Positions 1 to 64,000 of a DNA stretch of 64,000 bases are shown here, piece after piece (positions within the stretch are counted from its first letter, which is position 1; every line of letters begins with the position of its first letter). Origin of the DNA: an uncultured Gemmatimonadaceae bacterium (GTDB taxonomy: Bacteria > Gemmatimonadota > Gemmatimonadetes > Gemmatimonadales > GWC2-71-9); contig CAZWXD010000001.1 in the NCBI GenBank assembly GCA_964638035.1, positions 70,369 to 134,368 on the forward strand, in the 5' to 3' direction. The notes under the pieces were generated by a model. The model worked only from the letters and a program-made list of their open reading frames with translations. It did not search any database and was not told where the DNA came from. The translations under genes and the position numbers were made by a program.

Positions 1-412
1 TCGCGCGCGGCTTCCGGAGGAGGGCCGGTCCTCCGGCAACGGCGGCGCCGACGACGCGGGCCCCAGGCAGGCCGCTTGACTCGAGCACCTGCGCCACGAG
101 TTCAGGCTGCCGCGCGCGCCTCACCACCGCGCCACCATTGCCGAGCACCTGGCGTGACGTTCCGAGGACCTCGAGCACGCCGGGCGCGTTCTCCAGGTTT
201 GAGGTCCAGGCCAGGTGCCGGCTCGACGGGGCGTGGTGCGCGAGGGCCCCGGCGTCGAACGGCGAGAGCGTGCGGTGGGCGGCGGGCACAGGTGCCGGCT
301 CAACCAGGTCGCGATCGCCAAATGCATCGATGGTGGCCACTTCCAGCCCCGCCACGAGTGCCGATCGCGCGAGTGAACGCACCGAGTAGCCCACCGCGAG
401 GATGTCCAGCAT
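1..412 (-). CDS. ATP-grasp superfamily protein, N-terminal part only (runs off left edge)
   Basis: Minus-strand frame is open from ATG 412-410 to the window edge; absent from the ORF track because it has no stop. Translation MLDILAVGYSVRSLARSALVAGLEVATIDAFGDRDLV... resembles a pre-ATP-grasp N-terminus. Strong GC3 bias. The start overlaps the upstream stop by 1 nt (TGATG). Confidence 0.45.
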   Translation of the reverse strand, partial: MLDILAVGYSVRSLARSALVAGLEVATIDAFGDRDLVEPAPVPAAHRTLSPFDAGALAHHAPSSRHLAWTSNLENAPGVLEVLGTSRQVLGNGGAVVRRARQPELVAQVLESSGLPGARVVGAAVAGGPALLRKPRA

Positions 413-1458
413 CAGTGCAACCCGAGGTGGCGGCGCGCCTCGGCCGGGGTGATCACGTAGAGGTGGTCAAGGACAGTCCCGCTGGCCTCGCGGAGGCGGA
501 GGCGTTCCACCAGGGCGGCATGGCGCCCGCCTGCGAGCCCATCGGCGAGCAATGCCGCGCCCTGCGCTCCCTGCCTGGCGTGGTTCGCGATCCCGGTGAG
601 GGCCCGGACCGGGCCGATGTCACCCAGGGCATGCGACAGCCGTTCGCGCACCGCCGGGTCTGACGCGATGCGTCCCGACACCAGCACCTCACCAGCGCGT
701 GGCGCCGACACCTGGAGCTGCCGGGCGGCCTTGATTGCGCCTTCGATGAACGCCTCGAACCCTGTAGAAGCTGAATCCCGCGAGGCCTCCGCGATGGTGC
801 TCACCCCGCCATGGAAGAGCATCGCCTTCGTGACCCGTCCCGCGAGGCACGCCACCTCGGCGTCCATCGCCCCACAGGCCTGCCACCCGATCGGGCCCGA
901 GCTGCCCCCGATGCCATCGACGACCTGGCCTCCCTGCACGGCAAGCGCTGCGGTGAAGGCACCACCAAGCTCCAGCAGGATGAACGCGGTGTCCTGCGGC
1001 TGTCCGCCGAACCGCGCGGCCTGGTCCGCAATGCCGAGCGCGGCAGCACACAGCTTGTCCGCCGTGCCCAGGTCGATGCGGTTCACTTTCCGGTGTGCCG
1101 GGACCGTGTCCAGGTGGATCACGCCGGGAAGGAAGACCATCGGCAGTCCCCGGCTTGCCAGCGCACGGCTCAGGGCTCCGAGGCCGCCGATGCCGCCCAC
1201 GGTTCCCGGCGACGCCAGGAACGCCAGGCGGATATCGGCGTCGGACGCCTCTGCGGCCCGCTGGAGCGGGAGGCCGTACCCCGACGGTCCCACCACGAGG
1301 TCGGGTGTGCCATCCACCCGAAGCGAATCGGCAAAGGCGTCGGGATCGGCCGTCACGCGTGAGGTGGGCCATGACTCGTCCCGCACCAGGCGTCCGTTCT
1401 CCAGGCCGCAGACGTCGATGGTGACCGTGCCCGGGTCGATGCCAATGACCCGCGGCAT
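412..1458 (-). CDS. DUF1464-like ASKHA-fold protein (H4MPT C1-cluster associated)
   Basis: 348-aa ORF. N-terminal MPRVIGIDPGTVTIDVCGL is a phosphate-1-type motif of sugar-kinase/actin-fold proteins. Sits 6 nt downstream of the mtd gene. Confidence 0.6.
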   Translation of the reverse strand: MPRVIGIDPGTVTIDVCGLENGRLVRDESWPTSRVTADPDAFADSLRVDGTPDLVVGPSGYGLPLQRAAEASDADIRLAFLASPGTVGGIGGLGALSRALASRGLPMVFLPGVIHLDTVPAHRKVNRIDLGTADKLCAAALGIADQAARFGGQPQDTAFILLELGGAFTAALAVQGGQVVDGIGGSSGPIGWQACGAMDAEVACLAGRVTKAMLFHGGVSTIAEASRDSASTGFEAFIEGAIKAARQLQVSAPRAGEVLVSGRIASDPAVRERLSHALGDIGPVRALTGIANHARQGAQGAALLADGLAGGRHAALVERLRLREASGTVLDHLYVITPAEARRHLGLH

Positions 1459-1464
1459 GGCGCG

Positions 1465-2337
1465 CTACTCCCGGGCGGCCACGAGCTCGCGCGCGACGTC
1501 GGCGATCGCCTCGGCGTCGAGCGTGAGGTCGTTCCGCGTGAACAGCCTGGCCACGCACGCCTTGTGCAGCTTCGTCTTGAAGCTGCCCACCCCGAAGGCA
1601 CCGAAGCAGCGGATGCCAGCTCGCTCCTTGTCGGCGTCACCCACCTCGATGCCCTCGATGCCCAGTGGGGGTGCTGCGTTCAGGTCCACGGCGACCTTGA
1701 GCGACCCGTGTCCCTGCCATGCCGCGCGTGGCACCATCTGCACCGCTGCCGGACCGGCGTTGAGGAGGATGTCCGCACCGTCCAGGAGTGGCGGCAACGC
1801 GGCCGGGTCGGACAGCACCATGGCCTCCACCTGCACGCTGAAGCGCGCACTGATGAGCTGCCGTGCCTTCTCACCCTGCTCCGGCTTCCTCGACGTGACC
1901 AGCACCGCTGCCCCCGCGCGTGCCATGAGCCCTGCCGCTCGCTGCCCCACCGGCCCGGTCCCCGCCAGGATCACCGCCCGCTTTCCCTGCAGGGTGCCGA
2001 GCACCTGCTCGATGCGCGTCACCGCAGCCACCGCCGTGGTGTTCGAGCCGTTCGAGTCCAGCATGACCGAGACGGTGAGCGGCTTGAACATGGCGTCGAG
2101 GGCCATGGCATAGAGGCCCTCGCCTGCGCTCATGTTGTTCCCGCCGATCCAGATTGCCGTGTCCTTCAGGTTCTTCACGCCGCGGGTGAAGATGCAGCCA
2201 TACACGAGGTCGCGGACGTCTCCCTCTGCCACGCCTCCATAGGACATGACATTGTCGACGCCCGCATCGTACGCGACCACCTGGTCGAACACGCTGGGGA
2301 GGCGGGAGCTGTCGAGCTGGAGCAGGAGCTTCTTCAT
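1465..2337 (-). CDS. NAD(P)-dependent methylene-tetrahydromethanopterin dehydrogenase (MtdA/MtdB/MtdC family)
   Basis: MKKLLLQLDSSRLPSVFDQVVAYDAGVD...SVMLDSNGSNTTAVAAV...AVILAGTGPVGQRAA closely parallels MtdA as remembered. Start refined to ATG 2337; the ORF track gives 2376. Confidence 0.85.
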   Translation of the reverse strand: MKKLLLQLDSSRLPSVFDQVVAYDAGVDNVMSYGGVAEGDVRDLVYGCIFTRGVKNLKDTAIWIGGNNMSAGEGLYAMALDAMFKPLTVSVMLDSNGSNTTAVAAVTRIEQVLGTLQGKRAVILAGTGPVGQRAAGLMARAGAAVLVTSRKPEQGEKARQLISARFSVQVEAMVLSDPAALPPLLDGADILLNAGPAAVQMVPRAAWQGHGSLKVAVDLNAAPPLGIEGIEVGDADKERAGIRCFGAFGVGSFKTKLHKACVARLFTRNDLTLDAEAIADVARELVAARE

Positions 2338-2376
2338 CCGGGTCGTGGATCCTGGGGTGTGGGCCTTGAAGGGCAA

Positions 2377-2409
2377 CGGGGGGCGCTCCCAACCGCGGAC
2401 CGCCCCCCG
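2377..2409 (-). promoter_or_regulatory. Intercistronic GC hairpin between fae and mtd
   Basis: 9-bp stem, 2377-2385 pairing with 2401-2409 (cGGGGGGCG/CGCCCCCCg), and a 15-nt loop, in the 96-nt fae-mtd spacer. Confidence 0.3.
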
Positions 2410-2433
2410 GTGCTGGAACTGGTGCTGCGGGGC

Positions 2434-2946
2434 TCAGCCTTCCGCGTTGCTCGCGAACGGGTGGCGTGCCGCCTTGTACTTCGCCAGCACGTCATCCACC
2501 GACGGCTGGTTCTTCATCGCCCGCTCGATGGCTTCCTTGGTGGCACGGTGGTTGAAGTCGTAGATCTTCTTGTCATCCGCCGCCTGCCAGTGGATGAACA
2601 CCCCCACCAGGATCACCAGGTCGTCCACCTTCGCCTTCGGGATCACACCGGACGCGACCGAATCCATCACCGCCCGCGCCACGGCCGCCTGGGCCGGCCC
2701 GAACATCTGGACCGCCTGCTTGGCACCCTTGATGGTGACCTTGTTGAAGAGGACAGTGTCAGGCTTGCACGGCAGGTTCGGCGTCACCACGGCGAGCAGG
2801 GTGGTGAACCCGTCCGTGTTCCGCGAGAGCGCCTGGGTGAACGCCTGCCCGGCCGGCCCCGACTTGGACCCGATGATGAGGTCGATGTGCGCGATCTCGT
2901 TGCCATCACCGACCAGCGATTCACCGAGGGAGTAATCCGCTGCCAT
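2434..2946 (-). CDS. fae: Formaldehyde-activating enzyme
   Basis: GESLVGDGNEIAHIDLIIG...FTTLLAVVTPNLPCKP...AVQMFGPAQ...VGVFIHW...HPFA matches the Fae signature. GGAGG lies 5 nt upstream of ATG 2946. Confidence 0.9.
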   Translation of the reverse strand: MAADYSLGESLVGDGNEIAHIDLIIGSKSGPAGQAFTQALSRNTDGFTTLLAVVTPNLPCKPDTVLFNKVTIKGAKQAVQMFGPAQAAVARAVMDSVASGVIPKAKVDDLVILVGVFIHWQAADDKKIYDFNHRATKEAIERAMKNQPSVDDVLAKYKAARHPFASNAEG

Positions 2947-3078
2947 TGCAACCTCCAGAGACGGTTGAACCACACGAGGGGACTACTGCATGACGTGCAA
3001 GGGAAGAGCAGCTTTGGCCGTAGACCCTCCTGGCCGGGGCAGTCCCGCTGTGTCCGGCGGGTAGCTCGCAGGACGCCT

Positions 3079-3107
3079 AGTATGGATGCCCCTCGGAAGG
3101 GTGTCAA
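3079..3107 (-). promoter_or_regulatory. Putative sigma70-type promoter of fae operon
   Basis: Minus strand reads TTGACA-N17-CATACT, about 125 nt upstream of the fae start. Confidence 0.4.
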
Positions 3108-3224
3108 GCCGCGATAGCTGTTGGCGTGACACTGCCACCACTCAGTGTCCTCGCTGTCCCCTCGTCGGGACGACTGTTCTGTGCTGCTCCTCGCCAAACG
3201 CCTGCCATACAATCACTTCCAAAC

Positions 3225-3239
3225 TGGCACGTCGCTCGC
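3225..3239 (+). promoter_or_regulatory. Possible sigma54 (-24/-12) promoter
   Basis: TGGCACGTCGCTCGC versus consensus TGGCACG-N4-TTGC. GG and GC have the correct spacing. Lies 60 nt upstream of ORF 3299. Confidence 0.25.
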
Positions 3240-3298
3240 CCCTTGCCACCACGGCGACACGAACCTGACAGTCGCCTACCACATTTCGTGAGGTCCAC

Positions 3299-3784
3299 AT
3301 GCGTACTGCCCTGGCGGGAACGATGCTGGTTGGCGCCCTCGCCGGCGCCGCCCCCCTGGCTGCGCAGGTCGAGGCAGCCGTCATCATCCATGAAGGGCCG
3401 GTCGCAGTCGCGGCCCGTATCGGGCACGCCGACCTCCACCGCGCTCCGTACGTCGTGCGCGGCGGGTACGTGGTTGCCTGGGGCAACCGGGTCGCGCGGG
3501 TCATTCGGGTGCAGCCGGTGCGCTACCGCGGCCACCATTGGTGGAAGCGGTACGGCTACCGCCCCACCACCCTCTGGTTCGATGGCTACCGGTTCTACGA
3601 CCGGCCCTTCCGCCGGTACGACCTGCGCGAGGTCCTGGTATTCGAGCGGCGCGGGCACTACGTGATGGCGGGAGACTTCTACCGGACGCACCGGTACCTC
3701 GGTGACGAGCCGTGGTACTTCGACGATGACTATCACGATCGCGGCCGGCGCCACGACCATCGCCGCGGAGATTGGGGCGACTGA
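3299..3784 (+). CDS. Secreted hypothetical protein, Arg/Tyr/His/Trp/Asp-rich
   Basis: Signal peptide MRTALAGTMLVGALAGAAPLAAQ, GAGG 6 nt upstream, good GC3, followed by a terminator hairpin. Confidence 0.6.
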   Translation: MRTALAGTMLVGALAGAAPLAAQVEAAVIIHEGPVAVAARIGHADLHRAPYVVRGGYVVAWGNRVARVIRVQPVRYRGHHWWKRYGYRPTTLWFDGYRFYDRPFRRYDLREVLVFERRGHYVMAGDFYRTHRYLGDEPWYFDDDYHDRGRRHDHRRGDWGD

Positions 3785-3844
3785 CCCTGTCGCGCCTCCC
3801 TGGTGCTGGATCGCCCTGATCCGGGTCGGCGCCCCCAGTACGGC

Positions 3845-3878
3845 AAGGCCCCCACGCTCGTGGGGGCCTTGTCTTTCC
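3845..3878 (+). terminator. Rho-independent-type terminator
   Basis: Perfect 11-bp stem AAGGCCCCCAC/GTGGGGGCCTT with loop GCTC, followed by GTCTTTCC. Confidence 0.6.
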
Positions 3879-3905
3879 TGCTGCTCGCCCAGGCTGGCCG
3901 CCGTG

Positions 3906-4625
3906 TCAGGTGATGCCCCACTTCCGCATGACCGCCTCGACGAACCACTCCCACCCGGCCAGCATCCGGTACTGCTCGGGGGTGGCGCCCGCGAGCCGCT
4001 CGACCCGGCGTCGAAGGGTCCAGACATCGCACTGCAGCCGGGCCGCGGCCTGCGCCGTGGTGAGCCGCGTGTTGCCGGCTCCGGTGGCGAGGTGAAAGGT
4101 CTCGCGCCAGTCGGTGGCGGTGAGCGGTGACACGGCGCGCAGGCGGCGCGCCAGCCAGCGATCACCGGGTGACAACCGGGCCAGCAGCCCCTGTGGCGGG
4201 CGGGACGCCAGGGCCAGCACCAGTGAGGCGGCGAGATCGGGGCGTCCGGCGCGCGATGCGATCCAGCCGGCCACCTGGTCGGCGTCGGGGGCGGGCCGGC
4301 CGCGCACCGCATCCTGTCCCAGCACCGCCATCGGCACGGCATCGTCTGCCCGGCGCCACACGAAGGCGGGCGTCCCACGGAGTCCCTGGAGCGCGGCATC
4401 CAGGGCGGCCGGTGCGCCACCCGCCCGCTGCACCATCACGACCGGCACCCAGGGTGCCTGGCGTGCCGCCTCGACCACCATGGCGAGGTCCGGCCGCTGG
4501 GCGAGCTCGACCACGAAGAAGCTGCCGAGGGGTGGACTCGCCACCTGCCCCCCGACGTCGGTGTATGGAGGGGTGACCAGTCCCAGTGGGTGGACCCGCG
4601 GCGATGGCGCTGGAGGGCGGTTCAT
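3906..4625 (-). CDS. Hypothetical protein with C-terminal HTH-like segment
   Basis: Strong GC3 in this frame. C-terminus reads TTAQAAARLQCDVWTLRRRVERLAGATPEQY. Start set at ATG 4625 (MNRPPAP); the longer track ORF would cross the divergent helicase start. Confidence 0.5.
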   Translation of the reverse strand: MNRPPAPSPRVHPLGLVTPPYTDVGGQVASPPLGSFFVVELAQRPDLAMVVEAARQAPWVPVVMVQRAGGAPAALDAALQGLRGTPAFVWRRADDAVPMAVLGQDAVRGRPAPDADQVAGWIASRAGRPDLAASLVLALASRPPQGLLARLSPGDRWLARRLRAVSPLTATDWRETFHLATGAGNTRLTTAQAAARLQCDVWTLRRRVERLAGATPEQYRMLAGWEWFVEAVMRKWGIT

Positions 4626-4634
4626 GGCGGCTCC

Positions 4635-4663
4635 ACGATACGGCGCGTGGCGCAGTGCGTCAA
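4635..4663 (-). promoter_or_regulatory. Putative promoter (near-leaderless) of 3906..4625
   Basis: Minus strand reads TTGACG-N17-TATCGT, ending 9 nt before ATG 4625. Confidence 0.35.
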
Positions 4664-4709
4664 ACGGGCGACGGCCGGGGTGCGAGTCCCGGCGGTATAG
4701 CTTTCGCTC

Positions 4710-7388
4710 GTGCATCCCGCCCGCGACCACCACCTCCCTCCCGATCCCGAGGCGTTCCGGCACGCAGCGCACCCCCGCGGCCGCGTGGTTGTCATCGCGC
4801 CCACGCGGGCCGCCTGCGAGACGATCGAGCTGGCGCTCGGCCTGCACCTCGACACACTCCTGGAGCGGGAGCACGGCACCGACCTGCGCGCATGGGCGGC
4901 AGGGGGGCTGGGCTTCGGGATCGTGGCCGGTACCGGCGTGGGGAAGACCCTCGGCATTCGCCCGATTGCCGAGACGATCCTGGGCGAGCCGCTCCGTGTG
5001 GGGGTGGTGAACCGCGAACGCGAAGCCACGCCGGAGACGCCGTCATGGAACGTGGTCATCGTGACCACGGGCATCGCGCGTCGCTGGTTCCAGGACGACC
5101 TCATCACCAACCGCGACACCCTCGTCGTGGACGAGATCCACCAGACCTCGGCCGAACTCGAGCTCTGCCTGGCCCTCGGGAAGCGCGCACGGTGCCGCTT
5201 CATCTGGCTCAGCGCCACCGTCGACCCGGCGTTCTACGCCCGGTACCTCGACTCGGCCAACGTCCTGGTGACGCGCGCGTTCGACCCGGCGCTCCGGGCG
5301 CGCGTCGAGGTGCTCCCGCAGGTGCCCGAGGAGTTCCTCAACGAGAAGTACCTGAAGCGCGTCATTCGGGACCAGCGTGGTGTTGCGGTCTTCGTGCCCA
5401 CCCGGGCCGAGGTGGAGAAGCTGGCAGGCGAGATCGGCAGCCAGTGGCAGCGGCTCACGACGGCCTTCTACCACGGCGGTGAGCCGATTCGCGTGATCCG
5501 CCCATTCCTCGAGGGCGAGGTGCAGCGTCCGTTCCTCCTCGCGATGACGGCCGCCGGGCAGTCGGCCCTCAATGTGCGCGGGCTCGACACCGTGGTGATC
5601 TACGACGCCCGCTATGCCAACAAGGTTGATCGCGGCCGGAACGTGCTGCACCGGCTCTACCTCGGGGCGAACGAGATCCTGCAGATGGCCGGCCGGGTGC
5701 ATGGCCGCGTGGCCGGGGGCGAGGTCACGATCCTGAGCGACCGCAAGCTGGCCTTCGAGCAGCTGGTGCCGACGCCGCCGGAGTTCCAGCTGGCGGGCGA
5801 TGCGGAGCGGGTGGCGGTCACCTGCGCCGCGCTGGGCGTGGATGCGACCGAGCTGGACCTCCCTGTGGCGCTCGACCGCACGGCGTATCGCCGCGCCCTG
5901 GCGCTGCTCACGGCACGCGGCCTGGTGGAGGAAGGCCGCCTCACGGCCTATGGCCGGGAAGTGGAGGCCATGCCGGTGGAGCGGCCCTGGGGTGAACTGC
6001 TGGTCCATGCCGACACGTTGCTCACCCCGGTGGTGGCCGTCTGTGCCAGCATCGACTCGCTGCACCGCATGACCCGGGAGGAGCGTGACCTGCACGGCGC
6101 CCTGGTGAATGGGAGCGACCACCTCACGGCGTACAACCTCTACGCCGAGGCGGTGAACCAGGTCGGCACGCTGGGTGAGGTGTACGGGCTTCCCCGGCAC
6201 GTCTTCAACGAGGAGGAGCTGGCGACGTGGGCGGAGCGGCGCGGTGTGCTCGTCAAGGCTATCGAGGATACGGCACTCGGCATGGCGTCGGTCTACCGTG
6301 CCCTGGAACTCCCGCTGCCGAAGGTGCTGCCGTATGCGGGCAAGGACCTGCGGCAGCAGTGGGTCACGCTGCTCGCCCGCATCATGCCGCTCGACCTGGT
6401 GATGGACGAGCAAACCGCAGACGGCCAGGAAGCGCGGATCTCGCGCAGCTCGGTGGCAGGGAGCTGGGGCGCCGTGGCGGGCTCCCTGCGCTTCTTCGCC
6501 GACCGGTTTGGCCGCGCGCGCGCGGGCATCGAGGGGACCACCATTCCCTACGACGTGGTGCGCGACCACGCGACGTGGGGGAAGCCTGCGGTGGTCGTCG
6601 CCGGCCCCCGCAAGCACATGCACCTCGTCACCAGGCGCCGGCTCGACTACCACGGGTTCCACCTCGAGAACGTCGAGGAGGAGATCGATGGCGAGGTGCC
6701 GGCGGAGCTGCGCGAGGCCGCACGCGGCGCGCTGGCCGACGCACTCCTCGCCGGGGACACGCCGCATCCCGACCAGGGGCGCATCCGCCGGGCGAACCAC
6801 GAGCTGGACGAACTCTGGCGACGCTCGGGAGGCAGCCTGGCGGCGGCCAGCCGGGACGCAGTGCGCGCCCACCTCCTGGGGCAGCTGCAGGACGTGACGA
6901 GCTGGGAGGGCTTCCTGCGCCAACGGCTCCGCCTCGAGGTGGAGGCCACGGTGCCGGATGACGTGCGCACCGCACTCGCGGCCCTTCCCGGCGCCGTGCA
7001 CCTGCATGGTGATGCCGCACCGCTCACCTACGAGGTCCTGGACGGCGCCGGCATAGCCCGGCTGCACCTGCGAGAGGGGCAGGCACGCCGGCTGCGCCCG
7101 CAGGAGCTGCCCAACCTCGACCGACCGCTCCACTATGCCATCACCCGCACGAGACAGGAGCCTGCGGTGGGCGCCACACTGGCTGAGGCGCTGCGCGCCC
7201 TGCGCACGGAGCCGCGCGAGACGGAGGGACGCAACCGGCATGGGGAGGAGGGCGGACGAGGCCGGCGGGATGCCCGCCCGCATCGAGGTGGCCACCGGGG
7301 CGGTCCAGGGGACCGGGGCGGCAGGAGCGGCGGGGGCGGCAAGGGGCGCGGGGGCAGGGGCCGCGGTGGGCGGGGCCGGTGGCGCTGA
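4710..7388 (+). CDS. DEAH-box ATP-dependent helicase (HrpA/HrpB-like) with C-terminal RGG tail
   Basis: Motifs GTGVGKT, DEIH and SAT, plus a helicase C domain (QMAGRVHGR). GTG start. Last approx 55 aa are Arg/Gly repeats. Confidence 0.85.
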   Translation: MHPARDHHLPPDPEAFRHAAHPRGRVVVIAPTRAACETIELALGLHLDTLLEREHGTDLRAWAAGGLGFGIVAGTGVGKTLGIRPIAETILGEPLRVGVVNREREATPETPSWNVVIVTTGIARRWFQDDLITNRDTLVVDEIHQTSAELELCLALGKRARCRFIWLSATVDPAFYARYLDSANVLVTRAFDPALRARVEVLPQVPEEFLNEKYLKRVIRDQRGVAVFVPTRAEVEKLAGEIGSQWQRLTTAFYHGGEPIRVIRPFLEGEVQRPFLLAMTAAGQSALNVRGLDTVVIYDARYANKVDRGRNVLHRLYLGANEILQMAGRVHGRVAGGEVTILSDRKLAFEQLVPTPPEFQLAGDAERVAVTCAALGVDATELDLPVALDRTAYRRALALLTARGLVEEGRLTAYGREVEAMPVERPWGELLVHADTLLTPVVAVCASIDSLHRMTREERDLHGALVNGSDHLTAYNLYAEAVNQVGTLGEVYGLPRHVFNEEELATWAERRGVLVKAIEDTALGMASVYRALELPLPKVLPYAGKDLRQQWVTLLARIMPLDLVMDEQTADGQEARISRSSVAGSWGAVAGSLRFFADRFGRARAGIEGTTIPYDVVRDHATWGKPAVVVAGPRKHMHLVTRRRLDYHGFHLENVEEEIDGEVPAELREAARGALADALLAGDTPHPDQGRIRRANHELDELWRRSGGSLAAASRDAVRAHLLGQLQDVTSWEGFLRQRLRLEVEATVPDDVRTALAALPGAVHLHGDAAPLTYEVLDGAGIARLHLREGQARRLRPQELPNLDRPLHYAITRTRQEPAVGATLAEALRALRTEPRETEGRNRHGEEGGRGRRDARPHRGGHRGGPGDRGGRSGGGGKGRGGRGRGGRGRWR

Positions 7389-8293
7389 GCGTTGTTGCGG
7401 CACTGCTGCTCGTGCAGGTCCTCTTTGCCGCACTCGCCATCGCGGGACGTTACGTACTCCCCGAGTTCCCGGCAGGCCTCCTCATCACGGTGCGCGTCGT
7501 GGGAGCCGGCCTCACGCTTGCGCTGGTGAACCTGGTGCGCGGGGGCCCCTGGGTCAGTGACGGGCGCGACCTCAGGGCGCTGGCCGTCCTGGGCGGGCTC
7601 GGCATCGCCGCCAACCAGTCGCTCTTCCTCTTCGGGCTCAAGCACACCACGGCCATCAACGCCACCATCCTGGTCACCACGGTCCCGGTGTTCACCGTGC
7701 TGGGCTCGGTCCTGCTCCGGCGCGAGCCGCCGTCGTTGCCAAAGTTCGTGGGTATCGCGCTCGCGGCCGCCGGCACGGTCTACCTCATCGGGCCCGACCG
7801 CATCACGCTGGATCCCGATGTGGCCCTGGGGAACCTCCTCATCGTGATTGGCATGGTCTGCTACGCCGCCTACTTCCTGCTGGCCAAGCCGCTCATGCAC
7901 CGCTACGACGCCATCACCGTGACCACGATCGTCATGCTGTTCGCCATCATCGGCGTGCTGCCACTGGGACTGGCGGCGCTGCGCGGTTTCGACCTCGGTG
8001 CCGTGCCCGGGCGCATCTGGGGATGGGTGGCGTTCATCGTGATCGGGCCCACCATCCTCACCTACCTCCTGAACATCTGGGCCCTGCGGCGCACGTCGTC
8101 GAACATGGTGGCGGTGTTCATCTACCTCCAGCCGGTGCTGACCGCCATGGTCGCCCCGAGACTGCTGCAGGGGGAAGCGGTGACCACCCGTGCGGCCCTC
8201 GCCGCCGTGGCCATTTTCCTCGGGCTGGCCACCGTCATCTGGGCGGAGCGGGGTTCCAGAACGGAAGCCGTCCGGGTGGTCGCCGACGAGTAG
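7379..8293 (+). CDS. EamA/DMT family transporter
   Basis: About ten hydrophobic helices with a duplicated EamA-like pattern. Overlaps the helicase stop by 10 nt. Confidence 0.8.
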   Translation: MALSVVAALLLVQVLFAALAIAGRYVLPEFPAGLLITVRVVGAGLTLALVNLVRGGPWVSDGRDLRALAVLGGLGIAANQSLFLFGLKHTTAINATILVTTVPVFTVLGSVLLRREPPSLPKFVGIALAAAGTVYLIGPDRITLDPDVALGNLLIVIGMVCYAAYFLLAKPLMHRYDAITVTTIVMLFAIIGVLPLGLAALRGFDLGAVPGRIWGWVAFIVIGPTILTYLLNIWALRRTSSNMVAVFIYLQPVLTAMVAPRLLQGEAVTTRAALAAVAIFLGLATVIWAERGSRTEAVRVVADE

Positions 8294-8440
8294 CCCAGGC
8301 GGCTGGGCAGTCCCCAAGTGTCGCCTGTCAAAGCAGATGCGCCTCGGGCGTCCCTTCTGTGGAGCCGATGCGCGGGCGGGCCAGTTGGCCCTTCCGTAGC
8401 GGAATGAAACCACCACACCCCAAATTGCGTATCTTGAGCC

Positions 8441-8902
8441 ATGACTGAGGGATCCAGCTCCACCACAGCGCCGTCGGTCTTCTCGCCGCTTGCCAAGGCC
8501 CTCCTCGATGGATTTACCGAGGGGGTCATTGTCTTTGATGCCAGCGGGCGGGTTACCTACTCCAACCAACCGGCGCGTGATGCCACCCGCGGCCTCGACC
8601 TGGGCGGCAACGCGCGCGACCTGCTGCCCGCGCTCTCCACCCTTGGTGGCCGGCTCCGGCCACTCCGTGTGGGGCACCTGGAGCTGGGCGAGGCCGTGTT
8701 CATCCCGGGGGTGTCCGGCCCCACGACGTTGGCCGAGCGGGAGAAGGAGGCTATCGTGAAGATGCTGGACGCAAACAACTGGAAGTTGGCGGAGACTGCC
8801 CGGAATCTCGGCATCAGCCGCACGACCCTGTGGCGGCGGCTGAAGGCATACGGGCTCCACCGGGACGGCCGCACCAAATGGGCGCAATCCTCGCCACGCT
8901 GA
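8441..8902 (+). CDS. PAS-like / Fis-type HTH (HTH_8) transcriptional regulator
   Basis: GVIVFDASGRVTYSNQPARD (PAS-like) and a C-terminal WKLAETARNLGISRTTLWRRLKAYGL. Confidence 0.75.
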   Translation: MTEGSSSTTAPSVFSPLAKALLDGFTEGVIVFDASGRVTYSNQPARDATRGLDLGGNARDLLPALSTLGGRLRPLRVGHLELGEAVFIPGVSGPTTLAEREKEAIVKMLDANNWKLAETARNLGISRTTLWRRLKAYGLHRDGRTKWAQSSPR

Positions 8903-11079
8903 CCGCAGTACTCGTCCTCCACCGAGCCCCACCCGACACCATCAATCCGTTTGCCAGCGCCGCAACCCGGGCGCTGGTCGAGCGCGCCATGGAGCGGCAG
9001 CGTGGCCAGGATTCGCTGGTGCGCGACTACACCGCGGTCCTGCGCTATCGCCTCACCGTGTCGCTGGGCCGCCGGCGCTGGGGCCGGAGCGCGCCGGCGT
9101 CGGTGGAGGAGCAGGACGTGCGGGTCGAGTGGGCCGCACCAAACGACATCCGGGTGGAGGTGCTGGGCCGCCGGGCGCGCGCCCTCTCACCCGAACTGGG
9201 CCGCGAGAGCTGGAGCATCTGGGACCGGCCATGGTTCGTTCCCCGCGGGCTCAGCGACTCCATCCGCATCTTCAGCGACGAGTTCCCGGCGATCGCCCCG
9301 CTGCACCCACTCGCCGCGGACGGGCCGCAGTGGTACCGGTACGAACTCACCGACAGCGCCGCGATGACGCTGCCGAACGGCAAGCGGATCAAGGTGCTGG
9401 CGGTGGACGTGACGCCGGCCCGCGAGGGCCCCGCACTGGTGGTGGGACGACTCTGGCTCGATGCGGCCACCTCCGAGACGGTGCGCTTTGCCTTCCGCTA
9501 CGTGGGGAAGGGCCTCTGGGTGGCCCCCGAGGGGGAAACACGCAAGGACTCGTCGAACGCGCGGCGCGCCAATGGCATCATCAACCGGCTGTTCACCCTC
9601 GACGTGGACCTCGAGTACGGGCTGCAGGATGGGCAGTACTGGATGCCCTGGCGCCAGACCATCGCGGGACGCGTGTCCATCCCGCTGGTGAGCGACCTGG
9701 TGATCCCGTTCGAGGCCGTCACCACCTTCCGCAACTACGAGATCAACACCGGGCACGTGCCTGCGTTCACGCTCGAGGCGCCGGTGGCGGGCCTGTCGCG
9801 CGACAGCGCCCTGGCCCGCTGGCGGGCCCGGCAGGACACCTTGCGCAAGGCGCGCCGCAGCGGCGAGGTGCCCGACAGCCTCTGGGCGCGCGACTACGCC
9901 GGCTTCTGGCAGGACGGCCGCTTCGAGGTGCACCGGCCCTCGAAGGATTCGCTGGCCCGCTACCAGGGCTGGGGCGACTCGCTGCAGCTGGGTGCTGGTC
10001 CGGACGACAAGGACCGGGTCCGGGACATCGAGGGCGAGCTGGGCCGCATGGCAGAAAGGCTTCCGGGCGACCTGACCGGCGACCGACCGGTCCGCTTTGC
10101 CATGCAGCGCCCGGGCGACCTCGTGGGCTTCAACCGGGTACAGGGCTGGTCGCTGGGTGCCGGCATCGGGGTGAAGGTGCCGGGGGTGAGCTTCACCGAT
10201 GCCTACGGCACGATCCGCTATGGCTTCAGCGACCAGCGCGTGACGGGGCGCCTGGGCGTGATCCGGAACGGGCCGGGATGGAAGCTCACGGTGGACGGCT
10301 ACCACGACATCGTGGACCAGGACCCGGTCTCGCCCGGCCGCAACCTCGCGAACAGCGTGAATGCAGCCTTCACCACGCACGACAACGCCGACTACATGGC
10401 GGCCACTGGTGGCGGCGCGCGGCTGCAGCTGCCGTGGACCGAGTCGCTCGAGTTCCAGGTGGGTGCCAGCGTCGAGGAGCAGTTGAGCGTGGCCCGTGAG
10501 GCACGCTCGGGACTCAACGACTTCTTCGGCGGCACCGGCGTGATGCTGGAGAACACGCCGGTCACGGAGGGCACCTTCGTCGGCGCCCGCGCGGGGCTGA
10601 GCCACCGCGGCACCTTCCGCTGGGCCGTGCATGCCGACCTGCTCGCCGGTGCCGGGACCGAAACCGGGCGGCTCTGGGGCGAGGCCCGTTATGGCGTGGG
10701 GCGGTCGTCTGGCGCCACCCTGCGTGCCAAGGCCGGCATCGCCTCGTCGCCGGCCCTGCCGCAGATGGAGTTCCGCGTGGGCGGACAGCAGACGGTTCGC
10801 ATGTACGACTACGGGCTCCAGCATGGGCAGGCGTTCTGGGCGGCACAGCTCGACGTCGTGCCGCTGGGTGGATGGTTCCGTCCCGTGGCCTTCGCCGACG
10901 TGGGCTGGGCCGGTAACGCGGAGCACTTCGGCGAGTCACCGCTCGTGGGCGTGGGGCTTGGCGTGTCCCTCTACAGCAAGCTCTTCCGCATGGGCGTGAT
11001 CCGCTTCGACCTGAGCCGCGGCCTCTCGCCCGACCATCCCACGCTCCGGTTCGACATCGTCTTCCAGGCGGTGCGGTGA
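8878..11079 (+). CDS. Outer-membrane beta-barrel protein (Omp85/surface-antigen-like C-terminus)
   Basis: N-terminal hydrophobic segment MGAILATLTAVLVL. C-terminal alternating beta pattern ...GVGLGVSLYSKLFRMGVIRFDLSRG...RFDIVFQAVR. ATG 8878 chosen inside track ORF 8830. Confidence 0.55.
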   Translation: MGAILATLTAVLVLHRAPPDTINPFASAATRALVERAMERQRGQDSLVRDYTAVLRYRLTVSLGRRRWGRSAPASVEEQDVRVEWAAPNDIRVEVLGRRARALSPELGRESWSIWDRPWFVPRGLSDSIRIFSDEFPAIAPLHPLAADGPQWYRYELTDSAAMTLPNGKRIKVLAVDVTPAREGPALVVGRLWLDAATSETVRFAFRYVGKGLWVAPEGETRKDSSNARRANGIINRLFTLDVDLEYGLQDGQYWMPWRQTIAGRVSIPLVSDLVIPFEAVTTFRNYEINTGHVPAFTLEAPVAGLSRDSALARWRARQDTLRKARRSGEVPDSLWARDYAGFWQDGRFEVHRPSKDSLARYQGWGDSLQLGAGPDDKDRVRDIEGELGRMAERLPGDLTGDRPVRFAMQRPGDLVGFNRVQGWSLGAGIGVKVPGVSFTDAYGTIRYGFSDQRVTGRLGVIRNGPGWKLTVDGYHDIVDQDPVSPGRNLANSVNAAFTTHDNADYMAATGGGARLQLPWTESLEFQVGASVEEQLSVAREARSGLNDFFGGTGVMLENTPVTEGTFVGARAGLSHRGTFRWAVHADLLAGAGTETGRLWGEARYGVGRSSGATLRAKAGIASSPALPQMEFRVGGQQTVRMYDYGLQHGQAFWAAQLDVVPLGGWFRPVAFADVGWAGNAEHFGESPLVGVGLGVSLYSKLFRMGVIRFDLSRGLSPDHPTLRFDIVFQAVR

Positions 11080-11609
11080 AGCGCGGGATGCGCCTCCCGG
11101 TCGCCGCGGCGGTCGCACTCGTCATGCTCCCGGGATGCAGGAGCGCCAGGTCGGCCGGCCAGGTCTCGGCCGAGTGGACCAGCGCCGACACCACGATCGG
11201 TTCCGGGAAGCTGGCCCAGGCCGCCACGGCGACCTGGTGCCCGCAGTCGGGCATCCTCATGCTGGTGGCGAGTGGCGCCGACACTGGCGTGGCGGTCCGG
11301 TACCGGTCCGATGCGATTCGCGGCGGCGAGTACCCGGTGGTGGACACGACCTCCACCCGCCAGCCGGCGGGGATCGTGGCCCTCCGCCTTCCGCAGGCGA
11401 CCAGGCTCCTCGCCTTCAGCAGCGACTCGGGGACGCTCACCCTCGATCCCACCGACGGCGCCCTGGTCTCGGGCCGATTCCAGGCCTGGTTCCGCGAACC
11501 TGGCACCGGGGTGCCCGTCGCGCTGGCCGGGCGGTTCACCCGTGTGGCGGTGACCCCGGAAGCGCCAGGATGCGAGGCCGCCCTCCGGCCCACTGCATCC
11601 CCGCAGTAA
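11076..11609 (+). CDS. Lipoprotein, hypothetical
   Basis: Lipobox VMLPGC. Start overlaps the upstream stop (GTGA). Confidence 0.65.
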   Translation: MKRGMRLPVAAAVALVMLPGCRSARSAGQVSAEWTSADTTIGSGKLAQAATATWCPQSGILMLVASGADTGVAVRYRSDAIRGGEYPVVDTTSTRQPAGIVALRLPQATRLLAFSSDSGTLTLDPTDGALVSGRFQAWFREPGTGVPVALAGRFTRVAVTPEAPGCEAALRPTASPQ

Positions 11610-11617
11610 CTTCCGGC

Positions 11618-12862
11618 ATGCAGAACGGGACCTACTTCCGCCGAGGCTTCGGGCTCAAGGGCGCCATCGAGGGCCAGTTGAGCGCCGACTACCACAGTGG
11701 CGTGGTGGACGCCCTCCGGGAGCACGGGAACACGCTCGCCGTGGGACCGCTCACCTTCCGGCTCGCGCGCGAATTCGGCTTCTGCTACGGTGTTGACCGC
11801 GCCGTCGAGTACGCGTACGAAACCCGCCACAAGTTCCCCGGCCGGCGGCTCCTCCTGGTGGGGGAGATCATCCACAACCCGCACGTGAACCGGAAGCTGG
11901 AGCTGATGGGAATCACCTTCCTCCAGCACGGTGCGGATGGGGAGTTCGACTTTTCGGGCGTGCGGCCCGATGACGTGGTGATCCTGCCGGCCTTTGGCGT
12001 GACCATTCGCGACTTCGAGCGCCTGCGTGCCATCGGGTGCGTGATGGTGGACACCACCTGCGGCTCGGTGCTCAACGTCTGGAAGCGGGTGGAGGGGTAT
12101 GCCCGGGACGGCTTCACCGCGGTGATCCACGGGAAGCACTACCACGAGGAAACCAAGGCCACCGCCAGCCAGGTGGACCGGCACCCCGGCGGGAAGTACC
12201 TGGTGGTGTTCGACATGGCCGAGGTGCGCGCGGTGTGCGACTTCATCGAGCAGGGCGGGGACGCCGGCGAGCTCGCCCGGCGCTTCGCCGGGAAGCACTC
12301 GCCGGGGTTCGACTTTGCCCGCGACCTCGAGCGGGTCGGCGTGGCCAACCAGACCACGATGCTGTCGAGCGAGTCGCTGGCGATTGCCGCAGAGATTCGC
12401 GCCAGCATGGAGCGCCGGCATGGGGCGGAGGCGCTGGCGGCCCACTTCCGGTCGTTCGACACGATCTGCTCTGCCACCCAGGAGCGGCAGGATGCCGTCC
12501 TCCGCCTGCTGGAGGAGCCCCTCGACGTCATGGTGGTCGTGGGCGGCTACAACTCCAGCAACACCTGCAACCTGGCGGCGCTGGTGCACTCCCGCGAGGT
12601 CCCGGTGTTCCACATCGAGGATGCCGCCGGGGTGGAGCCGGCCAGCGGCACCATCCGCCACCGCGACGTGCGTACCCGCCGGGAGGTGGAGACGGCCCGG
12701 TGGCTGGGTGCGTCCCGCATCATCGGCATCACCGCCGGGGCCTCCACCCCGAACAACAAGGTGGGCGAGACCATCGCGCGCATCTGTGCGTCCGCCGGGC
12801 TGGCGGACGAGCTGCAGGCCGTCCTTACCGCAACAGCATCCGCGCCACCGCCACCAGCGTAA
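11618..12862 (+). CDS. ispH: 4-hydroxy-3-methylbut-2-enyl diphosphate reductase (long form)
   Basis: FGFCYGVDRAVEYAYE...HNPHVN...TTCGSVLNVWKRV...NSSNT motifs. ATG 11618 chosen inside track ORF 11135. Confidence 0.9.
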   Translation: MQNGTYFRRGFGLKGAIEGQLSADYHSGVVDALREHGNTLAVGPLTFRLAREFGFCYGVDRAVEYAYETRHKFPGRRLLLVGEIIHNPHVNRKLELMGITFLQHGADGEFDFSGVRPDDVVILPAFGVTIRDFERLRAIGCVMVDTTCGSVLNVWKRVEGYARDGFTAVIHGKHYHEETKATASQVDRHPGGKYLVVFDMAEVRAVCDFIEQGGDAGELARRFAGKHSPGFDFARDLERVGVANQTTMLSSESLAIAAEIRASMERRHGAEALAAHFRSFDTICSATQERQDAVLRLLEEPLDVMVVVGGYNSSNTCNLAALVHSREVPVFHIEDAAGVEPASGTIRHRDVRTRREVETARWLGASRIIGITAGASTPNNKVGETIARICASAGLADELQAVLTATASAPPPPA

Positions 12863-13826
12863 GCGGCGCACTCCCCTCGGCGCGGTTGTTCGCGATCACC
12901 CACGCGGGGAGCCGGAGGGCCAGCGCGGTGCGGATGAGGTTCACAAGGTCTGCTCGCAACGCCGGCTGCGCATCCTGGATCCGGTCGTACGGCGCAAACG
13001 CCTCCACGGCATCCTCGTAGCTCCGCCCGGGGCGCAGCAGCGCCCGGCAGAGGAGGAACGGCCCCGTGAGCACATCCGGCAGCGTGAGCTGCTCCCCGAT
13101 CGACGGCATCCGCGTCCACGAGTTGAACACGTGCGCCACGCCGTGTTCCCGGAGCACCGCGAAGTAGGGCGGCTCCAGGAACTCGGGGTTGCGCACCTCC
13201 ACGGCCCACGGGGCGCCGCGGGGCAGGGCACTGAAGAACCGGTCGAGGCGCTCGGCGAATGCTGCCGGGGACAGCGCCCCCGGCCCATGCTGCGGTATGG
13301 CCTGGAACTCGAACACGAGCGGGCCGGCGTGGCCGGCGAAGCTCGCCTGCATGGGGTGGTAGACCATCTCGAGGAAGTACGCCGGGTCGAGGAAGTGCGG
13401 GTTCTGCTGGCCGGCCCGCGCCCGGTCCTGCACCCTGGTCCAGGTGTGCACCGTGATGGCCTGCCACACCTTGCTGACGCAGGGGAAGCCCGGCGGCAGC
13501 GAGTCGTTCCAGGCGCGGAAGGTGGCCTCGGTGGGCGGACCGTAGAAGCTCGAGTCGATCCCGACAGTGCGGAAGAGGGGGAACCGGGCGTACTCCCCCA
13601 GCATCGCGGCCGATGCGCCCCGCTCCCGGTACTCCCTGTGATAGACCAGCCCACGCCAGCCCGGGTAGTTCCAGGAGGAGGTGCCCAGCCGGATCGAGGC
13701 CGGAATCGAGGCGGCGAGCTGCGCCAGCTCCTCCGGGGAGGGCGCTGCGTCCCCGCCTTCAGGGTGCGGCGGGGACGATCCTGAGGACGCTTCCGGCGGT
13801 AAGGACATAGAGTTCCCCAGCGTCAT
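12825..13826 (-). CDS. DUF72 (YecE-like) family protein
   Basis: IRLGTSSWNYPGWRGLVY...FEFQ...NSW pattern. Start uncertain: ATG 13826 or 13808, TTG 13835. Confidence 0.8.
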   Translation of the reverse strand: MTLGNSMSLPPEASSGSSPPHPEGGDAAPSPEELAQLAASIPASIRLGTSSWNYPGWRGLVYHREYRERGASAAMLGEYARFPLFRTVGIDSSFYGPPTEATFRAWNDSLPPGFPCVSKVWQAITVHTWTRVQDRARAGQQNPHFLDPAYFLEMVYHPMQASFAGHAGPLVFEFQAIPQHGPGALSPAAFAERLDRFFSALPRGAPWAVEVRNPEFLEPPYFAVLREHGVAHVFNSWTRMPSIGEQLTLPDVLTGPFLLCRALLRPGRSYEDAVEAFAPYDRIQDAQPALRADLVNLIRTALALRLPAWVIANNRAEGSAPLTLVAVARMLLR

Positions 13827-14924
13827 CCTCGCCAAAACTGAGTACGGCCTCGTCCGGCGCGAGCGCCGTCTCCTGCCGGGCCGTGGCGTCGCCCCCCTGG
13901 TAGCGGAACGTCCGGATCCACCCGCCGCAGTAGTCGGAGTAGAAGTATGTCCCCTGCAGGGCCGGCATGGCGGAACCCCGGTACACGAAGCCGCCCGTCA
14001 CGGAGCAGCCATCGCCCCGGCCGTATTCCAGCACCGGCAGGGTGAGCCCGCCCATGTCGCAGCCGGTCGCGGGCTCGAAGCAATGCAGCCCCTCCATCAC
14101 ATTCCAGCCGAAGTTGGTGCCACGTCCCGCGCCATTGCTGGCGGCGACCACGTTCACCTCTTCCCAGGCATCCTGCCCCACGTCGGCAACGTACAGGTCG
14201 CCGGTCGCCCGGTCGAAGCTGAACCGCCACGGGTTCCGGAGGCCGTAGCTCCAGATCTCGCCGCGTGCGCCGGCCTCGCTGGTGAAGGGATTGCCAGCGG
14301 GGATGGTGTACCCGCTGGCCCCCGACACGTCGAGTCGCAGGATCGACCCGAGCAGGTCAGCGCGCGACTGGCCGGTGGCATCGGGGTCACCGCCGCCCCC
14401 GCCGTCCCCCCGGCCCACATACAGGTAGCCGTCGGCGCCGAACACGAGTGCCCGCCGTTGTGGTTGGAGCGGGGCTGTGGCACCACGAGCCGGATGGTGC
14501 CGGAGCCCGGGTCGGCGACGTTGGGGTCGGCGCTTATGATGAACGACTCCAGGACGTTGTCCCCGTCCAGGTTGCTGTAGCTTACGAAGAACCGGCCGTT
14601 GGTGGCGTAGTCGGGGTCGAAGGCGAGACCCAGCAGCCCCTGCTCGCCGCTGTCCCGGATGCGGGACTGGATGTCGAGGAAGGGCGTGTCGAGGAAGGCC
14701 CCGGCGGCATGGATGCGAACCACGCCGCGCTTTTCGGCAATGAAGAGCCGGGCATCGCCTGGCGGCGCGGTGAGCATCACGGGACTGTCGGCGGCGCCAA
14801 GCGGCTGCAGGGCGAGGGCGACCGGGTCGGGCGTGTCGTTGCCGTCGCCCGAGCTGCACGCACCGGCCACGAGCGCCATGGCAGGAAGGACCAGTCGGAG
14901 GATCGTGCAGTGACGCATCGGCAT
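13759..14924 (-). pseudogene. PQQ-dependent sugar (glucose/sorbosone) dehydrogenase lipoprotein, disrupted by a 1-nt frameshift
   Basis: N-terminal half (lipobox LVAGAC, GLLGLAFDPDY, ...PQPRSNHNGG) is in one frame. C-terminal half (LVFGADGYLYVGRGDGGGGGDP...GLRNPWRFSFD...GGFVYRG) is in the -1 frame. The junction at 14449-14450 leaves CA in place of a full codon. Confidence 0.75.
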
Positions 14925-14983
14925 GTGGCACTCCGTCGTGAGAATCCCGGCCCCACGTCGCGAACCGGCAGGTGCGTGGCCTG

Positions 14984-15973
14984 ATGCAAATGCGCGCCGC
15001 GTGGTTCCCCGCCGGTGGTGGACGCGAGCCCATCGAGTTCCGCACCGTCCCGCGCCCCAGCCCGGGTCCGCATGAGGTCCGGGTCCGGGTGCACGCCTCG
15101 GCCATCAACCGCGCCGACCTGCTCCAGCGCCGCGGAGGCTATCCCGCACCGCCCGGATGGCCCAGCCAGGTCCCGGGCCTCGAATACGCCGGGATCGTGG
15201 AGGCGCTGGGGCCCGGCGTGTCCCGCTGGCGCGAAGGTGACCGCGTCATGGGACTGGTGGGCGGCGGGGCCCAGGCCGAAACCGTCGTGGTGCACGAACT
15301 CGAGGCCATGCCGTCGCCTCGCGGGCTGAGCGATGCACAGGCTGCCGCAATTCCCGAGGCATTCATCACCGCCTGGGACGCCCTGGTGCACCGCGCGCGG
15401 GTGGTCCCGGGCCAGCGGGTCCTCGTGCACGCGATTGGCAGCGGCATCGGCACCGCGGCGGTGCAACTTGCGCGCCTGCTCCAGGTGCACATCATCGGCA
15501 CGTCGCGGACACCAGCAAAACTCGAACGGCTGCGTGAAATGGGCCTGCACGAAGCCATCGACACCAGTGGCGCTTCGTTCGGCACGCAATTGTCCGAACC
15601 GGTGCATGCGATCATCGACTCACTTGGCGCACCGGCCCTCGCGGAGAACCTTGCCGCACTCCACCGCGGAGGCCGGCTCGTGCTGCTGGGCATGCTGCAG
15701 GGAAGTCAGGGCGACATTGACCTGGGTGTCGTGCTGCGGCAGCGACTCGAGATCGTGGGCACCGTGATGCGGTCCCGCGGCCATGAGGAGCGCGTGGCGA
15801 CCGTCGCCGACTTCACGGAGCGCGTCCTCCCGTACTTCTCGCTGGCCCCCGGGCCGGGTGTGGCGCGCCTGGCGCCCGTGGTGGACGCCATCCTGCCGAT
15901 GGACGAACTGGAGCGTGCGCACGAGCTGGTGGCGTCCAACGCCACGTTCGGCAAGGTGGTGGTGAGCTGGTAG
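14984..15973 (+). CDS. NADPH:quinone oxidoreductase (zinc-type ADH/MDR family)
   Basis: VRVHASAINRADLLQRRGGYP...PGLEYAGIV...VLVHAIGSGIGTAAVQLA. Confidence 0.8.
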   Translation: MQMRAAWFPAGGGREPIEFRTVPRPSPGPHEVRVRVHASAINRADLLQRRGGYPAPPGWPSQVPGLEYAGIVEALGPGVSRWREGDRVMGLVGGGAQAETVVVHELEAMPSPRGLSDAQAAAIPEAFITAWDALVHRARVVPGQRVLVHAIGSGIGTAAVQLARLLQVHIIGTSRTPAKLERLREMGLHEAIDTSGASFGTQLSEPVHAIIDSLGAPALAENLAALHRGGRLVLLGMLQGSQGDIDLGVVLRQRLEIVGTVMRSRGHEERVATVADFTERVLPYFSLAPGPGVARLAPVVDAILPMDELERAHELVASNATFGKVVVSW

Positions 15974-15990
15974 GTGCGGCTCTGGCTGCC

Positions 15991-16143
15991 TCAGCCGCAG
16001 CGGCCCCATCCGCAGTGGCGGCAGGAGGCGCATCCGGAGGCTCGGACCACCGGACCGGCGCATTCGGGGCACACGCGGATGTTGTTGCTTACAAAGGGGT
16101 TGCCCTGCTTGAAGACCGTGGGCTGAAGCTGCGGCGAGGCCAT
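15991..16143 (-). CDS. Small (50 aa) Cys-rich zinc-ribbon-like protein, unlisted ORF
   Basis: MASPQLQPTVFKQGNPFVSNNIRVCPECAGPVVRASGCASCRHCGWGRCG. GGAG lies 6 nt upstream of ATG 16143. Below the size cutoff of the ORF track. Confidence 0.45.
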   Translation of the reverse strand: MASPQLQPTVFKQGNPFVSNNIRVCPECAGPVVRASGCASCRHCGWGRCG

Positions 16144-16222
16144 CACGTGCTCCGGGAGGCGGCGAGCTTCAACCTACCGAATAAACACCGAAAGTCAATG
16201 TGCGTTTTCGTGCTTGCGCGCC

Positions 16223-16633
16223 CTACGGTCTGCGCCGGCGTCTCGCGGCGGCGTGTTCGAGCGGTGCGGCGAAGTCATCGTCTTCGGCGGGGTGCCACGT
16301 CAGGTCAAGTGCCAGGAACAGGGTGTGGGAATACGGGTAGAAGGCCACTGGCGTCGCCAGGAGCAACCCGATGGTGCTGAGCTGCAGGAAGCGCCAGGGA
16401 ATGGCGGGCCAGCTCAGGGTGATCACCAGGAGCCACCACACGCTGAACACCACGTCGATCGCGACCAGTCCCACGAAGTAGGCACCCAGCCAATAGCCCT
16501 GCTCGCCGCGCTCGAAGGTGAGCCCGCAACTCGGGCAGGCGGGCACCATGCGGAACCAGGTGACGAACACCGGACCGCCGCCGCAGTGCGGGCAACGGAG
16601 TCGCAGGGCGCGTGCAATGCGGGCGCGAATCAT
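16223..16633 (-). CDS. DUF983 family membrane protein
   Basis: CPHCGGG...CPSCG zinc ribbon followed by two TM helices. ATGA overlap with the upstream hydrolase. Confidence 0.75.
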   Translation of the reverse strand: MIRARIARALRLRCPHCGGGPVFVTWFRMVPACPSCGLTFERGEQGYWLGAYFVGLVAIDVVFSVWWLLVITLSWPAIPWRFLQLSTIGLLLATPVAFYPYSHTLFLALDLTWHPAEDDDFAAPLEHAAARRRRRP

Positions 16634-17472
16634 GGCTGCGGGAGGGCGAGTGCGAGCCAGCCCTCGAGGTCGGTGAGCCGGGCTTCGTGGCCAACGTCGG
16701 CGTAGAGCGCATGCCAGGCTCCGGGGTACTCCCGGAGCGTGACGCGGCCCGGCTGCGCCCGGGCCAGGCGCTGGCTTCCATCGATGGACACCATCTGGTC
16801 GTCGGTACCATGCTGCAGCAGCACGGGCTCCCGGAAGGCTTCACTGTCGCGATGGATGCGTGCCCGGGTGCTGAGCGTTTCCGTGGCGAGGCGCGCCGAC
16901 GCCCATCGATGAAAGAGGGGATCGTCCCGGATGGCCTGCCGCACCGCCGGGTCGTGCGCCACCTTCGCCAGGTCGAGCGCGGTCTGCCACCGGAAGCGGG
17001 GCCATGCGCGCGAGAGTGCGCGGGCCAGTGCCAGGAGGATCGGTGGGGTGCCGATCGTGCCGAGTGGCGGTGCCGACGCGGCGACGGCCTGCACCACGCC
17101 GGGATGTTCAAGGGCGTAGTCGAGCACCATGAGGCCGCCCAGGCTGTGGCCCAGCAGGACGACCGGGCCTCGCTCCTGCTCCTGGACCAGCTGAATGAAG
17201 CGATGCAGGTCGTCGCGGTAGCAGCTCCACCGGTCGACATGGCCCTGGCGGCCAGGTGACCGTCCATTGCCCCGGGCGTCGAACATCCACACTGGAATGC
17301 CGCGGGCAGTGAAGTGCGCCACCACGGTCGGATAGAGGCCGCTGTGGTCGCCCAGCCCGTGGATGTTCACCAGGACGTAGCGACCCCGCGGGCCCTGCGG
17401 CGCATGACGAACCCACCACAACTCGAGGCCGTCACTGGTCCTGAACCGTCCCGTGCCTGGTCCGGGGCTCAT
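16630..17472 (-). CDS. Alpha/beta hydrolase (lysophospholipase/monoacylglycerol-lipase-like)
   Basis: NIHGLGDHSG...LLGHSLGG...GTDD...WH. ATG 17472 chosen inside track ORF 16630..17805. Confidence 0.8.
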   Translation of the reverse strand: MSPGPGTGRFRTSDGLELWWVRHAPQGPRGRYVLVNIHGLGDHSGLYPTVVAHFTARGIPVWMFDARGNGRSPGRQGHVDRWSCYRDDLHRFIQLVQEQERGPVVLLGHSLGGLMVLDYALEHPGVVQAVAASAPPLGTIGTPPILLALARALSRAWPRFRWQTALDLAKVAHDPAVRQAIRDDPLFHRWASARLATETLSTRARIHRDSEAFREPVLLQHGTDDQMVSIDGSQRLARAQPGRVTLREYPGAWHALYADVGHEARLTDLEGWLALALPQP

Positions 17473-17972
17473 GTCACGACCCGCGTGACCACGTCCTCCG
17501 GAAGCCAGGAGTCGTCCCGCCCAACCTGCCCGACCGCCCGGGTGGTCATTGCCGGTGGAATGTCGGGCGGGCGGTCGTTGGTGCCGAAGGTCAGGAGGAA
17601 CGCTGCAGTGCCGGCGTTCCGCGCGTGCTCGCGGACCAGGGCACTGAGCGCGCCGTCGTCGGGCGCTGGCCCCGGGGCGGCGCTCCGGTGGCGGGCGAGC
17701 GCGGTGGCCACATCCTGGCGTGAGGCGCGGAGGGCGCGATAGCGGTCGCGCAGGTGCGCCTCGTCGGTGCGGGGCGGGGGAAACCGCGTCGGTACCAGGC
17801 GGCACGCGCAGCGTCCGGCCCGGAGCATCACCGCCGTGTGGGCGTTGGACACGAGCCGTCGAAAGGGAACCTGCGCGTCGGGACCGATCGCATCAGCGGC
17901 CATCCCGCCGGGGAGCATCGAGCGCACTTCGCTCAGGGTGAGCGGACTGACGAGGACGAGGGAAAAGCACAT
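17469..17972 (-). CDS. Hypothetical protein
   Basis: 167-aa ORF with strong GC3. Stop overlaps the downstream start (ATGA). Confidence 0.55.
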   Translation of the reverse strand: MCFSLVLVSPLTLSEVRSMLPGGMAADAIGPDAQVPFRRLVSNAHTAVMLRAGRCACRLVPTRFPPPRTDEAHLRDRYRALRASRQDVATALARHRSAAPGPAPDDGALSALVREHARNAGTAAFLLTFGTNDRPPDIPPAMTTRAVGQVGRDDSWLPEDVVTRVVT

Positions 17973-18004
17973 AGTGGGAAGATGACGCCGTCCTGCCCTG
18001 CAGC

Positions 18005-18370
18005 CTACCGCTTGCCACGCCCCTTGAGGATCAGGGCCGCGGCCTCACCTGCCGGCCCGCCCTGGGTCGCGATACGCGTGAGGGTCGCGTCGTCCTGGTG
18101 ACCCAGCTGCGCCGCCAGCAGGACGATCATCGACCGGCGTGCCACGATCTCCTGGTCGTGCAGCGCCTGCTGGCGCGCGCGCCAGCCGAACCAGCCGGAG
18201 AGTAGCACGGCACCCAGGCCAACAGGCAGGCCGAGCGTCCCGGCGCTACGTGGGAGGTTGCCGCGGGCCGCAAGCAGGGCAACGCCCAGTGCCAGCAACC
18301 CGAGGACGCCGAGCAGCCACATCAGCCGGCGATACTCCGTGGCGCCATCACTCAGGGCCGCACGCGCCAT
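18005..18370 (-). CDS. Hypothetical membrane protein
   Basis: Two predicted TM helices (LMWLLGVLGLLALGVALLAA and LPVGLGAVLLSGWFGW). Starts 2 nt after the cpn10-like stop. Confidence 0.55.
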   Translation of the reverse strand: MARAALSDGATEYRRLMWLLGVLGLLALGVALLAARGNLPRSAGTLGLPVGLGAVLLSGWFGWRARQQALHDQEIVARRSMIVLLAAQLGHQDDATLTRIATQGGPAGEAAALILKGRGKR

Positions 18371-18372
18371 GG

Positions 18373-18747
18373 TCAGATCGGGAGGTCGTCCCGGACCAGG
18401 ACCAGGATGGCCGCCTGCGGGACCACGAGGTACTTGCGATCCTCGAAGGTGATCTCCACCGCAGCCTTCCGGAAGAAGATCGCGTGGTCTCCCACCCTGG
18501 CCTGCATGGTGGACCGGCGCGGCTCTCCCCGGTTCTTCCAGGGTTCATCATCCTGCGGGGAGTAATCGCCCACGGGCTCACCCTGGCCTGCGGCCACCAC
18601 GAGCCCGCCCTGGACCTGCTGCGTGTCCACCGCCGTTGCCGGGAGGTACAGGCCCACGCGCGTCCGGTCATCGCCATCCTCCGGCGTGATCAGGACGCGA
18701 TCACCAACCAGCAGCAGTTGCCTCCGGGGGAACTCCATCGGGGTCAC
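18373..18747 (-). CDS. Cpn10/GroES-family protein (stand-alone paralogue)
   Basis: LLLVGDRVLI...GLYLP...GGLVVAAGQG...RVGDHAIF...YLVVPQAAILVLV follows the GroES pattern. GTG 18747 overlaps the greA stop; alternative ATG at 18738. Confidence 0.7.
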   Translation of the reverse strand: MTPMEFPRRQLLLVGDRVLITPEDGDDRTRVGLYLPATAVDTQQVQGGLVVAAGQGEPVGDYSPQDDEPWKNRGEPRRSTMQARVGDHAIFFRKAAVEITFEDRKYLVVPQAAILVLVRDDLPI

Positions 18748-19229
18748 GCGCCGCCCAGTTCGTGAACCGTCACCAGCTCGACCACCCTGAGCCTGCGGGT
18801 GATGGTCGGGAGCCGCAGGTGCACTTCGTCGCCCACGCGCCGGTCGGTGAGGGCCCGGCCCAGCGGCGAGGCCAGCGAGATGTGGCCACCCTCGTCGGCG
18901 TCCAGGTCGATCATCTCGGCCAGGACCACCATGAACTCCTCGACTTCCTCGGTCTTGAGGTCGAGCACCTTGACCCGCGACCCCAGCCCGACACGATCCT
19001 GCGGCGCCTCCTGGCTGAAGAGCTGGGTCACCTGCTGCATCCGCTGGTGCAACTGGGCCAGCCGGGACTGGACAAACTGCTGCCGCTCCAGCGCCGACTT
19101 GTACTCGGAGTTCTCCCGCAGGTCGCCCAGCTCCACCGCCTGGGCAATCGCCTGGGGCAAGGTGACGTTCAGTTCGTGGCTGAGTTGCTCGATCTCGCGA
19201 CCCAGCTTGTCCCGCATTTCACGCAACAT
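18744..19229 (-). CDS. greA: Transcription elongation factor GreA
   Basis: GDLRENSEYKSALERQ coiled-coil motif and C-terminal ISLASPLGRALTDRRVGDEV. Confidence 0.9.
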   Translation of the reverse strand: MLREMRDKLGREIEQLSHELNVTLPQAIAQAVELGDLRENSEYKSALERQQFVQSRLAQLHQRMQQVTQLFSQEAPQDRVGLGSRVKVLDLKTEEVEEFMVVLAEMIDLDADEGGHISLASPLGRALTDRRVGDEVHLRLPTITRRLRVVELVTVHELGGA

Positions 19230-19341
19230 TGCCGTGCCGAACCGGGCCCCTGAGTCAAAGACAAACAGCCCCGGGGCCTGGCCCGACAGGCTCCGGGTGC
19301 TGCGACGCTAAGTTCAACTGACACAATAATGTACTACGTCC

Positions 19342-19821
19342 TCACCGCTTCTGCCACGCCCCCAGGTTGCGCAGCACCTGCCGCTCATGCTGGTGCAGGT
19401 GCTGGGCGTAGGTTTCGAGCCAGTGCTCCACCCCGTAGGCCCCGACCTCGGTGTGTGACCCGGCCCGGCTCCATTGGGCGTCGGTCAGGCGGCGGAGCAG
19501 GGGGACGGTATTGGCCCGCACGGCCCGTACGGCCGCCAGCGCCGGCTCAATGGGAAGCGAGTGGTAGTCCAGCGCGACGGCCCAGTGATCCTGGTCGTAG
19601 CCCTGGATGACCGGCTGGTGCTCGCCCAGGAGGTACCGCACCCGCATTGCCGCGTTGGTCTCACTGTCGCCGCAGTGAACGATCACCTCGTGCACGGACC
19701 ACTTGCCGGGGCCGGGTCGCCACTGAAGGGCATCGGCCGGAACCTGTCGTACCGCTGCCTCGAATCGATCGGGTCCCTCCTCGTACTGGCGGAGCAGGGT
19801 CTCGCGCGTCTGGCGATTCAT
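19342..19821 (-). CDS. DinB superfamily protein
   Basis: WSVHEVIVHCGDSE...HLHQH, a His-triad four-helix pattern. Confidence 0.8.
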   Translation of the reverse strand: MNRQTRETLLRQYEEGPDRFEAAVRQVPADALQWRPGPGKWSVHEVIVHCGDSETNAAMRVRYLLGEHQPVIQGYDQDHWAVALDYHSLPIEPALAAVRAVRANTVPLLRRLTDAQWSRAGSHTEVGAYGVEHWLETYAQHLHQHERQVLRNLGAWQKR

Positions 19822-19930
19822 TCGCCTATCTCCCGTTCAGGTTTGTCTATCGGTCGGCGCCATCCAACTCGTTGCAGTGATTTCGCTTCAGCGCCCTCTC
19901 GGCCGCTGTGGGGCCGTGGCACCGTGCTGA

Positions 19931-19959
19931 TTGACGACCGCGGTTTCGCCCGCTAACAT
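19931..19959 (+). promoter_or_regulatory. Putative sigma70-type promoter of cytochrome oxidase operon
   Basis: TTGACG-N17-TAACAT, 61 nt upstream of the coxB start. Confidence 0.4.
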
Positions 19960-20019
19960 AGGCCATCTCGCCGGGGCCAGCCGTCCCGGCACCTCATTCC
20001 GCAAACAGGAACGCCCTGG

Positions 20020-21123
20020 ATGGAAATCCGCTCTAGCCGTTGGCGCGCCCGGGTGCCGGTGCTCGTCCTGCTTGCCCTGGTGGCTGTCGTGGGCACGGCC
20101 CTCGCGGCCGATCCGCGGTACCCGCAGAGCACGCTCCGCCCGCACGCGGACTTTGCCCGGATGCTGGACGATGTCTTCCGGACCACGCTCTTCTGGGCCG
20201 TGATCGTCTTCGTGCTGGTCGAGGGTGCCCTGCTCTTCGTCATCTTCCGCTTCCGCGGCCGTCCCGACGATCCGGAGCCGAAGCAGTCGCACGGGAACAC
20301 GGCGGTCGAGGTGGTGTGGACCCTGATCCCGGCGCTGGTGCTCGCGGTGATTGCGGTCCCCACCGTCAAGACGATCTTCCGCACCTACGAGTTGCCGACC
20401 GGCAGCAACGTGCTGCAGGTCGAGGTCATCGGGCACCAGTTCTGGTGGGAGTTCCGCTACCCGCAGCTGGGCATCATCACGGCGGGCGAGCTGCACGTGC
20501 CGGTCGGCCGGCCGGTGGCGCTCAAGATGATCACGCGGGACGTGCTGCACAGCTTCTGGATCCCGCAGCTGGCCGGCAAGCGCGATGTCTTCAGCAACCG
20601 CACCACCACGCTGTTCTTCACCGCCGAGGACCCGGGGTTCTACCCGGGCCAGTGCGCGGAGTTCTGCGGCGTCCAGCATGGCCGGATGGCGTTCGGGGTG
20701 GTGGCATCGACGCCGGCAGAGTTCGACGGGTATGTCGCGCGGATGCTGGCGACGGCGCCGCCGCCCCCGGCACCGGCCGACTCCGCGCCCCCGAAGGCCG
20801 CCCTCCAGGCCGGCGTCACGACGGCGACGCTCGCCGCCACCACCCAGGCCGTGGACACCATGCCGGGGTCCAAGCTGTTCCTGATGAAGGGCTGCATCGG
20901 GTGCCACTCGCTCAACGCCACGCGTGAGCTCGGCATCGGGCCCAACCTCGCCGGCATCGGGGTGCGCCGGTACATCGCCGCCGGCTGGCTGCAGAACACC
21001 GATGCCAACCTGCAGCGGTGGATCATGGACCCGCAGGACGTCAAGCACGGCAGCCTGATGCCCGACATGGGCGTCACCGAAGCCGAAGCGCAGGCGCTCG
21101 TCGCCTACCTCCGCCAGCACTAG
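20020..21123 (+). CDS. coxB: Cytochrome c oxidase subunit II with fused cytochrome c domain (caa3-type)
   Basis: CuA motif HSFWIPQLAGKRD...CAEFCGVQHGRM. C-terminal heme c site CIGCH. Confidence 0.9.
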   Translation: MEIRSSRWRARVPVLVLLALVAVVGTALAADPRYPQSTLRPHADFARMLDDVFRTTLFWAVIVFVLVEGALLFVIFRFRGRPDDPEPKQSHGNTAVEVVWTLIPALVLAVIAVPTVKTIFRTYELPTGSNVLQVEVIGHQFWWEFRYPQLGIITAGELHVPVGRPVALKMITRDVLHSFWIPQLAGKRDVFSNRTTTLFFTAEDPGFYPGQCAEFCGVQHGRMAFGVVASTPAEFDGYVARMLATAPPPPAPADSAPPKAALQAGVTTATLAATTQAVDTMPGSKLFLMKGCIGCHSLNATRELGIGPNLAGIGVRRYIAAGWLQNTDANLQRWIMDPQDVKHGSLMPDMGVTEAEAQALVAYLRQH

Positions 21124-21148
21124 CGCCGCCACCCAGGAACCGACGACC

Positions 21149-22981
21149 ATGGCGACTTCCGTACTCGACCACAGCGCCGCCGCGATCCACGCCGAGAAGA
21201 CCGGGCTGTGGAGCTGGATCACCACGGTGGACCACAAGAAGATCGGGATCCTCTACGGCGCCTCGGCGTTCGTGTTCTTCCTGATCGGCGGCCTGGAGGC
21301 GTTGCTGCTCCGCTGGCAGCTGATGAAGCCGGACAACAACTTCCTGACGCCCGAGCAGTACAACCAGCTGTTCACCATGCATGGCACGACGATGATCTTC
21401 CTGGCGGTGATGCCGCTCAGTGCCATGTTCTTCAACTACTTCATCCCGTTGCTGATCGGCGCCCGGGACGTGGCCTTCCCGCGGCTCAACGCATTCAGCT
21501 ACTGGGTGTTCCTGTTCGGCGGCCTCTTCCTCAACGCCAGCTTCCTCTTCGGTGCCGCGCCCAACGGCGGCTGGTTCGGCTACGCCAACCTCTCCAGCAC
21601 GCAGTACTCGCCCGGCCTCAACATGGACTTCTGGGCCATGGGCCTGCAGATCCTGGGCGTGGCCTCGCTGGCGGCCGGCGTCAACTTCTTCGTGACGGTG
21701 CTGAACATGCGGGCCCCCGGCATGAAGCTCATCCGGATGCCGATGTTCGTGTGGATGAGCTTCATCACCCAGCTCCTCATCCTGCTCTCGTTCCCGGTCA
21801 TCACGGTGGCACTCATCCTCCTGACGATCGACCGGCTCTTCGGGACCCACTTCTTCGTCCCGGCCGGGGGCGGCGACCCGCTCCTCTGGCAGCACCTCTT
21901 CTGGGTGTTCGGGCACCCCGAGGTGTACATCCTCGTCCTGCCCGCCTTCGGCATCATCTCGGAGATCATGCCAGTGTTCTCGCGGAAGCCGCTCTTCGGC
22001 TACACGGCCATGGTGTTCTCCGGCTGCTTCATTGCGGTGCTCGGCTTCGGGGTGTGGAGCCACCACATGTTCTCCACCGGCATGGGGCCGATCGCCGACA
22101 CGTACTTTGCCATCGCCACGATGCTCATCGGCATCCCGACCGGGGTGAAGATCTTCAACTGGCTCGGCACCGCCTGGGGCGGCTCGCTCCAGATGAAGAC
22201 CCCGCTGTACTTCTCGTTCGGCTTCATCGCCATGTTCATCATCGGCGGCCTGTCCGGCGTCATGCACGCCGCCGCCCCGGCCGACCTGCAGCAGACCGAC
22301 ACCTACTTCATTGTGGCGCACTTCCACTATGTGCTCTTCGGGGGCAGCATCTTCGCCCTGACGGCCGGGGCCTACTACTGGTGGCCCAAGATGTTCGGCC
22401 GGCTGCTGGACGAGGGGCTGGGCAAGGTGCACTTCTGGCTCATGCTCATCGGCTTCAACCTCACGTTCTTCCCCATGCACATCGTGGGGCTGGAAGGGAT
22501 GCCGCGGCGGGTGTACACCTACCCGGCGGGGCTCGGTTTCGAGTCACTGAACCGGATGGAGACGTGGGGTTCGCTGATCCTCGGCTTCTCCTTCGTGGTG
22601 TTCATCTGGAACATCCTGAAGACCTGGCGCTCCGGCGCCCCGGCCCCGGCCGACCCGTGGAACGGCGCCACCCTGGAGTGGTCGATCCCCTCACCGCCGC
22701 AGGAGTTCAACTTCGCCGAGGTGCCGACGGTGCACGGCCGCGACCCGCTCTGGGAAGCGAAGCGCGAGCGCGGCGGGAAGCTCCCCGAACCGGTGCGGAC
22801 CAGCGGGCAGGGCATTCACCTCCCCAACCCCTCCTACTGGCCCATCCTGGCAGCGCTCGGCGTCACGGCGGTCTTCGTGACGCTCATGATGCACCACAAG
22901 GTCGGCATCCTGGGCATCGGCGCCGCCGTGCTGTTCCTGTTCTTCAGCGTGTTCCGCTGGGCGTTCGAGCCGGTGCACTAG
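21149..22981 (+). CDS. ctaD: Cytochrome c oxidase subunit I
   Basis: WFFGHPEVY-type motif (LFWVFGHPEVYILVLP), HHMF and FHYVLFGG; 12 or more TM helices. Confidence 0.95.
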   Translation: MATSVLDHSAAAIHAEKTGLWSWITTVDHKKIGILYGASAFVFFLIGGLEALLLRWQLMKPDNNFLTPEQYNQLFTMHGTTMIFLAVMPLSAMFFNYFIPLLIGARDVAFPRLNAFSYWVFLFGGLFLNASFLFGAAPNGGWFGYANLSSTQYSPGLNMDFWAMGLQILGVASLAAGVNFFVTVLNMRAPGMKLIRMPMFVWMSFITQLLILLSFPVITVALILLTIDRLFGTHFFVPAGGGDPLLWQHLFWVFGHPEVYILVLPAFGIISEIMPVFSRKPLFGYTAMVFSGCFIAVLGFGVWSHHMFSTGMGPIADTYFAIATMLIGIPTGVKIFNWLGTAWGGSLQMKTPLYFSFGFIAMFIIGGLSGVMHAAAPADLQQTDTYFIVAHFHYVLFGGSIFALTAGAYYWWPKMFGRLLDEGLGKVHFWLMLIGFNLTFFPMHIVGLEGMPRRVYTYPAGLGFESLNRMETWGSLILGFSFVVFIWNILKTWRSGAPAPADPWNGATLEWSIPSPPQEFNFAEVPTVHGRDPLWEAKRERGGKLPEPVRTSGQGIHLPNPSYWPILAALGVTAVFVTLMMHHKVGILGIGAAVLFLFFSVFRWAFEPVH

Positions 22982-23014
22982 GCGTTCACCAGAACCAAGG
23001 AATCATCGAGCACC

Positions 23015-23602
23015 ATGTCAGCCCTCGCTCACGCGCACCCAGCCACGGCCACCGGCATTCCCGACCGGAAGCTGGCCATCTGGACCTTCATCGGGTCCGA
23101 GTGCCTCTTCTTCGCGTCGCTGATCTCGGTCTACCTGGTCTACAAGGGCAAGAGCCTGGTGGGGCCGTTCCCCCAGGACATCTTCGAGATCCCGCTGGTG
23201 ACCGCCGGCACGGCGCTCCTGCTCTTCAGCTCCCTGTTCGTGGTGCTGGCCCTCAACCACACGGAGCATGGCAACCGGGGCAAGGCCGCCTTCTGGCTCT
23301 TCCTCACCATCATGTGCGGCGTGTTCTTCGTGGGGATGCAGGTCTACGAGTTCACGCACTTCTACCACAAGGGCCTGACGATGCAGGGCAACCTGTTCGG
23401 GGCCAGCTTCTTCACCCTCACCGGCTTCCATGGCACCCACGTCACGCTGGGCGTGATCTGGCTGGTCACGGTCTTCGTCGAGCTCCTCCGCGGGCGAGTG
23501 CCCCCGGAGAAGGCGCTCAACCTGGAGATCGCGGCCCTGTACTGGCACTTCGTCGACGTCGTCTGGATCGTGATCTTCCCCGTCGTCTACCTGATGAACT
23601 AG
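23015..23602 (+). CDS. ctaE: Cytochrome c oxidase subunit III
   Basis: FFTLTGFHGTHVTLGVIW...LYWHFVDVVWI. Confidence 0.9.
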   Translation: MSALAHAHPATATGIPDRKLAIWTFIGSECLFFASLISVYLVYKGKSLVGPFPQDIFEIPLVTAGTALLLFSSLFVVLALNHTEHGNRGKAAFWLFLTIMCGVFFVGMQVYEFTHFYHKGLTMQGNLFGASFFTLTGFHGTHVTLGVIWLVTVFVELLRGRVPPEKALNLEIAALYWHFVDVVWIVIFPVVYLMN

Positions 23603-23609
23603 AGGACCC

Positions 23610-23996
23610 ATGGACGCCGCCTCGACCATCCCTGCCCCCGAGCACGCCCCCTTCCCGGAGCGGGCCTGGGAGTACGTGCGCATCGGCGTGATCCTCTTCG
23701 TGATCACGGCCATGGAAGTTGGCGCCTACGAGTTGGCGCACCGCGCCAACGCACCGGGCCACGCCTTCTTCAAGAGCGGGCTCATCCCGGTGCTCATCGT
23801 GCTCTCGGCCATCAAGTTCTGGCTGGTGGCGATGTTCTACATGCACCTCAAGTGGGATGGGCGCCTGCTGAAGGGGATCTTCTCCTTCTCGCTGCTCATC
23901 GCGGCGGTGCTGATTCTCGCCCTGATGGCCCTGGCGGTGTACCACTTCAGCTTTGCGGCGCAGTACGGGCCGGTGGGAGTCATGCCGGGCACCTGA
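23610..23996 (+). CDS. Cytochrome c oxidase subunit IV (bacterial caa3 type)
   Basis: Small 3-TM protein with KFWLVAMFYMHLKWD motif; last gene of the oxidase operon. Confidence 0.7.
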   Translation: MDAASTIPAPEHAPFPERAWEYVRIGVILFVITAMEVGAYELAHRANAPGHAFFKSGLIPVLIVLSAIKFWLVAMFYMHLKWDGRLLKGIFSFSLLIAAVLILALMALAVYHFSFAAQYGPVGVMPGT

Positions 23997-24026
23997 TGGC
24001 GGGTGGCTCTGGGCAGGAAACTGCGC

Positions 24027-24053
24027 GCGGGGGCGGCCGGTGGCCGCCCCCGC
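24027..24053. terminator. Bidirectional GC hairpin between convergent genes
   Basis: Perfect 12-bp stem GCGGGGGCGGCC/GGCCGCCCCCGC with a 3-nt loop. No clear T-tract. Confidence 0.45.
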
Positions 24054-24066
24054 TGGCATTCAAGCC

Positions 24067-24450
24067 CTACGGGCCACGGCACTCCACGACGCCTTCCTCG
24101 CCACTGCCGAACGGGTGCGGGCCGGTGCCGACCGACACCCCGCACACGAACCCGGGAAGGCCTGGTGTCATGGCGACCATGCCGTAGCCGCGGGACGATG
24201 CCCCAAGGACTGCGATGTTGGTGTCGCCAGCGGCGCCACGGTGAAGGCGCAGGTCTCGCGCCGAGGTGGTATAGGTGTGGTGATCGGCGAAGTAGGCTTC
24301 CTGCGCGACCATGGCACTCCGGAGTGTGCTCCGGAGCGCCTGTTCCGGCGTCGGGGCACCGGGAGTGGTGACCTGCGCCGTCGCACGGCCGGGCCAGGAC
24401 AACCAGAGGCACGCCACCACGAGCAGGGCGGCAGGCGAACGGTGATGCAT
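24067..24450 (-). CDS. Secreted hypothetical protein
   Basis: Signal peptide ...LSWPGRATAQ. AQEAYFADHHTYT is reminiscent of pilin-fold proteins. Confidence 0.5.
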   Translation of the reverse strand: MHHRSPAALLVVACLWLSWPGRATAQVTTPGAPTPEQALRSTLRSAMVAQEAYFADHHTYTTSARDLRLHRGAAGDTNIAVLGASSRGYGMVAMTPGLPGFVCGVSVGTGPHPFGSGEEGVVECRGP

Positions 24451-24657
24451 TTACCTCAGCCTCCTGGCGGCGTTGGGAGCGAACGGTGGGGGGAGCGGTG
24501 GCAGCCTTCCCGACGGAAGATGTCGGTGCTGGCGGCGCACTCAAATGGGCCGTGCGGCCCATGGGCCAGGCGACCCAGTGCAGTGTGGTAGATGGGCAAG
24601 AAGCCTGGGGCGGGATCGCGATGACCTCGCCCCCGTTTCAGCGCCACCGCGGGGCAC

Positions 24658-25047
24658 CTACGCCGTGCCTGTGCAATCCTTTCCCAGCGTCCCGACGAGC
24701 ACCGCCACCCAGCCCGCCAGGAAGCATACCCCGCCCAGCGGCGTCACCATGCCCAGGCCGCGCATGCCCCCCAGGGTGAGCGCGTAGAGGCTCCCCGAGA
24801 ACAGGATGACGCCGGCCAGGAAGAGCCAGGCAGCCACGTGAAGAGCCCGCCCAGGCCAGTGGACGCCGAGGAGGCCGGTCAACACGAGTGCAAGGCCATG
24901 GTACATCTGGTAGCGCGCGGCCGTCTCGAACACGGCGAGCTGGGACGGGTCGAGGCGGCCCCGGAGTGCATGCGCGCCAAACGCGCCAGCGGCCACGGCC
25001 AGGCCGGCGAGGAGCGCCCCCGTTGCCACCGCCGTGCCGGGCTTCAT
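24658..25047 (-). CDS. DUF423 family membrane protein
   Basis: GAFGAHAL...YQMYHGLAL; four TM helices. Confidence 0.75.
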   Translation of the reverse strand: MKPGTAVATGALLAGLAVAAGAFGAHALRGRLDPSQLAVFETAARYQMYHGLALVLTGLLGVHWPGRALHVAAWLFLAGVILFSGSLYALTLGGMRGLGMVTPLGGVCFLAGWVAVLVGTLGKDCTGTA

Positions 25048-25965
25048 TCAGCCTGCCGCGGGCGGCTCGATACCCGTGGCCGACACGGCCATGCCCATGG
25101 AGTGGTAGCCATTGTCCACGTAGACCACGCTGCCGGTGATGGCCGCGGCAAGCGGGCTGGCGAGGAACGCAGCGGTGTTCCCGACGTCCTCGGACTCGAG
25201 GCGCCGCGTCAGCGGGCTGTTGGCCTGGGAGTACCGGATCATCGTGTCGATGAAGCCGATTGCCGTGGCGGCACGGGAGGCGTACGGCCCCGCGCTGATG
25301 GCGTTGACGCGAACGCCCCAGCGCCGACCGGCCTCGAACGCCAGGGTGCGGGTGTCGGCCTCGAGGGCAGCCTTGGCGGAGGACATCCCGCCCCCGTAGC
25401 CCGGGACGGCCCGTTCGCCCGCCATGAAGGTGAGGGAGAGGAATGAGCCGCCGGGCCGGAGCAGGGGGGCCAGGGACCGCACCAGGGCAATGTTGCTGTA
25501 GGCGCTGACGCTCACGGCCGCCAGGTAGCCGCTGCGTGAGGTGTCCACCAGCGGCTTCTTCACCTCGGGGCCATTGGCGAGGCTGTGCACGACGATGTCG
25601 AGTCCCTGCTCGCCGTAGTCGGCCCGGATCCGCTCCACGAGGCCGGCCACCGTGAAGTCTCCCTGTTCCTTGTACCGCTTGTTCTCCAGGACCTCGGCGG
25701 GGACATCGGCCATGGTGTCGTACGCCGCGTCGAGCGGGTAGATGTGCTCGAACTCGAGGCGCCGGCCGTCCGGCAGCGCCATCGACTCGTCCATCTTGCC
25801 GCGCTCGAGGAGCTTCTGGAAGATGCCGAGGGCCGGCGGCCAGGTCCCCACGCTGACGGCGGCACCCGCCGTGGCCATGGCCTTCGCGATGGCAAACCCG
25901 AAGCCGCCGTCGTCTGCCACGCCGGCGATGAACGCGCGCTTGCCTCTGAGGTCGATGGGGAGCAT
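25048..25965 (-). CDS. fabI: Enoyl-[acyl-carrier-protein] reductase (NADH), long FabI type
   Basis: [21 protein letters not shown]...[13 protein letters not shown]...NAISAGP. ATG 25965 chosen inside the track ORF. Confidence 0.9.
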
Positions 25966-26001
25966 GGATAGCCTGGGGTGAAGGTGCCTCAATCTAAGGC
26001 G

Positions 26002-28617
26002 CTACTCAGCCCGGAGCACCTCCAGCGGGGCCCGCCGCACCACGTCGCGGCTGTTGGCGACGCCCACGACGGCCGTGCCAGCGACCAGGCCGGCGGCCAG
26101 GGCGGCCAGCGCCCCCGGGAGCCCGAAGGGCGTCTCGAAGACCCAGCGGGCCAGCGCCCATGCGGCCACCACTGACAGGCCGACCCCGACCAGGGCTGCC
26201 AGTGCCCCCAGGGCCAGGTACTCCGCCGCGACGATCCGGTAGATCTGGCGCCGCGTGCCGCCCAGGGTGCGAAGCAGCGCGCCCTCGCGGATCCGCTGGT
26301 AGCGGTTGGTGGCCACCGCACCCACGAGGACGACGGCGCCGGTGAGGAGGCTGAAGAACGCCATGAAGCGGATGGCCAGCGTTACCTGGCCCACGAGCTG
26401 CTCGATGGACTGCTGCACGCTGGAGATGTCCACCGAGGTCACGTTGCTGAAGCGCTCCACCACGCTGCGCTGCAGGCGCCCGCGCTCCGCGCCGTCGATG
26501 ACCCGCGTGAGGAGAAGGGCGCTCTGGGGCGCCTCCTCCAGCACGCCGTCCTCGAACACCACGAAGAAGTTGGGCTCGAAGCGGGCCCAGTCCACCTCAC
26601 GCAGGCTGCGGATGACGCCGGGAACGTCAATGCCCTGCACATCCCAGGTAATGGTGTCGCCGATGGTCACGCCGAGCTCGGAGGCGAGACCCACCTCGAC
26701 CGAGATCGCCGCCGGGGTGCCCGGCGCCCGTCGTGCCGCTGCCTCGAACCACTTTCCGGCCACCAGCTTCTCCGATCCCACCAGGGTGTCCCGGTAGGTT
26801 GAGCGATACTCCCGGCGGACGGCCCACCCGGCGCGCTGCGGCGCACTGTCCGGCTGGCCTGGCGCCAGGTCGGGCTCCAGGGTGTCGGCGGGTGTCCGGA
26901 GCACGGCCTGCCCATTGATGGCCCGGATTCGCATGGGGACGATCGGCACCGGGCCCACGCGTGCCAGGTGCCGTGTTGCCAGCATCGAGTCCACCCCCGA
27001 CACCTGGTCCCTCTGGATGTCGAGCAGCACGAGGTTGGGCCGCTCGCCGCCGCCCGTCACCCTGAGGTGGCGGAGCAGGTTGTACTGGACCAGGTAGAGG
27101 GTCGCGAGCAGGAAGGCGCCGAAGCCCAGTGAGAGGACCACGGTCACCGTCTGGTTCGCCGGCCGGTAGAGGTTGGCCAGCCCCTGGCGCCACACATAGG
27201 GCCAGCGCCGCGGGAACCAGTGCCGCACCGCCCGCGTCAGTCCGAAGCTCGCCAGCCAGAGGATCGCCAGCACCAGCAGGATGCTCCCGGAGAACCAGCA
27301 AGCCAGCACCCAGTCGCGCACCTGGAGGGCTGCGAGGAGCACCAGGCTCAGCACCACCAGCAAGGCAGCGGGGATGGTGAGGGGATCGCGGCGCACGCCG
27401 CCGGGATCCACGTCCCGTCGGAGTGCGGCGAGCGGCGTCACCCGCCGCACGCGCAGGAGCGGCAGCAGCGCGAACACGCCGCTCACCCAGAGTCCGATGC
27501 CCAGCCCGAGCGCCACGGCACTCACCGAGGGACGGGCCGTCACCGTCACGGGGAGGAACTCGCGCAGGAGGCCGGGAAGGAGTTGCTGCACCAGGAGCCC
27601 GAGGGCAACGCCGACGATGCTGCCCAGGAGCCCCATGCCCACGGCCTGCAGCAGGTACACGGCGAAGACCTGGCGCGAGGTGGCGCCAAGGCACCTCAGG
27701 ACTGCAATGGTGTCGAGCTTGCGCCGGATGAACACCGAGACCGCGCTCGCCACCCCGAGCCCGCCCAGGAGGAGGGCAATGAGCGCCACCAGGCCCAGGT
27801 AGCTCGTGAGGCGCTCGAGCACCTCGGTCAGGTTGTTCCGATCGTCATCCACCGTACGGATCCGGGCGCGCTCCGCACGGAGGCGCGGCCGCCAGGCCTT
27901 CGCGAGCTCATTGGCATCCACGGCGGGCGGCAACCTGAAGTACACCGCATGCTCGGCGCGCGCGCCGAACCCGAGGAGGCCGGTGCCTCCCACCGCCTGG
28001 TACGGGATGTACACCCGGGCCCCGAAGGCGGCCCGCACGCCGACGTCGCCCGGCACCTTCGATGCGATGCCGGTGATACGGAAGCGACCGTCGCCCAGGG
28101 CCAGCGTGTCGCCAACGTGGGCGTCGAGCTGGGCCAGGAGCGCCGGCTCCACGATCGCCGCCGGCATGGCGGCGGGCGCCTGCAGTCCCGGCCATGCATC
28201 CCGGGGCTCGGCCTGGAAGTCGCCGTACCATGGGTAGCCGGGTTCGGTGGCCGTCACCTGGACCAGGCGGGTGCCCGATGTCCGGGGCACCCACGCCATG
28301 GCCGAAAACTCCACGGTGTGCGCCATGGTGGGTGCGTGGTCCCCGGGCGACGCCGCCGAATCGGCCAGGCGGGCGATCGTGTCGAGCATCGCCACGACCG
28401 CGGGCGTGAATGGCTGCCGGGCCTGCACCGCGAGGTCGGCGCCCAGGAGCCCGCGCGCCTGGTCGCGCACCGAGTCGCGCAGGTTGTCGGTGAAGGCGTC
28501 GATCGCCACGAGGGCCGCCACGCCGATGGCAACGGCCGCGGTGAGGACCAGGAGCTTCCGCCACCCCGCCCGGCCCTCACGGAGGGCCATCCGCCACACG
28601 AACCCGGCCCCGGTCAC
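26002..28617 (-). CDS. FtsX-like ABC transporter permease (YbbP type, duplicated)
   Basis: 871 aa. Two FtsX-type 4-TM modules, each preceded by a large periplasmic loop. Confidence 0.85.
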   Translation of the reverse strand: MTGAGFVWRMALREGRAGWRKLLVLTAAVAIGVAALVAIDAFTDNLRDSVRDQARGLLGADLAVQARQPFTPAVVAMLDTIARLADSAASPGDHAPTMAHTVEFSAMAWVPRTSGTRLVQVTATEPGYPWYGDFQAEPRDAWPGLQAPAAMPAAIVEPALLAQLDAHVGDTLALGDGRFRITGIASKVPGDVGVRAAFGARVYIPYQAVGGTGLLGFGARAEHAVYFRLPPAVDANELAKAWRPRLRAERARIRTVDDDRNNLTEVLERLTSYLGLVALIALLLGGLGVASAVSVFIRRKLDTIAVLRCLGATSRQVFAVYLLQAVGMGLLGSIVGVALGLLVQQLLPGLLREFLPVTVTARPSVSAVALGLGIGLWVSGVFALLPLLRVRRVTPLAALRRDVDPGGVRRDPLTIPAALLVVLSLVLLAALQVRDWVLACWFSGSILLVLAILWLASFGLTRAVRHWFPRRWPYVWRQGLANLYRPANQTVTVVLSLGFGAFLLATLYLVQYNLLRHLRVTGGGERPNLVLLDIQRDQVSGVDSMLATRHLARVGPVPIVPMRIRAINGQAVLRTPADTLEPDLAPGQPDSAPQRAGWAVRREYRSTYRDTLVGSEKLVAGKWFEAAARRAPGTPAAISVEVGLASELGVTIGDTITWDVQGIDVPGVIRSLREVDWARFEPNFFVVFEDGVLEEAPQSALLLTRVIDGAERGRLQRSVVERFSNVTSVDISSVQQSIEQLVGQVTLAIRFMAFFSLLTGAVVLVGAVATNRYQRIREGALLRTLGGTRRQIYRIVAAEYLALGALAALVGVGLSVVAAWALARWVFETPFGLPGALAALAAGLVAGTAVVGVANSRDVVRRAPLEVLRAE

Positions 28618-29282
28618 GCGCCGGTGTCCTCCACCATCTGCCCGTCGGCCAGGCGGATCACCCGGCGGGCCCGGTTGGCGAGTGCCAGGTCGTGTGTGAC
28701 CAGCACGATGGTGGTGCCGAGGTCGCGGTTCAGGTCGAGCATGAGCTCCACGATCCCCTGGCCGGTGTGGCTGTCGAGGTTGCCGGTGGGCTCGTCCGCG
28801 AAGAGGATCCGGGGCCGGTTGGAGAAGGCACGGGCCAGCGCCACGCGCTGCTGCTCACCCCCGGAGAGCTGGGCCGGGTAGTGATGCCCGCGGTCGCCCA
28901 GCCCCACGCGGGCGAGCAGCTCGGCCGCGTGCCCGGCGCCATCGACACCGCGCAGCTCGAGCGGTACCTCGACATTCTCGAGTGCCGTGAGCGTGGGGAT
29001 CAACTGGAACGACTGGAAGACGAACCCGACCTTCTCGCCACGCAGCAACGCGCGCGCATCCTCGGTCATGGCGCCCAGGTCCTGGCCATCGAGGATCACC
29101 GTGCCGCTGCGCGGTCGGTCGAGCCCTGCGAGAAGGCCCAGCAGTGTCGTCTTGCCGCTGCCCGAGGGCCCGACGATCGCGAGGAAGCCGCCGTCCTCGA
29201 GGGTAAAGCTGATATCCTTCAGGACGGTGAGGTCGCGCCCGCCGGAGCGATACGCCTGCGTCAGTTGCACTGCCTGGAGCAT
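28614..29282 (-). CDS. ABC transporter ATP-binding protein (YbbA/LolD type)
   Basis: GPSGSGKTT, LSGGEQQRVALARA and LFADEPTGNLD. ATG 29282 chosen inside track ORF 28614..29549. Confidence 0.9.
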   Translation of the reverse strand: MLQAVQLTQAYRSGGRDLTVLKDISFTLEDGGFLAIVGPSGSGKTTLLGLLAGLDRPRSGTVILDGQDLGAMTEDARALLRGEKVGFVFQSFQLIPTLTALENVEVPLELRGVDGAGHAAELLARVGLGDRGHHYPAQLSGGEQQRVALARAFSNRPRILFADEPTGNLDSHTGQGIVELMLDLNRDLGTTIVLVTHDLALANRARRVIRLADGQMVEDTGA

Positions 29283-29312
29283 GAACCTTCCAGCCTGGAG
29301 TCGAGGGGCCGA

Positions 29313-29996
29313 ATGATAACGAGGTTGGCACTGGCATCGGCGCTGCTCGCCGGGTGCACCAGGGAGAGGGCGGCGCCCACCCCGACGACCACGGGCGAGC
29401 CGTCGGCCGACGCGCCAGCAGCGGCCGCCACTGTTCCCACCATCCTGTTCATCGGGACCAGCCTCACCGCGGGCCTGGGCGTCGAGCCCGGCGAGGCCTA
29501 CCCCGCGGTCATCCAGCGCAAGGTCGACAGCGCCGGCCTGGCCTGGCATGTTGTCAATGCCGGCGTGAGCGGCGAGACCTCGGCCGGTGCGCTCCGGCGC
29601 ATCGACTGGGTCCTGCGCCAGCCGGCCGCCATCGTGGTGCTGGAGACAGGGGCCAACGATGGCCTGCGGGGGCAGGATCCCGATTCCATCCGCCAGAACA
29701 TCCAGGCCATCATCGACCGCGTGCGATCACGAGACTCCACCACGCAGGTGGTGCTGGTGGGGATGAACGCGATGCCCAACCTGGGACGCGGGTATGTGCG
29801 TGGCTTCGAGGCGATCTACCCGGCGCTCGCGCGGGAGAACCACCTGGTGCTCATCCCCTCCCTGCTCGCCGGGGTCGGGGGGGTGGACTCGCTCAACCAG
29901 CCTGATGGTGTCCACCCGACGCCGCGGGGCCACATGATCATGGCCAACACGGTGTGGCAGGCGCTCCTCCCGCTGTTGGCGAAGGCCACGCCGTGA
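29313..29996 (+). CDS. SGNH/GDSL arylesterase-lysophospholipase L1-like lipoprotein (TesA type)
   Basis: Lipobox LLAGC, block I FIGTSLTAG, GANDG and DGVHP. Divergent from the ybbA-ybbP-like pair, as in E. coli. Confidence 0.8.
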   Translation: MITRLALASALLAGCTRERAAPTPTTTGEPSADAPAAAATVPTILFIGTSLTAGLGVEPGEAYPAVIQRKVDSAGLAWHVVNAGVSGETSAGALRRIDWVLRQPAAIVVLETGANDGLRGQDPDSIRQNIQAIIDRVRSRDSTTQVVLVGMNAMPNLGRGYVRGFEAIYPALARENHLVLIPSLLAGVGGVDSLNQPDGVHPTPRGHMIMANTVWQALLPLLAKATP

Positions 29997-31111
29997 GGAA
30001 CCTGCTCGCGGGAGCCTCCGCACTGGCCCTGGCCGCCTGCGGAGACGCGGCACCAGCCGCCGGGTGGCGCATCGACACCAATCCGCTGGTGGCGATCGGG
30101 GGCGTGGCCGGCGACTCGATGCGGGACCTCTCCAGGGTGGCGGGCGCGGCCCGGCTCGGCGATGGGTCGCTGGTCATCGCGAATGGCGGCACCGATGAAC
30201 TCCGCTGGTTCGATGCGTCAGGCCAACCCGTTGCGCGCACGGCGCAGGGCGACAGCCTGCCCGGGATGACGGCGCTCTACCACAGGGGCGACACTGTCTT
30301 CGTGTGGGATGCCCGCTCCCGCCGCCTCTCCAGCTGGGGCCCGCATGGCGCCTACCACGGCACGCGCGAGGTGCAGCTTCCGGGGCCGCCGCGTTCCGTG
30401 GGCCTGCGCGGGTTGCTCGATAGCGGCGCCCTCCTGGTCGAGTCGGCGGCCCCGTTGCACGTGCCCGACTCGGGTCGCGTCATCCGGAGCCCCAGTGCCC
30501 TCTTCCGGCTTCCAGCGGCGGGACCCGCCGAGAGCATCGGCACCATGATGGGGGATGAGTTCTTCGTGATGCGTGAGGGTGGCCGCGCCTCGCTCCTCCG
30601 CCTCCCCTTCGGTGCCGTGGTGCAGGTGGTTGCCGGGCCCTCGGGCTACCTGGTGAGTGATGATGTCGCGGGGGGGATCGCGCTGCACGCTCCTGGTGGG
30701 GCACTCACTGGCACCGCCAGCACGCCACCGCGGCTCCCGGTGTGGCCGGCCGACCGCGAGCGGCTGCAGCGCCTCATGCTGGGCTCGGCGCGCAGTGGCC
30801 GGGAGATAGAGGCCATCAACCGGGTATGGGCCATGATGCCAATCCCGGATTCCTTCCCTTCGGTCACTGGCCTGGTGGGCGATCCCGGTGCACTCGCATG
30901 GGTTCGCCAGGCATCCCACCTTGGCGACAGCCTGGCCACCTGGCACGTGCTGGGTACAGGCGGACGGGAACTGGGGGTGGTCCAGCTGCCGGCGCGGGCC
31001 ACACCCCTCGAGATCGGCGGGGACTACGTCCTCCTGCTGGTTCCCGATGCCGATGCCATCGAACGGGTGCAATTGCACCGGCTCCACCGCGGCGGCATGA
31101 CCGAACGGTGA
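29993..31111 (+). CDS. Hypothetical lipoprotein (beta-propeller-like)
   Basis: GTG 29993 overlaps the tesA-like stop (GTGA). Lipobox LALAACG. Confidence 0.55.
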   Translation: MRNLLAGASALALAACGDAAPAAGWRIDTNPLVAIGGVAGDSMRDLSRVAGAARLGDGSLVIANGGTDELRWFDASGQPVARTAQGDSLPGMTALYHRGDTVFVWDARSRRLSSWGPHGAYHGTREVQLPGPPRSVGLRGLLDSGALLVESAAPLHVPDSGRVIRSPSALFRLPAAGPAESIGTMMGDEFFVMREGGRASLLRLPFGAVVQVVAGPSGYLVSDDVAGGIALHAPGGALTGTASTPPRLPVWPADRERLQRLMLGSARSGREIEAINRVWAMMPIPDSFPSVTGLVGDPGALAWVRQASHLGDSLATWHVLGTGGRELGVVQLPARATPLEIGGDYVLLLVPDADAIERVQLHRLHRGGMTER

Positions 31112-31159
31112 CATCGGGCCGGAGGATGCCGCCTCCGGCCCGACGGGACAAGCGGCAGG

Positions 31160-31660
31160 CTAGCGCGAGGCGAGCGCCACGAGGCTCCGCAGCTCGGCAT
31201 CGACGTCGGCCTGGGTCACCTTCACCGGCACCGTCCAGCGGCCGTTCTCGACGGTCTTCGACGGAACCCGGACGTTGCGCACCGCGCCATCACTCACGCT
31301 CACCAGGGCGGTGACGGCGCCGTCGCCGGGCATCCCGGTGATGACGAGGACCCACTCGCCGCGCTGCGGCCAGCCCTGCCGCAGCGCCCAGGCGCCTTCC
31401 TGCGACGTGCGCTCGAGTGTCAGCGGGATGCTCGTGCGCTTTCCATCCACGATGCCCTCGGCGCGCGCCACGACCGGGAAGGCCACGGAACGGTCATGAT
31501 GGTAGGTGCGCACCACCAGGAACGCCCCCCTGGTGCTGGCATCGAGCGGGTTGGCCGGCAGTTCGATCGAGAGCCAGGGCGGGCCGGCGAAGGCAGGGGT
31601 CGTGGCGGCGGCGCTGAGTGCGAGGGCGGTGGCCATGGTGGCCAGGATGCGACGTGACAT
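31160..31660 (-). CDS. Secreted hypothetical protein
   Basis: Signal peptide MSRRILATMATALALSAAATTPAFA. Confidence 0.6.
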   Translation of the reverse strand: MSRRILATMATALALSAAATTPAFAGPPWLSIELPANPLDASTRGAFLVVRTYHHDRSVAFPVVARAEGIVDGKRTSIPLTLERTSQEGAWALRQGWPQRGEWVLVITGMPGDGAVTALVSVSDGAVRNVRVPSKTVENGRWTVPVKVTQADVDAELRSLVALASR

Positions 31661-31685
31661 GGGTTTCTCCGGTTCGAGTGGGTGA

Positions 31686-32600
31686 TCAGCGACTCGAACC
31701 TGAGATGCCGGCCGCCGCGCCCGGGTTTACCTCGACCTCCGGCTGCTTGACCAGGGTGATGCGCCCCTTGAAGGTGCGCGCAATCACCGACGCGCCGCCG
31801 TCACCGATGGACGCGCGGACCAGCGAGCCGGGATCGGCCGGGCGGGGCAGGGGCCACTCGCTGGCCACATGGCCCGCCGGCGCCGCCAACTCGAGGTCGG
31901 CACCCAGCACGACCGGCAGGCGAAGCTCGATGTCTCCCGTCATGGTCTGGACCTCGAGGCCGCCGCCCCGGGCGATCGATCCCTTCCACGACACGTTCCC
32001 CGCCGACGTCTCGATCCTCGCGTCCGTGACGCGGGCGCCGCCCACGTGGATCGCGCCGCTCACGCTCGAGGCCACCAGGTTGCCCGTGACCCCCCGCAGC
32101 GTGATCATCCCGCTCGCCGTGCGCACGTTCGTCGAGGTGACCGGGCCAACCACCTCGATGTTGCCGTCGAGCGTCTCGGCGGTGAGCCGGCGCGGGGCGC
32201 CCTCGAGGTGCAGGCGACCCCGTGATGAGGTGAACGTGAGCTCGCCCAGGAGCCCGGTCGCATCCACGCTCACGGCCACGCCGCGCACACTCACGCGTGC
32301 CCGGCGCGGGACCCGTACCTCGAGGACGGCGCTGCCGGTCGTTGCGGCGGAGTCCACCGGGCCCTCGAACGCGACCTTGGCGCTGCCATCCCGGCCACCG
32401 AGGTAGAGGTTCATCCCCGGCGGGAGGGTGCCGCTGGCGACGATGCTGTCGCGATCCCAGCCGACAAGGCTCACCGTGCCGACCACGTCGATGATGCGCA
32501 CGGCCACGTCCGGCGATGCCGCCATGCGGCGCGTCGCAACCTGGGCCTGGAGCGGCATGGCGGCCGCCGCGAACGCGAGTGCTGGTGCGAGGTGCCTCAT
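31686..32600 (-). CDS. DUF4097-like (putative adhesin, beta-helix) secreted protein
   Basis: Signal peptide; repeated G.I...G / V.....G..D motifs. Lies downstream of the anti-sigma gene. Confidence 0.6.
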   Translation of the reverse strand: MRHLAPALAFAAAAMPLQAQVATRRMAASPDVAVRIIDVVGTVSLVGWDRDSIVASGTLPPGMNLYLGGRDGSAKVAFEGPVDSAATTGSAVLEVRVPRRARVSVRGVAVSVDATGLLGELTFTSSRGRLHLEGAPRRLTAETLDGNIEVVGPVTSTNVRTASGMITLRGVTGNLVASSVSGAIHVGGARVTDARIETSAGNVSWKGSIARGGGLEVQTMTGDIELRLPVVLGADLELAAPAGHVASEWPLPRPADPGSLVRASIGDGGASVIARTFKGRITLVKQPEVEVNPGAAAGISGSSR

Positions 32601-32607
32601 GCGGGCC

Positions 32608-33126
32608 TCATGAGCGGGGCAGGCGGGAGGCCTGCCGGAGGAAGTCGAGACGCTGTCGCTCTGCACCACCCAGGAGCTGCTGCAGCATCGTGTTGGCGGA
32701 GTCGGCCGCCAGCGCGGCACGGCATTCGGCGATCACCGAGTCGATGACCGCGAGGTTCCGTTGCAGGATCGCCCGTGTCTCGGGGGACACGCCGGCCAGC
32801 GGGCCGGTGCTGTCGCCCAGCGCGTGCGCCATGTCGCCTGCGGCCCGGGCATACAGCGCGACGGCATCGGTGCCAGCGTCCACCGCGACGGCAGGCGCGA
32901 CGGGTGCGTTGCGGCGGACAAGGCCCCAGGTAACCAGCGAGGAGAGCGCCACCAGGAGGAGCGCCGCGGCCACCTGCCAACCGCGCCAGGCGAGCGGCCG
33001 GCGCGGAGGCGCGATCCGCGACCGGATGCCGGGCCACAGGTCGTCGGGGGGCTCAATGCTTCGCGGGAGGCCGGCCGTGAGCCTGTCCAGGCGCTCCTCC
33101 CCGGGGTCATTGGGCGATTCGGTCAT
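32608..33126 (-). CDS. Anti-sigma factor (single-pass membrane)
   Basis: N-terminal cytoplasmic segment, TM helix WQVAAALLLVALSSLVTWGLV. ATGA overlap with the ECF sigma gene. Confidence 0.65.
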   Translation of the reverse strand: MTESPNDPGEERLDRLTAGLPRSIEPPDDLWPGIRSRIAPPRRPLAWRGWQVAAALLLVALSSLVTWGLVRRNAPVAPAVAVDAGTDAVALYARAAGDMAHALGDSTGPLAGVSPETRAILQRNLAVIDSVIAECRAALAADSANTMLQQLLGGAERQRLDFLRQASRLPRS

Positions 33127-33653
33127 GATTCGAGTGCCTTCCTCAGCAGCCGGCGCGCCCGGAAGAGCTGCGCCTTGGATGTGCCCGGGGCGATGCCGGT
33201 CATGGTCGCGATCTCCCCGTGCTGGTACCCCTCGACGTCGTGGAGGACAAAGACCGTGCGTGCGCCTGGTGGCAACGCGGCAATGGCGGACTCCAGGTCC
33301 ATGGACGTGGCCGGGTCGGGGCTGTGCCGCACCACCTCGACCTGTTCCGGCTCCTCCACCAGGGTCACGCGACGATCCCGTCGCCATGCGGCCCGGCGGT
33401 CGCCCAGCACCACGTTCACCGCGAGCCGGTGGAGCCAGGTGGCAAACGCGCTCTCGTGCCGAAAGCTCCCCAGTTGGCGCCATGCCTGCACAAACACGTC
33501 CTGCACCAGGTCGCTGGCCCGCACGGAGTCCCCTTCCAGGCGAAGGCAGAGTGCATATACCCTACCGGCGTGGGCCCGGTAGAGCTCTCCAAAGGCATCG
33601 GGATCTCCCGCCTGGGCTCGGCGGACGGCAAGGCCATGGGCGTCCTGGTCCAC
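33123..33653 (-). CDS. ECF-type RNA polymerase sigma factor
   Basis: Region 2 (DLVQDVFVQAW) and region 4 (YQHGEIATMTGIAPGTSKAQLFRARRLL). Confidence 0.9.
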   Translation of the reverse strand: MDQDAHGLAVRRAQAGDPDAFGELYRAHAGRVYALCLRLEGDSVRASDLVQDVFVQAWRQLGSFRHESAFATWLHRLAVNVVLGDRRAAWRRDRRVTLVEEPEQVEVVRHSPDPATSMDLESAIAALPPGARTVFVLHDVEGYQHGEIATMTGIAPGTSKAQLFRARRLLRKALES

Positions 33654-33731
33654 ATCTCCTCGCGTTCACCGGTCGGGGCAGTCACCGGACATTGGATGCC
33701 GCCCGGGGCGCCCGGGTTTACCATTAGGGCC

Positions 33732-34778
33732 ATGCCAGGGCTCTCAACGCGGCAGCAACGGGCCGGCCTCCTCATCCTCGTGCTGGGGGCCGGCCTCGCC
33801 TATACCCTCTGGCCGTACTTCAGCGGCCTGCTGGGCGCCCCAGTGCTCATGGTCATCTTCGGGGGCCTGCACCGACGCCTGGCCCGGCACATCGGCGCGC
33901 CGCTGGCTGCCCTGGTGGTCATCGGCCTCTCATTCTTCCTGATCCTGCTGCCCATTGTCGGCGCCGTGACCCTGCTGGCGAACGAGGCTGGAGGGTGGGC
34001 CCGTTCACTCGTGGACAGCGACCTGCTCAACCGGCTCCGCGGGGTCGAGTTCATGGGCGTGCAGGTGGGCGACGAGGTCAAGAAGTTCAGCTCCAGCCTG
34101 CTTTCGTTCCTTGGTGGCAGCGCCCTCGGCATCGTGGGGACCGGGGCGCGGATGCTGATCCAGTTTACCATCACCTTCTTCGGGCTCTACTACCTGCTGG
34201 TCGAGCCCGACCGGGCCAAGGCCCTGCTCGAGTCGTTCATCCCGTTCTCGGCGGAGAACCGGACCCTCCTGCTGGAGCGCTTCCGCAACGTCACCGTTTC
34301 CATGCTGGTGGGGACGTTTTCCGTGGCGATCGGCCAGGGCACGATCATCGGGCTCACCTTCTGGGCGCTGGGCCTGCCCAGCCCCACCTTCTGGGGCGTG
34401 GTCACGATCATCCTGTCCATCCTGCCGCTCGTGGGAGCGGGCATCGTCTGGCTGCCCGGCGCGGCCTTCCTGATGACGCAAGGCCGCCCCGGTGCGGCCG
34501 TCGTCCTGGCGCTGGTGGGCCTGGTCATCGTGGGGAACGTGGACACGGTGATCCGGCCGTTCGTGTTCAACCGTTACGCCAAGCTGCACCCCTTCATCAC
34601 CATCATCGGCGCCTTTGCGTTCGTCCCCTCCATGGGCCTCCTCGGCCTGCTCGTGGGCCCGCTCGCCATCTCCTACTTCTTCGAGCTGGTGCGGATGTAT
34701 CGCGCGGAGTACCTGGACGCGGAAGCCAGCGCGGCCTCAGCGCTGGACGCGGTGGTCCCGCCGGCCGCGGCGCCATAG
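33732..34778 (+). CDS. AI-2E family transporter (PerM/UPF0118)
   Basis: Eight TM helices. ...ILSILPLVGAGIVWLP...VIRPFVF... motif. Confidence 0.85.
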   Translation: MPGLSTRQQRAGLLILVLGAGLAYTLWPYFSGLLGAPVLMVIFGGLHRRLARHIGAPLAALVVIGLSFFLILLPIVGAVTLLANEAGGWARSLVDSDLLNRLRGVEFMGVQVGDEVKKFSSSLLSFLGGSALGIVGTGARMLIQFTITFFGLYYLLVEPDRAKALLESFIPFSAENRTLLLERFRNVTVSMLVGTFSVAIGQGTIIGLTFWALGLPSPTFWGVVTIILSILPLVGAGIVWLPGAAFLMTQGRPGAAVVLALVGLVIVGNVDTVIRPFVFNRYAKLHPFITIIGAFAFVPSMGLLGLLVGPLAISYFFELVRMYRAEYLDAEASAASALDAVVPPAAAP

Positions 34779-36059
34779 GTACACCGGCACCCCGAGCAGG
34801 ATCAGCGCCGCTCCCCGGAGCGCGTTGGCGGGGGCGGCCAGCACCGAGCCCACCACCACGTAGAGTGCAGCCGCGACAAACAACCCGGTGCAGAGCCACC
34901 ACACCGGGGCCCGGAAGCCCTGCGCTGGTGACGCCCCATCGCGGCGCCGGTAGATGATCAGGGTGGCCGCCGTGAGCCCGAAGAAGATCCAGTCCCCGAA
35001 CACCACATAGTCCAGCAGGGCCCCGTACGAGCCCGAGAGCACCAGCACTGACGACCACGCGCCCTGCGCCACGAGTGCCACGTGCGGCGTCCGGAAGCGT
35101 GGGTGCAGGCGGGCAACCGGCTCCAGGAAGTGGCCGTCGGCTGCCATGGCCTGGCAGACGCGGGCGTTCGCCGAGATGGCGAGGTTGGCGAACCCGAAGG
35201 TGGAGACCGCGATGCCGAGGGCGATGAAGGTGCGCCCGGCAGGTCCCAGCAGGAGCTGCATGGAGTCGGCAGCCGGTGCGGTGCTGAGGGCGAGCCCTCC
35301 GGGTCCGAGGGCCCCGAGGTAGACCAGGTTGGCGAGCACGTAGACCAGCACCACGATCCCCACACCGGCGATCAGGGCCCGCGGCAGGTTCCTGGCTGGC
35401 GCCACGATCTCGGCGGCCAGGAAGTTGGTCTGCTGCCAGCCGCCGTATGCGAAGAGGACGGGAACCAGGGCCCCTGCGAGGGCCAGGGCCGGGTGGCCAG
35501 GCACCGGCGCCCCCGGGGTGACTGGCAGTGTCCCGGCAAGGCGCGCCCCGAGGCCCCAGGCGATGAGCACCCCGAGCGCCAGCAGCTTGAGCGCGGTGAA
35601 GAGGGTGGTGGTGATGGCGCTCTGCCTGATGCCGAGGACGTTCAGTGTGGTGAGCAGGACAATGGCGGAGAGGGCCAGCGGTCCGGTGAGGGCGGGGCTC
35701 GCACCTGCCACCGCCAGCGCATAGCTGGCAAACGTCATGGCGACGGCCGCTATGGCCCCGGAGCCAATCACCAGCAGGATGGTCCAGGCGTAGAGGAAGG
35801 CCGGCAGGCTGCCCCAGGTGTCGCGGAGGTACACGTACCCTCCGCCGGCCTCGGGCTGGCGCGCTCCCAGCTCGGCGAAGATGAGGGCGCCGAGGATGGC
35901 CACGACGCCGCCCAGCAACCAGGCTGCCATGATCAGCCGGGTAGAGCCGGCACGGGCGGCCACCACCGATGGGTTGAGGAAGATCCCCGAGCCGATAATG
36001 CCCCCGACCACGAGCATCGTGGCCTGGGGGAGGGTGACACGCGGGACGTAGGACGGCAT
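34737..36059 (-). CDS. APC family amino acid permease
   Basis: VVGGIIGSGIF...ELGARQPEAGGGYVY; 12 TM helices. Confidence 0.85.
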   Translation of the reverse strand: MPSYVPRVTLPQATMLVVGGIIGSGIFLNPSVVAARAGSTRLIMAAWLLGGVVAILGALIFAELGARQPEAGGGYVYLRDTWGSLPAFLYAWTILLVIGSGAIAAVAMTFASYALAVAGASPALTGPLALSAIVLLTTLNVLGIRQSAITTTLFTALKLLALGVLIAWGLGARLAGTLPVTPGAPVPGHPALALAGALVPVLFAYGGWQQTNFLAAEIVAPARNLPRALIAGVGIVVLVYVLANLVYLGALGPGGLALSTAPAADSMQLLLGPAGRTFIALGIAVSTFGFANLAISANARVCQAMAADGHFLEPVARLHPRFRTPHVALVAQGAWSSVLVLSGSYGALLDYVVFGDWIFFGLTAATLIIYRRRDGASPAQGFRAPVWWLCTGLFVAAALYVVVGSVLAAPANALRGAALILLGVPVYLWRRGRRDHRVQR

Positions 36060-36085
36060 GGTGTCTCCGCGGTGTGAGCGGGGGC

Positions 36086-36117
36086 GGAAACAAAACGGGG
36101 AGCCCGAGGGCTCCCCG
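36086..36117 (-). terminator. Rho-independent terminator after OmpA gene
   Basis: 9-bp stem CGGGGAGCC/GGCTCCCCG with loop CGAG. On the minus strand it is followed by TTTTGTTTCC. Confidence 0.65.
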
Positions 36118-36145
36118 CCTTGTCACTGGACCATCAGGTGTGTGC

Positions 36146-37567
36146 TTACTGCCCAACCACCTTCAGCACCACCCGGCGGTTCTTCTCGCGTCCGTCGCGG
36201 GTCTTGTTGTCCGCGATCGGCTCGCTCGGGCCATAGCCCTTGTACGACATGCGGGTGATCGGGACGCCCTGGGAGACCAGGTAGTCCATGACCGCCTTGG
36301 CACGGGCCGTCGACAGCCGCTCGTTGGTGCGCAGGCTACCGGTGTTGTCGGTGTGGCCCTGCACCTCGAGCATGAGGTCGGGTGACACACCGGGGAGCGC
36401 CGTGTTGATGCGCTCGGCCTCGCCCCGCAGGACCGCCCTGGCGTTCGGCGAGAGCCGCGACGAGCCGCTCGCGAACGTCACGCCGCCAAGGATCTTGAAC
36501 CCGCCCTCGTCGAAGATGAGGCGGCAACCAACCGCGTCGACCTTGTCACCCGGCTTGGTGCTCGGGCACTTGTCGCGGCTGTTCGGCACGCCATCGCCGT
36601 CGTCGTCGAGCTGGTCAGGCGAGCAACCGTTCGCGTCGACCGAGGCACCGGCCGGCGTGTTCGGGCACTTGTCTGCCGGGTTCGGCACGCCGTCCTTGTC
36701 GTCATCCGACGGGCAGCCGGTCGCGTCGACCGGGACACCGGCCGGCGTGTTCGGGCACTTGTCGAGGGCGTTGTTCACGCCATCGCGGTCATCGTCCTTC
36801 TGGGAAGCCGAGCAGCCGTTGGCGTCAACCGTCTCGCCAGCCGGGGTGTTCGGGCACTGGTCGCGCTCGTTGACGACGCCATCCTTGTCATCGTCGAGCG
36901 GCACCGGGCAGCCCTTCTCGTCAACCACGGTGCCAGCCGGCGTGGCCGGGCACTGGTCGAGCTTGTCCGGCACCCCGTCGCCATCGCTATCACGCGGCTT
37001 TTCCTTGGGGAAGAGCACGCCGATGCCGGCCTGGAGGCCCCAGTTCCCGTCCTTGTCGGCGCCGGAAAGCGCCGTCGCGGGGTTGGAGAAGTAGTCGTAC
37101 GTGCCGTCGATGCGGGCCTGCACCATGCCGCCCACGCCGAAGCGCATGCCGATGAGGCCGCTCGGGCCGCTCTCGTTGGTCTTGAGCGTCGTGCCTTCGA
37201 CCGCATCGCCCGAGTACTTGTTGTAGGCATAGCCGGCGCCGATGATGAACGCCACGGGACGCGCGTTGATGTTGTACTCGAGCAGCGCGCGGCCACCCAT
37301 GTTGGTCACCTTCTGGTCGAACCGCGCCGGATGGGTGAGGCTGGTCGAGCGGGTCGGGACCCAGTGACCCTGCGCCTCGATCTCCAGGTTGCGGACGATG
37401 AAGAAGCCGAGCCGTGCACCAGCGCCCGCCTTGTTCTGCAACTCATAGCTCGTCCCGTACCAGGTCTGGCGGCCGAACACACCGAGTTCCACCGTGCCCC
37501 CCTTCTGGGCAACGGCGGGGGCGGCCATGAGGGCAAGGGCCGCGGCGGACACGTACAACGATCGCAT
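36146..37567 (-). CDS. OmpA-family outer membrane protein with thrombospondin type-3 repeats
   Basis: Signal peptide MRSLYVSAAALALMAAPAVAQ, N-terminal beta-barrel, five TSP3-type repeats, C-terminal OmpA domain (GHTDNTGS...N..LS..RA). Confidence 0.85.
   Translation of the reverse strand: MRSLYVSAAALALMAAPAVAQKGGTVELGVFGRQTWYGTSYELQNKAGAGARLGFFIVRNLEIEAQGHWVPTRSTSLTHPARFDQKVTNMGGRALLEYNINARPVAFIIGAGYAYNKYSGDAVEGTTLKTNESGPSGLIGMRFGVGGMVQARIDGTYDYFSNPATALSGADKDGNWGLQAGIGVLFPKEKPRDSDGDGVPDKLDQCPATPAGTVVDEKGCPVPLDDDKDGVVNERDQCPNTPAGETVDANGCSASQKDDDRDGVNNALDKCPNTPAGVPVDATGCPSDDDKDGVPNPADKCPNTPAGASVDANGCSPDQLDDDGDGVPNSRDKCPSTKPGDKVDAVGCRLIFDEGGFKILGGVTFASGSSRLSPNARAVLRGEAERINTALPGVSPDLMLEVQGHTDNTGSLRTNERLSTARAKAVMDYLVSQGVPITRMSYKGYGPSEPIADNKTRDGREKNRRVVLKVVGQ
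36524..36993 (-). repeat. Five tandem coding repeats (D-x-D-x-DGV-x-[DN]-x-x-D-x-CP-x-TPAG-x-x-VD-x-x-GC)
   Basis: Repeats are visible in the translated OmpA sequence and as recurring ...ccggccggcgtgttcgggcacttgtc... DNA units. Confidence 0.7.
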
Positions 37568-37775
37568 GGATACTCCAAGACAGGGGTGCTGTGCTGATTG
37601 TGAACAAGCCGATGCACCGGCTTGCGCCGGTTTCGACCGGGACAAACATACGTGCACCATCAGATAGGTCAATAGTGCCAACGAGTTTCGTACGTGACCG
37701 TCATCACGTTGTCACGCGGTTCCGATGGGGCCCGCCGGCGCCTGGCCGGTGGCTCCAAGGCTCGGCGTGCCAGGC

Positions 37776-37804
37776 TTGACGAACAGTTCAGCCAGTGATA
37801 GTTT
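37776..37804 (+). promoter_or_regulatory. Putative promoter of MarR-dioxygenase-esterase operon
   Basis: TTGACG-N17-TAGTTT in an unusually AT-rich patch, followed by a short TTGA-TTT-TCAA inverted repeat. Confidence 0.3.
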
Positions 37805-37824
37805 AGTTCTTGATTTTCAATTGG

Positions 37825-38280
37825 ATGATGCTTATGGCGGGATACGACGGCACGGAACGGGAGCGGTTGGCGCTCCGGACCTTTGTGCGCCTGGTGCGCA
37901 CGGCCGGCGCAGTCGGGGGCGCGGTACACAAGGACCTGGCCCGACACGCGCTGACCGAGAGCCAGTTCGGGGTCCTCGAGGCCCTTTTGCACCTGGGGCC
38001 GCAGCAGCAGAACGCCCTCGCCACCCGCATCCTCCGGAGCAACGGGAACCTGACGCTGGTGGTGGACAACCTCGAGCGGCGCGGCCTGGTGCGCCGGGAG
38101 CGCGTCCCGGGCGACCGGCGATGCATCCAGGTTCATCTCACGCCCGCGGGTGAGGCACTGATGGCGGGCCTGTTTCCGGCGCATGCCGCCCGCGTGGCAG
38201 CCGCGTTCGACCCCCTGACCGAAGAGGAGCAGCGGGAGCTGGTGCGCCTGTGCCGGCGCCTCGCACAGCAGGAACCATGA
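37825..38280 (+). CDS. MarR family transcriptional regulator
   Basis: LTESQFGVLEALLHLGP...LVVDNLERRGLVRRERVPGDRR winged helix. First ATG is at 37825; the track uses TTG 37810. Confidence 0.8.
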   Translation: MMLMAGYDGTERERLALRTFVRLVRTAGAVGGAVHKDLARHALTESQFGVLEALLHLGPQQQNALATRILRSNGNLTLVVDNLERRGLVRRERVPGDRRCIQVHLTPAGEALMAGLFPAHAARVAAAFDPLTEEEQRELVRLCRRLAQQEP

Positions 38281-39251
38281 CGCAGACTGGCATTCACCAC
38301 ATTACGGCGATCTCCGGCGAGCCGCGGCACACCGTGCACTTCTACCGGGACACCCTTGGCCTGCGGTTGGTCAAGCGCACGGTGAACTTCGACGACCCCG
38401 GCACCTGGCACCTCTACTTTGGCGACGAGTCCGGCCGTCCGGGCTCCATCCTGACCTTCTTCCCCTGGCCTGGCGGACACCGGGGTCGGGTGGGCGCTGG
38501 CCAGGCAGCCGTCACCAGCTACCGTGTCCCGGTGGGGTCCATCGGGTACTGGGCCGAGCGACTGGGTGCCCGCGGGATCGCGTTTGAGGCCCCGGTTGGG
38601 CGCTTCGACGAGCGGGTGCTGGCGTTCCGTGACCCCGATGGCTTGTTGCTGGAACTGGTGGCGGCTGGTCCGGATCCTGGCGGGCCATCCATTTCCGGCA
38701 GCAGCGTGCCCAGCGAGTTCGCCATCCGCGGGTTCGGGGGTACCACGCTCTGGACGGACGGTGCAGTGCCCGCCACCGAGGCGGTGCTCGAGACGCTGGG
38801 ATTCCGGCTCCTGGGCGAGGAGGACGGGCGGCGGCGGTTCACCGGGACGGCCCCGACTGGCCAGGTCGTGGACCTCCGGCGGGTGGACGGCTTCTGGCGC
38901 GGCGCCGGTGGGGTCGGGACGGTGCATCACGTGGCCTTCAGGGTTCCTGACCAGGCGGCCCAGCTCGAGCTGCGCCAGGCGCTGGTTGGCACCGGTGTGC
39001 AGGTCACCCCGGTGATTGATCGCCAATACTTCCACTCGGTGTACTTCCGGGAGCCGGGGGGCGTGCTCTTCGAGGTGGCCACCGACCAGCCCGGGTTCCT
39101 GGTGGACGAATCGCTCGCGGAACTGGGCTCCGGACTCAAGCTGCCGCCGCAGTACGAGTCGCAGCGGGATGCCATCGCGGCGCACCTGCCGCCGCTGGAG
39201 CCGGGCCCGGACCTGGCAGCGGTGCCGGCCGGGAATGAGTCCGGTGCCTGA
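38277..39251 (+). CDS. Ring-cleaving dioxygenase, VOC/glyoxalase superfamily (MhqO/YkcA-like)
   Basis: GIHHITAISGEPRHTVHFYRDTLGLRLVKRTVNFDDPGTWHLYFGD and a second VHHVAF repeat. ATGA overlap with marR. Confidence 0.85.
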   Translation: MTQTGIHHITAISGEPRHTVHFYRDTLGLRLVKRTVNFDDPGTWHLYFGDESGRPGSILTFFPWPGGHRGRVGAGQAAVTSYRVPVGSIGYWAERLGARGIAFEAPVGRFDERVLAFRDPDGLLLELVAAGPDPGGPSISGSSVPSEFAIRGFGGTTLWTDGAVPATEAVLETLGFRLLGEEDGRRRFTGTAPTGQVVDLRRVDGFWRGAGGVGTVHHVAFRVPDQAAQLELRQALVGTGVQVTPVIDRQYFHSVYFREPGGVLFEVATDQPGFLVDESLAELGSGLKLPPQYESQRDAIAAHLPPLEPGPDLAAVPAGNESGA

Positions 39252-39915
39252 CGCCCTGGCCACCCCCCATCGGTTCGTCGGGGGCGATCCTGCCCTGCCG
39301 ACGTTGCTGCTGCTGCATGGAACCGGTGGCTCGGAGGACGACCTGCTCCCGCTGGGGCGGGCCGTGCTGCCCGGCGCCGCCCTGCTGAGCCCGCGGGGCA
39401 CCGTGCTGGAGCACGGACAGGCCCGCTTCTTCCGCAGGCTGGCCGCCGGGGTCTTCGACCAGGACGACCTGCGCGCGCGTACCGATGACCTGGCCGCGTT
39501 CATCGCGGAGGCTGCGGCGCACTACGGCATTGACCCGCGGCGCGTGGTGGCACTCGGCTTCTCCAACGGCGCCAACATCGCCGCGAGCCTCCTCCTTCGC
39601 GGCACCGGCCGGCTGGCCGGTGCCGTGCTCCTGCGACCCATGGTGCCGTTCGAACCCGACCAGCTCCCCGACCTCACCGGTGTTCCCGTCCTGCTGGCGG
39701 CGGGGCGCATGGATCCCATGGTGCCGGCGCCGCTCACCGAGCGCCTTGCCGCGCTGTTGGGTGCGGCCGGAGCCAGTGTGGAGACGGTGTGGCATCCTGG
39801 CGGTCACGGGCTGGTGCAGGGTGACGTCACGGCGTCGTCGGCGTTCCTGCAGGGGGTGGTCGGCAGGAAATTCGGCGTTTCTTCGCTATCGGATGGGCGG
39901 GGGCTGGGCGAATGA
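39235..39915 (+). CDS. Phospholipase/carboxylesterase family alpha/beta hydrolase (MhqD-like)
   Basis: LLLLHGTGGSEDDL...GFSNGANIA...GGH. Confidence 0.8.
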   Translation: MSPVPDALATPHRFVGGDPALPTLLLLHGTGGSEDDLLPLGRAVLPGAALLSPRGTVLEHGQARFFRRLAAGVFDQDDLRARTDDLAAFIAEAAAHYGIDPRRVVALGFSNGANIAASLLLRGTGRLAGAVLLRPMVPFEPDQLPDLTGVPVLLAAGRMDPMVPAPLTERLAALLGAAGASVETVWHPGGHGLVQGDVTASSAFLQGVVGRKFGVSSLSDGRGLGE

Positions 39916-39945
39916 TGGGACACCACTTCACCGCGGAGTCAGCCC

Positions 39946-40239
39946 ATGTCCCTGGTGGCACTGGATCATGAGCGGCACAGCCGGGCAGACCGGCTCCTGC
40001 AGGACATCGCACGACGGCACGGCCTCCCGGCAGCAGACATCGACGACTATCCCGAACTGGACCGGTTCCTCGTGGCCTTCGTGCCGGAGGCGAGCACCAC
40101 CTTCGCGGCGGCCCACGCCGTCGAGGTCTCGTTTGCCGGCACGATGAGCACTGCACTCAAGGTGCTCCGGCGGGCGGTGGACGAGGCCGACGACAGTGGG
40201 GCGGCCGCGTACATCCACGACCTCGACGCCGGCGGCTGA
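39946..40239 (+). CDS. Small acidic hypothetical protein
   Basis: 97-aa ORF with good GC3; GGAG upstream. Confidence 0.45.
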   Translation: MSLVALDHERHSRADRLLQDIARRHGLPAADIDDYPELDRFLVAFVPEASTTFAAAHAVEVSFAGTMSTALKVLRRAVDEADDSGAAAYIHDLDAGG

Positions 40240-40305
40240 TTCCCGCACCACCGGCGCGCGGGCATCGCGGGGGCGCCAGGCGGGCCCCCGCACGCATGTC
40301 CGCCA

Positions 40306-40334
40306 GTTGACGCAGTGCCAACCGTATTGCATGT
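40306..40334 (+). promoter_or_regulatory. Putative argG promoter
   Basis: TTGACG-N17-CATGTT. The predicted transcript start lies within a few nt of ATG 40344, and no SD is visible. Confidence 0.3.
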
Positions 40335-40350
40335 TTATGCATTATGCAAT
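40326..40350. promoter_or_regulatory. ARG-box-like operator (ArgR site)
   Basis: ATTGCATGTTTATGCATTATGCAAT. Half-sites TGCAT (40328-32) and ATGCA (40337-41, 40344-48). AT-rich palindrome in a 70% GC genome. Overlaps the argG ATG; argR is encoded at the end of the operon. Confidence 0.6.
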
Positions 40351-41552
40351 CCAGCACACCCGTCGTCCTCGCCTTCTCCGGCGGCCTCGATACCTCCTGG
40401 TGCGTTCCCTGGCTGGCGCAGCGGGGCCATGCCGTCCACACTGCCTTCGTCAACACCGGCGGCACCACCCCCGGTGAGCGGGCGGCCATCCGGCGGCAGG
40501 CGCTCGCCGTCGGTGCGGTGCAGCACCACGAGGTGGATGCCCGCGCCGCGGTGTACGAGCGGTTCGTGCGCTACCTCATCCAGGGGAACGTGCTGCGCGG
40601 CGAGGTGTACCCGCTGAGTGTCGCCGCCGAGCGGACGCAGCAGGCCATCTCGGTGACCGAGGTGGCGCGCACCCTCGGGGCCCGCGCCGTGGCGCACGGG
40701 TCCACCGGTGCCGGCAACGACCAGGTGCGCTTCGACGTGGCGTTCCGCGTCCTGGCGCCCGACCTCGAGATCATCACGCCGATCCGCGAGACCGGGCTGC
40801 AGCGGTCGCAGGCCATCGCCGACCTCGAGGCCCGCGGCCTGCCGGTGCCGGCGAAGGCGAGTGCGTACAGCATCAACCGCGGGCTGTGGGGCACGACCTA
40901 CGGCGGCGGCTGGACCCACGACACCTGGGCTGGCCCGCCGGATGAGCTCTTCGAGCCCCCCGCGGACGCCCCGGCCCGGCACGAACTGGTGATCGGCTGG
41001 GAGCGCGGCGTGCCCGTGTCCCTCGATGACGAGCCCCTGGCCCCCGCCGACCTCATTGACCGACTCGGCGACCTGGCCGCCACCTACGGCGTGGGCCGCG
41101 GCATCCACGTGGGGGAGACCGCGCTGGGCATCAAGGGCCGCATCGGCTTCGAGGCCGGTGCCGCGCTGCTCCTCATCCAGGCGCATCGCGAGCTGGAGAA
41201 GCTGGTGCTCACGAAGTGGCAGGTGTTCTGGAAGGACCAGCTCGGCCGCTTCTACGGCGACCGGTTGCACGAGGGCCATTACTTCGACCCCGCGCTGCGC
41301 GACATCGAGGCGCTCATCACCAGTTCGCAGCAGCGGGTCACTGGCGAGGTGCGTGTGCGCCTCGCGGCGGGCCGCGCCCAGGTCACCGGCGCGCGCAGCC
41401 CCAGTTCGATGATGGACCGCGCCGTGGCCACCTACGGCGAGGAGAACCGCCTGTGGACGGGCGACGAGGCGCGCGACTTCGCCCGCGTCTCGGCCATTCC
41501 GGAGCTGCTGGCCCGGCGCGCCGGCAGCGCCGGCACCCCGACTGCCCCGTAG
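40344..41552 (+). CDS. argG: Argininosuccinate synthase
   Basis: VVLAFSGGLDTS...; 402 aa with typical ArgG layout. Confidence 0.95.
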   Translation: MQSSTPVVLAFSGGLDTSWCVPWLAQRGHAVHTAFVNTGGTTPGERAAIRRQALAVGAVQHHEVDARAAVYERFVRYLIQGNVLRGEVYPLSVAAERTQQAISVTEVARTLGARAVAHGSTGAGNDQVRFDVAFRVLAPDLEIITPIRETGLQRSQAIADLEARGLPVPAKASAYSINRGLWGTTYGGGWTHDTWAGPPDELFEPPADAPARHELVIGWERGVPVSLDDEPLAPADLIDRLGDLAATYGVGRGIHVGETALGIKGRIGFEAGAALLLIQAHRELEKLVLTKWQVFWKDQLGRFYGDRLHEGHYFDPALRDIEALITSSQQRVTGEVRVRLAAGRAQVTGARSPSSMMDRAVATYGEENRLWTGDEARDFARVSAIPELLARRAGSAGTPTAP

Positions 41553-41562
41553 TGGAGGTCCC

Positions 41563-42648
41563 ATGCTGACGACCCGGGTGAAGCTCGACAAGATCTCCTC
41601 CTCGACCCGCAACGCGGCGCTGGCGAGCGAGGTCATCGTAGGCCACGACATCGTGGCGCAGGAGGGCTACGTGCTCGCCGTGCGCATCCTGGCCGACAAG
41701 TCGACCTACAACGAGGTGGAGGACCTGGGCGGGCGCATGGTGAAGCTCCGGGCCGGCGACGTGCTCGCGGGCACGCTGGGCACGCGGCGCGCGCTGCGCG
41801 GCTATGCCGGTGTGGTGCCACCGCGCATAGCGGTGGGCGACACCATCGAGGTGCTCAACCTCGGTGGCGTGCTGGGGAAGTGCACCTCGGCCAACCCGGA
41901 CATCGGGCCGCCGTTCAAGGCCGAGGTGCTGGGCGCAGTGCTCACCTTCCCGGAGCTGGGCGACCGGGTGGGTCGGCCGGCGCACATCCGCGACCAGGCG
42001 GTGCCGACGGCCGAGACCCTCGTGTGCGACGTGCCGGTGGTGTACGTGGCCGGCACGTGCATGAATGCCGGGAAGACGGTGGCGGCGACCGAGCTGGTGC
42101 GGGGCTTCTTCCGCCAGGGCATGCGGGTGGCCGCGGCCAAGCTTACCGGCGTGTCGCTCATGCGGGATGCGCTCTCGATGCGCGATGCCGGCGCGGCGGC
42201 TGCGCTCACCTTCAACGACATCGGCATCGCCAGCACTCATGCCGGCGTGACGGTGGCGAGCGCCAAGGGCATCTTCAACCGGCTGGTGCAGGTGCGTCCT
42301 GACGTGATCGTGGCCGAGCTGGGCGACGGCATCCTGGGCGAGTACGGGGTGCAGGACATCCTGGCTGATGCGGAGCTGGCCGCCGCCGGCGCCGCCTGGG
42401 TCATGGCGGCCCCCGACCCGGTGGGCTGCTGGGGTGCGAAGGCACTCATGGCGGAGCGTTTCGGCCTGCCGGTCACTGTCTTCACCGGGCCGGCCACCGA
42501 CAACGAGGTGGGCCGCGACTACGTGAACGCGGAACTCTCGCTGCCCGCGTTCAACGCCCGGCGCGAGGCTGACAAGCTGGTCGCGGTGGTGCAGGCCTCG
42601 GTGGCGCAGTGGCGCGCGACGCGCCCCGCCGAACTGACGCTCGCCTGA
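41563..42648 (+). CDS. Uncharacterised protein with Walker-A-like motif, embedded in arginine operon
   Basis: 361 aa. GGAGG lies 4 nt upstream. Walker-A-like GTCMNAGKT at aa 164-172 (nt 42052-42078). 10 nt after the argG stop and 2 nt before the argC start. No family recognised by eye. Confidence 0.85.
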   Translation: MLTTRVKLDKISSSTRNAALASEVIVGHDIVAQEGYVLAVRILADKSTYNEVEDLGGRMVKLRAGDVLAGTLGTRRALRGYAGVVPPRIAVGDTIEVLNLGGVLGKCTSANPDIGPPFKAEVLGAVLTFPELGDRVGRPAHIRDQAVPTAETLVCDVPVVYVAGTCMNAGKTVAATELVRGFFRQGMRVAAAKLTGVSLMRDALSMRDAGAAAALTFNDIGIASTHAGVTVASAKGIFNRLVQVRPDVIVAELGDGILGEYGVQDILADAELAAAGAAWVMAAPDPVGCWGAKALMAERFGLPVTVFTGPATDNEVGRDYVNAELSLPAFNARREADKLVAVVQASVAQWRATRPAELTLA

Positions 42649-42650
42649 CC

Positions 42651-43685
42651 ATGCGCGTTGCCGTGATCGGGGCCGCAGGCTACGCCGGCGGCGAGCTGCT
42701 GCGCCTGCTGCTGGGCCACCCGGACGTGACGAGCTGGGTGGCCACCAGCCGGAGCCAGGCGGGAAAGCCGGTGGGGGAGGTGCATCCGCAGGTGCGGAGC
42801 CTTACCGCCCAGCGCTTCGAGGCGCTGGCACCCGAAGATGCGGCCCGTGGTGCCGACGTGGTGTTCCTGGCCCTGGAGCACGGCGAATCGTCACGCATGG
42901 TGCCGACGCTCCTGGCGTCGGGCACGCGCCTCGTCATCGACATCGCGGCCGACTTCCGGGTGCACGACCTGGCGCTGCATGAGCGCTTCTATGGCACGCA
43001 CCCGGCGCCCGATGCGCTTCGCCACTTTCGCTACGGGCTGGCCGACATCGAGGGCACGTCCCTCCGGGGTGCCCGCGCCATTGCGGCGCCGGGGTGCTTT
43101 GCCACGGCGGCGCAGCTGGCTCTCTACCCGCTGCGGCACCTGCCGGGCTTCCAGCCCTCGCTCTTTGCAGTGACCGGGTCGAGCGGCGCCGGCGTGCAGC
43201 CGCGGCCCACCACCCACCATCCCGCGCGGGCGCACAACCTCTTCGCCTACTCGGTGCTCAACCACCGTCACGAGGCGGAAGTGCTCTCGAGTTGGCGCCG
43301 CTGGACCGGCCGCCCTGACGCGATGGTGCGCCTGATCCCGCACAGCGGACCGTTCGTCCGCGGGATCCACCTCACCCTCCACGGCTTCAGCGCCCCAGGG
43401 CACGAGGCCGCGGCGAAGGACCCAGCCCTGCTCTTCGCCGAGGCCTACGCCGGCCGTCCCTTCGTGCGGGTGCTGGGGGAGGCCCCGGAACTCACGCACG
43501 TCGTGGGCACCAACGAGGCGCAGGTCTTTGCCGCCGGCACCGGCGATGGTCGCGAGGTGCAGGTGATGGTGGTGGTGGACAACCTGGTGAAGGGTGCCGG
43601 CGGGCAGGCGGTACAGGCGATGAACCTGGCGCTCGGGATCGAGGAGACGCGCGGGCTGCTGGGAGGGGGGATCTTTCCATGCTGA
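42651..43685 (+). CDS. argC: N-acyl-gamma-glutamyl-phosphate reductase
   Basis: MRVAVIGAAGYAGGELLRLL...AAPGCFATA catalytic Cys motif. Confidence 0.9.
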   Translation: MRVAVIGAAGYAGGELLRLLLGHPDVTSWVATSRSQAGKPVGEVHPQVRSLTAQRFEALAPEDAARGADVVFLALEHGESSRMVPTLLASGTRLVIDIAADFRVHDLALHERFYGTHPAPDALRHFRYGLADIEGTSLRGARAIAAPGCFATAAQLALYPLRHLPGFQPSLFAVTGSSGAGVQPRPTTHHPARAHNLFAYSVLNHRHEAEVLSSWRRWTGRPDAMVRLIPHSGPFVRGIHLTLHGFSAPGHEAAAKDPALLFAEAYAGRPFVRVLGEAPELTHVVGTNEAQVFAAGTGDGREVQVMVVVDNLVKGAGGQAVQAMNLALGIEETRGLLGGGIFPC

Positions 43686-44845
43686 TGCCGGGGGGAGCAA
43701 CGGGGCAGGCCGGTGCGCTGCTGCCGGTGTACGCCCAGTTTCCGCTGGTGCCGGCCCGGGGCGAGGGGAGCTGGATCATCGACGTCGACGGCAACCGCTG
43801 GCTCGATGCCTATGGCGGCCATGCAGTGGCCAGCACCGGCCACTCGCATCCGCATGTCGCGCGGGCCATCGCCGAGCAGGCGGCAACCCTGCTCTTCTAC
43901 TCCACCGTGCTGCCGCACCCCAGGCGTGCCGAGCTGGCCGCGCGACTCGCCGGCCACATGCCAGCCGGGGTGGACCGGTTCTTCTTCTGCAACTCGGGGG
44001 CGGAAGCCAACGAGAACGCCATGGCCCTGGCCCGGAAGCGCACGGGGCGCGAGGTGGTGGTGTCGGTCACGGGAGGGTGGCACGGCCGCAGCGTGGCCAC
44101 GCTGGCCGTCACCGATGGCGCGAAATACGAGGCAGGGGCCCGCCGTGCGGGGATGCCCCTGTCGCTCCGCGTGCCGTTCGACGACGTCGAGGCGGTGGAG
44201 CGGGCGGTGGACGAGTCCGTGGCCTGCCTGATTATCGAGCCGGTGCAGGGGATGTCGGGTGCACGCGACTGCTCGCACGAGTTCCTCCGTGCGGCGCGTG
44301 ACGCCTGCAGCCGGCATGGGGTGGCGCTCATCTTCGACGAGATCCAGTGCGGCGTGGGGCGCTCGGGGCACTTCACGGCGGCGGGGTTGTACGGCGTCAC
44401 GCCCGACGCCATCACGATGGCGAAGGGCCTGGGCTCCGGCTTTCCCATGGCGGCGGTGGCGGTCGGTGATTTCCTGGCCGAGGGCGTGTCCACCGGCGAC
44501 CTGGGGAGCACCTTTGGTGGCGGCCCGCTCGCGTGCGCCGCTGGCCTGGCCACGCTCGACGTCATCGAGCGTGAGGGCCTGGTGGCGAACGCCGCGCGCG
44601 TGGGCGGCATCCTGCGGGATGGTGCCCTTGCCCTGGGCGTTCCTGGTGTCCAGGGGCACGGGCTCCTGCTGGGCCTTCGCCTTGGACGGCCAGCACAGGC
44701 GGTCCAGCGGGCGCTCTTCGGGAAGCGTGTCCTCACGGGGACGGCCAGCGATCCCGACGTCCTGCGGCTCCTGCCGCCGCTCACCTTCAGCGAAGCGGAG
44801 GCCACGCTGCTGTTGCGGGCGCTGGGCGAGGTGCTCACCGCGTGA
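43679..44845 (+). CDS. argD: Acetylornithine/succinylornithine-family aminotransferase (class III PLP)
   Basis: FFCNSGAEANE...IFDEIQCGVGRSG...MAKGLG. Confidence 0.9.
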   Translation: MLMPGGATGQAGALLPVYAQFPLVPARGEGSWIIDVDGNRWLDAYGGHAVASTGHSHPHVARAIAEQAATLLFYSTVLPHPRRAELAARLAGHMPAGVDRFFFCNSGAEANENAMALARKRTGREVVVSVTGGWHGRSVATLAVTDGAKYEAGARRAGMPLSLRVPFDDVEAVERAVDESVACLIIEPVQGMSGARDCSHEFLRAARDACSRHGVALIFDEIQCGVGRSGHFTAAGLYGVTPDAITMAKGLGSGFPMAAVAVGDFLAEGVSTGDLGSTFGGGPLACAAGLATLDVIEREGLVANAARVGGILRDGALALGVPGVQGHGLLLGLRLGRPAQAVQRALFGKRVLTGTASDPDVLRLLPPLTFSEAEATLLLRALGEVLTA

Positions 44846-45600
44846 CGCCCCCATTCCTGCTGGTGCACAGCCTGGGCGGGCGGGCCGCCTTCTGGGATGC
44901 GGTGCGCCGGGCGATGCCTGCGCCGGCGGTCACGCATGCCTTCGACCTCCCCGGACATGGTGCCGCCCGGGGCCAGCCGGCGCGGTCGCTCGATGACTTT
45001 GCCACCGCGGTGCTGCGCGATGCTGACCGGGCCGGGCTCACGACATTTGTGCTCGTGGGCCACAGCTTCGGGGCGCTGGTGGCGCTGGCCGCCGCCGTCC
45101 GGGCAGGGGCCCGCGCGGAAGCGCTGGTGCTGGTGGATGCGGCCGGCGCGATGAATGCGGTGCCCGCCGGGGCACTGGAGGACTTCCTGGCCCGGGCCTC
45201 CGGCCCCGCGGGGCGCGAGTTCGTGGCCCAGGCATACGAGCAGAACCTCGAACGGGCGGCACCAGCCACGAAGGTGTGCGTGCTCGACTCGCTTGCGGAT
45301 ACCGACATGGATGCCGTCGTGGCCGCGTACACCGCACTCTTCGGCAGCGACTCCCCGGGCCTGCTGTCGCGCTATCCGGGTCCGGTGCGCCTCATTGTCG
45401 ATGCCGCCAACGATTCGCCCATGGCCCTGCATGCGCAGCACCCCGACCTGGACGTCGTGCCGGTCGAGGGCACCAGCCACTGGATTCCCCTCGACCAGCC
45501 GGGAGCCATTGCCACCGCGCTTGCCGGATGGCCGGCGCCCGGCCGTGGGGCAGGGACCCGGCCACAGCCTACCCACACCCAACGAGCGTCGGTGACATGA
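44842..45600 (+). CDS. Alpha/beta hydrolase embedded in arginine operon
   Basis: GHSFG nucleophile elbow (aa 73-77) and C-terminal GTSHW. GTGA overlap with argD and ATGA overlap with argF'. Confidence 0.8.
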   Translation: MTPPFLLVHSLGGRAAFWDAVRRAMPAPAVTHAFDLPGHGAARGQPARSLDDFATAVLRDADRAGLTTFVLVGHSFGALVALAAAVRAGARAEALVLVDAAGAMNAVPAGALEDFLARASGPAGREFVAQAYEQNLERAAPATKVCVLDSLADTDMDAVVAAYTALFGSDSPGLLSRYPGPVRLIVDAANDSPMALHAQHPDLDVVPVEGTSHWIPLDQPGAIATALAGWPAPGRGAGTRPQPTHTQRASVT

Positions 45601-46616
45601 AGCGCGACTTCCTTTCGATGGAATCGTGGGGGCAGGACGCCTGCCTGGCCATCCTCGACCTTGCGGCTCGGGTCAAGCGCGGCGAGGTGCTGGGCGGGCT
45701 CGAGCGGAAGGTCATGGCGATGGTGTTCATGGACCCGAGCCTCCGCACGCGGGCGAGCTTCGAGGCCGCGATGTTCCTGCACGGGGGCCACGGCATCGTG
45801 CTCGAGCCGGGGAAGGGGAGCTGGTCGCTCGAGACCGAGCCCGGCGCGGTGATGGACGGCACCACGGTGGAGCACATCCGCGATGCCGCAAGGGTGCTGG
45901 GTCGCTATGCCGACGTGCTCGGGGTGCGCACCTTCCCGCGCGGCACCGACTGGGACACGGTGCGGCAGGACCTCGTCATCCGGCGCTTCGCCGAGTACTG
46001 CGAGAAGCCCGTCATCAACCTCGAGTCCAGCCGGCGCCACCCCTGCCAGGGGCTCGCCGATGCGCTCACCCTGCGCGAGAAGCTGGGTGATCCCCGGGGC
46101 AAGCGGTTCGTGCTCATGTGGGCCTGGCACCCGAAGGCCCTGCCCACCGCCGTGCCCGCCAGTGCGGCGATCGCCGCGGCGATGCTGGGGATGGAGGTGG
46201 TGATCGCCCGGCCGGATGGCTATGAGCTCGACCCCGAGGACACCGCACTGGTGCGCCAGCTTGCGCGGGACAACGGTGCGATGATCCACATCAACAACGA
46301 TCCCGACGATGCCGTGGTGGGGGCCGATGCCGTGTACGTGAAGTCGTGGGGCTCGGTCGCCCACTTCGGGAGGCCCGATGACGAGGCGGCCGCACGGCAG
46401 GGCCTGCGCGACTGGCGGCTCACCGTGCCGCGCCTCCGCTCGACGCGGGGCGGCAAGGGTGCGGTCATGCACTGCCTTCCCGTGCGGCGCAACGTCGAGC
46501 TCGATGACGCGGTCATCGACGGGCCGAACTCGGTCGTGGTGGACGAGGCAGAGAACCGGCTGCACGTGCAGCGGGCGTTGCTCCTGGAGATGCTTGGAAA
46601 GGATCCATCGCGATGA
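45597..46616 (+). CDS. N-acyl-L-ornithine carbamoyltransferase (AOTCase/SOTCase family, argF')
   Basis: FMDPSLRTRASFE...GAVMDGTTVEHIRDAARVLGRY...RRHPCQGLAD...HCLPVRRNVE...DEAENRLHVQ parallels the Xanthomonas and Bacteroides argF' enzymes as remembered. Confidence 0.9.
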   Translation: MKRDFLSMESWGQDACLAILDLAARVKRGEVLGGLERKVMAMVFMDPSLRTRASFEAAMFLHGGHGIVLEPGKGSWSLETEPGAVMDGTTVEHIRDAARVLGRYADVLGVRTFPRGTDWDTVRQDLVIRRFAEYCEKPVINLESSRRHPCQGLADALTLREKLGDPRGKRFVLMWAWHPKALPTAVPASAAIAAAMLGMEVVIARPDGYELDPEDTALVRQLARDNGAMIHINNDPDDAVVGADAVYVKSWGSVAHFGRPDDEAAARQGLRDWRLTVPRLRSTRGGKGAVMHCLPVRRNVELDDAVIDGPNSVVVDEAENRLHVQRALLLEMLGKDPSR

Positions 46617-47548
46617 CGATCGACCCGACGAAGGGCATTGCCGGCCTGAAGGGCGCCCTCCGCTACGTGCGGGCATACCGCGACCGCGTGTTCGTGGTGA
46701 AGCTGGGGGGCGACGTGCTCACCGACGCCGACGTCCTCGACCACGTCACGGCCCAGCTCGCCCTGCTCGCGTCGCTTGGCATCCGCCTCGTCGTGGTGCA
46801 CGGCGGCGGGCCCCAGGCGTCGGCGCTGACCCGCCGCCTGGGGGGCGAGCCCACCATGGTGGCGGGCCGGCGGGTCACCGACGACCAGGCCCTCGAGGTG
46901 GCCAAGATGGTGTATGGCGGGCAGCTCAACATCGACCTGCTGGCCGCCCTGCGCGAGCACCGGCTGCAGGCGGTGGGGCTGAGCGGGGTGGATGCCGACC
47001 TCCTCACGGCCCGCCGGCGCCCGCCGGTGAACGTGGTGGATGACGCCGGCGCCTCGCGCACGGTGGACTACGGCCACGTGGGCGACATCGTGCGGGTGGA
47101 CACCCACGTGCTCACGACACTCATGGACGCGCGCTGCGTGCCGGTGATCGCGAGCCTGGCGGGCGACGACGAGGGCAACGTGTACAACGTGAATGCCGAC
47201 ACGGTGGCCGAGTCGGTGGCCGTGGCCCTGCAGGCATTGAAGCTCATCTTCCTCACCGGGGCGCCGGGCGTCCTGCGCGACCGCACCGACCCCACCACCC
47301 TCGTCACCTTTGCCGACCCGGACGACCTCGAGGGGCTGATGGCGAGCGGTGCGCTGGCCGGCGGGATGCGGCCCAAGGTGGAGGCGTGCATCCGGGCGGC
47401 GACAAGCGGCGTGGAGCGCACCCATATCATCGACGGCCGGGCGCCCGACGCGCTGCTGCTCGAGGTGTTCACCGGTGCCGGGTGTGGCACCATGATCGTG
47501 GGGCGGAAGGAGAAGGCCACCTACCTTGGCGTCGACCTCGCCGGCTGA
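46613..47548 (+). CDS. argB: N-acyl-glutamate kinase
   Basis: FVVKLGGDV...VVVHGGGPQ...NVNADTVA. Confidence 0.9.
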   Translation: MTIDPTKGIAGLKGALRYVRAYRDRVFVVKLGGDVLTDADVLDHVTAQLALLASLGIRLVVVHGGGPQASALTRRLGGEPTMVAGRRVTDDQALEVAKMVYGGQLNIDLLAALREHRLQAVGLSGVDADLLTARRRPPVNVVDDAGASRTVDYGHVGDIVRVDTHVLTTLMDARCVPVIASLAGDDEGNVYNVNADTVAESVAVALQALKLIFLTGAPGVLRDRTDPTTLVTFADPDDLEGLMASGALAGGMRPKVEACIRAATSGVERTHIIDGRAPDALLLEVFTGAGCGTMIVGRKEKATYLGVDLAG

Positions 47549-48605
47549 AGTCCAGCTCCTCGCCGACCTCATTGCCATTCCCTCGGTCAGTGGCGACGAG
47601 GGAGCGGTGGCCCGTCACGTGGAAGGCACGGTGCGGGGCTGGGGACTCGACGTGGTCCGGGGAGACTGGGGCGTGCGGGTGGAGGTGCGGGCCCCCCACC
47701 CCGGACCGACGCTGGCCCTGGTGTCCCACCTCGACGTGGTGCCCCCTGGCGAGGGATGGACCCGCGACCCGTGGGCGCCGGTGATGGAGGAAGGACGCCT
47801 CTACGGCCGGGGTTCCGGCGATGCCAAGGCGTCGGTGGCGGCGATGCTCCAGGCCGCGCGCGACCTGGCGGAGGCCGGTGGCCCGCGCCACGGCCGCCTC
47901 CTCGTGGTGCTCGGGCTGGGCGAGGAGACGAAGCACACGAGCATGCCGCGCGCCCTCGAGGCGGTGGGCACCGTGGATGCCGCCCTCGTGGGTGAGCCCA
48001 CCAACCTCGACCTCGCCGTCGCACAGCGCGGCCTCATGATGGTCGACCTGGTGGCCCACGGCGAGCAGCGGCACGCCGGCTACGGCGCAGGGGAACCGTC
48101 CAGGAATGCCGCCGTCGAGCTGGCCGCCGACCTGGTGCAACTCGGCTCCCTCTGCCAGGGCCGCGAGCACCCCATCCTGGGCCGCGTGTCGCTGACCCCC
48201 ACGATGCTGGAGGCCGGTGTCAGCCGCAACGTCACGCCACCCTCGGCACGGGCGGTGCTCGACATCCGCAGCACCCCGGCATGGTCCCACGACGAGATCG
48301 CCGCGGAGTTGCGCCAGCACCTGCGCTCGGAGGTGGTGGTGACCTCCACGCGCCTCGTACCCTGCGAGACGCCACCGCGATCGCGCCTGCTCACAGTGGC
48401 GTTACGCGCGCGACCGGCGGCCAGGCAGTATGGCAGCCCCACCTGCTCCGACTGGGTCTTCCTCAACGGTCGCGACGTGATCAAGGTGGGGCCCGGCACC
48501 AGCCGGCGGTCGCACACGGCCGACGAGTACGTGGACCTGGCAGAGGTGACCGAGGCCCGCGCCTTCTATGGCCGCGTGGCGGAGGACTACCTCAATGAGG
48601 CGTGA
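47526..48605 (+). CDS. M20-family deacylase (ArgE/DapE-like)
   Basis: LIAIPSVSGDE...SHLDVVPPGEGW...RGSGDAKASVAAM...GEE. TTG start overlaps argB. Confidence 0.8.
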   Translation: MASTSPAEVQLLADLIAIPSVSGDEGAVARHVEGTVRGWGLDVVRGDWGVRVEVRAPHPGPTLALVSHLDVVPPGEGWTRDPWAPVMEEGRLYGRGSGDAKASVAAMLQAARDLAEAGGPRHGRLLVVLGLGEETKHTSMPRALEAVGTVDAALVGEPTNLDLAVAQRGLMMVDLVAHGEQRHAGYGAGEPSRNAAVELAADLVQLGSLCQGREHPILGRVSLTPTMLEAGVSRNVTPPSARAVLDIRSTPAWSHDEIAAELRQHLRSEVVVTSTRLVPCETPPRSRLLTVALRARPAARQYGSPTCSDWVFLNGRDVIKVGPGTSRRSHTADEYVDLAEVTEARAFYGRVAEDYLNEA

Positions 48606-50043
48606 TGGCCGGGCGTCCAGGCGTGCAGGCGCGCCGTCGGGGAGAATGGCGGCACCCCGCACGCCTCCCCGCTCGCACGTCCGCACGCCGACGCTGTGGG
48701 GCGCCGCGACCGACGCAGCCGTCCACGCCTATACCGTGGCGGACGACCGCACCTGGGACACCCGCCTGCTCGAGTGGGACATCCTCGGCAGCCTCGGACA
48801 TGCCCGCGGCCTTGTGCGGAGTGGCATCATCGCCGCCAGCCGGCACCGGGAGGTGGAGCGGCTGCTGCGGCAGGCGCTGCGTGCCGCGCGCGCCGGGCGC
48901 CTGGTCATCGGCCCGGCGCACGAGGACGTGCACTCGGCCGTGGAGTTCTGGCTGACGCGCCGGTCGCGCACCGCCGGCGGCATCCTGCACACCGGCCGCT
49001 CGCGCAATGACCAGGTGGCGGTGGACCTGCGCCTGTACCTGAAGCACGAACTCCTGGCGCTGCACGCATCGGCCACGCACCTGGTCGACGGGTTGGCCCG
49101 GTTCGCGGCGCGGCATCGCACTGTCGTCTGGCCAGGGTACACCCACCAGCGCCGGGCCATGCCGTCATCGGCGGGGGTGTGGGCTGCAGCGTACGCCGAG
49201 GGGTTGCTCGACACGCTGGAATCGCTGCCGGCACTCTGGGCCAGGGTGGACCGGAGCCCGCTTGGGAGCGGCGCCGGCTATGGGGTGCCCCTTCCACTCG
49301 ACCGGCGTGCCACGGCACGGGCACTCGGGTTCGCCGGGATCGACCACGCCGTGGGCCTGGTGCAGAACAGCCGCGGCAAGCTGGAGGCGGCAGTCCTCCA
49401 CTGGTGCAGCGAGCTGGGCCACGAGCTGGGCAAGCTCTCCAGCGACGTGATCCTCTTCAGTGCGGAGGAGTTCGGGTGGCTCGTGCTGCCGGCGCACCTG
49501 GCCACCGGGTCGAGCATCATGCCGCAGAAGCGGAACCCCGATGTCTTCGAGTTGACGCGCGGGCGCGCCGCGCTGGTGGAGGGTGCGCTGACGACGGTGC
49601 TGGCGGTCAAGCGCGGCCTTCCCGGCGGCTATCACCGCGACTTCCAGTTCCTGAAGGCGCCGCTGATGAGTGGCGTGGAACTCACGGGTGCGATGCTCGG
49701 GATGATGGCCGTGGCGGTCCCCGCCCTCGGCGTGGACCGGGCCCGCGGGCGAGCGGCGCTCAGGGGCGATGTGCTGGCCACCGACGAAGCCCTGCGCCGT
49801 GCGCGCGAAGGCCTCCCGTTCCGGGAGGCCTACCGCTCGGTGAGCCGTGACCTCAAGGCGGGAGTGGCCATGCCACCCCTGGCTGACGCGGTGATCCTGG
49901 CGGCGCGCACGAGTGCCGGCGCCGCGGGCAACCTGGAACTCGACCAGGTGCGGGCGCGCCTTCGCGCTGCGGGGCGCTGGCACGCACGGGAGCAGCGCCG
50001 CTTTGCGCGCGCCATGCAGGCACTGGCCGGGCGGCGCCGGTGA
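48595..50043 (+). CDS. argH: Argininosuccinate lyase
   Basis: LWG...DILGSLGHARGL...HTGRSRNDQVA...GSSIMPQKRNPD. Alternative start at ATG 48646. Confidence 0.9.
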   Translation: MRRDGRASRRAGAPSGRMAAPRTPPRSHVRTPTLWGAATDAAVHAYTVADDRTWDTRLLEWDILGSLGHARGLVRSGIIAASRHREVERLLRQALRAARAGRLVIGPAHEDVHSAVEFWLTRRSRTAGGILHTGRSRNDQVAVDLRLYLKHELLALHASATHLVDGLARFAARHRTVVWPGYTHQRRAMPSSAGVWAAAYAEGLLDTLESLPALWARVDRSPLGSGAGYGVPLPLDRRATARALGFAGIDHAVGLVQNSRGKLEAAVLHWCSELGHELGKLSSDVILFSAEEFGWLVLPAHLATGSSIMPQKRNPDVFELTRGRAALVEGALTTVLAVKRGLPGGYHRDFQFLKAPLMSGVELTGAMLGMMAVAVPALGVDRARGRAALRGDVLATDEALRRAREGLPFREAYRSVSRDLKAGVAMPPLADAVILAARTSAGAAGNLELDQVRARLRAAGRWHAREQRRFARAMQALAGRRR

Positions 50044-50507
50044 CGCAGGACCGCCGGCGGCGTCACCTCCGCATCCTGGAGATCATCAGCACCCGAGCCA
50101 TGCGCACGCAGGAGGAACTGGCGGACGCCCTGGTGGCGGAAGGGTGGCAGGTCACGCAATCGTCGGTGAGCCGCGACATCGCGTCGCTGCACCTGGCCAA
50201 GGTCGATGGGGTGTACCGGAAGCCGGCGCGTGCGCAGGTGCGCGATCCGGATGAACTGCGCATTGCAGAGGGCGTGCTGGCGGCCGAGGCAGCGGGCGAT
50301 GCACTTGTGGTGTTGCACACGCCGCCCGGCGAGGCCAACCGGGTGGGCATCGCACTCGACCGGCTGGCGTGGCCCGAGATCGTCGGCACCATCGCCGGGG
50401 ATGACACCATCTTCCTGGCGGTGGCAAACGCCACCGGCCAGCGCACCGTCATGCGGCGGCTGGCCGGCCTGGCGTTGCCCGGAAGTTCCCGGGGCCGACC
50501 CGCCTGA
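50040..50507 (+). CDS. argR: Arginine repressor
   Basis: TQEELADALVAEGWQVTQSSVSRDI winged helix and C-terminal GTIAGDDTIF. GTGA overlap with argH. Confidence 0.9.
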   Translation: MTQDRRRRHLRILEIISTRAMRTQEELADALVAEGWQVTQSSVSRDIASLHLAKVDGVYRKPARAQVRDPDELRIAEGVLAAEAAGDALVVLHTPPGEANRVGIALDRLAWPEIVGTIAGDDTIFLAVANATGQRTVMRRLAGLALPGSSRGRPA

Positions 50508-50528
50508 GGGCGGGCCAGCCACCTGCGC

Positions 50529-52130
50529 CTAGTAGATCACCACCGGCGGGGTTGCCTGCGTGGCATCGAAGTAGCTTGCCACCCCCCGGTCGCGCGCCTG
50601 CACCGAGATGACGTTCACCCCCGTGCGTGGCACGGCGATCGCCACCTGGTTCGTCATGGCACAACCTTCCTTCAGCAGGAAGCTGCCCGACTCCACCGAT
50701 GTCGCCTGCCCATCCACGTAGTAGGTCGTGACTTCCACGCCGTTGACCCAGACCCGGATGTCGTTGTCCAGCGCCAGCCGGATCCTGTCCGTCGTGTTTG
50801 CGGCATAGAACACGTGCCGGGCGAGAAGGTAGGTGAACTGTGCCGGGTCGGTCGTGACGCCCGCACTGGCCCGCGCCCACAGCGACGCGACCGACAAGGC
50901 GTAGTCGATGGTGCCCCCGCTGCCGTTGCACTGCGCTGCGAACGGAACGCCGTCTGACTGGGTATCGCCGAACGGGGCGTCGCCATAGCTCCAGGGGCCC
51001 TGCGCCACGACACCAACTGTTGGCGTCGTCGCCCCGCCCTCGGCAAAGAATGGCACCGACACGTCATCCTGGGTGGTCGATGGCAACGTGGCGTCACCCG
51101 GCGAGCCGCTGGCCGACGGCTGCATGTAGAGCCAGTTCGACATGCCGAAATCGAGCAGGTCAGGCACCACGCCTCCGAACGGGCTGTACTCGCTCACCTT
51201 GCCACCACGGCCACCCGTGCCCAGCCCGCCAGCGTACAGCTTCGATGGCATCAGCCAATCGAATGCGCGGTCCAGGAAGCCCACCGTCAATGGGTCACAC
51301 GACAGGTTGAGTTCGGTGAGCGACTCTCCGGGCGTGATGATCTCGATGTTGCCGAACCGGACGTTCCCCGCGGTCACCGGGCTTGCCGGGTCGAGGTTGT
51401 GCGCCAGGCGCACGCGGGCATCGGATGCGTCATTGGCCTTGTTCAGGCAGACGCCCACTGCCACGGGGTTGTCGAAGCGGACCTTCGGCGTCGTCGTGAA
51501 CTCGTAGAAGGGCCCCCGCTGGCACAGGCGGGTGTCGAGGGGACCAGTGCAGGCCGTCGGGCTGGCAGGCAAGGGCACCACGCTCACCACCACCGACGGC
51601 ACGTTGTCGGGCACGTCGCCCACGCTCACCTTGGTGGCCGCATCGTTCGCCGTCGGGTTGGCGGGATCCCTGGCGCCGATGGTGGCGCCTGTCGTTGGGG
51701 TCACGACGGCGGCGCCGCCGTTTACCAGGTCGAGGGGCGGCGCTTCCAGCCCCAGGATGCAGTAGAGCAGGCGGATGAGCGATTCGACCTTGTGGAGCTT
51801 GTCGGGGTTGTTGGCGAAAAGCCCGTGGTTCACCGCCGTGAGCAGCTGGTCGATGATCTCCATCAACCTGGCCTGCGCCCGTGGACCAGGACCGGTGGCG
51901 CTGAGGCGGATGTAGAGGTTGATCCTGATGGTGAGGAGCGTACCGAGCGGACCGGGGAGAATGTCCTTGGCCAGGGCCCTGATGTCGGCCGGGCTGCAGG
52001 GGGTGCTGTACAACTCGACGGTGGGACTCGGCTCTGGCTCTGGCGGGGTGTTGCTCTGGTCGGAACAGGCGGCAAGGGTCAGGGCTACCGCGGTTGCAGC
52101 GATTGGTATCAAGCGAACAGGGCGACGCAC
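50529..52130 (-). CDS. Large hypothetical lipoprotein
   Basis: GTG 52130 is preceded by GGAGG (5-nt spacing). Lipobox LTLAAC. The C-terminal approx 130 aa look like a beta-sandwich domain. Confidence 0.6.
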   Translation of the reverse strand: MRRPVRLIPIAATAVALTLAACSDQSNTPPEPEPSPTVELYSTPCSPADIRALAKDILPGPLGTLLTIRINLYIRLSATGPGPRAQARLMEIIDQLLTAVNHGLFANNPDKLHKVESLIRLLYCILGLEAPPLDLVNGGAAVVTPTTGATIGARDPANPTANDAATKVSVGDVPDNVPSVVVSVVPLPASPTACTGPLDTRLCQRGPFYEFTTTPKVRFDNPVAVGVCLNKANDASDARVRLAHNLDPASPVTAGNVRFGNIEIITPGESLTELNLSCDPLTVGFLDRAFDWLMPSKLYAGGLGTGGRGGKVSEYSPFGGVVPDLLDFGMSNWLYMQPSASGSPGDATLPSTTQDDVSVPFFAEGGATTPTVGVVAQGPWSYGDAPFGDTQSDGVPFAAQCNGSGGTIDYALSVASLWARASAGVTTDPAQFTYLLARHVFYAANTTDRIRLALDNDIRVWVNGVEVTTYYVDGQATSVESGSFLLKEGCAMTNQVAIAVPRTGVNVISVQARDRGVASYFDATQATPPVVIY

Positions 52131-52260
52131 GTGCACCTCCAGTCGGGGAGCATGGACGGGAGGATTCGTGATACGATGTAATCCCGAATTCTTCCGGCGG
52201 GGATACAATACGGCCCGCCAACGCACTGTCAAGCTTCCACTTCGCTATGGGCCAATCGTC

Positions 52261-54885
52261 CTATGGCCTCCCCGCGCTCCGGGGCCACCGTGCATTTCCT
52301 TGCAGTGCCTGGAACTGCCAGCCAGGTTCTTCCACCATGGCCTGTTGTCGACCCGGGTTGGCCGCCCAGTACCCCTTGAGTGCCCTGATGGCCGCATCGG
52401 GTTCACCCAGCAGCGTGTACACGAACGCCTCGTCGAACAGCAGGTCGCGGTTGGGGTCGGTTTCCACGGTCCCGCGGGAGCGACTGACAACCGCCCGGGC
52501 GCTGTCGGCAAGCTGTTGCCGGGCGAGGACCGCGGCGACTGCGAGGTTGGCAGCGAGGGTGCGGAACTCCCGCTCGCCTTCCGGGGCCAGGGCTGACACC
52601 GAGTCGCGCAAGCGCCAGGCGCGCGCCACGTCGGGATCCATGGCCCTGGTGGAAAGGAGGAGCAGGCGGCACATGGTAAAGCGGTAGTCATCGGGGAAGC
52701 GATGCTGGCCCTCGTCACACCAGTGCTCGGCGTCGGCGAACTGGCCCAGGTCATAAGATGAGTTGAAGAGCCGGTTGATGATGGCATCGATGTTCGTAAG
52801 GAAGGCGTCCGCCTCGTAGGCACGTCGGGCGGCGAGGTTCACGTCGCTCAGCGTGCCGTTCTGGTTGTAAAGGTGCGCCAGCGACGCCCAGGCGGCGGCC
52901 TCAGCAGGATTGAGCCTGGTGGAGGCCTCGAAGTCGGCCTGGGCCGCGGCGAGGAGTTCCTTTCGCTCCGTCGGGTCCGCCTCGAGGCCCAGCAGGTATC
53001 GCCAGTACCGGAGGTCGCCGCGCTGGAAGAGCGCCTCGGAGTTCTGCGGATCGAGTGCTACCGCGCTGTCGGCGAACTGGAGGCCGCGCGCGAGCGAGGG
53101 CCCCGCCTTCACCGGATCGCGGTTCGCGAGCCGGGTCTCCTGCGACGCGATGGCGGCGCGCATGATGAGCGGGTCGGGCCACTTCGGGTCCAGTCGCGAT
53201 GAGACGGCGAGGAGGGAGTCGGCGTCCGCGAAGGCCTGGGCGGCGGCCACCGGGTCGAGGCGCATGAGGGAATCAGCGCGCTTCCGGATGGCTTCTGCCC
53301 GTTGCAGCTGCACCCACGCCTCCGGACTCGAGGCGCTGAGGCGCTGTTCCCGCAGGCGCACCTCGGTGCCGAGTCGTTCGCGCAGGAAGGTCGCCGCCCG
53401 CTGGGCCAGGGTGTCGCTGAGTGCCAGGTACGAGCCGGCGGGCTGCTCGAAGCTGGTCCGCTGGAATTCGGCACCGCTGGCGGCATCCACCAGCCGCACC
53501 GTGACACGCACCTTGTCGCCATCCTGTTCGACGCCACCCTCAACCAGGGTGCCAACCTTGAGCGCCCGGGCGATGCTGTCACGTGGCACATTGCGGCCGC
53601 GGAACCGTGCCGAGCCGTTGCGCGAAGTCACCTCGAGTTCCCGCACCTCCGAGAGCGCCTGAATGAGCCCCTCGGTGAGGCCATCGGCCAGGAGCCGCAG
53701 GGAATCCCTGCCGGGCGGACTCTGGAAGTAGAGCACCGCCACCCGCTTGGCGTCGTCACCCGCGGCCGTGGCACCGGCCGAGCTGCTGCCGCCGCCTCCC
53801 GGTGCCATGAACCCCCGCGCCACCAGGCCTCCCACCAGCAGGAGTGCCAGCGCGCCCACGGCGAGCCACGCCGGCCGGCGCCATGGCGGCACTGTTGCGC
53901 CGTCGGCCTGGCCTGGTACTGGCGTCGCGACCCCACCTGCGCGCAGCACGCGGGCCGTGGTGCGGCGCGTGGCAATGGGGACCTGCTGGGGCGTGCGCGG
54001 TGCGCCGGAGGCGCGGCGTGCCGCGGTGCGCTGGATCGCGAAATCAGACTCGCACTCCAGCAGGTCCTCGACGAGGTCGCGCATGTGCTGGTAGCGATCC
54101 GCCGGCGTCTTCTCCAGGGTGCGGAAGACGGCATCCTCCACCGCATCGGGCACCGCGGTGCGCACCACCTGCAGGCTGGGCACCTGCTCCAGGGAATGCC
54201 GGGCAATGACGGCCATGGCGTTGGGCCCGTCGAAGGGCGGCTGGCCCGCCAGCAGCTCGTAGAGCACGCAGCCCAGGCTGTAGATGTCGCTGCGCCCATC
54301 CAGCTCGCCACCGAGCGATTGCTCCGGGCTCATGTAGTGCGGGGTGCCCATGGCGATGCCGGTCTCCGTCAGCTTCTGGCTCGAGGCAGACTGGAGCGCC
54401 TTGGCGATCCCGAAGTCGGCCACCAGGGCATGGCCGCCCTGCACCAGGATGTTCTCCGGCTTGATGTCCCGGTGGATCACGCCGTGGGCGTGGGCGTATT
54501 CCAGCGCCTCGGCCGCCTCCCGCGTCATGCGCAGTGCCTCGTCAATGGGCAGCTGGTGCTCGCGGTTGAGGCGATCGCGCAGCGACTCGCCCTCGACGAA
54601 CGGCATCACATAGTAGAGGAGGCCGCCGGCCTCACCCGAGTCGTAGAGCCCCAGGATGTTGGGATGCTGCAACTGGGCGGCGACCCGGATCTCGCGGAGG
54701 AAGCGCTCGGCGCCGATGGTGGCCGACAACTCCGGCTTGAGGAGCTTGAGGGCGACAGGACGGTCGTGCTTCAGGTCCTGTGCCAGGTAGACGAACGCCA
54801 TCCCACCCTGGCCCAGTGGGCGTACGATGTCATAGTGACCAGCAAGCGCGGCCCGAAGCCGCTCTGCCTGGTCAGTCACCTCCAC
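52261..54885 (-). CDS. Ser/Thr protein kinase with TM helix and C-terminal TPR-like domain
   Basis: GQGGMAFVY, VALK, HRDIKPENIL, DFGIAKA, MGTPHYMSPE; TM helix WLAVGALALLLVGGLV. Confidence 0.9.
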   Translation of the reverse strand: MEVTDQAERLRAALAGHYDIVRPLGQGGMAFVYLAQDLKHDRPVALKLLKPELSATIGAERFLREIRVAAQLQHPNILGLYDSGEAGGLLYYVMPFVEGESLRDRLNREHQLPIDEALRMTREAAEALEYAHAHGVIHRDIKPENILVQGGHALVADFGIAKALQSASSQKLTETGIAMGTPHYMSPEQSLGGELDGRSDIYSLGCVLYELLAGQPPFDGPNAMAVIARHSLEQVPSLQVVRTAVPDAVEDAVFRTLEKTPADRYQHMRDLVEDLLECESDFAIQRTAARRASGAPRTPQQVPIATRRTTARVLRAGGVATPVPGQADGATVPPWRRPAWLAVGALALLLVGGLVARGFMAPGGGGSSSAGATAAGDDAKRVAVLYFQSPPGRDSLRLLADGLTEGLIQALSEVRELEVTSRNGSARFRGRNVPRDSIARALKVGTLVEGGVEQDGDKVRVTVRLVDAASGAEFQRTSFEQPAGSYLALSDTLAQRAATFLRERLGTEVRLREQRLSASSPEAWVQLQRAEAIRKRADSLMRLDPVAAAQAFADADSLLAVSSRLDPKWPDPLIMRAAIASQETRLANRDPVKAGPSLARGLQFADSAVALDPQNSEALFQRGDLRYWRYLLGLEADPTERKELLAAAQADFEASTRLNPAEAAAWASLAHLYNQNGTLSDVNLAARRAYEADAFLTNIDAIINRLFNSSYDLGQFADAEHWCDEGQHRFPDDYRFTMCRLLLLSTRAMDPDVARAWRLRDSVSALAPEGEREFRTLAANLAVAAVLARQQLADSARAVVSRSRGTVETDPNRDLLFDEAFVYTLLGEPDAAIRALKGYWAANPGRQQAMVEEPGWQFQALQGNARWPRSAGRP

Positions 54886-55729
54886 GGCTCACGGCTGCAT
54901 CGAGGCCGAGCGCCTCCTGCATGGCGAGGGCGGACGGCCACCGGTCCGCCGGCTCCTTGGCCAGGCCGCGCGCCACCGCGGCGGCCAGCGCGGCCGGTGT
55001 TTCGGGGCGAAACGACTCCACCGGCGGAGGCTCCTCGGCGAGGTGCTTCTGCAGGACGATGCCCTCCACCTTGTGCACGAACGGCGGCCGTCCCGCGAGG
55101 CACTCGAACAGCACGCAGGCCAGGGAGTAGAGGTCGCTCCGGTGGTCGATCTCGCGCAGCCCGCGGATCTGCTCCGGACTCATGTAGGTGCAGGTGCCCA
55201 GGGCCACGCCCGAGCGGGTGAGGTGCTCCGACGCGGATTCCATGATGGCCTTGGCGATGCCGAAGTCCAGCAGCATGGTCCGTCCGCCCGAAATCACGAT
55301 GTTCTCCGGCTTGACGTCGCGGTGCACGATGTTCTGGGCGTGGGCGTGCGCCAGCGCGCCCAGAAGGTCGTTGGCGACCCGGGCCACGTCGGCGGGCGGG
55401 AGCATGCGCGAGCGGTTGAGGGCCTCCCGCAGGGTGGGCCCGGGGCAGTAGGTCATGGCGTAGTACACCACCCAGTCGCGCTCGCCCGAGTCGAGCAGCG
55501 TGGCGATGCTGGGGTGGTCGAGCCGGCCGGCCAGGCGAACCTCCCGCAGGAAGCGGTCGGCCGCCACCGTCACGGCAAGTTCCGGGTGCAGCACCTTGAG
55601 GGCGACCTCGGTGCCCGCCTCGTTCCGGGCCAGGAAGACGCGCGCGCCGCCGCCCCGGCCGATCTCCCGTTCGAGGGTGTACAGCGTGCCCAGGGCCTGT
55701 TGCACCGCAGCGAGGATGTCTCGCGCCAC
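54872..55729 (-). CDS. Ser/Thr protein kinase, catalytic domain only
   Basis: GRGGGARVF, VALKVL, HRDVKPENIV, DFGIAKA, YMSPEQ. The stop overlaps the downstream kinase start by 14 nt. Confidence 0.85.
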   Translation of the reverse strand: MARDILAAVQQALGTLYTLEREIGRGGGARVFLARNEAGTEVALKVLHPELAVTVAADRFLREVRLAGRLDHPSIATLLDSGERDWVVYYAMTYCPGPTLREALNRSRMLPPADVARVANDLLGALAHAHAQNIVHRDVKPENIVISGGRTMLLDFGIAKAIMESASEHLTRSGVALGTCTYMSPEQIRGLREIDHRSDLYSLACVLFECLAGRPPFVHKVEGIVLQKHLAEEPPPVESFRPETPAALAAAVARGLAKEPADRWPSALAMQEALGLDAAVSRGGD

Positions 55730-55741
55730 TAGCCCTCCGCG

Positions 55742-56848
55742 TCAGCGTCGCACACTGGTGAGCGGCGCACCACTGCCACCGTGCCGCGTGGCAGTCACCT
55801 CGGCCAGGATCGCCAGCGCCACCTCCATGGGATGGCGTCCACCCAGGTCGAGGCCCACCGGGCCGCGCAGCCGGGCCAGGTCGGCATCACCGAAGCCCGC
55901 GGCGCGAAGGCGGTCCCGTCGCTTCTGCTGCGTACTGCGCGACCCGATCGCTCCCACGTACGGGGCAGGGGAGCGAAGCGCCAGCTCCGTGGCCGGCTCG
56001 TCGAACTTCGGGTCATGCGAGAGCAGCACGACATAGGTATTGGCGTCGAGCCCGATCCGCCCGAAGGCCTCGTCGGGCCATCCCAGCACCAGTTCATCCG
56101 CATGGGGGAAGCGCTCGCGGGTGAGCCACGCCGCACGGCCATCGGCCACGTAGGTGCGATACGGGAGCTGCCGGGCGAGGAGTGTCAGCGCCTGTGCAAC
56201 GTGCACGCCGCCGAAGATCACGAGCTTGGGCTGCCGGGCGAAGACTTCCAGCAGCACGTGCACCTCGCCGCCGGGCGCAGCCAGCACCACGGTGTCGCTG
56301 GTGCCCCGGGCCAGGGCAGCCTGTGCTGCCGACTCCAGCTCGGGCAGCACGGCATCGAGCTCGAGTTCGGCGCGCCGGGCCATGTCGAGGGGTGCACCCA
56401 CCGGTGGCAGGATCGGCTCCCGGGTGCCGTCGTCGCGAAGCACCCAACTGGCGCCGAGGGGTGCGGTGGGCGACTGGATCACGGTAGAGACGACCACGCC
56501 ACCCTCGCCGCGCGCCGCTTCGGTCACCGCCATGCGTACGCCCGGCTCCACCAGCACGGAGATGGTCCCGCCGCACGACAGGCCAACCGCCCAGGCGTCG
56601 TCGTCGGTCACCCCGTAGGTCACCAGCCTGGGAGTGCCACGCTCGATGGCCTCGGCCACCTCGGTCGCGACAGCATTCTCCACGCACCCGCCCGAGACCG
56701 ACCCGAGCATCGCACCCGATGGTGTCGCCAGCATCACGGAGCCGGCGGGACGCGGCGCACTCCCCCAGACGCGCGTGACCACCGCACGGCCAATGGGCTC
56801 GTTGCGAGCGACCAGCCGCTGGTAATCGGAGAGTTCAGCGAACATCAT
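55742..56848 (-). CDS. XdhC/CoxI family molybdoenzyme maturation factor
   Basis: GSAPRPAGSVM...GSVSGGCVE...GLSCGG...VIFGGVHVA. Confidence 0.85.
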   Translation of the reverse strand: MMFAELSDYQRLVARNEPIGRAVVTRVWGSAPRPAGSVMLATPSGAMLGSVSGGCVENAVATEVAEAIERGTPRLVTYGVTDDDAWAVGLSCGGTISVLVEPGVRMAVTEAARGEGGVVVSTVIQSPTAPLGASWVLRDDGTREPILPPVGAPLDMARRAELELDAVLPELESAAQAALARGTSDTVVLAAPGGEVHVLLEVFARQPKLVIFGGVHVAQALTLLARQLPYRTYVADGRAAWLTRERFPHADELVLGWPDEAFGRIGLDANTYVVLLSHDPKFDEPATELALRSPAPYVGAIGSRSTQQKRRDRLRAAGFGDADLARLRGPVGLDLGGRHPMEVALAILAEVTATRHGGSGAPLTSVRR

Positions 56849-56888
56849 CGCAATATACCGCAGGGAGCGAGGGGCGCTGGCACCGGCG

Positions 56889-57335
56889 TCAGGTACTCAC
56901 GCGCTGGGCAAAGTCGAGCCAGAACCGCTCGACCACCTTGCGTGCCGCACCCTCCACGAGCCCGCCAAGGCCGGTGAGCGGTCCGTCGATGTCGCAGTCG
57001 CAGGTCCAGTGCATGGTGGTGCGTCGCGGGGCTGGCTCCTCCAGCCGGATGCTGGCCGCCAGGTTCACGGTGGAGCCGGCCGCGGCACCGCGTGCGGTGA
57101 GGGTGGCGCGCTCCGGGGGGACCAGGTTGGAGGCTTCCACGTCGAGGGTGAACTGGAGCCGCAGGGCGCCGACCCCAAAGCCGGAGATCACCCGGTAGTG
57201 CGTGGGGTCCACCTGCTCCACCGCCTCGACGCCGGGTGTCGCCGCCGCCATGAAGGCGGGATCCATCAGCTTCTCCCACACGAGGGTCCGGGGTGCCATC
57301 GCCTCGGGGGAGCCTGCGAAGGACAGGTGCATCAC
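56889..57335 (-). CDS. CoxG-like SRPBCC family protein
   Basis: LVWEKLMDPAFMAAATPGVEAVEQVD...; about 148 aa, CoxG layout. Confidence 0.7.
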   Translation of the reverse strand: MMHLSFAGSPEAMAPRTLVWEKLMDPAFMAAATPGVEAVEQVDPTHYRVISGFGVGALRLQFTLDVEASNLVPPERATLTARGAAAGSTVNLAASIRLEEPAPRRTTMHWTCDCDIDGPLTGLGGLVEGAARKVVERFWLDFAQRVST

Positions 57336-57952
57336 GCGGTGTCTCCCTGGTCGAGCGCGGCCAGGTCCGCGCGCGTGTTGACCTCCGGATTGTCGCCGTC
57401 CACGCCCAGCAGCTCAGCGTTGCCCAGCAGTGCGCCGAGTCCGTGGTCACTGGTCAGGCTGTCAATCTCATCCCAGAGCACCCGGTCCAGCAGCACCGGG
57501 TGTCCCGGCGTTTCGGGCGCGCCGGCATAGTGGGGCCGGAGGCAGGCGGCACCGGTCGCTCGCCACCGCCGCACCAGGGCAGCCATGACATCGGGCCGGA
57601 TGGTGGGCTGGTCGCCCAGCACCACCAGCAGCGCAGCGGGGCCGAGGGGGGCTGCTCGGCGAACCGCAGCCAGGCCGGAGCGGAGGCTCCATCCCATTCC
57701 ACGGTGGGCTTCAGGTGCCAGGACGGTGCGGGCACCGAGTGAGGCTGCTACCTGGGTGGCGGGTGCGTGCGGCCCGGGCGCCACCACATACGAGGCGCGG
57801 ATTGTCCCCGCTGCCTCAGCGGCCTGTACCGCGGCGATCACATGTGCCAGCACCGGGCGGCCGCGCCAGGGGGCGCTGAGCTTGTCCCCGCCAAACCGCG
57901 TCGCGCGCCCACCGGCCAGGATGATGGCGAAGGCCGGCGCGGCAGGGTGCAT
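57332..57952 (-). CDS. MobA/MocA-like molybdenum cofactor nucleotidyltransferase
   Basis: AIILAGGRATRFGGDKL...LGDQP. ATG 57952 chosen inside track ORF 57332..58069. Confidence 0.8.
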   Translation of the reverse strand: MHPAAPAFAIILAGGRATRFGGDKLSAPWRGRPVLAHVIAAVQAAEAAGTIRASYVVAPGPHAPATQVAASLGARTVLAPEAHRGMGWSLRSGLAAVRRAAPLGPAALLVVLGDQPTIRPDVMAALVRRWRATGAACLRPHYAGAPETPGHPVLLDRVLWDEIDSLTSDHGLGALLGNAELLGVDGDNPEVNTRADLAALDQGDTA

Positions 57953-58040
57953 TGGCGGTCTCCGTGAGGTGGTGGGATGTACGGGCTGGCGTGGCTGGCG
58001 ACCCCGGGTTTCCCCGCGGTCGGGGCAACGTCCCAACCTA

Positions 58041-58069
58041 TTGACCGGGGGTCGCGGGTGCCATAGCAT
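58041..58069 (+). promoter_or_regulatory. Putative promoter of tRNA-Asn
   Basis: TTGACC-N17-TAGCAT, 30 nt upstream of the mature tRNA 5' end. Confidence 0.45.
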
Positions 58070-58098
58070 GCGGTCCCGCCTGGGCCAGGCGGTGTCAG

Positions 58099-58171
58099 TG
58101 GGGTGTAGCTCAACAGGCAGAGCGCCCGGCTGTTAACCGGGAGGTTGCTGGTTCGACCCCAGCCGCCCCAG
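58099..58171 (+). tRNA. tRNA-Asn (anticodon GTT)
   Basis: Hand-folded cloverleaf of 73 nt. Acceptor TGGGGTG/CGCCCCA, D stem GCTC/GAGC, anticodon stem CCCGG/CCGGG with loop CTGTTAA, T arm GCTGG-TTCGACC-CCAGC, discriminator G. No encoded CCA. Confidence 0.9.
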
Positions 58172-58234
58172 TATCCCCCCTCAGAAATGCCCTCGGCTCC
58201 TGGTCGAGGATCATTGACTGCCAGAATCCCCCGC

Positions 58235-58858
58235 CCCCGAACCGGTCGCACCGGCAAGCGCTTCGTGACGCCGCGCTGATGATCCGTGAGCGCCCAGCGG
58301 AAGTGGAGGACCGCGCCGTGCCGGGCCACTGGGAAGGTGACCTCATGCTCGGGCTCGAGCGTTCGGCCATCGGGACGCTGGTCGAGCGCACCTCCCGATT
58401 CACCCTGCTGCTGCACCTCCCGCGCCTGCCGGGGAATGCGCACCACCGACACGAAGAACGGAGCGCCGCTCGCGGGGCACGGCGCGGCGGCGGTCCGCGA
58501 CGCGATCACCTGCGCGTTACGCACGCTGCCGACGCAACTCCGCCGCTCCCTGACGTGGGATCAAGGCGCGGAACTCGCAGCGCACGCCCAGCTCCACATC
58601 GACACGGGCCTGGCGATCTACTTCTGCGATCCGCAGAGCCCGTGGCAGCGGGGGACGAACGAGCACACCAATGGCCTCCTCCGCCAGTACTTTCCCAAGG
58701 GCACCGACCTGAGCGTCCATTCGGCCGCCGAGCTGACGGCGGTCGCCCTGGCCCTGAACACGCGCCCCCGGAAGACGCTCAGGTGGCGCACCCCTGCAGA
58801 AGCCCTGAACGACTTCATACGATTACCGCAGGACAACCCTGTTGCGACGACCGGTTGA
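58235..58858 (+). mobile_element. IS30-family transposase remnant (N-terminally truncated, frameshifted)
   Basis: [22 protein letters not shown]...[20 protein letters not shown] is in one frame. AVRDAI...[17 protein letters not shown]...[33 protein letters not shown]...LNTRPRKTL is in another. The HTH-containing N-terminus is missing. Confidence 0.8.
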
Positions 58859-58979
58859 GTCCGGGCACCACACCCCGACCGAAGCCCGGCGCGACCTCTT
58901 TCAGTACCTCGAAGGCTGGTGCAACCAGCACCGGCGCCACTCCGCCCTCGGCAACCAGTCACCCGTCAACTACGAACGC
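58859..58979 (+). mobile_element. IS3-family transposase C-terminal fragment
   Basis: [32 protein letters not shown] matches the conserved IS3 OrfB C-terminal end. Only about 40 codons remain, abutting the IS30 remnant. Confidence 0.6.
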
Positions 58980-59150
58980 GTGATGCTGGCCCGGGCAGCG
59001 TGAGATCCCAAGACGCTACCTCTCCACGAAAGCGGGTGAACTCCACTGCTGGTATAGGTCATTCGTCCTATTGACGAAGCGCCGGCCAAGAGGCACCCTT
59101 CAGTAAGCCAACGACACAATGAGAGTTCCCGCACCTTGGAGGAGTACCAA

Positions 59151-59831
59151 ATGCGGCTGCGTACGACATCGACGTACTTTGCAGCGGCAGGGCTGGTGCT
59201 GTTTGCGGCTGCATGCTCCGAACCAGATCAGTCTGGCGGGCCAAGCAACGCAGAGCATGGCGCCGGGGTGGTGGCTGTTGTTGGTGAGAATAGGGCCATA
59301 CTCATCCCGGTGGCAGATAGCACGCGAGCCATACTGGCCGGGCTGTGGCTTCGAAGCCGGGGTGGCGTGGGCGTTCCGGGCATTGAGCGCATGGTAGGAA
59401 CCGCTCCTGATGGAGCGGTGATCGTCTCGGAGGTTACCAGAGGCGAAGACGGGCGAATTGTTGGCCTTCGCACGATAAGGAACGGAGTTGCTCTTCTGGA
59501 GAGTGTGATTGGCAGCGACGGGCGCGCTAGTCATCGCGTCGGGGGCGGACGGATCAAGATAGACGCGTCACTTGCTGGCGTTCAGGTCGGTCTCAGCGAT
59601 ATCGCCAGGGCCACGGCCCCCGGAGGAGGGGGAGGCCAGGATGATTGTGCCTTGGCGACTGCCGCATACTACCTTGCTTGGGGGACTTTACTCTTGGTAG
59701 TCGCGACGACACCACTTGATCCTACCCCGCTTCAGTTGCTAGGCATAGCTTTGGCGGCAGCGAACGCCGCGAACGCGCAAGCGAACATGCACTTTTGGTG
59801 CAATCAGCAGCAGGGGGGAGGAACGCCGTAA
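59151..59831 (+). CDS. Hypothetical lipoprotein (islet cargo)
   Basis: GGAGG upstream of ATG 59151. Lipobox LFAAAC. Lower GC than the surroundings. Hydrophobic, Cys-containing C-terminus. Confidence 0.55.
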   Translation: MRLRTTSTYFAAAGLVLFAAACSEPDQSGGPSNAEHGAGVVAVVGENRAILIPVADSTRAILAGLWLRSRGGVGVPGIERMVGTAPDGAVIVSEVTRGEDGRIVGLRTIRNGVALLESVIGSDGRASHRVGGGRIKIDASLAGVQVGLSDIARATAPGGGGGQDDCALATAAYYLAWGTLLLVVATTPLDPTPLQLLGIALAAANAANAQANMHFWCNQQQGGGTP

Positions 59832-59833
59832 TC

Positions 59834-60163
59834 ATGCTTAGAACAACCCTTGGTCGCGTTGTACTTGCCGGGTTGCTCATTGTCCTGGTGTATGGTGCAG
59901 GTAGGGCCTTGCCGATTGGGCCCGGCAGTGGTCGCAGCATCCGTGTCGTTGGCGGGCTATTAGCTCTTGGCGCAGCTGTGCTGTTTGTCGTGCTGCAGGC
60001 TCGCCGACGCATTTGGCCCGAGGTCCTGCCCGTGCTGGGGTTCGTCGGGTGCGGCGTTGCTTACGCGGTTGGAAACCAGACGGGCGTCTTCCTCGCCAAC
60101 GCCGCTGCACTTGTCCTGGTTGCCTGTTTTGGTATGCTGGTCAGAAGGGCGAATCCCAAGTGA
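59834..60163 (+). CDS. Small polytopic membrane protein (islet cargo)
   Basis: Starts 2 nt after the upstream stop. 109 aa with 3-4 predicted TM helices. Confidence 0.55.
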   Translation: MLRTTLGRVVLAGLLIVLVYGAGRALPIGPGSGRSIRVVGGLLALGAAVLFVVLQARRRIWPEVLPVLGFVGCGVAYAVGNQTGVFLANAAALVLVACFGMLVRRANPK

Positions 60164-60215
60164 GCGGGACGGGCAAGGCAGCCTGCTGAAGACAGCCTTG
60201 GCTCCTTGGCGTTGG

Positions 60216-60817
60216 GGGCACCTGCGCGGGGACTGTCAGAAAGTCTGTGTATGAGCCATATCCCATGAGAAGGAGGGAGGGAGTATGGCTCGGACACCGA
60301 AGCGCCCGTTGGGGTTCACGGATGCCGCCCTGGATGAGTTGCTGCAGGGGGCCCGGTCACCGGAGGAGCTGGACGAGGTCTTTCGCACGCTGAAGCGGGC
60401 GATGACCGAGCGGATCCTGCGGGCCGAACTGACGGACCATCTGGGGTACCCCGAGGGCGGCGACCGCCCGTTGGGCGAGGGCAACGCCCGCAACGGGACC
60501 ACGCCCAAGACGGTGCTGACCGACGCGGGGGCGTTGCCTCTGGCGATCCGGCTCCTCTACTCGACCAATGCGATCGAGAGCCTGCACCGCATCCTGCGCC
60601 AGGCCCTCAAGGTGCGCGGCCACTTCCCCACGGACGACGCCGCCAGCAAGCTCCTCTATCTCGCGCTCCGGAACGCCACGCTCCGCCTCGCGCCACCCCA
60701 TCACGGGATGGTCGCCATGCAGCACATTACCCTGTTGTTCGGGGACCGGGTGCCAAGCGCCCGATGATCACCACGGCTCATACACAGACTATCGGACACT
60801 CCCCCGCGCACTTGCCC
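60216..60817 (+). mobile_element. Internally deleted IS256-family element with intact terminal inverted repeats
   Basis: Imperfect terminal IRs of about 42 nt (37/43 matches by eye), including a perfect 16-bp core AGTCTGTGTATGAGCC at 60242-60257 and 60775-60790. Encloses the truncated transposase ORF. Confidence 0.7.
60285..60767 (+). pseudogene. IS256-family transposase with in-frame deletion of the DDE core
   Basis: N-terminus LDELLQGARSPEELDEVFRTLKRAMTERILRAELTDHLGY...GNARNGTTPKTVLTD is joined directly to the C-terminus YSTNAIESLHRILRQALKVRGHFPTDDAASKLLYLALRN. 160 aa versus about 400 for intact members. Confidence 0.75.
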
Positions 60818-60861
60818 TTTGGCAGCCCTGATGCTCACCATGGCCGATAGAGAAGAGTAGC

Positions 60862-60897
60862 TTGCTGGCTCGGCCCCAGCCAAGCCACTTTCCCACC
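60862..60897 (+). repeat. Degenerate copy of tRNA-Asn 3' half (att-like direct repeat)
   Basis: 28/36 identity by eye with 58145-58180. Best block is TTGCTGG[T/C]TCG[A/G]CCCCAGCC, 18/20. Confidence 0.35.
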
Positions 60898-63030
60898 ATG
60901 TCCTCGCGACACCCGCTCTTCCACGTAACCATCCTCGCGACACTCTGTGCCCTCGTCCCCGCCACGGCCATCGGGCAGGAGCGATCCTGTGCCACCCTCG
61001 CCGCAAGCGGCGGGAGCCAGGACCTCTATTGCATCCATCTCTATGCGGCCTCGGGGTTCGACGCGGTGGGCACCGCGGAAATGCGCTGGACTGGCGGGCC
61101 CTTCATGGTAGGGGTGGCCCCCGACGGCACCCACCAGTGGAACCTCTCGTTCGACCTCGCCAACCGTCCCGACTCCCTCCTGCGTTCGCCACGCGCCGGC
61201 CTGGTCGCCTGGGCTGCCCCGCCATCCATCGCCGGGTTGCAACGCCTGGGCACCGTGGTGCCGGGGCGCGAACTCGGGCCCGTTTCGCTCGACCGCTTCC
61301 TCGTGTTCATCTCCGCCGAGGCCGATACGGCAACGCGGGAGATGCGGGGGCCGGTGGTGCTTCGTGGCGAGTCGGCCAGCAACCGCCTTCGCCCACCCGA
61401 CACCTGGCAGTTCTTCCTTGGGCTTGCCATGCCGGGAAACTCGGCGCCGGCCACCGCTACGATGCCCGGACATGCTGGTCACGGCGAACACGGCGCGCAG
61501 GCACGGGACGGCTGGGGCGCGGGCGTGCCGATGTTCCCCGGCCTGGACATGCTCGAGAGCGAGATGGCACTGCGGCCACGCGAGGCACCCTGGCTCCCAA
61601 CCGGTGGAGCCGCCGCGAAGGCCCAGCCCACGCAGCACGTCAGGGTCCGTAACGGGGACACCCTCGAACTGGTCGCATCGCCGGTGCTCCGTGTGGTGGG
61701 CGATCGCTCAGTCATGATGCTCGGCTTCAATGGGCAATCGCCGGGTCCGCTCATCGAGGCGAACCGGGGTGATGAGATCGTGGTGCGGCTGGTGAACCGG
61801 CTGGAGGCTCCCACCACGGTGCACTGGCACGGCCTGCGCCTGGAGAACCAGTACGACGGCGTGCCGGGCTTCACCCAGGACCCGGTGGAGCCGGGCGGCA
61901 CCTTCACCTACCACCTGCGCTTCCCCGACAGCGGCACCTTCTGGTACCACCCGCATGTGCGCGAGGACGTGCAACAGGACCTGGGCCTCTACGGCAACAT
62001 CGTGGTGCGAGGGGAAGCGACTCCCCCGGTCCGCGAGGAGTACCTGGTCCTCGACGACCTGCTCGTGGGGAAGGATGGGCTGGTACCCTTCGGCGCCGAG
62101 ACCTCGACCCACGCTGCGATGGGGCGGTTCGGCAACCTGATGCTGGTGAACGGTGAACCCCGCTGGCAGTCGCAGGCCCGCCCGGGGGAGACGGTGCGAT
62201 ACCACCTCACCAACGTCGCCAACACCAGAACCTTCAACCTCTCCTTCGGCCCCGATGCCAGGCTCAGCGTGGTGGGCTCCGACCTGGGGGACTTCCACCA
62301 CCCGGCGGAGGTCGGTAGCGTCGTGATCGCGCCGGCCGAGCGCTACGCGGTTGACGTCACCTTCGGCGGCGTGGGACCGGCAGCGCTGGTGAACCGGGTG
62401 CGGGCGATCGACCACCTGTACGGACGGTTCTTCAGCGTGGCCGACACCCTCGGCGTGGTGAGCGTGAGCGGCGATCGGGTGACAAAGGCATCGCTGCCTG
62501 GTGCGAGCGGGTCGCGGGCCCGGCTCCCTGAGTCCGTGCCTGCCCCGGAACACACCCTCGAGTTCCGGGTGGCGTTCCAGGACCTGCCCTTCGTGTCGGA
62601 CCAGCTCATGCGCATCGACTCGGCCTACGCCAACCCGGTGGAGTGGGAGGGCACCATGCCCACCATGAACTGGTCGGTGACGGGCCGCGAGACGCGGTGG
62701 ATCGTCCGGGACCTGGCCACGGGTGCGGAGAACATGGACATCCACTGGAGGTTCCGGCGGGGGGCGCTGGTGCCGATCCGCCTCGTCAATGCCCGGAACA
62801 CCCTGCACGGCATGCAGCACCCGATCCACGTCCATGGCCAGCGGTTCCAGGTGCTGGCGGTGAACGGGAAACGGAACGAGAATCCCGTGTGGAAGGACAC
62901 CGTCCTGCTGCCGGCGGGCATGGCGATCGACATCCTGGTGGAGATGAGCAACCCGGGGACCTGGATGCTGCACTGCCACATCGCCGAGCACCTGCAGTCG
63001 CAGATGATGATGCACTTCGAGGTCGAGTGA
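60898..63030 (+). CDS. Multicopper oxidase with approx 250-aa N-terminal extension
   Basis: Signal peptide. Copper motifs HWHGL, WYHPH, HPIHVHG and HCHIAEH..M. ATG 60898 chosen inside the track ORF. Confidence 0.9.
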   Translation: MSSRHPLFHVTILATLCALVPATAIGQERSCATLAASGGSQDLYCIHLYAASGFDAVGTAEMRWTGGPFMVGVAPDGTHQWNLSFDLANRPDSLLRSPRAGLVAWAAPPSIAGLQRLGTVVPGRELGPVSLDRFLVFISAEADTATREMRGPVVLRGESASNRLRPPDTWQFFLGLAMPGNSAPATATMPGHAGHGEHGAQARDGWGAGVPMFPGLDMLESEMALRPREAPWLPTGGAAAKAQPTQHVRVRNGDTLELVASPVLRVVGDRSVMMLGFNGQSPGPLIEANRGDEIVVRLVNRLEAPTTVHWHGLRLENQYDGVPGFTQDPVEPGGTFTYHLRFPDSGTFWYHPHVREDVQQDLGLYGNIVVRGEATPPVREEYLVLDDLLVGKDGLVPFGAETSTHAAMGRFGNLMLVNGEPRWQSQARPGETVRYHLTNVANTRTFNLSFGPDARLSVVGSDLGDFHHPAEVGSVVIAPAERYAVDVTFGGVGPAALVNRVRAIDHLYGRFFSVADTLGVVSVSGDRVTKASLPGASGSRARLPESVPAPEHTLEFRVAFQDLPFVSDQLMRIDSAYANPVEWEGTMPTMNWSVTGRETRWIVRDLATGAENMDIHWRFRRGALVPIRLVNARNTLHGMQHPIHVHGQRFQVLAVNGKRNENPVWKDTVLLPAGMAIDILVEMSNPGTWMLHCHIAEHLQSQMMMHFEVE

Positions 63031-63072
63031 TCCAGCGCGTAGCAGGCCAACACTGACGAGCGAGGAATACCG

Positions 63073-64000
63073 ATGAAGGCGATGGCAGTTGCCTGTTCCC
63101 TCATGCTGGTTCATGCGACCACTGCCCTGGCCCAGCGCCCGCAGTTGTCCGAGGGCGTGCGCCGCTACGTGGCGATCGACACCGCCGTGGTCGCGATTAC
63201 CGGCGTCACCGTCATTGATGGGCGGGGCGGGCCTGCCCGGGCGGGGCAGACCGTGGTGATACAGGATGGCCGGATCGCCGACCTGGGCGGTTCGGTGAAG
63301 GCCCCAGCCGGGGCGCGGGTGATCGATGGTGCCGGGATGACGCTTGTTCCCGGCATGGTCGGGATGCACGACCACCTCTTCTATACCGCGGCGGGCGGCT
63401 TCGCCAACCAGATGAACTTCACGGCGCCGCGGCTCTACCTCGCGAGCGGCGTCACCACCATTCGCACCACCGGCGGGCGCTCGCCCTACGCCGACCTCAA
63501 CCTGCGGAAGTCGGTGGACCGGGGGGAGGTGCCCGGTCCGCGCATCCACGTCACCACGCCCTACCTCACCGGCGGCGAGAGTGGCGGGTCGATGTTCGCC
63601 ACCAACGAACCCGAGGCGGCGGCCCGCTTCGTGGCCTACTGGGCGGCCGAGGGAGCGGACTGGGTCAAGTTCTACGCCGACGTGTCGCGGGCCACGATGA
63701 AGGCTGCGATCGACGAGGCGCGCCGGGTGGGCATCAAGACCACGGGCCACCTCTGCTCGGTCACCTTCCGCGAAGCGATGGACCTGGGGATCGACGACTT
63801 TGCCCACGGGTCGGTGACGGCATCGGACTTCGTCCCGGGCAAGACGCCGGACAAGTGCCCCACCAGCATGAACGCGACGCTCGACTCCACCATCAGCGCC
63901 ACGAATCCGGTGGGGAAGGACCTGATCCGCGACATGGTGAAGAAGGGCGCCTCGATGACGACCACCATGCCGGTGTACGAGCTCTTCTATCCCCACCGGC
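63073..64000 (+). CDS. Amidohydrolase family protein, 3'-truncated by window edge
   Basis: Signal peptide MKAMAVACSLMLVHATTALAQ. VIDGRGG...VIDGAGMTLVPGMVGMHDHL metal-binding motif. Frame stays open to position 64000; not in the track. Confidence 0.8.
   Translation, partial: MKAMAVACSLMLVHATTALAQRPQLSEGVRRYVAIDTAVVAITGVTVIDGRGGPARAGQTVVIQDGRIADLGGSVKAPAGARVIDGAGMTLVPGMVGMHDHLFYTAAGGFANQMNFTAPRLYLASGVTTIRTTGGRSPYADLNLRKSVDRGEVPGPRIHVTTPYLTGGESGGSMFATNEPEAAARFVAYWAAEGADWVKFYADVSRATMKAAIDEARRVGIKTTGHLCSVTFREAMDLGIDDFAHGSVTASDFVPGKTPDKCPTSMNATLDSTISATNPVGKDLIRDMVKKGASMTTTMPVYELFYPHR

Follow-up and report, generated by a model that had tools for sequence, protein, structure and literature searches.

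A compact arginine operon of a Gemmatimonadaceae bacterium with an orphan P-loop protein as candidate N-succinylglutamate synthase

Which protein makes the first acylated intermediate in an arginine operon that codes for a knotted acyl-ornithine transcarbamylase and for neither ArgA nor ArgJ? This question is raised by ten co-directional plus-strand ORFs at positions 40344-50507 of a 64-kb stretch of DNA (the window) from an uncultured Gemmatimonadaceae bacterium. The absence of ArgA and ArgJ from the operon, as originally predicted, is supported by a domain scan of 50 ORFs across the window, in which no GNAT or ArgJ domain was detected in the ten operon proteins or the 40 further ORFs. We consider it probable that the ten genes form an ArgR-controlled operon working via N-succinylated intermediates, in which an orphan P-loop protein is the first enzyme and an alpha/beta hydrolase stands outside the core pathway.

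Operon organisation and promoter region

The genes are arranged in the order argG, orphan, argC, argD, alpha/beta hydrolase, argF', argB, M20, argH and argR, and are preceded by two short elements:

40307-40312, + strand: TTGACG, a -35-like promoter hexamer read from the sequence
40328-40341, + strand: TGCATGTTTATGCA, palindrome resembling an ARG box and probable operator for ArgR
40344-41552, + strand: argG, argininosuccinate synthase (TIGR00032, 289 bits, above the cutoff of 268; both Pfam domains)
41563-42648, + strand: orphan P-loop protein, 361 aa, candidate N-succinyl-L-glutamate synthase (family-less at default thresholds)
42651-43685, + strand: argC (TIGR01850, 327 bits, above the cutoff of 234)
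43679-44845, + strand: argD, predicted N-acyl(succinyl)ornithine aminotransferase (Aminotran_3, 305 bits)
44842-45600, + strand: alpha/beta-fold serine hydrolase, 252 aa, lineage-specific accessory (Abhydrolase_6/Abhydrolase_1)
45597-46616, + strand: argF', knotted acyl-ornithine transcarbamylase with SOTCase signature (NF003384, 400 bits)
46613-47548, + strand: argB, predicted N-acyl(succinyl)glutamate kinase (TIGR00761, 223 bits, above the cutoff of 151; AA_kinase domain)
47526-48605, + strand: M20 deacylase, probably N-succinylcitrulline desuccinylase (Peptidase_M20 and M20_dimer)
48595-50043, alternative start 48646, + strand: argH, argininosuccinate lyase (TIGR00838, 294 bits, above the cutoff of 279.5)
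50040-50507, + strand: argR, arginine repressor and last gene of the operon (both Pfam ArgR domains above cutoffs)

The coordinates, family assignments and junctions of the original prediction were all reproduced. The recomputed junctions are +10, +2, -7, -4, -4, -4, -23, -11 and -4 nt, of which two, those of the M20 gene and argH, vary with the start codon chosen. The M20 gene starts with TTG, and conservation extends to the first residues of its product in 31 of 64 loci. The start of argH is ambiguous, as both candidates are preceded by Shine-Dalgarno-like sequences: the ATG at 48595 has GGAGGA 8 nt upstream and overlaps the M20 gene by 11 nt, and the ATG at 48646 has GGGAGA just upstream and leaves a gap of +40. 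ArgD reached 327 bits with the acetylornithine/succinylornithine transaminase models, which is below their equivalog cutoffs, and ArgR reached 109 bits with TIGR01529 (cutoff 130). An identical gene order was found in about 60 related loci, indicating that the arrangement is not due to chance. The proposal of a single compact arg unit is supported.

The palindrome is the sole perfect TGCAT-N4-ATGCA sequence within the 64-kb window. Overlapping the -10 region, it stops 2 nt short of the argG start codon. Of 74 related loci, 66 carry the same element ahead of argG with at most two mismatches. In most of these 74 loci, a TTGCGC/TTGACA-like hexamer is found at equal spacing upstream of the palindrome. 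Because a scan for the sigma-70 consensus did not call the TTGACG hexamer, its assignment as the -35 element is one that we infer. The palindrome is probably the ArgR operator, at which ArgR would bind and repress its own operon.

A probable pathway with succinylated intermediates

The original prediction of a route via acyl-citrulline left the choice between acetyl and succinyl groups open, and the residues of ArgF' sharpen it to succinyl. In an alignment, residues V91, P183 and E301 of ArgF' correspond to E92, N185 and K302 of the Xanthomonas campestris enzyme. The rule for succinylornithine transcarbamylases at these three positions is A/S/P/V/Q, P and V/I/E (PMC4581275), so that ArgF' carries the full succinyl signature, and the replacement of E92 by A, P, S or V has been described to switch the enzyme to succinylornithine (Shi 2007, cited in bioRxiv 10.1101/2024.10.14.618325). 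Among 65 ArgF' proteins adjoining orphan homologs, the position of E92 is occupied by valine in 63, by isoleucine and alanine in one each and by glutamate in none. The best PDB match of ArgF' is 3l06, the E92V mutant of the X. campestris N-acetylornithine transcarbamylase (AOTCase). Hence, the operon almost certainly runs on succinylated intermediates.

In the proposed pathway, the orphan would convert glutamate to N-succinyl-L-glutamate, from which ArgB, ArgC and ArgD would produce N-succinylornithine. ArgF' would act as a succinylornithine transcarbamylase and form N-succinylcitrulline, the M20 enzyme would then release succinate to give citrulline, and ArgG and ArgH would complete the synthesis of arginine. 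The M20 protein is probably an N-succinylcitrulline desuccinylase, in line with the suggestion that it deacylates acyl-citrulline. It contains the metal-ligand motifs HLD, GDAK, GEET, GEPT and SHTADE (read by eye), its closest solved structure is 3ct9 (183 bits), and it scored 145 bits, below the cutoff, with the ArgE/DapE subfamily model and about 50-57 bits with the structures of Xanthomonas acetylcitrulline deacetylase and ArgE.

The orphan P-loop protein, the hydrolase and the first step

The two genes originally described as non-canonical inserts are not equivalent: the hydrolase is indeed a recent and narrow acquisition, but the orphan belongs to the ancient core. At least 593 stretches matching the orphan were found in species-representative genomes, and in all 81 loci inspected, L001 and the 80 best-matching ones, it lies inside an arg cluster. 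The same holds for homologs with 40-50% identity, which brings the loci with the orphan in an arg cluster to about 90, spread over Gemmatimonadota, Myxococcota, Acidobacteriota and other phyla. Across Gemmatimonadales loci, the orphan has a median identity of 75.8%, the third highest in the operon after ArgB (80.6%) and ArgG (77.4%). In addition, a full fusion of the orphan to ArgB (P0234) is encoded on four metagenome contigs of one lineage. As the orphan is the sole unassigned core gene and the first step is the sole one without a gene, and given its ArgG/ArgB-like conservation, its presence in arg clusters of several phyla and its fusion to ArgB, we regard it as the best candidate for the N-succinylglutamate synthase. 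The enzyme that makes the N-acyl-glutamate, which was thought not to be identifiable here, thus has a strong candidate.

The orphan had no match to Pfam, NCBIfam or PDB sequences at default thresholds. Its AF2 model (pLDDT 96) consists of an all-beta N-domain (residues 1-128), for which no match was found among PDB structures, and a BioD/DUF1611-like P-loop domain (residues 158-353) with the Walker A motif GTCMNAGKT at residues 164-172. Foldseek matched the model to BioD, FtsY, HypB, the DUF1611 structure 2obn and the D-glutamate N-acetyltransferase DgcN (7xrj). The top match was BioD 3of5 (E 2.8e-6), 2obn followed with E 1.8e-5, and DgcN ranked 47th (E 1.9e-4, rmsd 5.3 Å, P-loop domain only), with BioD, FtsY and HypB scoring at least as well. 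In Pfam, the DUF1611 P-loop was the top match of all four family members tested, each time sub-threshold (17 bits for the orphan against a gathering cutoff of 25, over about 40 residues), and a sequence search with the orphan profiles A1 and A4 did not find the DUF1611 structures. K171, K193, E252 and D285 are invariant in the family, T172 and D202 nearly so.

By contrast with the orphan, the hydrolase is present in only three of the 81 loci (L001-L003), and in the other 78 argD is directly followed by argF' wherever both are in the cluster. It is confined to a narrow Gemmatimonadales subclade, where its orthologs form about 40 clusters at 90% identity and all those checked, down to 41% identity, lie between argD and argF'. 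Its identity is 47-57% where neighbouring genes reach 71-89%, and its similarity to BioH/PcaD/MenH-type models is weak and far below cutoffs. We conclude that it is a recent, fast-evolving accessory of one small lineage. As the GHSFG nucleophile and the SHW histidine are conserved in the orthologs and the operon position is kept down to 41% identity, it is likely functional within its subclade. This subclade would have gained the gene between argD and argF', probably for the auxiliary hydrolysis of a succinylated pathway compound or by-product.

One might nevertheless speculate that the hydrolase itself is the missing first enzyme, either as a MetX-like acyl-CoA:glutamate N-acyltransferase acting via an acyl-serine or as an ArgJ-like recycler of the succinyl group from succinylcitrulline to glutamate. 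Acyltransferases with an alpha/beta fold are known, the gene is translationally coupled within the operon, its catalytic serine and histidine are conserved, and the MetX homoserine O-succinyltransferase model (E 2.8e-6) and AcoC-type acetyltransferase subunits gave weak matches. However, every family score is far below its cutoff, the protein is far less conserved than its neighbours and, as it is absent from all 78 other related loci, it cannot be responsible for an essential reaction of the pathway that they share, making this explanation very improbable. We consider it just as improbable that the pathway runs on N-acetylated intermediates like that of Xanthomonas, with ArgA or ArgJ encoded elsewhere and the orphan acting, for example, as a SIMIBI-type NTPase that loads the M20 metal or as a regulator. 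ArgF' does score above the cutoff of the NCBIfam N-acetylornithine carbamoyltransferase model, the HypB-type metallochaperone 2hf8 is among the best structural matches of the orphan (TM 0.61), and the search for ArgA and ArgJ spanned 64 kb of the genome. Against this stand the three succinyl-type specificity residues, seen likewise in all 65 related loci, the fusion of the orphan to ArgB and not to M20, and orphan clusters without an M20 gene (L092); a Steroidobacter cluster with a candidate protein similarly lacks an ArgE-type gene, and homologs of that protein are reported never to co-occur with ArgA (bioRxiv 10.1101/2024.10.14.618325).

A less remote, though still unlikely, alternative keeps the same pathway and concerns the chemistry of the orphan, since a BioD/DUF1611-like P-loop domain combined with an unmatched N-domain could use either succinyl-CoA or succinate and ATP. 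As an ATP-dependent amide ligase of the BioD/CobQ type, the orphan would activate succinate to succinyl phosphate and couple this to the glutamate amino group without an acyl-CoA, and the succinate released by M20 could be reused directly. BioD 3of5 precedes DUF1611 and DgcN in Foldseek, BioD proteins are the best PDB sequence matches of the C-domain profile, GTCMNAGKT aligns with BioD GTDTEVGKT and Lys193 with BioD Lys37, the six conserved residues are those needed in a Mg-ATP phosphoryl-transfer site, and a DgcN-type N-domain is lacking. The P-loop, Lys193 and the ELGDG motif would suit an ATP-using ligase and a CoA-using transferase equally well. However, the BioD sequence matches are marginal (E 0.009-0.02 over about 50 residues), the top sub-threshold Pfam match is the DUF1611 P-loop in four of four members, and to our knowledge an ATP-dependent N-succinyl amino acid ligase of such a fold is without precedent. 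Furthermore, the sole characterised member of the superfamily that N-acylates glutamate bears the name of an N-acetyltransferase (title of 7xrj; bioRxiv 10.1101/2024.10.14.618325). The analogy with DgcN, a distant relative, makes succinyl-CoA the likelier donor, as in the preferred transferase reading.

Comparison with known systems

As in the Xanthomonas AOTCase pathway, acyl groups would be kept through acyl-citrulline and then removed, and the knotted ArgF' is of the same subfamily, which is its best overall sequence match (306 bits, against 176 bits to the B. fragilis SOTCase). The specificity residues differ, V/P/E here and E/N/K in Xanthomonas, and the Xanthomonas acetylcitrulline deacetylase 2f7v is a distant relative of the M20 protein (49.6 bits). 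The predicted chemistry, from succinyl-glutamate via succinyl-ornithine and succinyl-citrulline to citrulline, resembles that of the Bacteroides pathway with the B. fragilis SOTCase/BT3717, an N-succinylglutamate kinase, the desuccinylase BT3549 and the GNAT protein BT3761. Both have an ArgF' with the succinyl signature and an M20-family desuccinylase, predicted in our case. In Bacteroides, the first enzyme is a GNAT acyltransferase, BT3761, as assigned by genetics (PMC8121099, PMC7311316), whereas the operon described here has an unrelated P-loop protein in its place and no GNAT.

DgcN and the DUF1611 proteins (7XRJ, 2OBN) share with the orphan a P-loop domain of one superfamily, and DgcN N-acylates glutamate, which would also be the substrate of the orphan; in the orphan, an unrelated all-beta domain takes the place of the DgcN-type N-domain. 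BioD shares the G-x5-GKT P-loop, the lysine after strand 2 and an E-x-G-x-G motif that follows a hydrophobic strand. Its sequence similarity is marginal, its context is biotin rather than arginine, and the orphan has an extra N-domain of 130 residues.

The closest parallel is Steroidobacter ACG33_RS14135, for which a 2026 GapMind preprint predicts the same role (bioRxiv 10.1101/2024.10.14.618325). With this non-GNAT family and BT3761, the earlier statement that the enzyme of the succinyl variant is not firmly assigned in any organism is outdated. Like the orphan, ACG33_RS14135 is a hypothetical protein without a named domain, lies virtually always within arginine operons and adjoins an ArgF' with A/P/S/V at position 92. 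Steroidobacter lacks an ArgE-type gene, whereas the operon described here has an M20 gene. The preprint is silent on the hydrolase, the ArgB fusion, the N-domain and a BioD-like alternative mechanism. Both proteins weakly resemble DgcN 7XRJ in Foldseek (rmsd 5.6 Å in the preprint and 5.3 Å here), a similarity that is stronger in the preprint (E 1.4e-7 versus 1.9e-4). Likened by context and this structural similarity rather than by sequence, the two proteins, both proposed for the missing ArgA step, look like members of the same family.

Organization of the arginine operon and its predicted control

All ten ORFs between positions 40344 and 50507 of the window, whose G+C content is about 71%, are read in one direction, and their identities were assigned by NCBIfam and Pfam scans.

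Features of the arginine operon and its neighbourhood (operon genes in order, all on the + strand; identities from NCBIfam and Pfam unless stated otherwise)
5' of the operon: genes for an amino-acid permease, an OmpA-like protein, MarR, a glyoxalase-fold protein and a dienelactone-hydrolase-like protein, and a 97-aa ORF
40307-40346: A+T-rich promoter/operator island immediately 5' of argG, read from the sequence
40344-41552, +: argG, argininosuccinate synthase
41563-42648, +: orphan gene, 361 aa, without a match in NCBIfam or Pfam
between the orphan gene and argD, +: argC
43679-44845, +: argD, class-III aminotransferase
44842-45600, +: alpha/beta hydrolase, 252 aa
45597-46616, +: argF', match to the N-acetylornithine carbamoyltransferase model (NCBIfam)
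46613-47548, +: argB, acylglutamate kinase
47526-48605, +: M20 deacylase
ending at 50043, +: argH, argininosuccinate lyase
50040-50507, +: argR, arginine repressor
3' of the operon: genes for a 566-aa domainless protein and two Ser/Thr kinases

The original prediction of a ten-gene arginine operon had given gaps and overlaps of +10, +2, -7, -4, -4, -4, -23, -11 and -4 nt between consecutive genes, and these values were reproduced from the coordinates. As a synteny comparison revealed that the gene order is conserved across related genomes, the operon observation is confirmed. The start of argH is ambiguous, since both the ATG at 48595 (overlap of 11 nt) and the ATG at 48646 (gap of +40 nt) are preceded by a Shine-Dalgarno-like sequence. 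The LysW/ArgX carrier-protein pathway was considered and rejected, as no ATP-grasp or LysW gene was found and as ArgB, ArgC and ArgD score best against the arginine models.

The A+T-rich island contains the sequence TTGACG (40307-40312), followed after 17 nt by CATGTT, and a perfect palindrome, TGCATGTTTATGCA (40328-40341). The palindrome stops 2 nt short of the argG ATG and is the sole perfect TGCAT-N4-ATGCA in the 64-kb window. The layout of this ARG-box-like element recurs in 66 of the 74 related loci. In loci from the Gemmatimonadales, the palindrome is directly followed by the start codon, leaving a leader of 0-3 nt, which implies that the argG mRNA would be leaderless or nearly so. The Acidobacteriota-type loci L070, L072, L073 and L077 have a leader of approximately 40 nt, at whose end lies a Shine-Dalgarno sequence of the GGAGG or GGGAG type. 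The location of the predicted ArgR operator over the -10 region, together with argR as the last gene, suggests a simple autoregulated end-product repression. Riboswitches and leader RNAs were looked for using Rfam, but there was no match inside the operon, and a tRNA-Asn gene was the only match over the window. A consensus scan for sigma-70 promoters and terminators gave nothing usable within the operon.

Directly 5' of argG, the related loci L001 (6737-8724) and L086 (1-1445) each carry two genes for M42-family peptidases, and L087 (1-650) shows one M42 gene together with a PIN-domain gene. The corresponding part of the window (39946-40343) contains no M42 gene, its sole ORF being the one of 97 aa. 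Further away, the window encodes a homolog of the formaldehyde-activating enzyme Fae (2434-2973, - strand; Pfam score 233 bits), which hints at a tetrahydromethanopterin-linked C1 metabolism. The region from 58099 to 60767, in which the G+C content dips to 0.645, looks like a mobile-element remnant inserted at a tRNA, as it carries the tRNA-Asn gene (58099-58171), an integrase-core fragment (58286-58858) and a fragment of a Mutator-family transposase (60285-60767). Two points concern gene calling. Long antisense ORFs of up to 561 aa with a high third-position G+C content overlie real genes at 43897-45582 (- strand) and many other positions; these are the usual artefact of DNA with 71% G+C and misled a simple GC3-based gene caller. 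In addition, in the longest ORF at 11135-12862 the IspH/LytB domain is not reached before residue 210, and the true start is probably located far 3' of position 11135.

The acyl group of the intermediates and the accessory hydrolase

The window ArgF' protein reaches 400 bits against the NCBIfam model NF003384 (equivalog cutoff 288). Among PDB sequences it matches the Xanthomonas campestris N-acetylornithine transcarbamylase (AOTCase; 306 bits), the Bacteroides fragilis N-succinylornithine transcarbamylase (SOTCase; 176 bits) and ordinary ornithine transcarbamylases (at most 165 bits), scores that place it in the knotted AOTCase/SOTCase branch. The top PDB match is the E92V mutant of the Xanthomonas AOTCase and not the wild-type enzyme, because the window protein has a valine at this position. 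According to the alignment, V91, P183 and E301 of ArgF' correspond to AOTCase residues E92, N185 and K302. AOTCases possess E, N and K at positions 92, 185 and 302, whereas SOTCases have A/S/P/V/Q, P and V/I/E, respectively (PMC4581275), and the window protein agrees with the SOTCase rule at all three positions. Replacement of E92 by A, P, S or V switches the specificity to succinylornithine, as attributed to Shi et al. 2007 in a recent preprint (bioRxiv 10.1101/2024.10.14.618325). The residue at position 92 is a valine in 63 of 65 ArgF' proteins adjoining orphan homologs, with one isoleucine and one alanine, and glutamate is found in none of the 65. Based on these residues in the window and in the 65 related loci, the operon is very probably of the succinyl type. 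Despite its three succinyl-type specificity residues, the window ArgF' would be named N-acetylornithine carbamoyltransferase by NCBIfam, which is likely a systematic misannotation across the whole genome group.

The M20 protein, the putative acyl-citrulline deacylase, contains the catalytic and dimerization domains of Peptidase_M20 (PF01546, 92 bits; PF07687, 54 bits), and the metal-ligand motifs can be read in its sequence. As it falls below the cutoff of every NCBIfam subfamily or equivalog model, its substrate is not assigned by homology. The nearest solved structure is 3ct9 (183 bits), which we take to be a structural-genomics entry from Bacteroides thetaiotaomicron; the Xanthomonas acetylcitrulline deacetylase 2f7v and the ArgE structure 7rsf reach 50-57 bits. 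This similarity pattern fits a putative succinyl-type operon.

In the alpha/beta hydrolase, the nucleophile motif is GHSFG, and a C-terminal histidine lies in the motif SHW. Its similarity to BioH-, PcaD- and MenH-type enzymes is weak and partial, its PDB matches span the N-terminal 100 residues only, and it fails the equivalog cutoffs (best PcaDC, 74.7 versus 390 bits; BioH, 51 versus 207 bits). The gene is present in only three of the 81 related loci with an orphan homolog, namely in the window's closest relatives L001, L002 and L003, where the protein is 47-57% identical to that of the window compared with 71-89% for the products of neighbouring genes. In every other locus whose cluster contains both genes, argF' comes directly after argD. 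The ortholog group comprises around 40 clusters with 41-82% identity, beyond which generic hydrolases are found, and on all contigs examined (L086-L089 and L093-L098) the orthologs sit between argD and argF'. The restricted distribution and fixed position therefore indicate a lineage-specific acquisition that was kept in place.

The hydrolase gene of L001 carries one frameshift (13330-14020); its contig, of 3.5 Mb, may come from a long-read assembly. In L086, argC is broken by a single frameshift into ORFs of 105 and 249 aa (3802-4834). Both frameshifts, in genes that are conserved apart from them and on contigs of 0.4-3.5 Mb, may be assembly or sequencing errors instead of signs of pseudogenes.

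What, then, might the hydrolase do? That it is a pseudogene was rejected, as other copies are intact and retain the catalytic residues, and it does not substitute for a dead M20 enzyme, as the M20 metal-ligand motifs are present. The hydrolase is probably functional. It is a narrow and recent addition and is ruled out as a core pathway step. We speculate that it might act as an auxiliary desuccinylase, recycle the succinyl group or repair a succinyl-specific side product.

The orphan protein as candidate N-succinylglutamate synthase

GNAT and ArgJ domains were searched for in the ten proteins of the operon and in 40 further ORFs within the 64-kb window, and no match was obtained. The original interpretation is partly right. 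Its operon working with acylated intermediates stands and can be narrowed to the succinyl type; its view that the first enzyme is not identifiable is not supported, as the orphan is most likely this "missing" enzyme, that is, a predicted N-succinylglutamate synthase.

An exact-sequence look-up of the window orphan returned no record, and searches of Pfam, NCBIfam and PDB sequences, performed with the single protein and with the orphan-family profiles A1 and A4, gave at most sub-threshold P-loop matches. The family is nevertheless large, with more than 2,800 homologs in a protein collection clustered at 90% identity and 1,400 matches among 50%-identity representatives (E <=0.001). The best 120 homologs are 76-98% identical to the orphan, and the named ones are "hypothetical proteins" of Gemmatimonadales/Gemmatimonadota MAGs. 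When one genome was scanned for each species, at least 593 stretches with an orphan homolog were confirmed, and taxonomy and gene context were taken from the best 80 of these. They belong mostly to the Gemmatimonadales and also to MAGs of Myxococcota/"Deltaproteobacteria", Acidobacteriota (Thermoanaerobaculia), Planctomycetia and Elusimicrobia.

Using tblastn with the ten window proteins, the orphan was found inside an arginine cluster in all 81 loci (L001-L081). The commonest order is argG-orphan-argC-argD-argF'-argB-M20-argH-argR, and some Myxococcota have the order orphan-argC-(argD)-argB-M20-(argR)-argG-argH. In some Myxococcota/"Deltaproteobacteria" MAGs (L074, L076, L078 and L080), this latter order occurs with no argF' in the cluster. 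An arginine-cluster context was also found for three distant family members with 40-50% identity (L090, L091 and L092); the order in L092 is argR-orphan-argC-argD-argF'-argB, with M20, argG and argH not nearby. Compared over the Gemmatimonadales loci, orphan homologs have a median identity of 75.8% to the window protein, which is surpassed by ArgB (80.6%) and ArgG (77.4%) alone and is higher than that of ArgF', ArgR, ArgD, M20, ArgC and ArgH.

In one family representative, P0234 (626 aa), an orphan is fused to ArgB: the N-terminal part (residues 1-317) corresponds to positions 43-355 of the orphan (38% identity, E 8e-49) and the C-terminal part (residues 352-619) to ArgB (37% identity, E 4e-41). 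Four contigs, each from a different JGI sample, encode the identical protein (L082, 8001-9881; L083, L084 and L085). Its reading frame runs on in the 5' direction across the missing N-terminal portion, which indicates a start called too far downstream. As ArgB catalyses the second step, such a fusion is the pattern expected of a first-step enzyme, and there is precedent for it in classical ArgA and in bifunctional ArgA/ArgB proteins. The fusion gene stands alone beside an arginase-family gene, outside any arginine operon. An apparent orphan-ArgC fusion, P0240, was rejected as a frameshifted, low-complexity mistranslation.

The AlphaFold model of the orphan, built from 46 family members, is very confident (pLDDT 96.2, pTM 0.93) and shows an all-beta N-terminal domain (residues 1-128) that a linker connects to an alpha/beta P-loop domain (residues 158-353). 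In Foldseek searches against the PDB, only the P-loop domain was matched, with hits to BioD (3of5, E 2.8e-6), FtsY, Ffh, HypB, which gave the best TM-score (0.61), and the DUF1611 protein 2obn (E 1.8e-5, rank 6). The D-glutamate acetyltransferase DgcN (7xrj; E 1.9e-4, rmsd 5.3 A) ranked 47th, behind BioD, FtsY, HypB and 2obn. The N-terminal domain modelled alone (pLDDT 96.4) had no significant match in the PDB by Foldseek (best E 0.46), and thus matches neither 2obn nor 7xrj. In this domain (window 41563-41946), many Gly, Pro and Arg positions are invariant, with the motifs GxLGxRxALxGxxGxxP and LNxGGVxG.

BioD also comes first in profile searches of PDB sequences. The Walker A motif GTCMNAGKT aligns to GTDTEVGKT of BioD and Lys193 aligns to BioD Lys37; both lysines, K171 and K193, are invariant in the 46 members, and the residues invariant in the family are P86, G170, K171, K193, E252 and D285. 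The orphan stays below the cutoffs of the BioD families (TIGR00347, 14.3 versus 83.3 bits; AAA_26, 12.4 versus 27 bits). The DUF1611 P-loop model is the top Pfam match for four family members (17-24 bits versus a cutoff of 25); the window orphan scores 17.1 bits (gathering threshold 25), over residues 155-193 only, and its relatives score 19-24 bits. Since this score falls short and the N-terminal domain, being all-beta, is not of the DUF1611 type, the orphan is not a DUF1611 member. Within the SIMIBI P-loop class, it falls into the BioD/DUF1611 part.

This fold is compatible with two types of reaction, namely acyl transfer from succinyl-CoA or the ATP-dependent ligation of free succinate. DgcN, the sole characterized relative that N-acylates glutamate, uses acyl-transfer chemistry as in the former, and the C-N bond formation of BioD-type enzymes provides a model for the latter. 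We lean slightly towards transfer from succinyl-CoA for the predicted reaction, solely because of this precedent. A more elaborate scheme seems rather unlikely to us: the orphan would act as an ATP-dependent, BioD-like succinate:L-glutamate ligase with the all-beta domain holding the substrate, the pathway would start free of acyl-CoA, the succinate released by M20 would be recycled and, in one Gemmatimonadales lineage, the hydrolase would clear a succinyl-specific side product, for example by reopening a succinimide ring.

Relation to known routes of arginine synthesis

In Bacteroides, the first step has been assigned by genetics to the GNAT protein BT3761, whose mutant phenotype is rescued by arginine, which is co-fit with arginine genes and repressed by arginine, and BT3549 is a candidate desuccinylase (PMC8121099, PMC7311316). 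A first-enzyme role for an orphan-type protein is already contained, as a prediction, in the 2026 GapMind preprint, where the hypothetical protein ACG33_RS14135 from Steroidobacter denitrificans is proposed as an alternative N-succinylglutamate synthase (bioRxiv 10.1101/2024.10.14.618325, Appendix 2). According to this work, it is virtually always encoded in arginine operons, its homologs never occur alongside ArgA homologs, Foldseek relates it weakly to 7XRJ (rmsd 5.6 A), and 90% of the adjoining ArgF' proteins have A, P, S or V at position 92. The window orphan shares with it the arginine context and the ArgF' pattern and has a weak match to 7XRJ, at rank 47 and over the P-loop domain. Judged by these properties, the orphan and ACG33_RS14135 (UniProt A0A127FCT3) very probably belong to the same family. 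Steroidobacter was absent from the best 80 of the at least 593 genome loci and from the named matches of two orphan-family protein searches. Look-ups of orphan-family clusters gave "hypothetical protein" names only, and a search seeded with P0125, a representative whose gene cluster lacks M20, as in Steroidobacter, led to Myxococcota MAGs.

The locus described here is hence not a discovery of this role; it adds support, in the form of the ArgB fusion, the conservation ranking, the breadth of the family and the operator, as well as sharper mechanistic alternatives. If the predicted activity of the orphan is confirmed, a gap that recurs when the metabolism of abundant soil bacteria is reconstructed would be closed, the systematic misannotation of ArgF' as N-acetylornithine carbamoyltransferase would be corrected, and an enzyme family would be gained with an unusual architecture and a question about its acyl donor. 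Arginine synthesis through succinylated intermediates was established in the Bacteroidetes, in which a GNAT makes the first intermediate, whereas the window operon is one of a large group, with at least 593 stretches among species representatives, from genomes of Gemmatimonadota, Myxococcota, Acidobacteriota and further phyla that apparently use the same chemistry with an unrelated P-loop protein as the starter.

Follow-up and report, generated by a model that had tools for sequence, protein, structure and literature searches.

An accessory alpha/beta-fold hydrolase gene within the succinyl-type arginine operon of a few Gemmatimonadales lineages

Why should a gene for a serine hydrolase lie in the middle of an arginine operon, overlapping the genes on both sides of it? 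The window (the whole stretch of 64,000 nucleotides that was analysed) contains such a gene, named abh here, in an operon with the order argG, P-loop gene, argC, argD, abh, argF', argB, M20 deacylase gene, argH, argR. The original prediction, which was made from the DNA letters, had remarked that a gene of this kind lies outside the textbook arginine operons, and we agree. The operon members to which the argument refers are as follows.

40344-41552: argG, operon member.
41563-42648, + strand: P-loop orphan gene, predicted N-succinylglutamate synthase (co-occurrence, preprint prediction).
43679-44845, + strand: argD, acyl-ornithine aminotransferase, upstream neighbour of abh (PF00202, E 1.1e-90; TIGR00707).
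44842-45600, + strand: abh, alpha/beta-fold serine hydrolase gene, encoding protein P0001 (ORF, Pfam, AlphaFold2 model, omega).
45597-46616, + strand: argF', N-acylornithine carbamoyltransferase of the succinyl type, downstream neighbour of abh (NF003384, PDB match).
47526-48605, + strand: M20 deacylase gene, argE-like (PF01546, PF07687).

Judged from its sequence, the operon is a succinyl-type arginine operon. ArgF' scores 400 bits against NF003384, the model of N-acylornithine carbamoyltransferase (cut-off 288), and its best match in the PDB is 3l06, the E92V mutant of the Xanthomonas enzyme, aligned at ...vmdgttvehi...; the residue of ArgF' equivalent to Glu92 is valine, encoded at 45867-45869. 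[quoted passage not shown] Because ArgF' has valine at the switch position, and because of the findings of the preprint, the operon is expected to use succinylated intermediates. The P-loop gene is present in every genome with the operon, with 66-86% identity inside the family, and its product matches no family of Pfam or NCBIfam over the cut-off; since it is present wherever the operon is and is predicted to be the synthase, it is a far stronger candidate for the first step than abh. A search for ArgJ in 12 genomes of the genus, counting that of the window, and in G013 and G015, which belong to other genera of the family, came back empty. The M20 deacylase gene is retained in the operons of the family both with and without abh, including every operon that has abh, and with a deacylase already in the operon, abh would be at most auxiliary for deacylation.

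The abh gene itself is real and intact, with a complete catalytic triad Ser75-Asp191-His213. Its features are listed here in order of position.

44828-44831, + strand: GAGG, putative ribosome-binding site within the 3' end of argD (sequence).
44842-44845, + strand: GTGA, overlap of the abh start with the argD stop (sequence).
45058-45072, + strand: nucleophile elbow G73-H74-S75-F76-G77, GHSFG (sequence, orthologue conservation).
45166-45345, + strand: four-helix lid, residues 109-168 (helices of the AlphaFold2 model, conservation).
45400-45438, + strand: loop and helix after strand 7, with D187, N190, D191, S192, P193, H197 and Q199 (conservation).
45469-45483, + strand: G210-T211-S212-H213-W214, GTSHW, with the catalytic His213 (sequence, conservation).
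45597-45600, + strand: ATGA, overlap of the abh stop with the argF' start (sequence).

The reading frame of 253 codons with the stop encodes 252 amino acids, and the upstream frame has no alternative start (ATG, GTG or TTG) back to the stop codon at 44572-44574. The start codon GTG (44842-44844) overlaps the TGA of argD (44843-44845), and the TGA of abh (45598-45600) overlaps the ATG of argF' (45597-45599). Thus both the protein that had been described from the letters, a 252-residue alpha/beta hydrolase with GHSFG and a C-terminal histidine in GTSHW, and its four-nucleotide overlap with each neighbour are borne out. The GTGA-type overlap of four nucleotides with argD recurs in four metagenome contigs (L120, L165, L166 and L167), and the ATGA overlap with argF' in two of them (L166 and L167). 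The GAGG located 10 nt ahead of the GTG is a possible ribosome-binding site, and a scan of the arg operon for promoters and terminators found nothing around abh. Ser75 is encoded by AGC at 45064-45066 and His213 at 45478-45480; G73, H74, S75, G77, H213 and W214 are unvarying across 42 orthologues. D191, encoded at 45412-45414, is aspartate or glutamate in about 95% of orthologues and is probably the acid of the triad. Near-identical DNA was found in metagenomes of activated sludge, wastewater, bioreactor, biofilm and soil, and no RNA dataset is listed among the matching sequencing runs.

By its sequence, Abh is a member of the alpha/beta hydrolase superfamily and of none of its named subfamilies. 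It scores 68.9 bits (E 1.3e-18) against PF12697 (Abhydrolase_6) and 45.7 bits (E 8.7e-12) against PF00561 (Abhydrolase_1), above the respective gathering cut-offs of 26.3 and 25.8, and it combines these profile scores with the G-X-S-X-G, acid and histidine of the superfamily and with a predicted sandwich that has a lid. In the AlphaFold2 model (mean pLDDT 93, pTM 0.91), the lid consists of helices 109-120, 124-135, 141-152 and 156-168. A Foldseek comparison of the model with the PDB gave 500 matches at E<=0.001, with TM reaching 0.70-0.77 for the top ones; the closest solved folds are DAD2, D14, KAI2, RsbQ, the Pseudomonas hydrolase 3om8, MenH and BioH, at 14-23% identity. By sequence, esterases and lactonases (5egn, 5a62 and 4uhc, for example) are the closest solved proteins. 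A search of the ESM Atlas for look-alikes of Abh returned generic alpha/beta hydrolase clusters only. The match to the type II thioesterase family PF00975 (31.5 bits, cut-off 26.4) is partial, with residues 6-98 aligned to positions 4-100 of a profile of 226. An N-terminal beta-hairpin found in most orthologues is missing in the Abh of the window and its closest relatives. Homologues of Abh carry the JGI label 'pimeloyl-ACP methyl ester carboxylesterase', which is generic.

The named NCBIfam models PcaD, AcoC, BioH, MenH and MetX all score Abh far under their cut-offs: 56.7 bits for the 3-oxoadipate enol-lactonase PcaD (TIGR02427, cut-off 255.85), 51.2 and 40.1 bits for the pimeloyl-ACP methyl ester esterase BioH (TIGR01738, cut-off 206.95, and NF007674, cut-off 449), 41.7 bits for the SHCHC synthase MenH (TIGR03695, cut-off 208.55) and 26.5 bits for the homoserine O-acetyl/succinyl-transferase MetX (NF006449, cut-off 296). 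Profile classification among MetX, BioH and PcaD, which the original prediction had suggested, places Abh in none of them, and the proposal that it is a MetX-like glutamate N-acyltransferase supplying the missing first step becomes very improbable. The proposal draws on the fold and triad that are common to MetX and Abh, on the absence of ArgA and ArgJ, and on the location of abh within the operon. However, the little that the MetX model matches is residues 33-102, aligned to positions 105-174 of 344, and a protein of 252 amino acids with a small four-helix lid has its nearest folds in D14, RsbQ, BioH and MenH. Moreover, 19 other genera of the family have the operon without abh, and the ArgJ search of two of these genera (G013 and G015) was negative as well, whereas the P-loop gene accompanies the operon everywhere and is conserved like the core enzymes. 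Supplying the first step was dropped from the roles considered for abh.

The distribution of abh is that of an accessory gene and not of a pathway step. The other genomes of the genus all carry an orthologue (11 of 11), as does G017, a genome from a different genus, at 43-61% identity; the four metagenome contigs have abh placed likewise, mostly with four-nucleotide overlaps. Among relatives that carry the gene, the linkage is conserved: abh lies between argD and argF' in 16 of 16 carrier loci (the 11 genomes of the genus, G017 and the four contigs), but in the 19 other genera of the family whose operon was examined, argD directly abuts argF' with no abh between them. The 20 operons examined in Steroidobacteraceae (argG, P-loop gene, argC, argD, argF', argB, argH) contain neither abh nor argE and have no hydrolase within 9 kb. 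Presence in 2 of the 21 genera of the family examined and in 0 of the 20 Steroidobacteraceae operons is not what an obligatory enzyme would show. Two genomes nested among the abh-bearing lineages (G016 and G105) have no abh orthologue anywhere in the genome. Because most operons of this type are without abh, and because loss or exchange has happened repeatedly, the gene is accessory, and the operons that bear it represent a variant of the succinyl type restricted to certain lineages.

The history of the gene was traced by comparing its tree with that of its neighbours. On the tree of argD and argF', the abh-bearing operons require at least three changes (at least one gain and two losses or exchanges), and their monophyly is rejected (AU test, p 0.0001). 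The tree of abh itself groups the operon-linked copies together (support 100/99), in a branching order unlike that of the operon tree, and in the closest pair the dS of abh is 0.45 compared with 0.05-0.31 for neighbouring genes. Taken together, the two trees and the high dS point to a single recruitment of abh, with losses afterwards and perhaps an exchange of alleles through the homologous flanks. With a single origin of the operon-linked clade, the argD-abh-argF' linkage counts as one evolutionary event, however many genomes show it. Independent recruitment into arg operons elsewhere was sought and discarded: it was seen neither in 80 genome loci of relatives (<=36% identity), which have no arg linkage except for two incidental neighbours, nor in the 20 Steroidobacteraceae operons, and the four deeper Gemmatimonadota operons have recruited no hydrolase.

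The family from which abh would have been recruited is large. A profile built from 42 operon-linked sequences was searched against 1.84 billion representatives and found 290 clusters (at 50% identity) at E<=1e-30, of which only four score above 300 bits, the remainder scoring from 236 bits down; at the level of sequence clusters, the operon-linked genes make up a tiny offshoot, with four of the 50%-identity clusters, within this large hydrolase family. The operon-specific clade is defined here by location between argD and argF' together with a signature of ten residues that are invariant in the 42 orthologues: N135, R138, Y163, D187, N190, S192, H197, Q199, S212 and W214. The Abh of the window, in the defining context, carries all ten, with the lid codons at 45244-45246 (N135), 45253-45255 (R138) and 45328-45330 (Y163). 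Residues that are common to the wider family are H9, S75, D99, L136, V147, Y178, N190, D/E191, P193, H213, W214 and D218. N135, R138, Y163, D187 and Q199 are confined to the operon-linked clade; at these five positions (135, 138, 163, 187 and 199) the wider family (146 clusters) has mostly leucine, isoleucine or methionine, glycine, leucine or phenylalanine, threonine, serine or alanine, and leucine, respectively. Two additional cluster representatives at 50% identity, P0122 with nine of the ten signature residues and P0123 with all ten, both sit at the argD-argF' junction, and none of the signature-free relatives with a checked context (P0046, P0050, P0125 and the 80 genome loci) is linked to arg genes. 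The domains fused to members of the wider family are other hydrolase domains, AMP-binding and DUF4440, and give no functional lead. Several sequences of the wider family have long basic or hydrophobic N-terminal extensions that resemble signal or anchor sequences.

The signature residues presumably line the pocket of Abh, as judged from the architecture that is usual for this fold. Polar and charged residues in the lid and beside the catalytic loop suggest that the operon clade shifted to a polar, probably anionic substrate. They also bear on whether abh is a passenger, with a function unrelated to arginine (for example, general ester or xenobiotic hydrolysis), whose insertion at the argD-argF' junction was accidental and which was kept for its own use. 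This is possible but doubtful. A single insertion event, the many operons of the type without abh, its repeated loss or exchange, and a large parent family with very varied contexts and fusions would all fit a passenger. On the other hand, ten invariant residues, with five polar replacements among them, occur only in copies inside arg operons, and a set of residues so restricted argues that a defined new substrate was gained on entering the operon; in addition, the overlaps of four nucleotides on both sides persist across lineages whose synonymous sites are saturated.

Rates of evolution also bear on this question. The abh gene is under purifying selection and functional, and it is the fastest-evolving and least constrained member of the operon. 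Its omega is 0.13-0.23 in unsaturated pairs, compared with 0.04-0.08 for argD and argF'. In the closest pair (the window and contig L165), omega of abh is 0.27 (NG86) or 0.19 (ML), whereas eight of the nine other operon genes have 0.02-0.15 and argG has 0.26 by ML; amino acid identity in this pair is 79% for abh and 93-99% for the nine others. The highest omega in the operon by NG86, the highest dN and the lowest GC3 (0.82) may be counted in favour of the passenger reading, and fast evolution and low GC3 fit a marginal role. A pseudogene, which was also considered for the abh of the window, was rejected, as the catalytic and signature residues are all kept and omega is 0.19-0.27. Among the other genomes, G006 has a one-nucleotide insertion in abh alone, which is either decay or a sequencing error, and frameshifts in G007, G009 and G010 look like assembly errors because they hit neighbouring genes too.

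Deacylation and acyl recycling, the fallback roles named in the original prediction, are candidates for Abh. A more committed alternative makes the operon clade an enzyme of the succinyl pathway proper, either a desuccinylase of N-succinylcitrulline or N-succinylornithine or a succinyl-recycling transferase. In the transferase variant, Ser75 would form an acyl-enzyme and move succinyl from N-succinylcitrulline or N-succinylornithine to glutamate to yield N-succinylglutamate, making Abh a non-homologous analogue of ArgJ. The operon's intermediates are succinylated, ArgJ was not found in the genus, the polar and charged signature suits amino acid or dicarboxylate ligands, and recycling would be a dispensable saving of energy, which matches the patchy distribution; alpha/beta-fold amidases and acyltransferases exist. 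Set against this, the M20 deacylase and P-loop genes show no relaxation alongside abh (omega 0.08-0.15 and 0.04-0.10, respectively, in the closest pair), Abh resembles no acyltransferase family over the cut-off, and the Steroidobacteraceae operons that lack argE have no such hydrolase. This alternative is regarded as improbable.

The reading that is preferred here is that Abh is a hydrolase linked to the pathway but dispensable, which cleaves a small polar acyl compound as auxiliary deprotection or by-product clean-up, and we consider it about evenly poised between right and wrong. We infer the substrate type and the tie to arginine metabolism as follows. An ancestor in one Gemmatimonadales family would have recruited abh once from the large hydrolase family, and the gene, placed at the junction of argD and argF' in a succinyl-type operon, would be co-translated with its neighbours. 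The substrate would be a small and polar acyl compound, probably with a carboxylate, that arises while the pathway runs; an N-succinyl amino acid and a side product of succinylated intermediates are the candidates. Ser75 would attack its carbonyl, an acyl-enzyme would form and water activated by His213 would free the acid, so that Abh may act in the cytoplasm as an auxiliary deacylase or clean-up enzyme.

Of the succinyl-type pathway, the first enzyme is a prediction that awaits testing, and so, in some lineages, is the desuccinylase (10.1101/2024.10.14.618325). The M20 protein BT3549 is the genetic candidate for N-succinylcitrulline desuccinylase (bioRxiv 10.1101/741918), and no serine hydrolase in the pathway was found in the searched literature on succinylglutamate synthase and succinylcitrulline. 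What is gained here is a small and sharply bounded hydrolase subfamily with a signature that is seen only inside succinyl-type arg operons. If Abh acts on succinylated intermediates or by-products, it would be a first example of a serine hydrolase in arginine biosynthesis, with a role in recycling, auxiliary deprotection or metabolite repair; if not, the operon has a well-documented passenger in abh. In both cases the impact is limited, as the gene is dispensable and confined to a few related, uncultured Gemmatimonadales lineages of wastewater.

Compared with known systems, Abh has the fold, G-X-S-X-G motif, Ser-Asp-His triad and length of COG0596-type proteins in PF12697 and PF00561, which are catch-all families that imply no substrate. 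The best-scoring named relatives are PcaD (TIGR02427; NF051488 PcaDC), 5egn, 5a62, 4uhc and 3om8, which are similar in size and lid; unlike PcaD, abh has no pca genes near it, and the PcaD family does not share the signature of the operon clade. The butenolide hydrolase-receptors RsbQ, DAD2, D14 and KAI2, as well as MenH and BioH, have the same four-helix V-shaped lid as Abh (TM 0.70-0.77), but they are only 14-23% identical to it and have different gene contexts. MetX shares the alpha/beta fold and the Ser-His-Asp triad, and its chemistry also proceeds via an acyl-enzyme, but about 70 residues of Abh match its profile of 344 positions, and the list of nearest folds does not contain MetX. In function, the possible analogues are the M20 deacylases ArgE and DapE and the enzyme ArgJ, which remove or transfer N-acyl groups; the M20 enzymes are metallo-hydrolases and ArgJ is an Ntn-type enzyme, with folds and chemistry unrelated to those of Abh.

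The arginine operon of the window carries two features that bear on the acyl group of its intermediates and on the first step of the pathway:

41563-42648, + strand: orphan P-loop-like gene (361 aa) between argG and argC
45867-45869, + strand: Val codon of ArgF' (N-acylornithine carbamoyltransferase) at the acetyl/succinyl switch position, aligned to Xanthomonas Glu92

The best PDB match of ArgF' is the E92V mutant 3l06, which together with the Val at the switch position of the window protein indicates that the operon runs on succinylated intermediates.

The longest argC orf begins at 42609 and would overlap the P-loop gene by 40 nt, whereas an alternative ATG at 42651 lies 2 nt past the P-loop gene stop. 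Because the called gene of a relative agrees with this ATG, the true argC start is probably 42651 rather than 42609. Further downstream in the window, argF' and argB overlap by 4 nt; in several sister genera (loci L124, L125, L126 and L132) they are separated by 130-275 nt, and no gene was detected in this gap.

The alpha/beta hydrolase gene between argD and argF' (abh, 44842-45600) encodes a protein whose N-terminus (44842-44880) begins directly at the strand with the oxyanion-hole motif HSLGG, as do its closest relatives (P0003, P0004, P0005 and P0008); an N-terminal beta-hairpin of approximately 20 residues, found in most orthologues, is absent from all five. When the window was compared with the locus of the nearest relative (L165, abh at 6001-6750), the dS of abh was 0.45 versus 0.05-0.31 for nine neighbours, the highest among all ten genes compared, and the abh tree conflicts with the tree of argD and argF'. 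The high dS and the conflict between the trees suggest that abh alleles may have been exchanged by recombination across the conserved flanks. In genome G006 (locus L013), one additional G (GTA-G-CCG) shifts the reading frame of abh, beside intact argD, argF' and argB; either this copy is a genuine pseudogene or the extra base is an error of long-read sequencing.

No Pfam or NCBIfam model reaches its cut-off on the P-loop-like gene. Of the genomes sampled, 74 of 124 from the family carry it, as do 40 of 41 from Steroidobacteraceae; in all 39 fetched loci it is surrounded by an arg gene cluster, with argC and then argD downstream. ArgJ was not found where it occurs (12 genomes of the genus, G013 and G015 were searched). 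All 20 Steroidobacteraceae operons (L145-L164) have the order argG, P-loop gene, argC, argD, argF', argB, argH, with neither an argE-like gene nor any hydrolase within 9 kb; a desuccinylase was found neither in these operons nor, according to a preprint, in S. denitrificans (10.1101/2024.10.14.618325). The function already predicted for the P-loop gene family is N-succinylglutamate synthase (10.1101/2024.10.14.618325).
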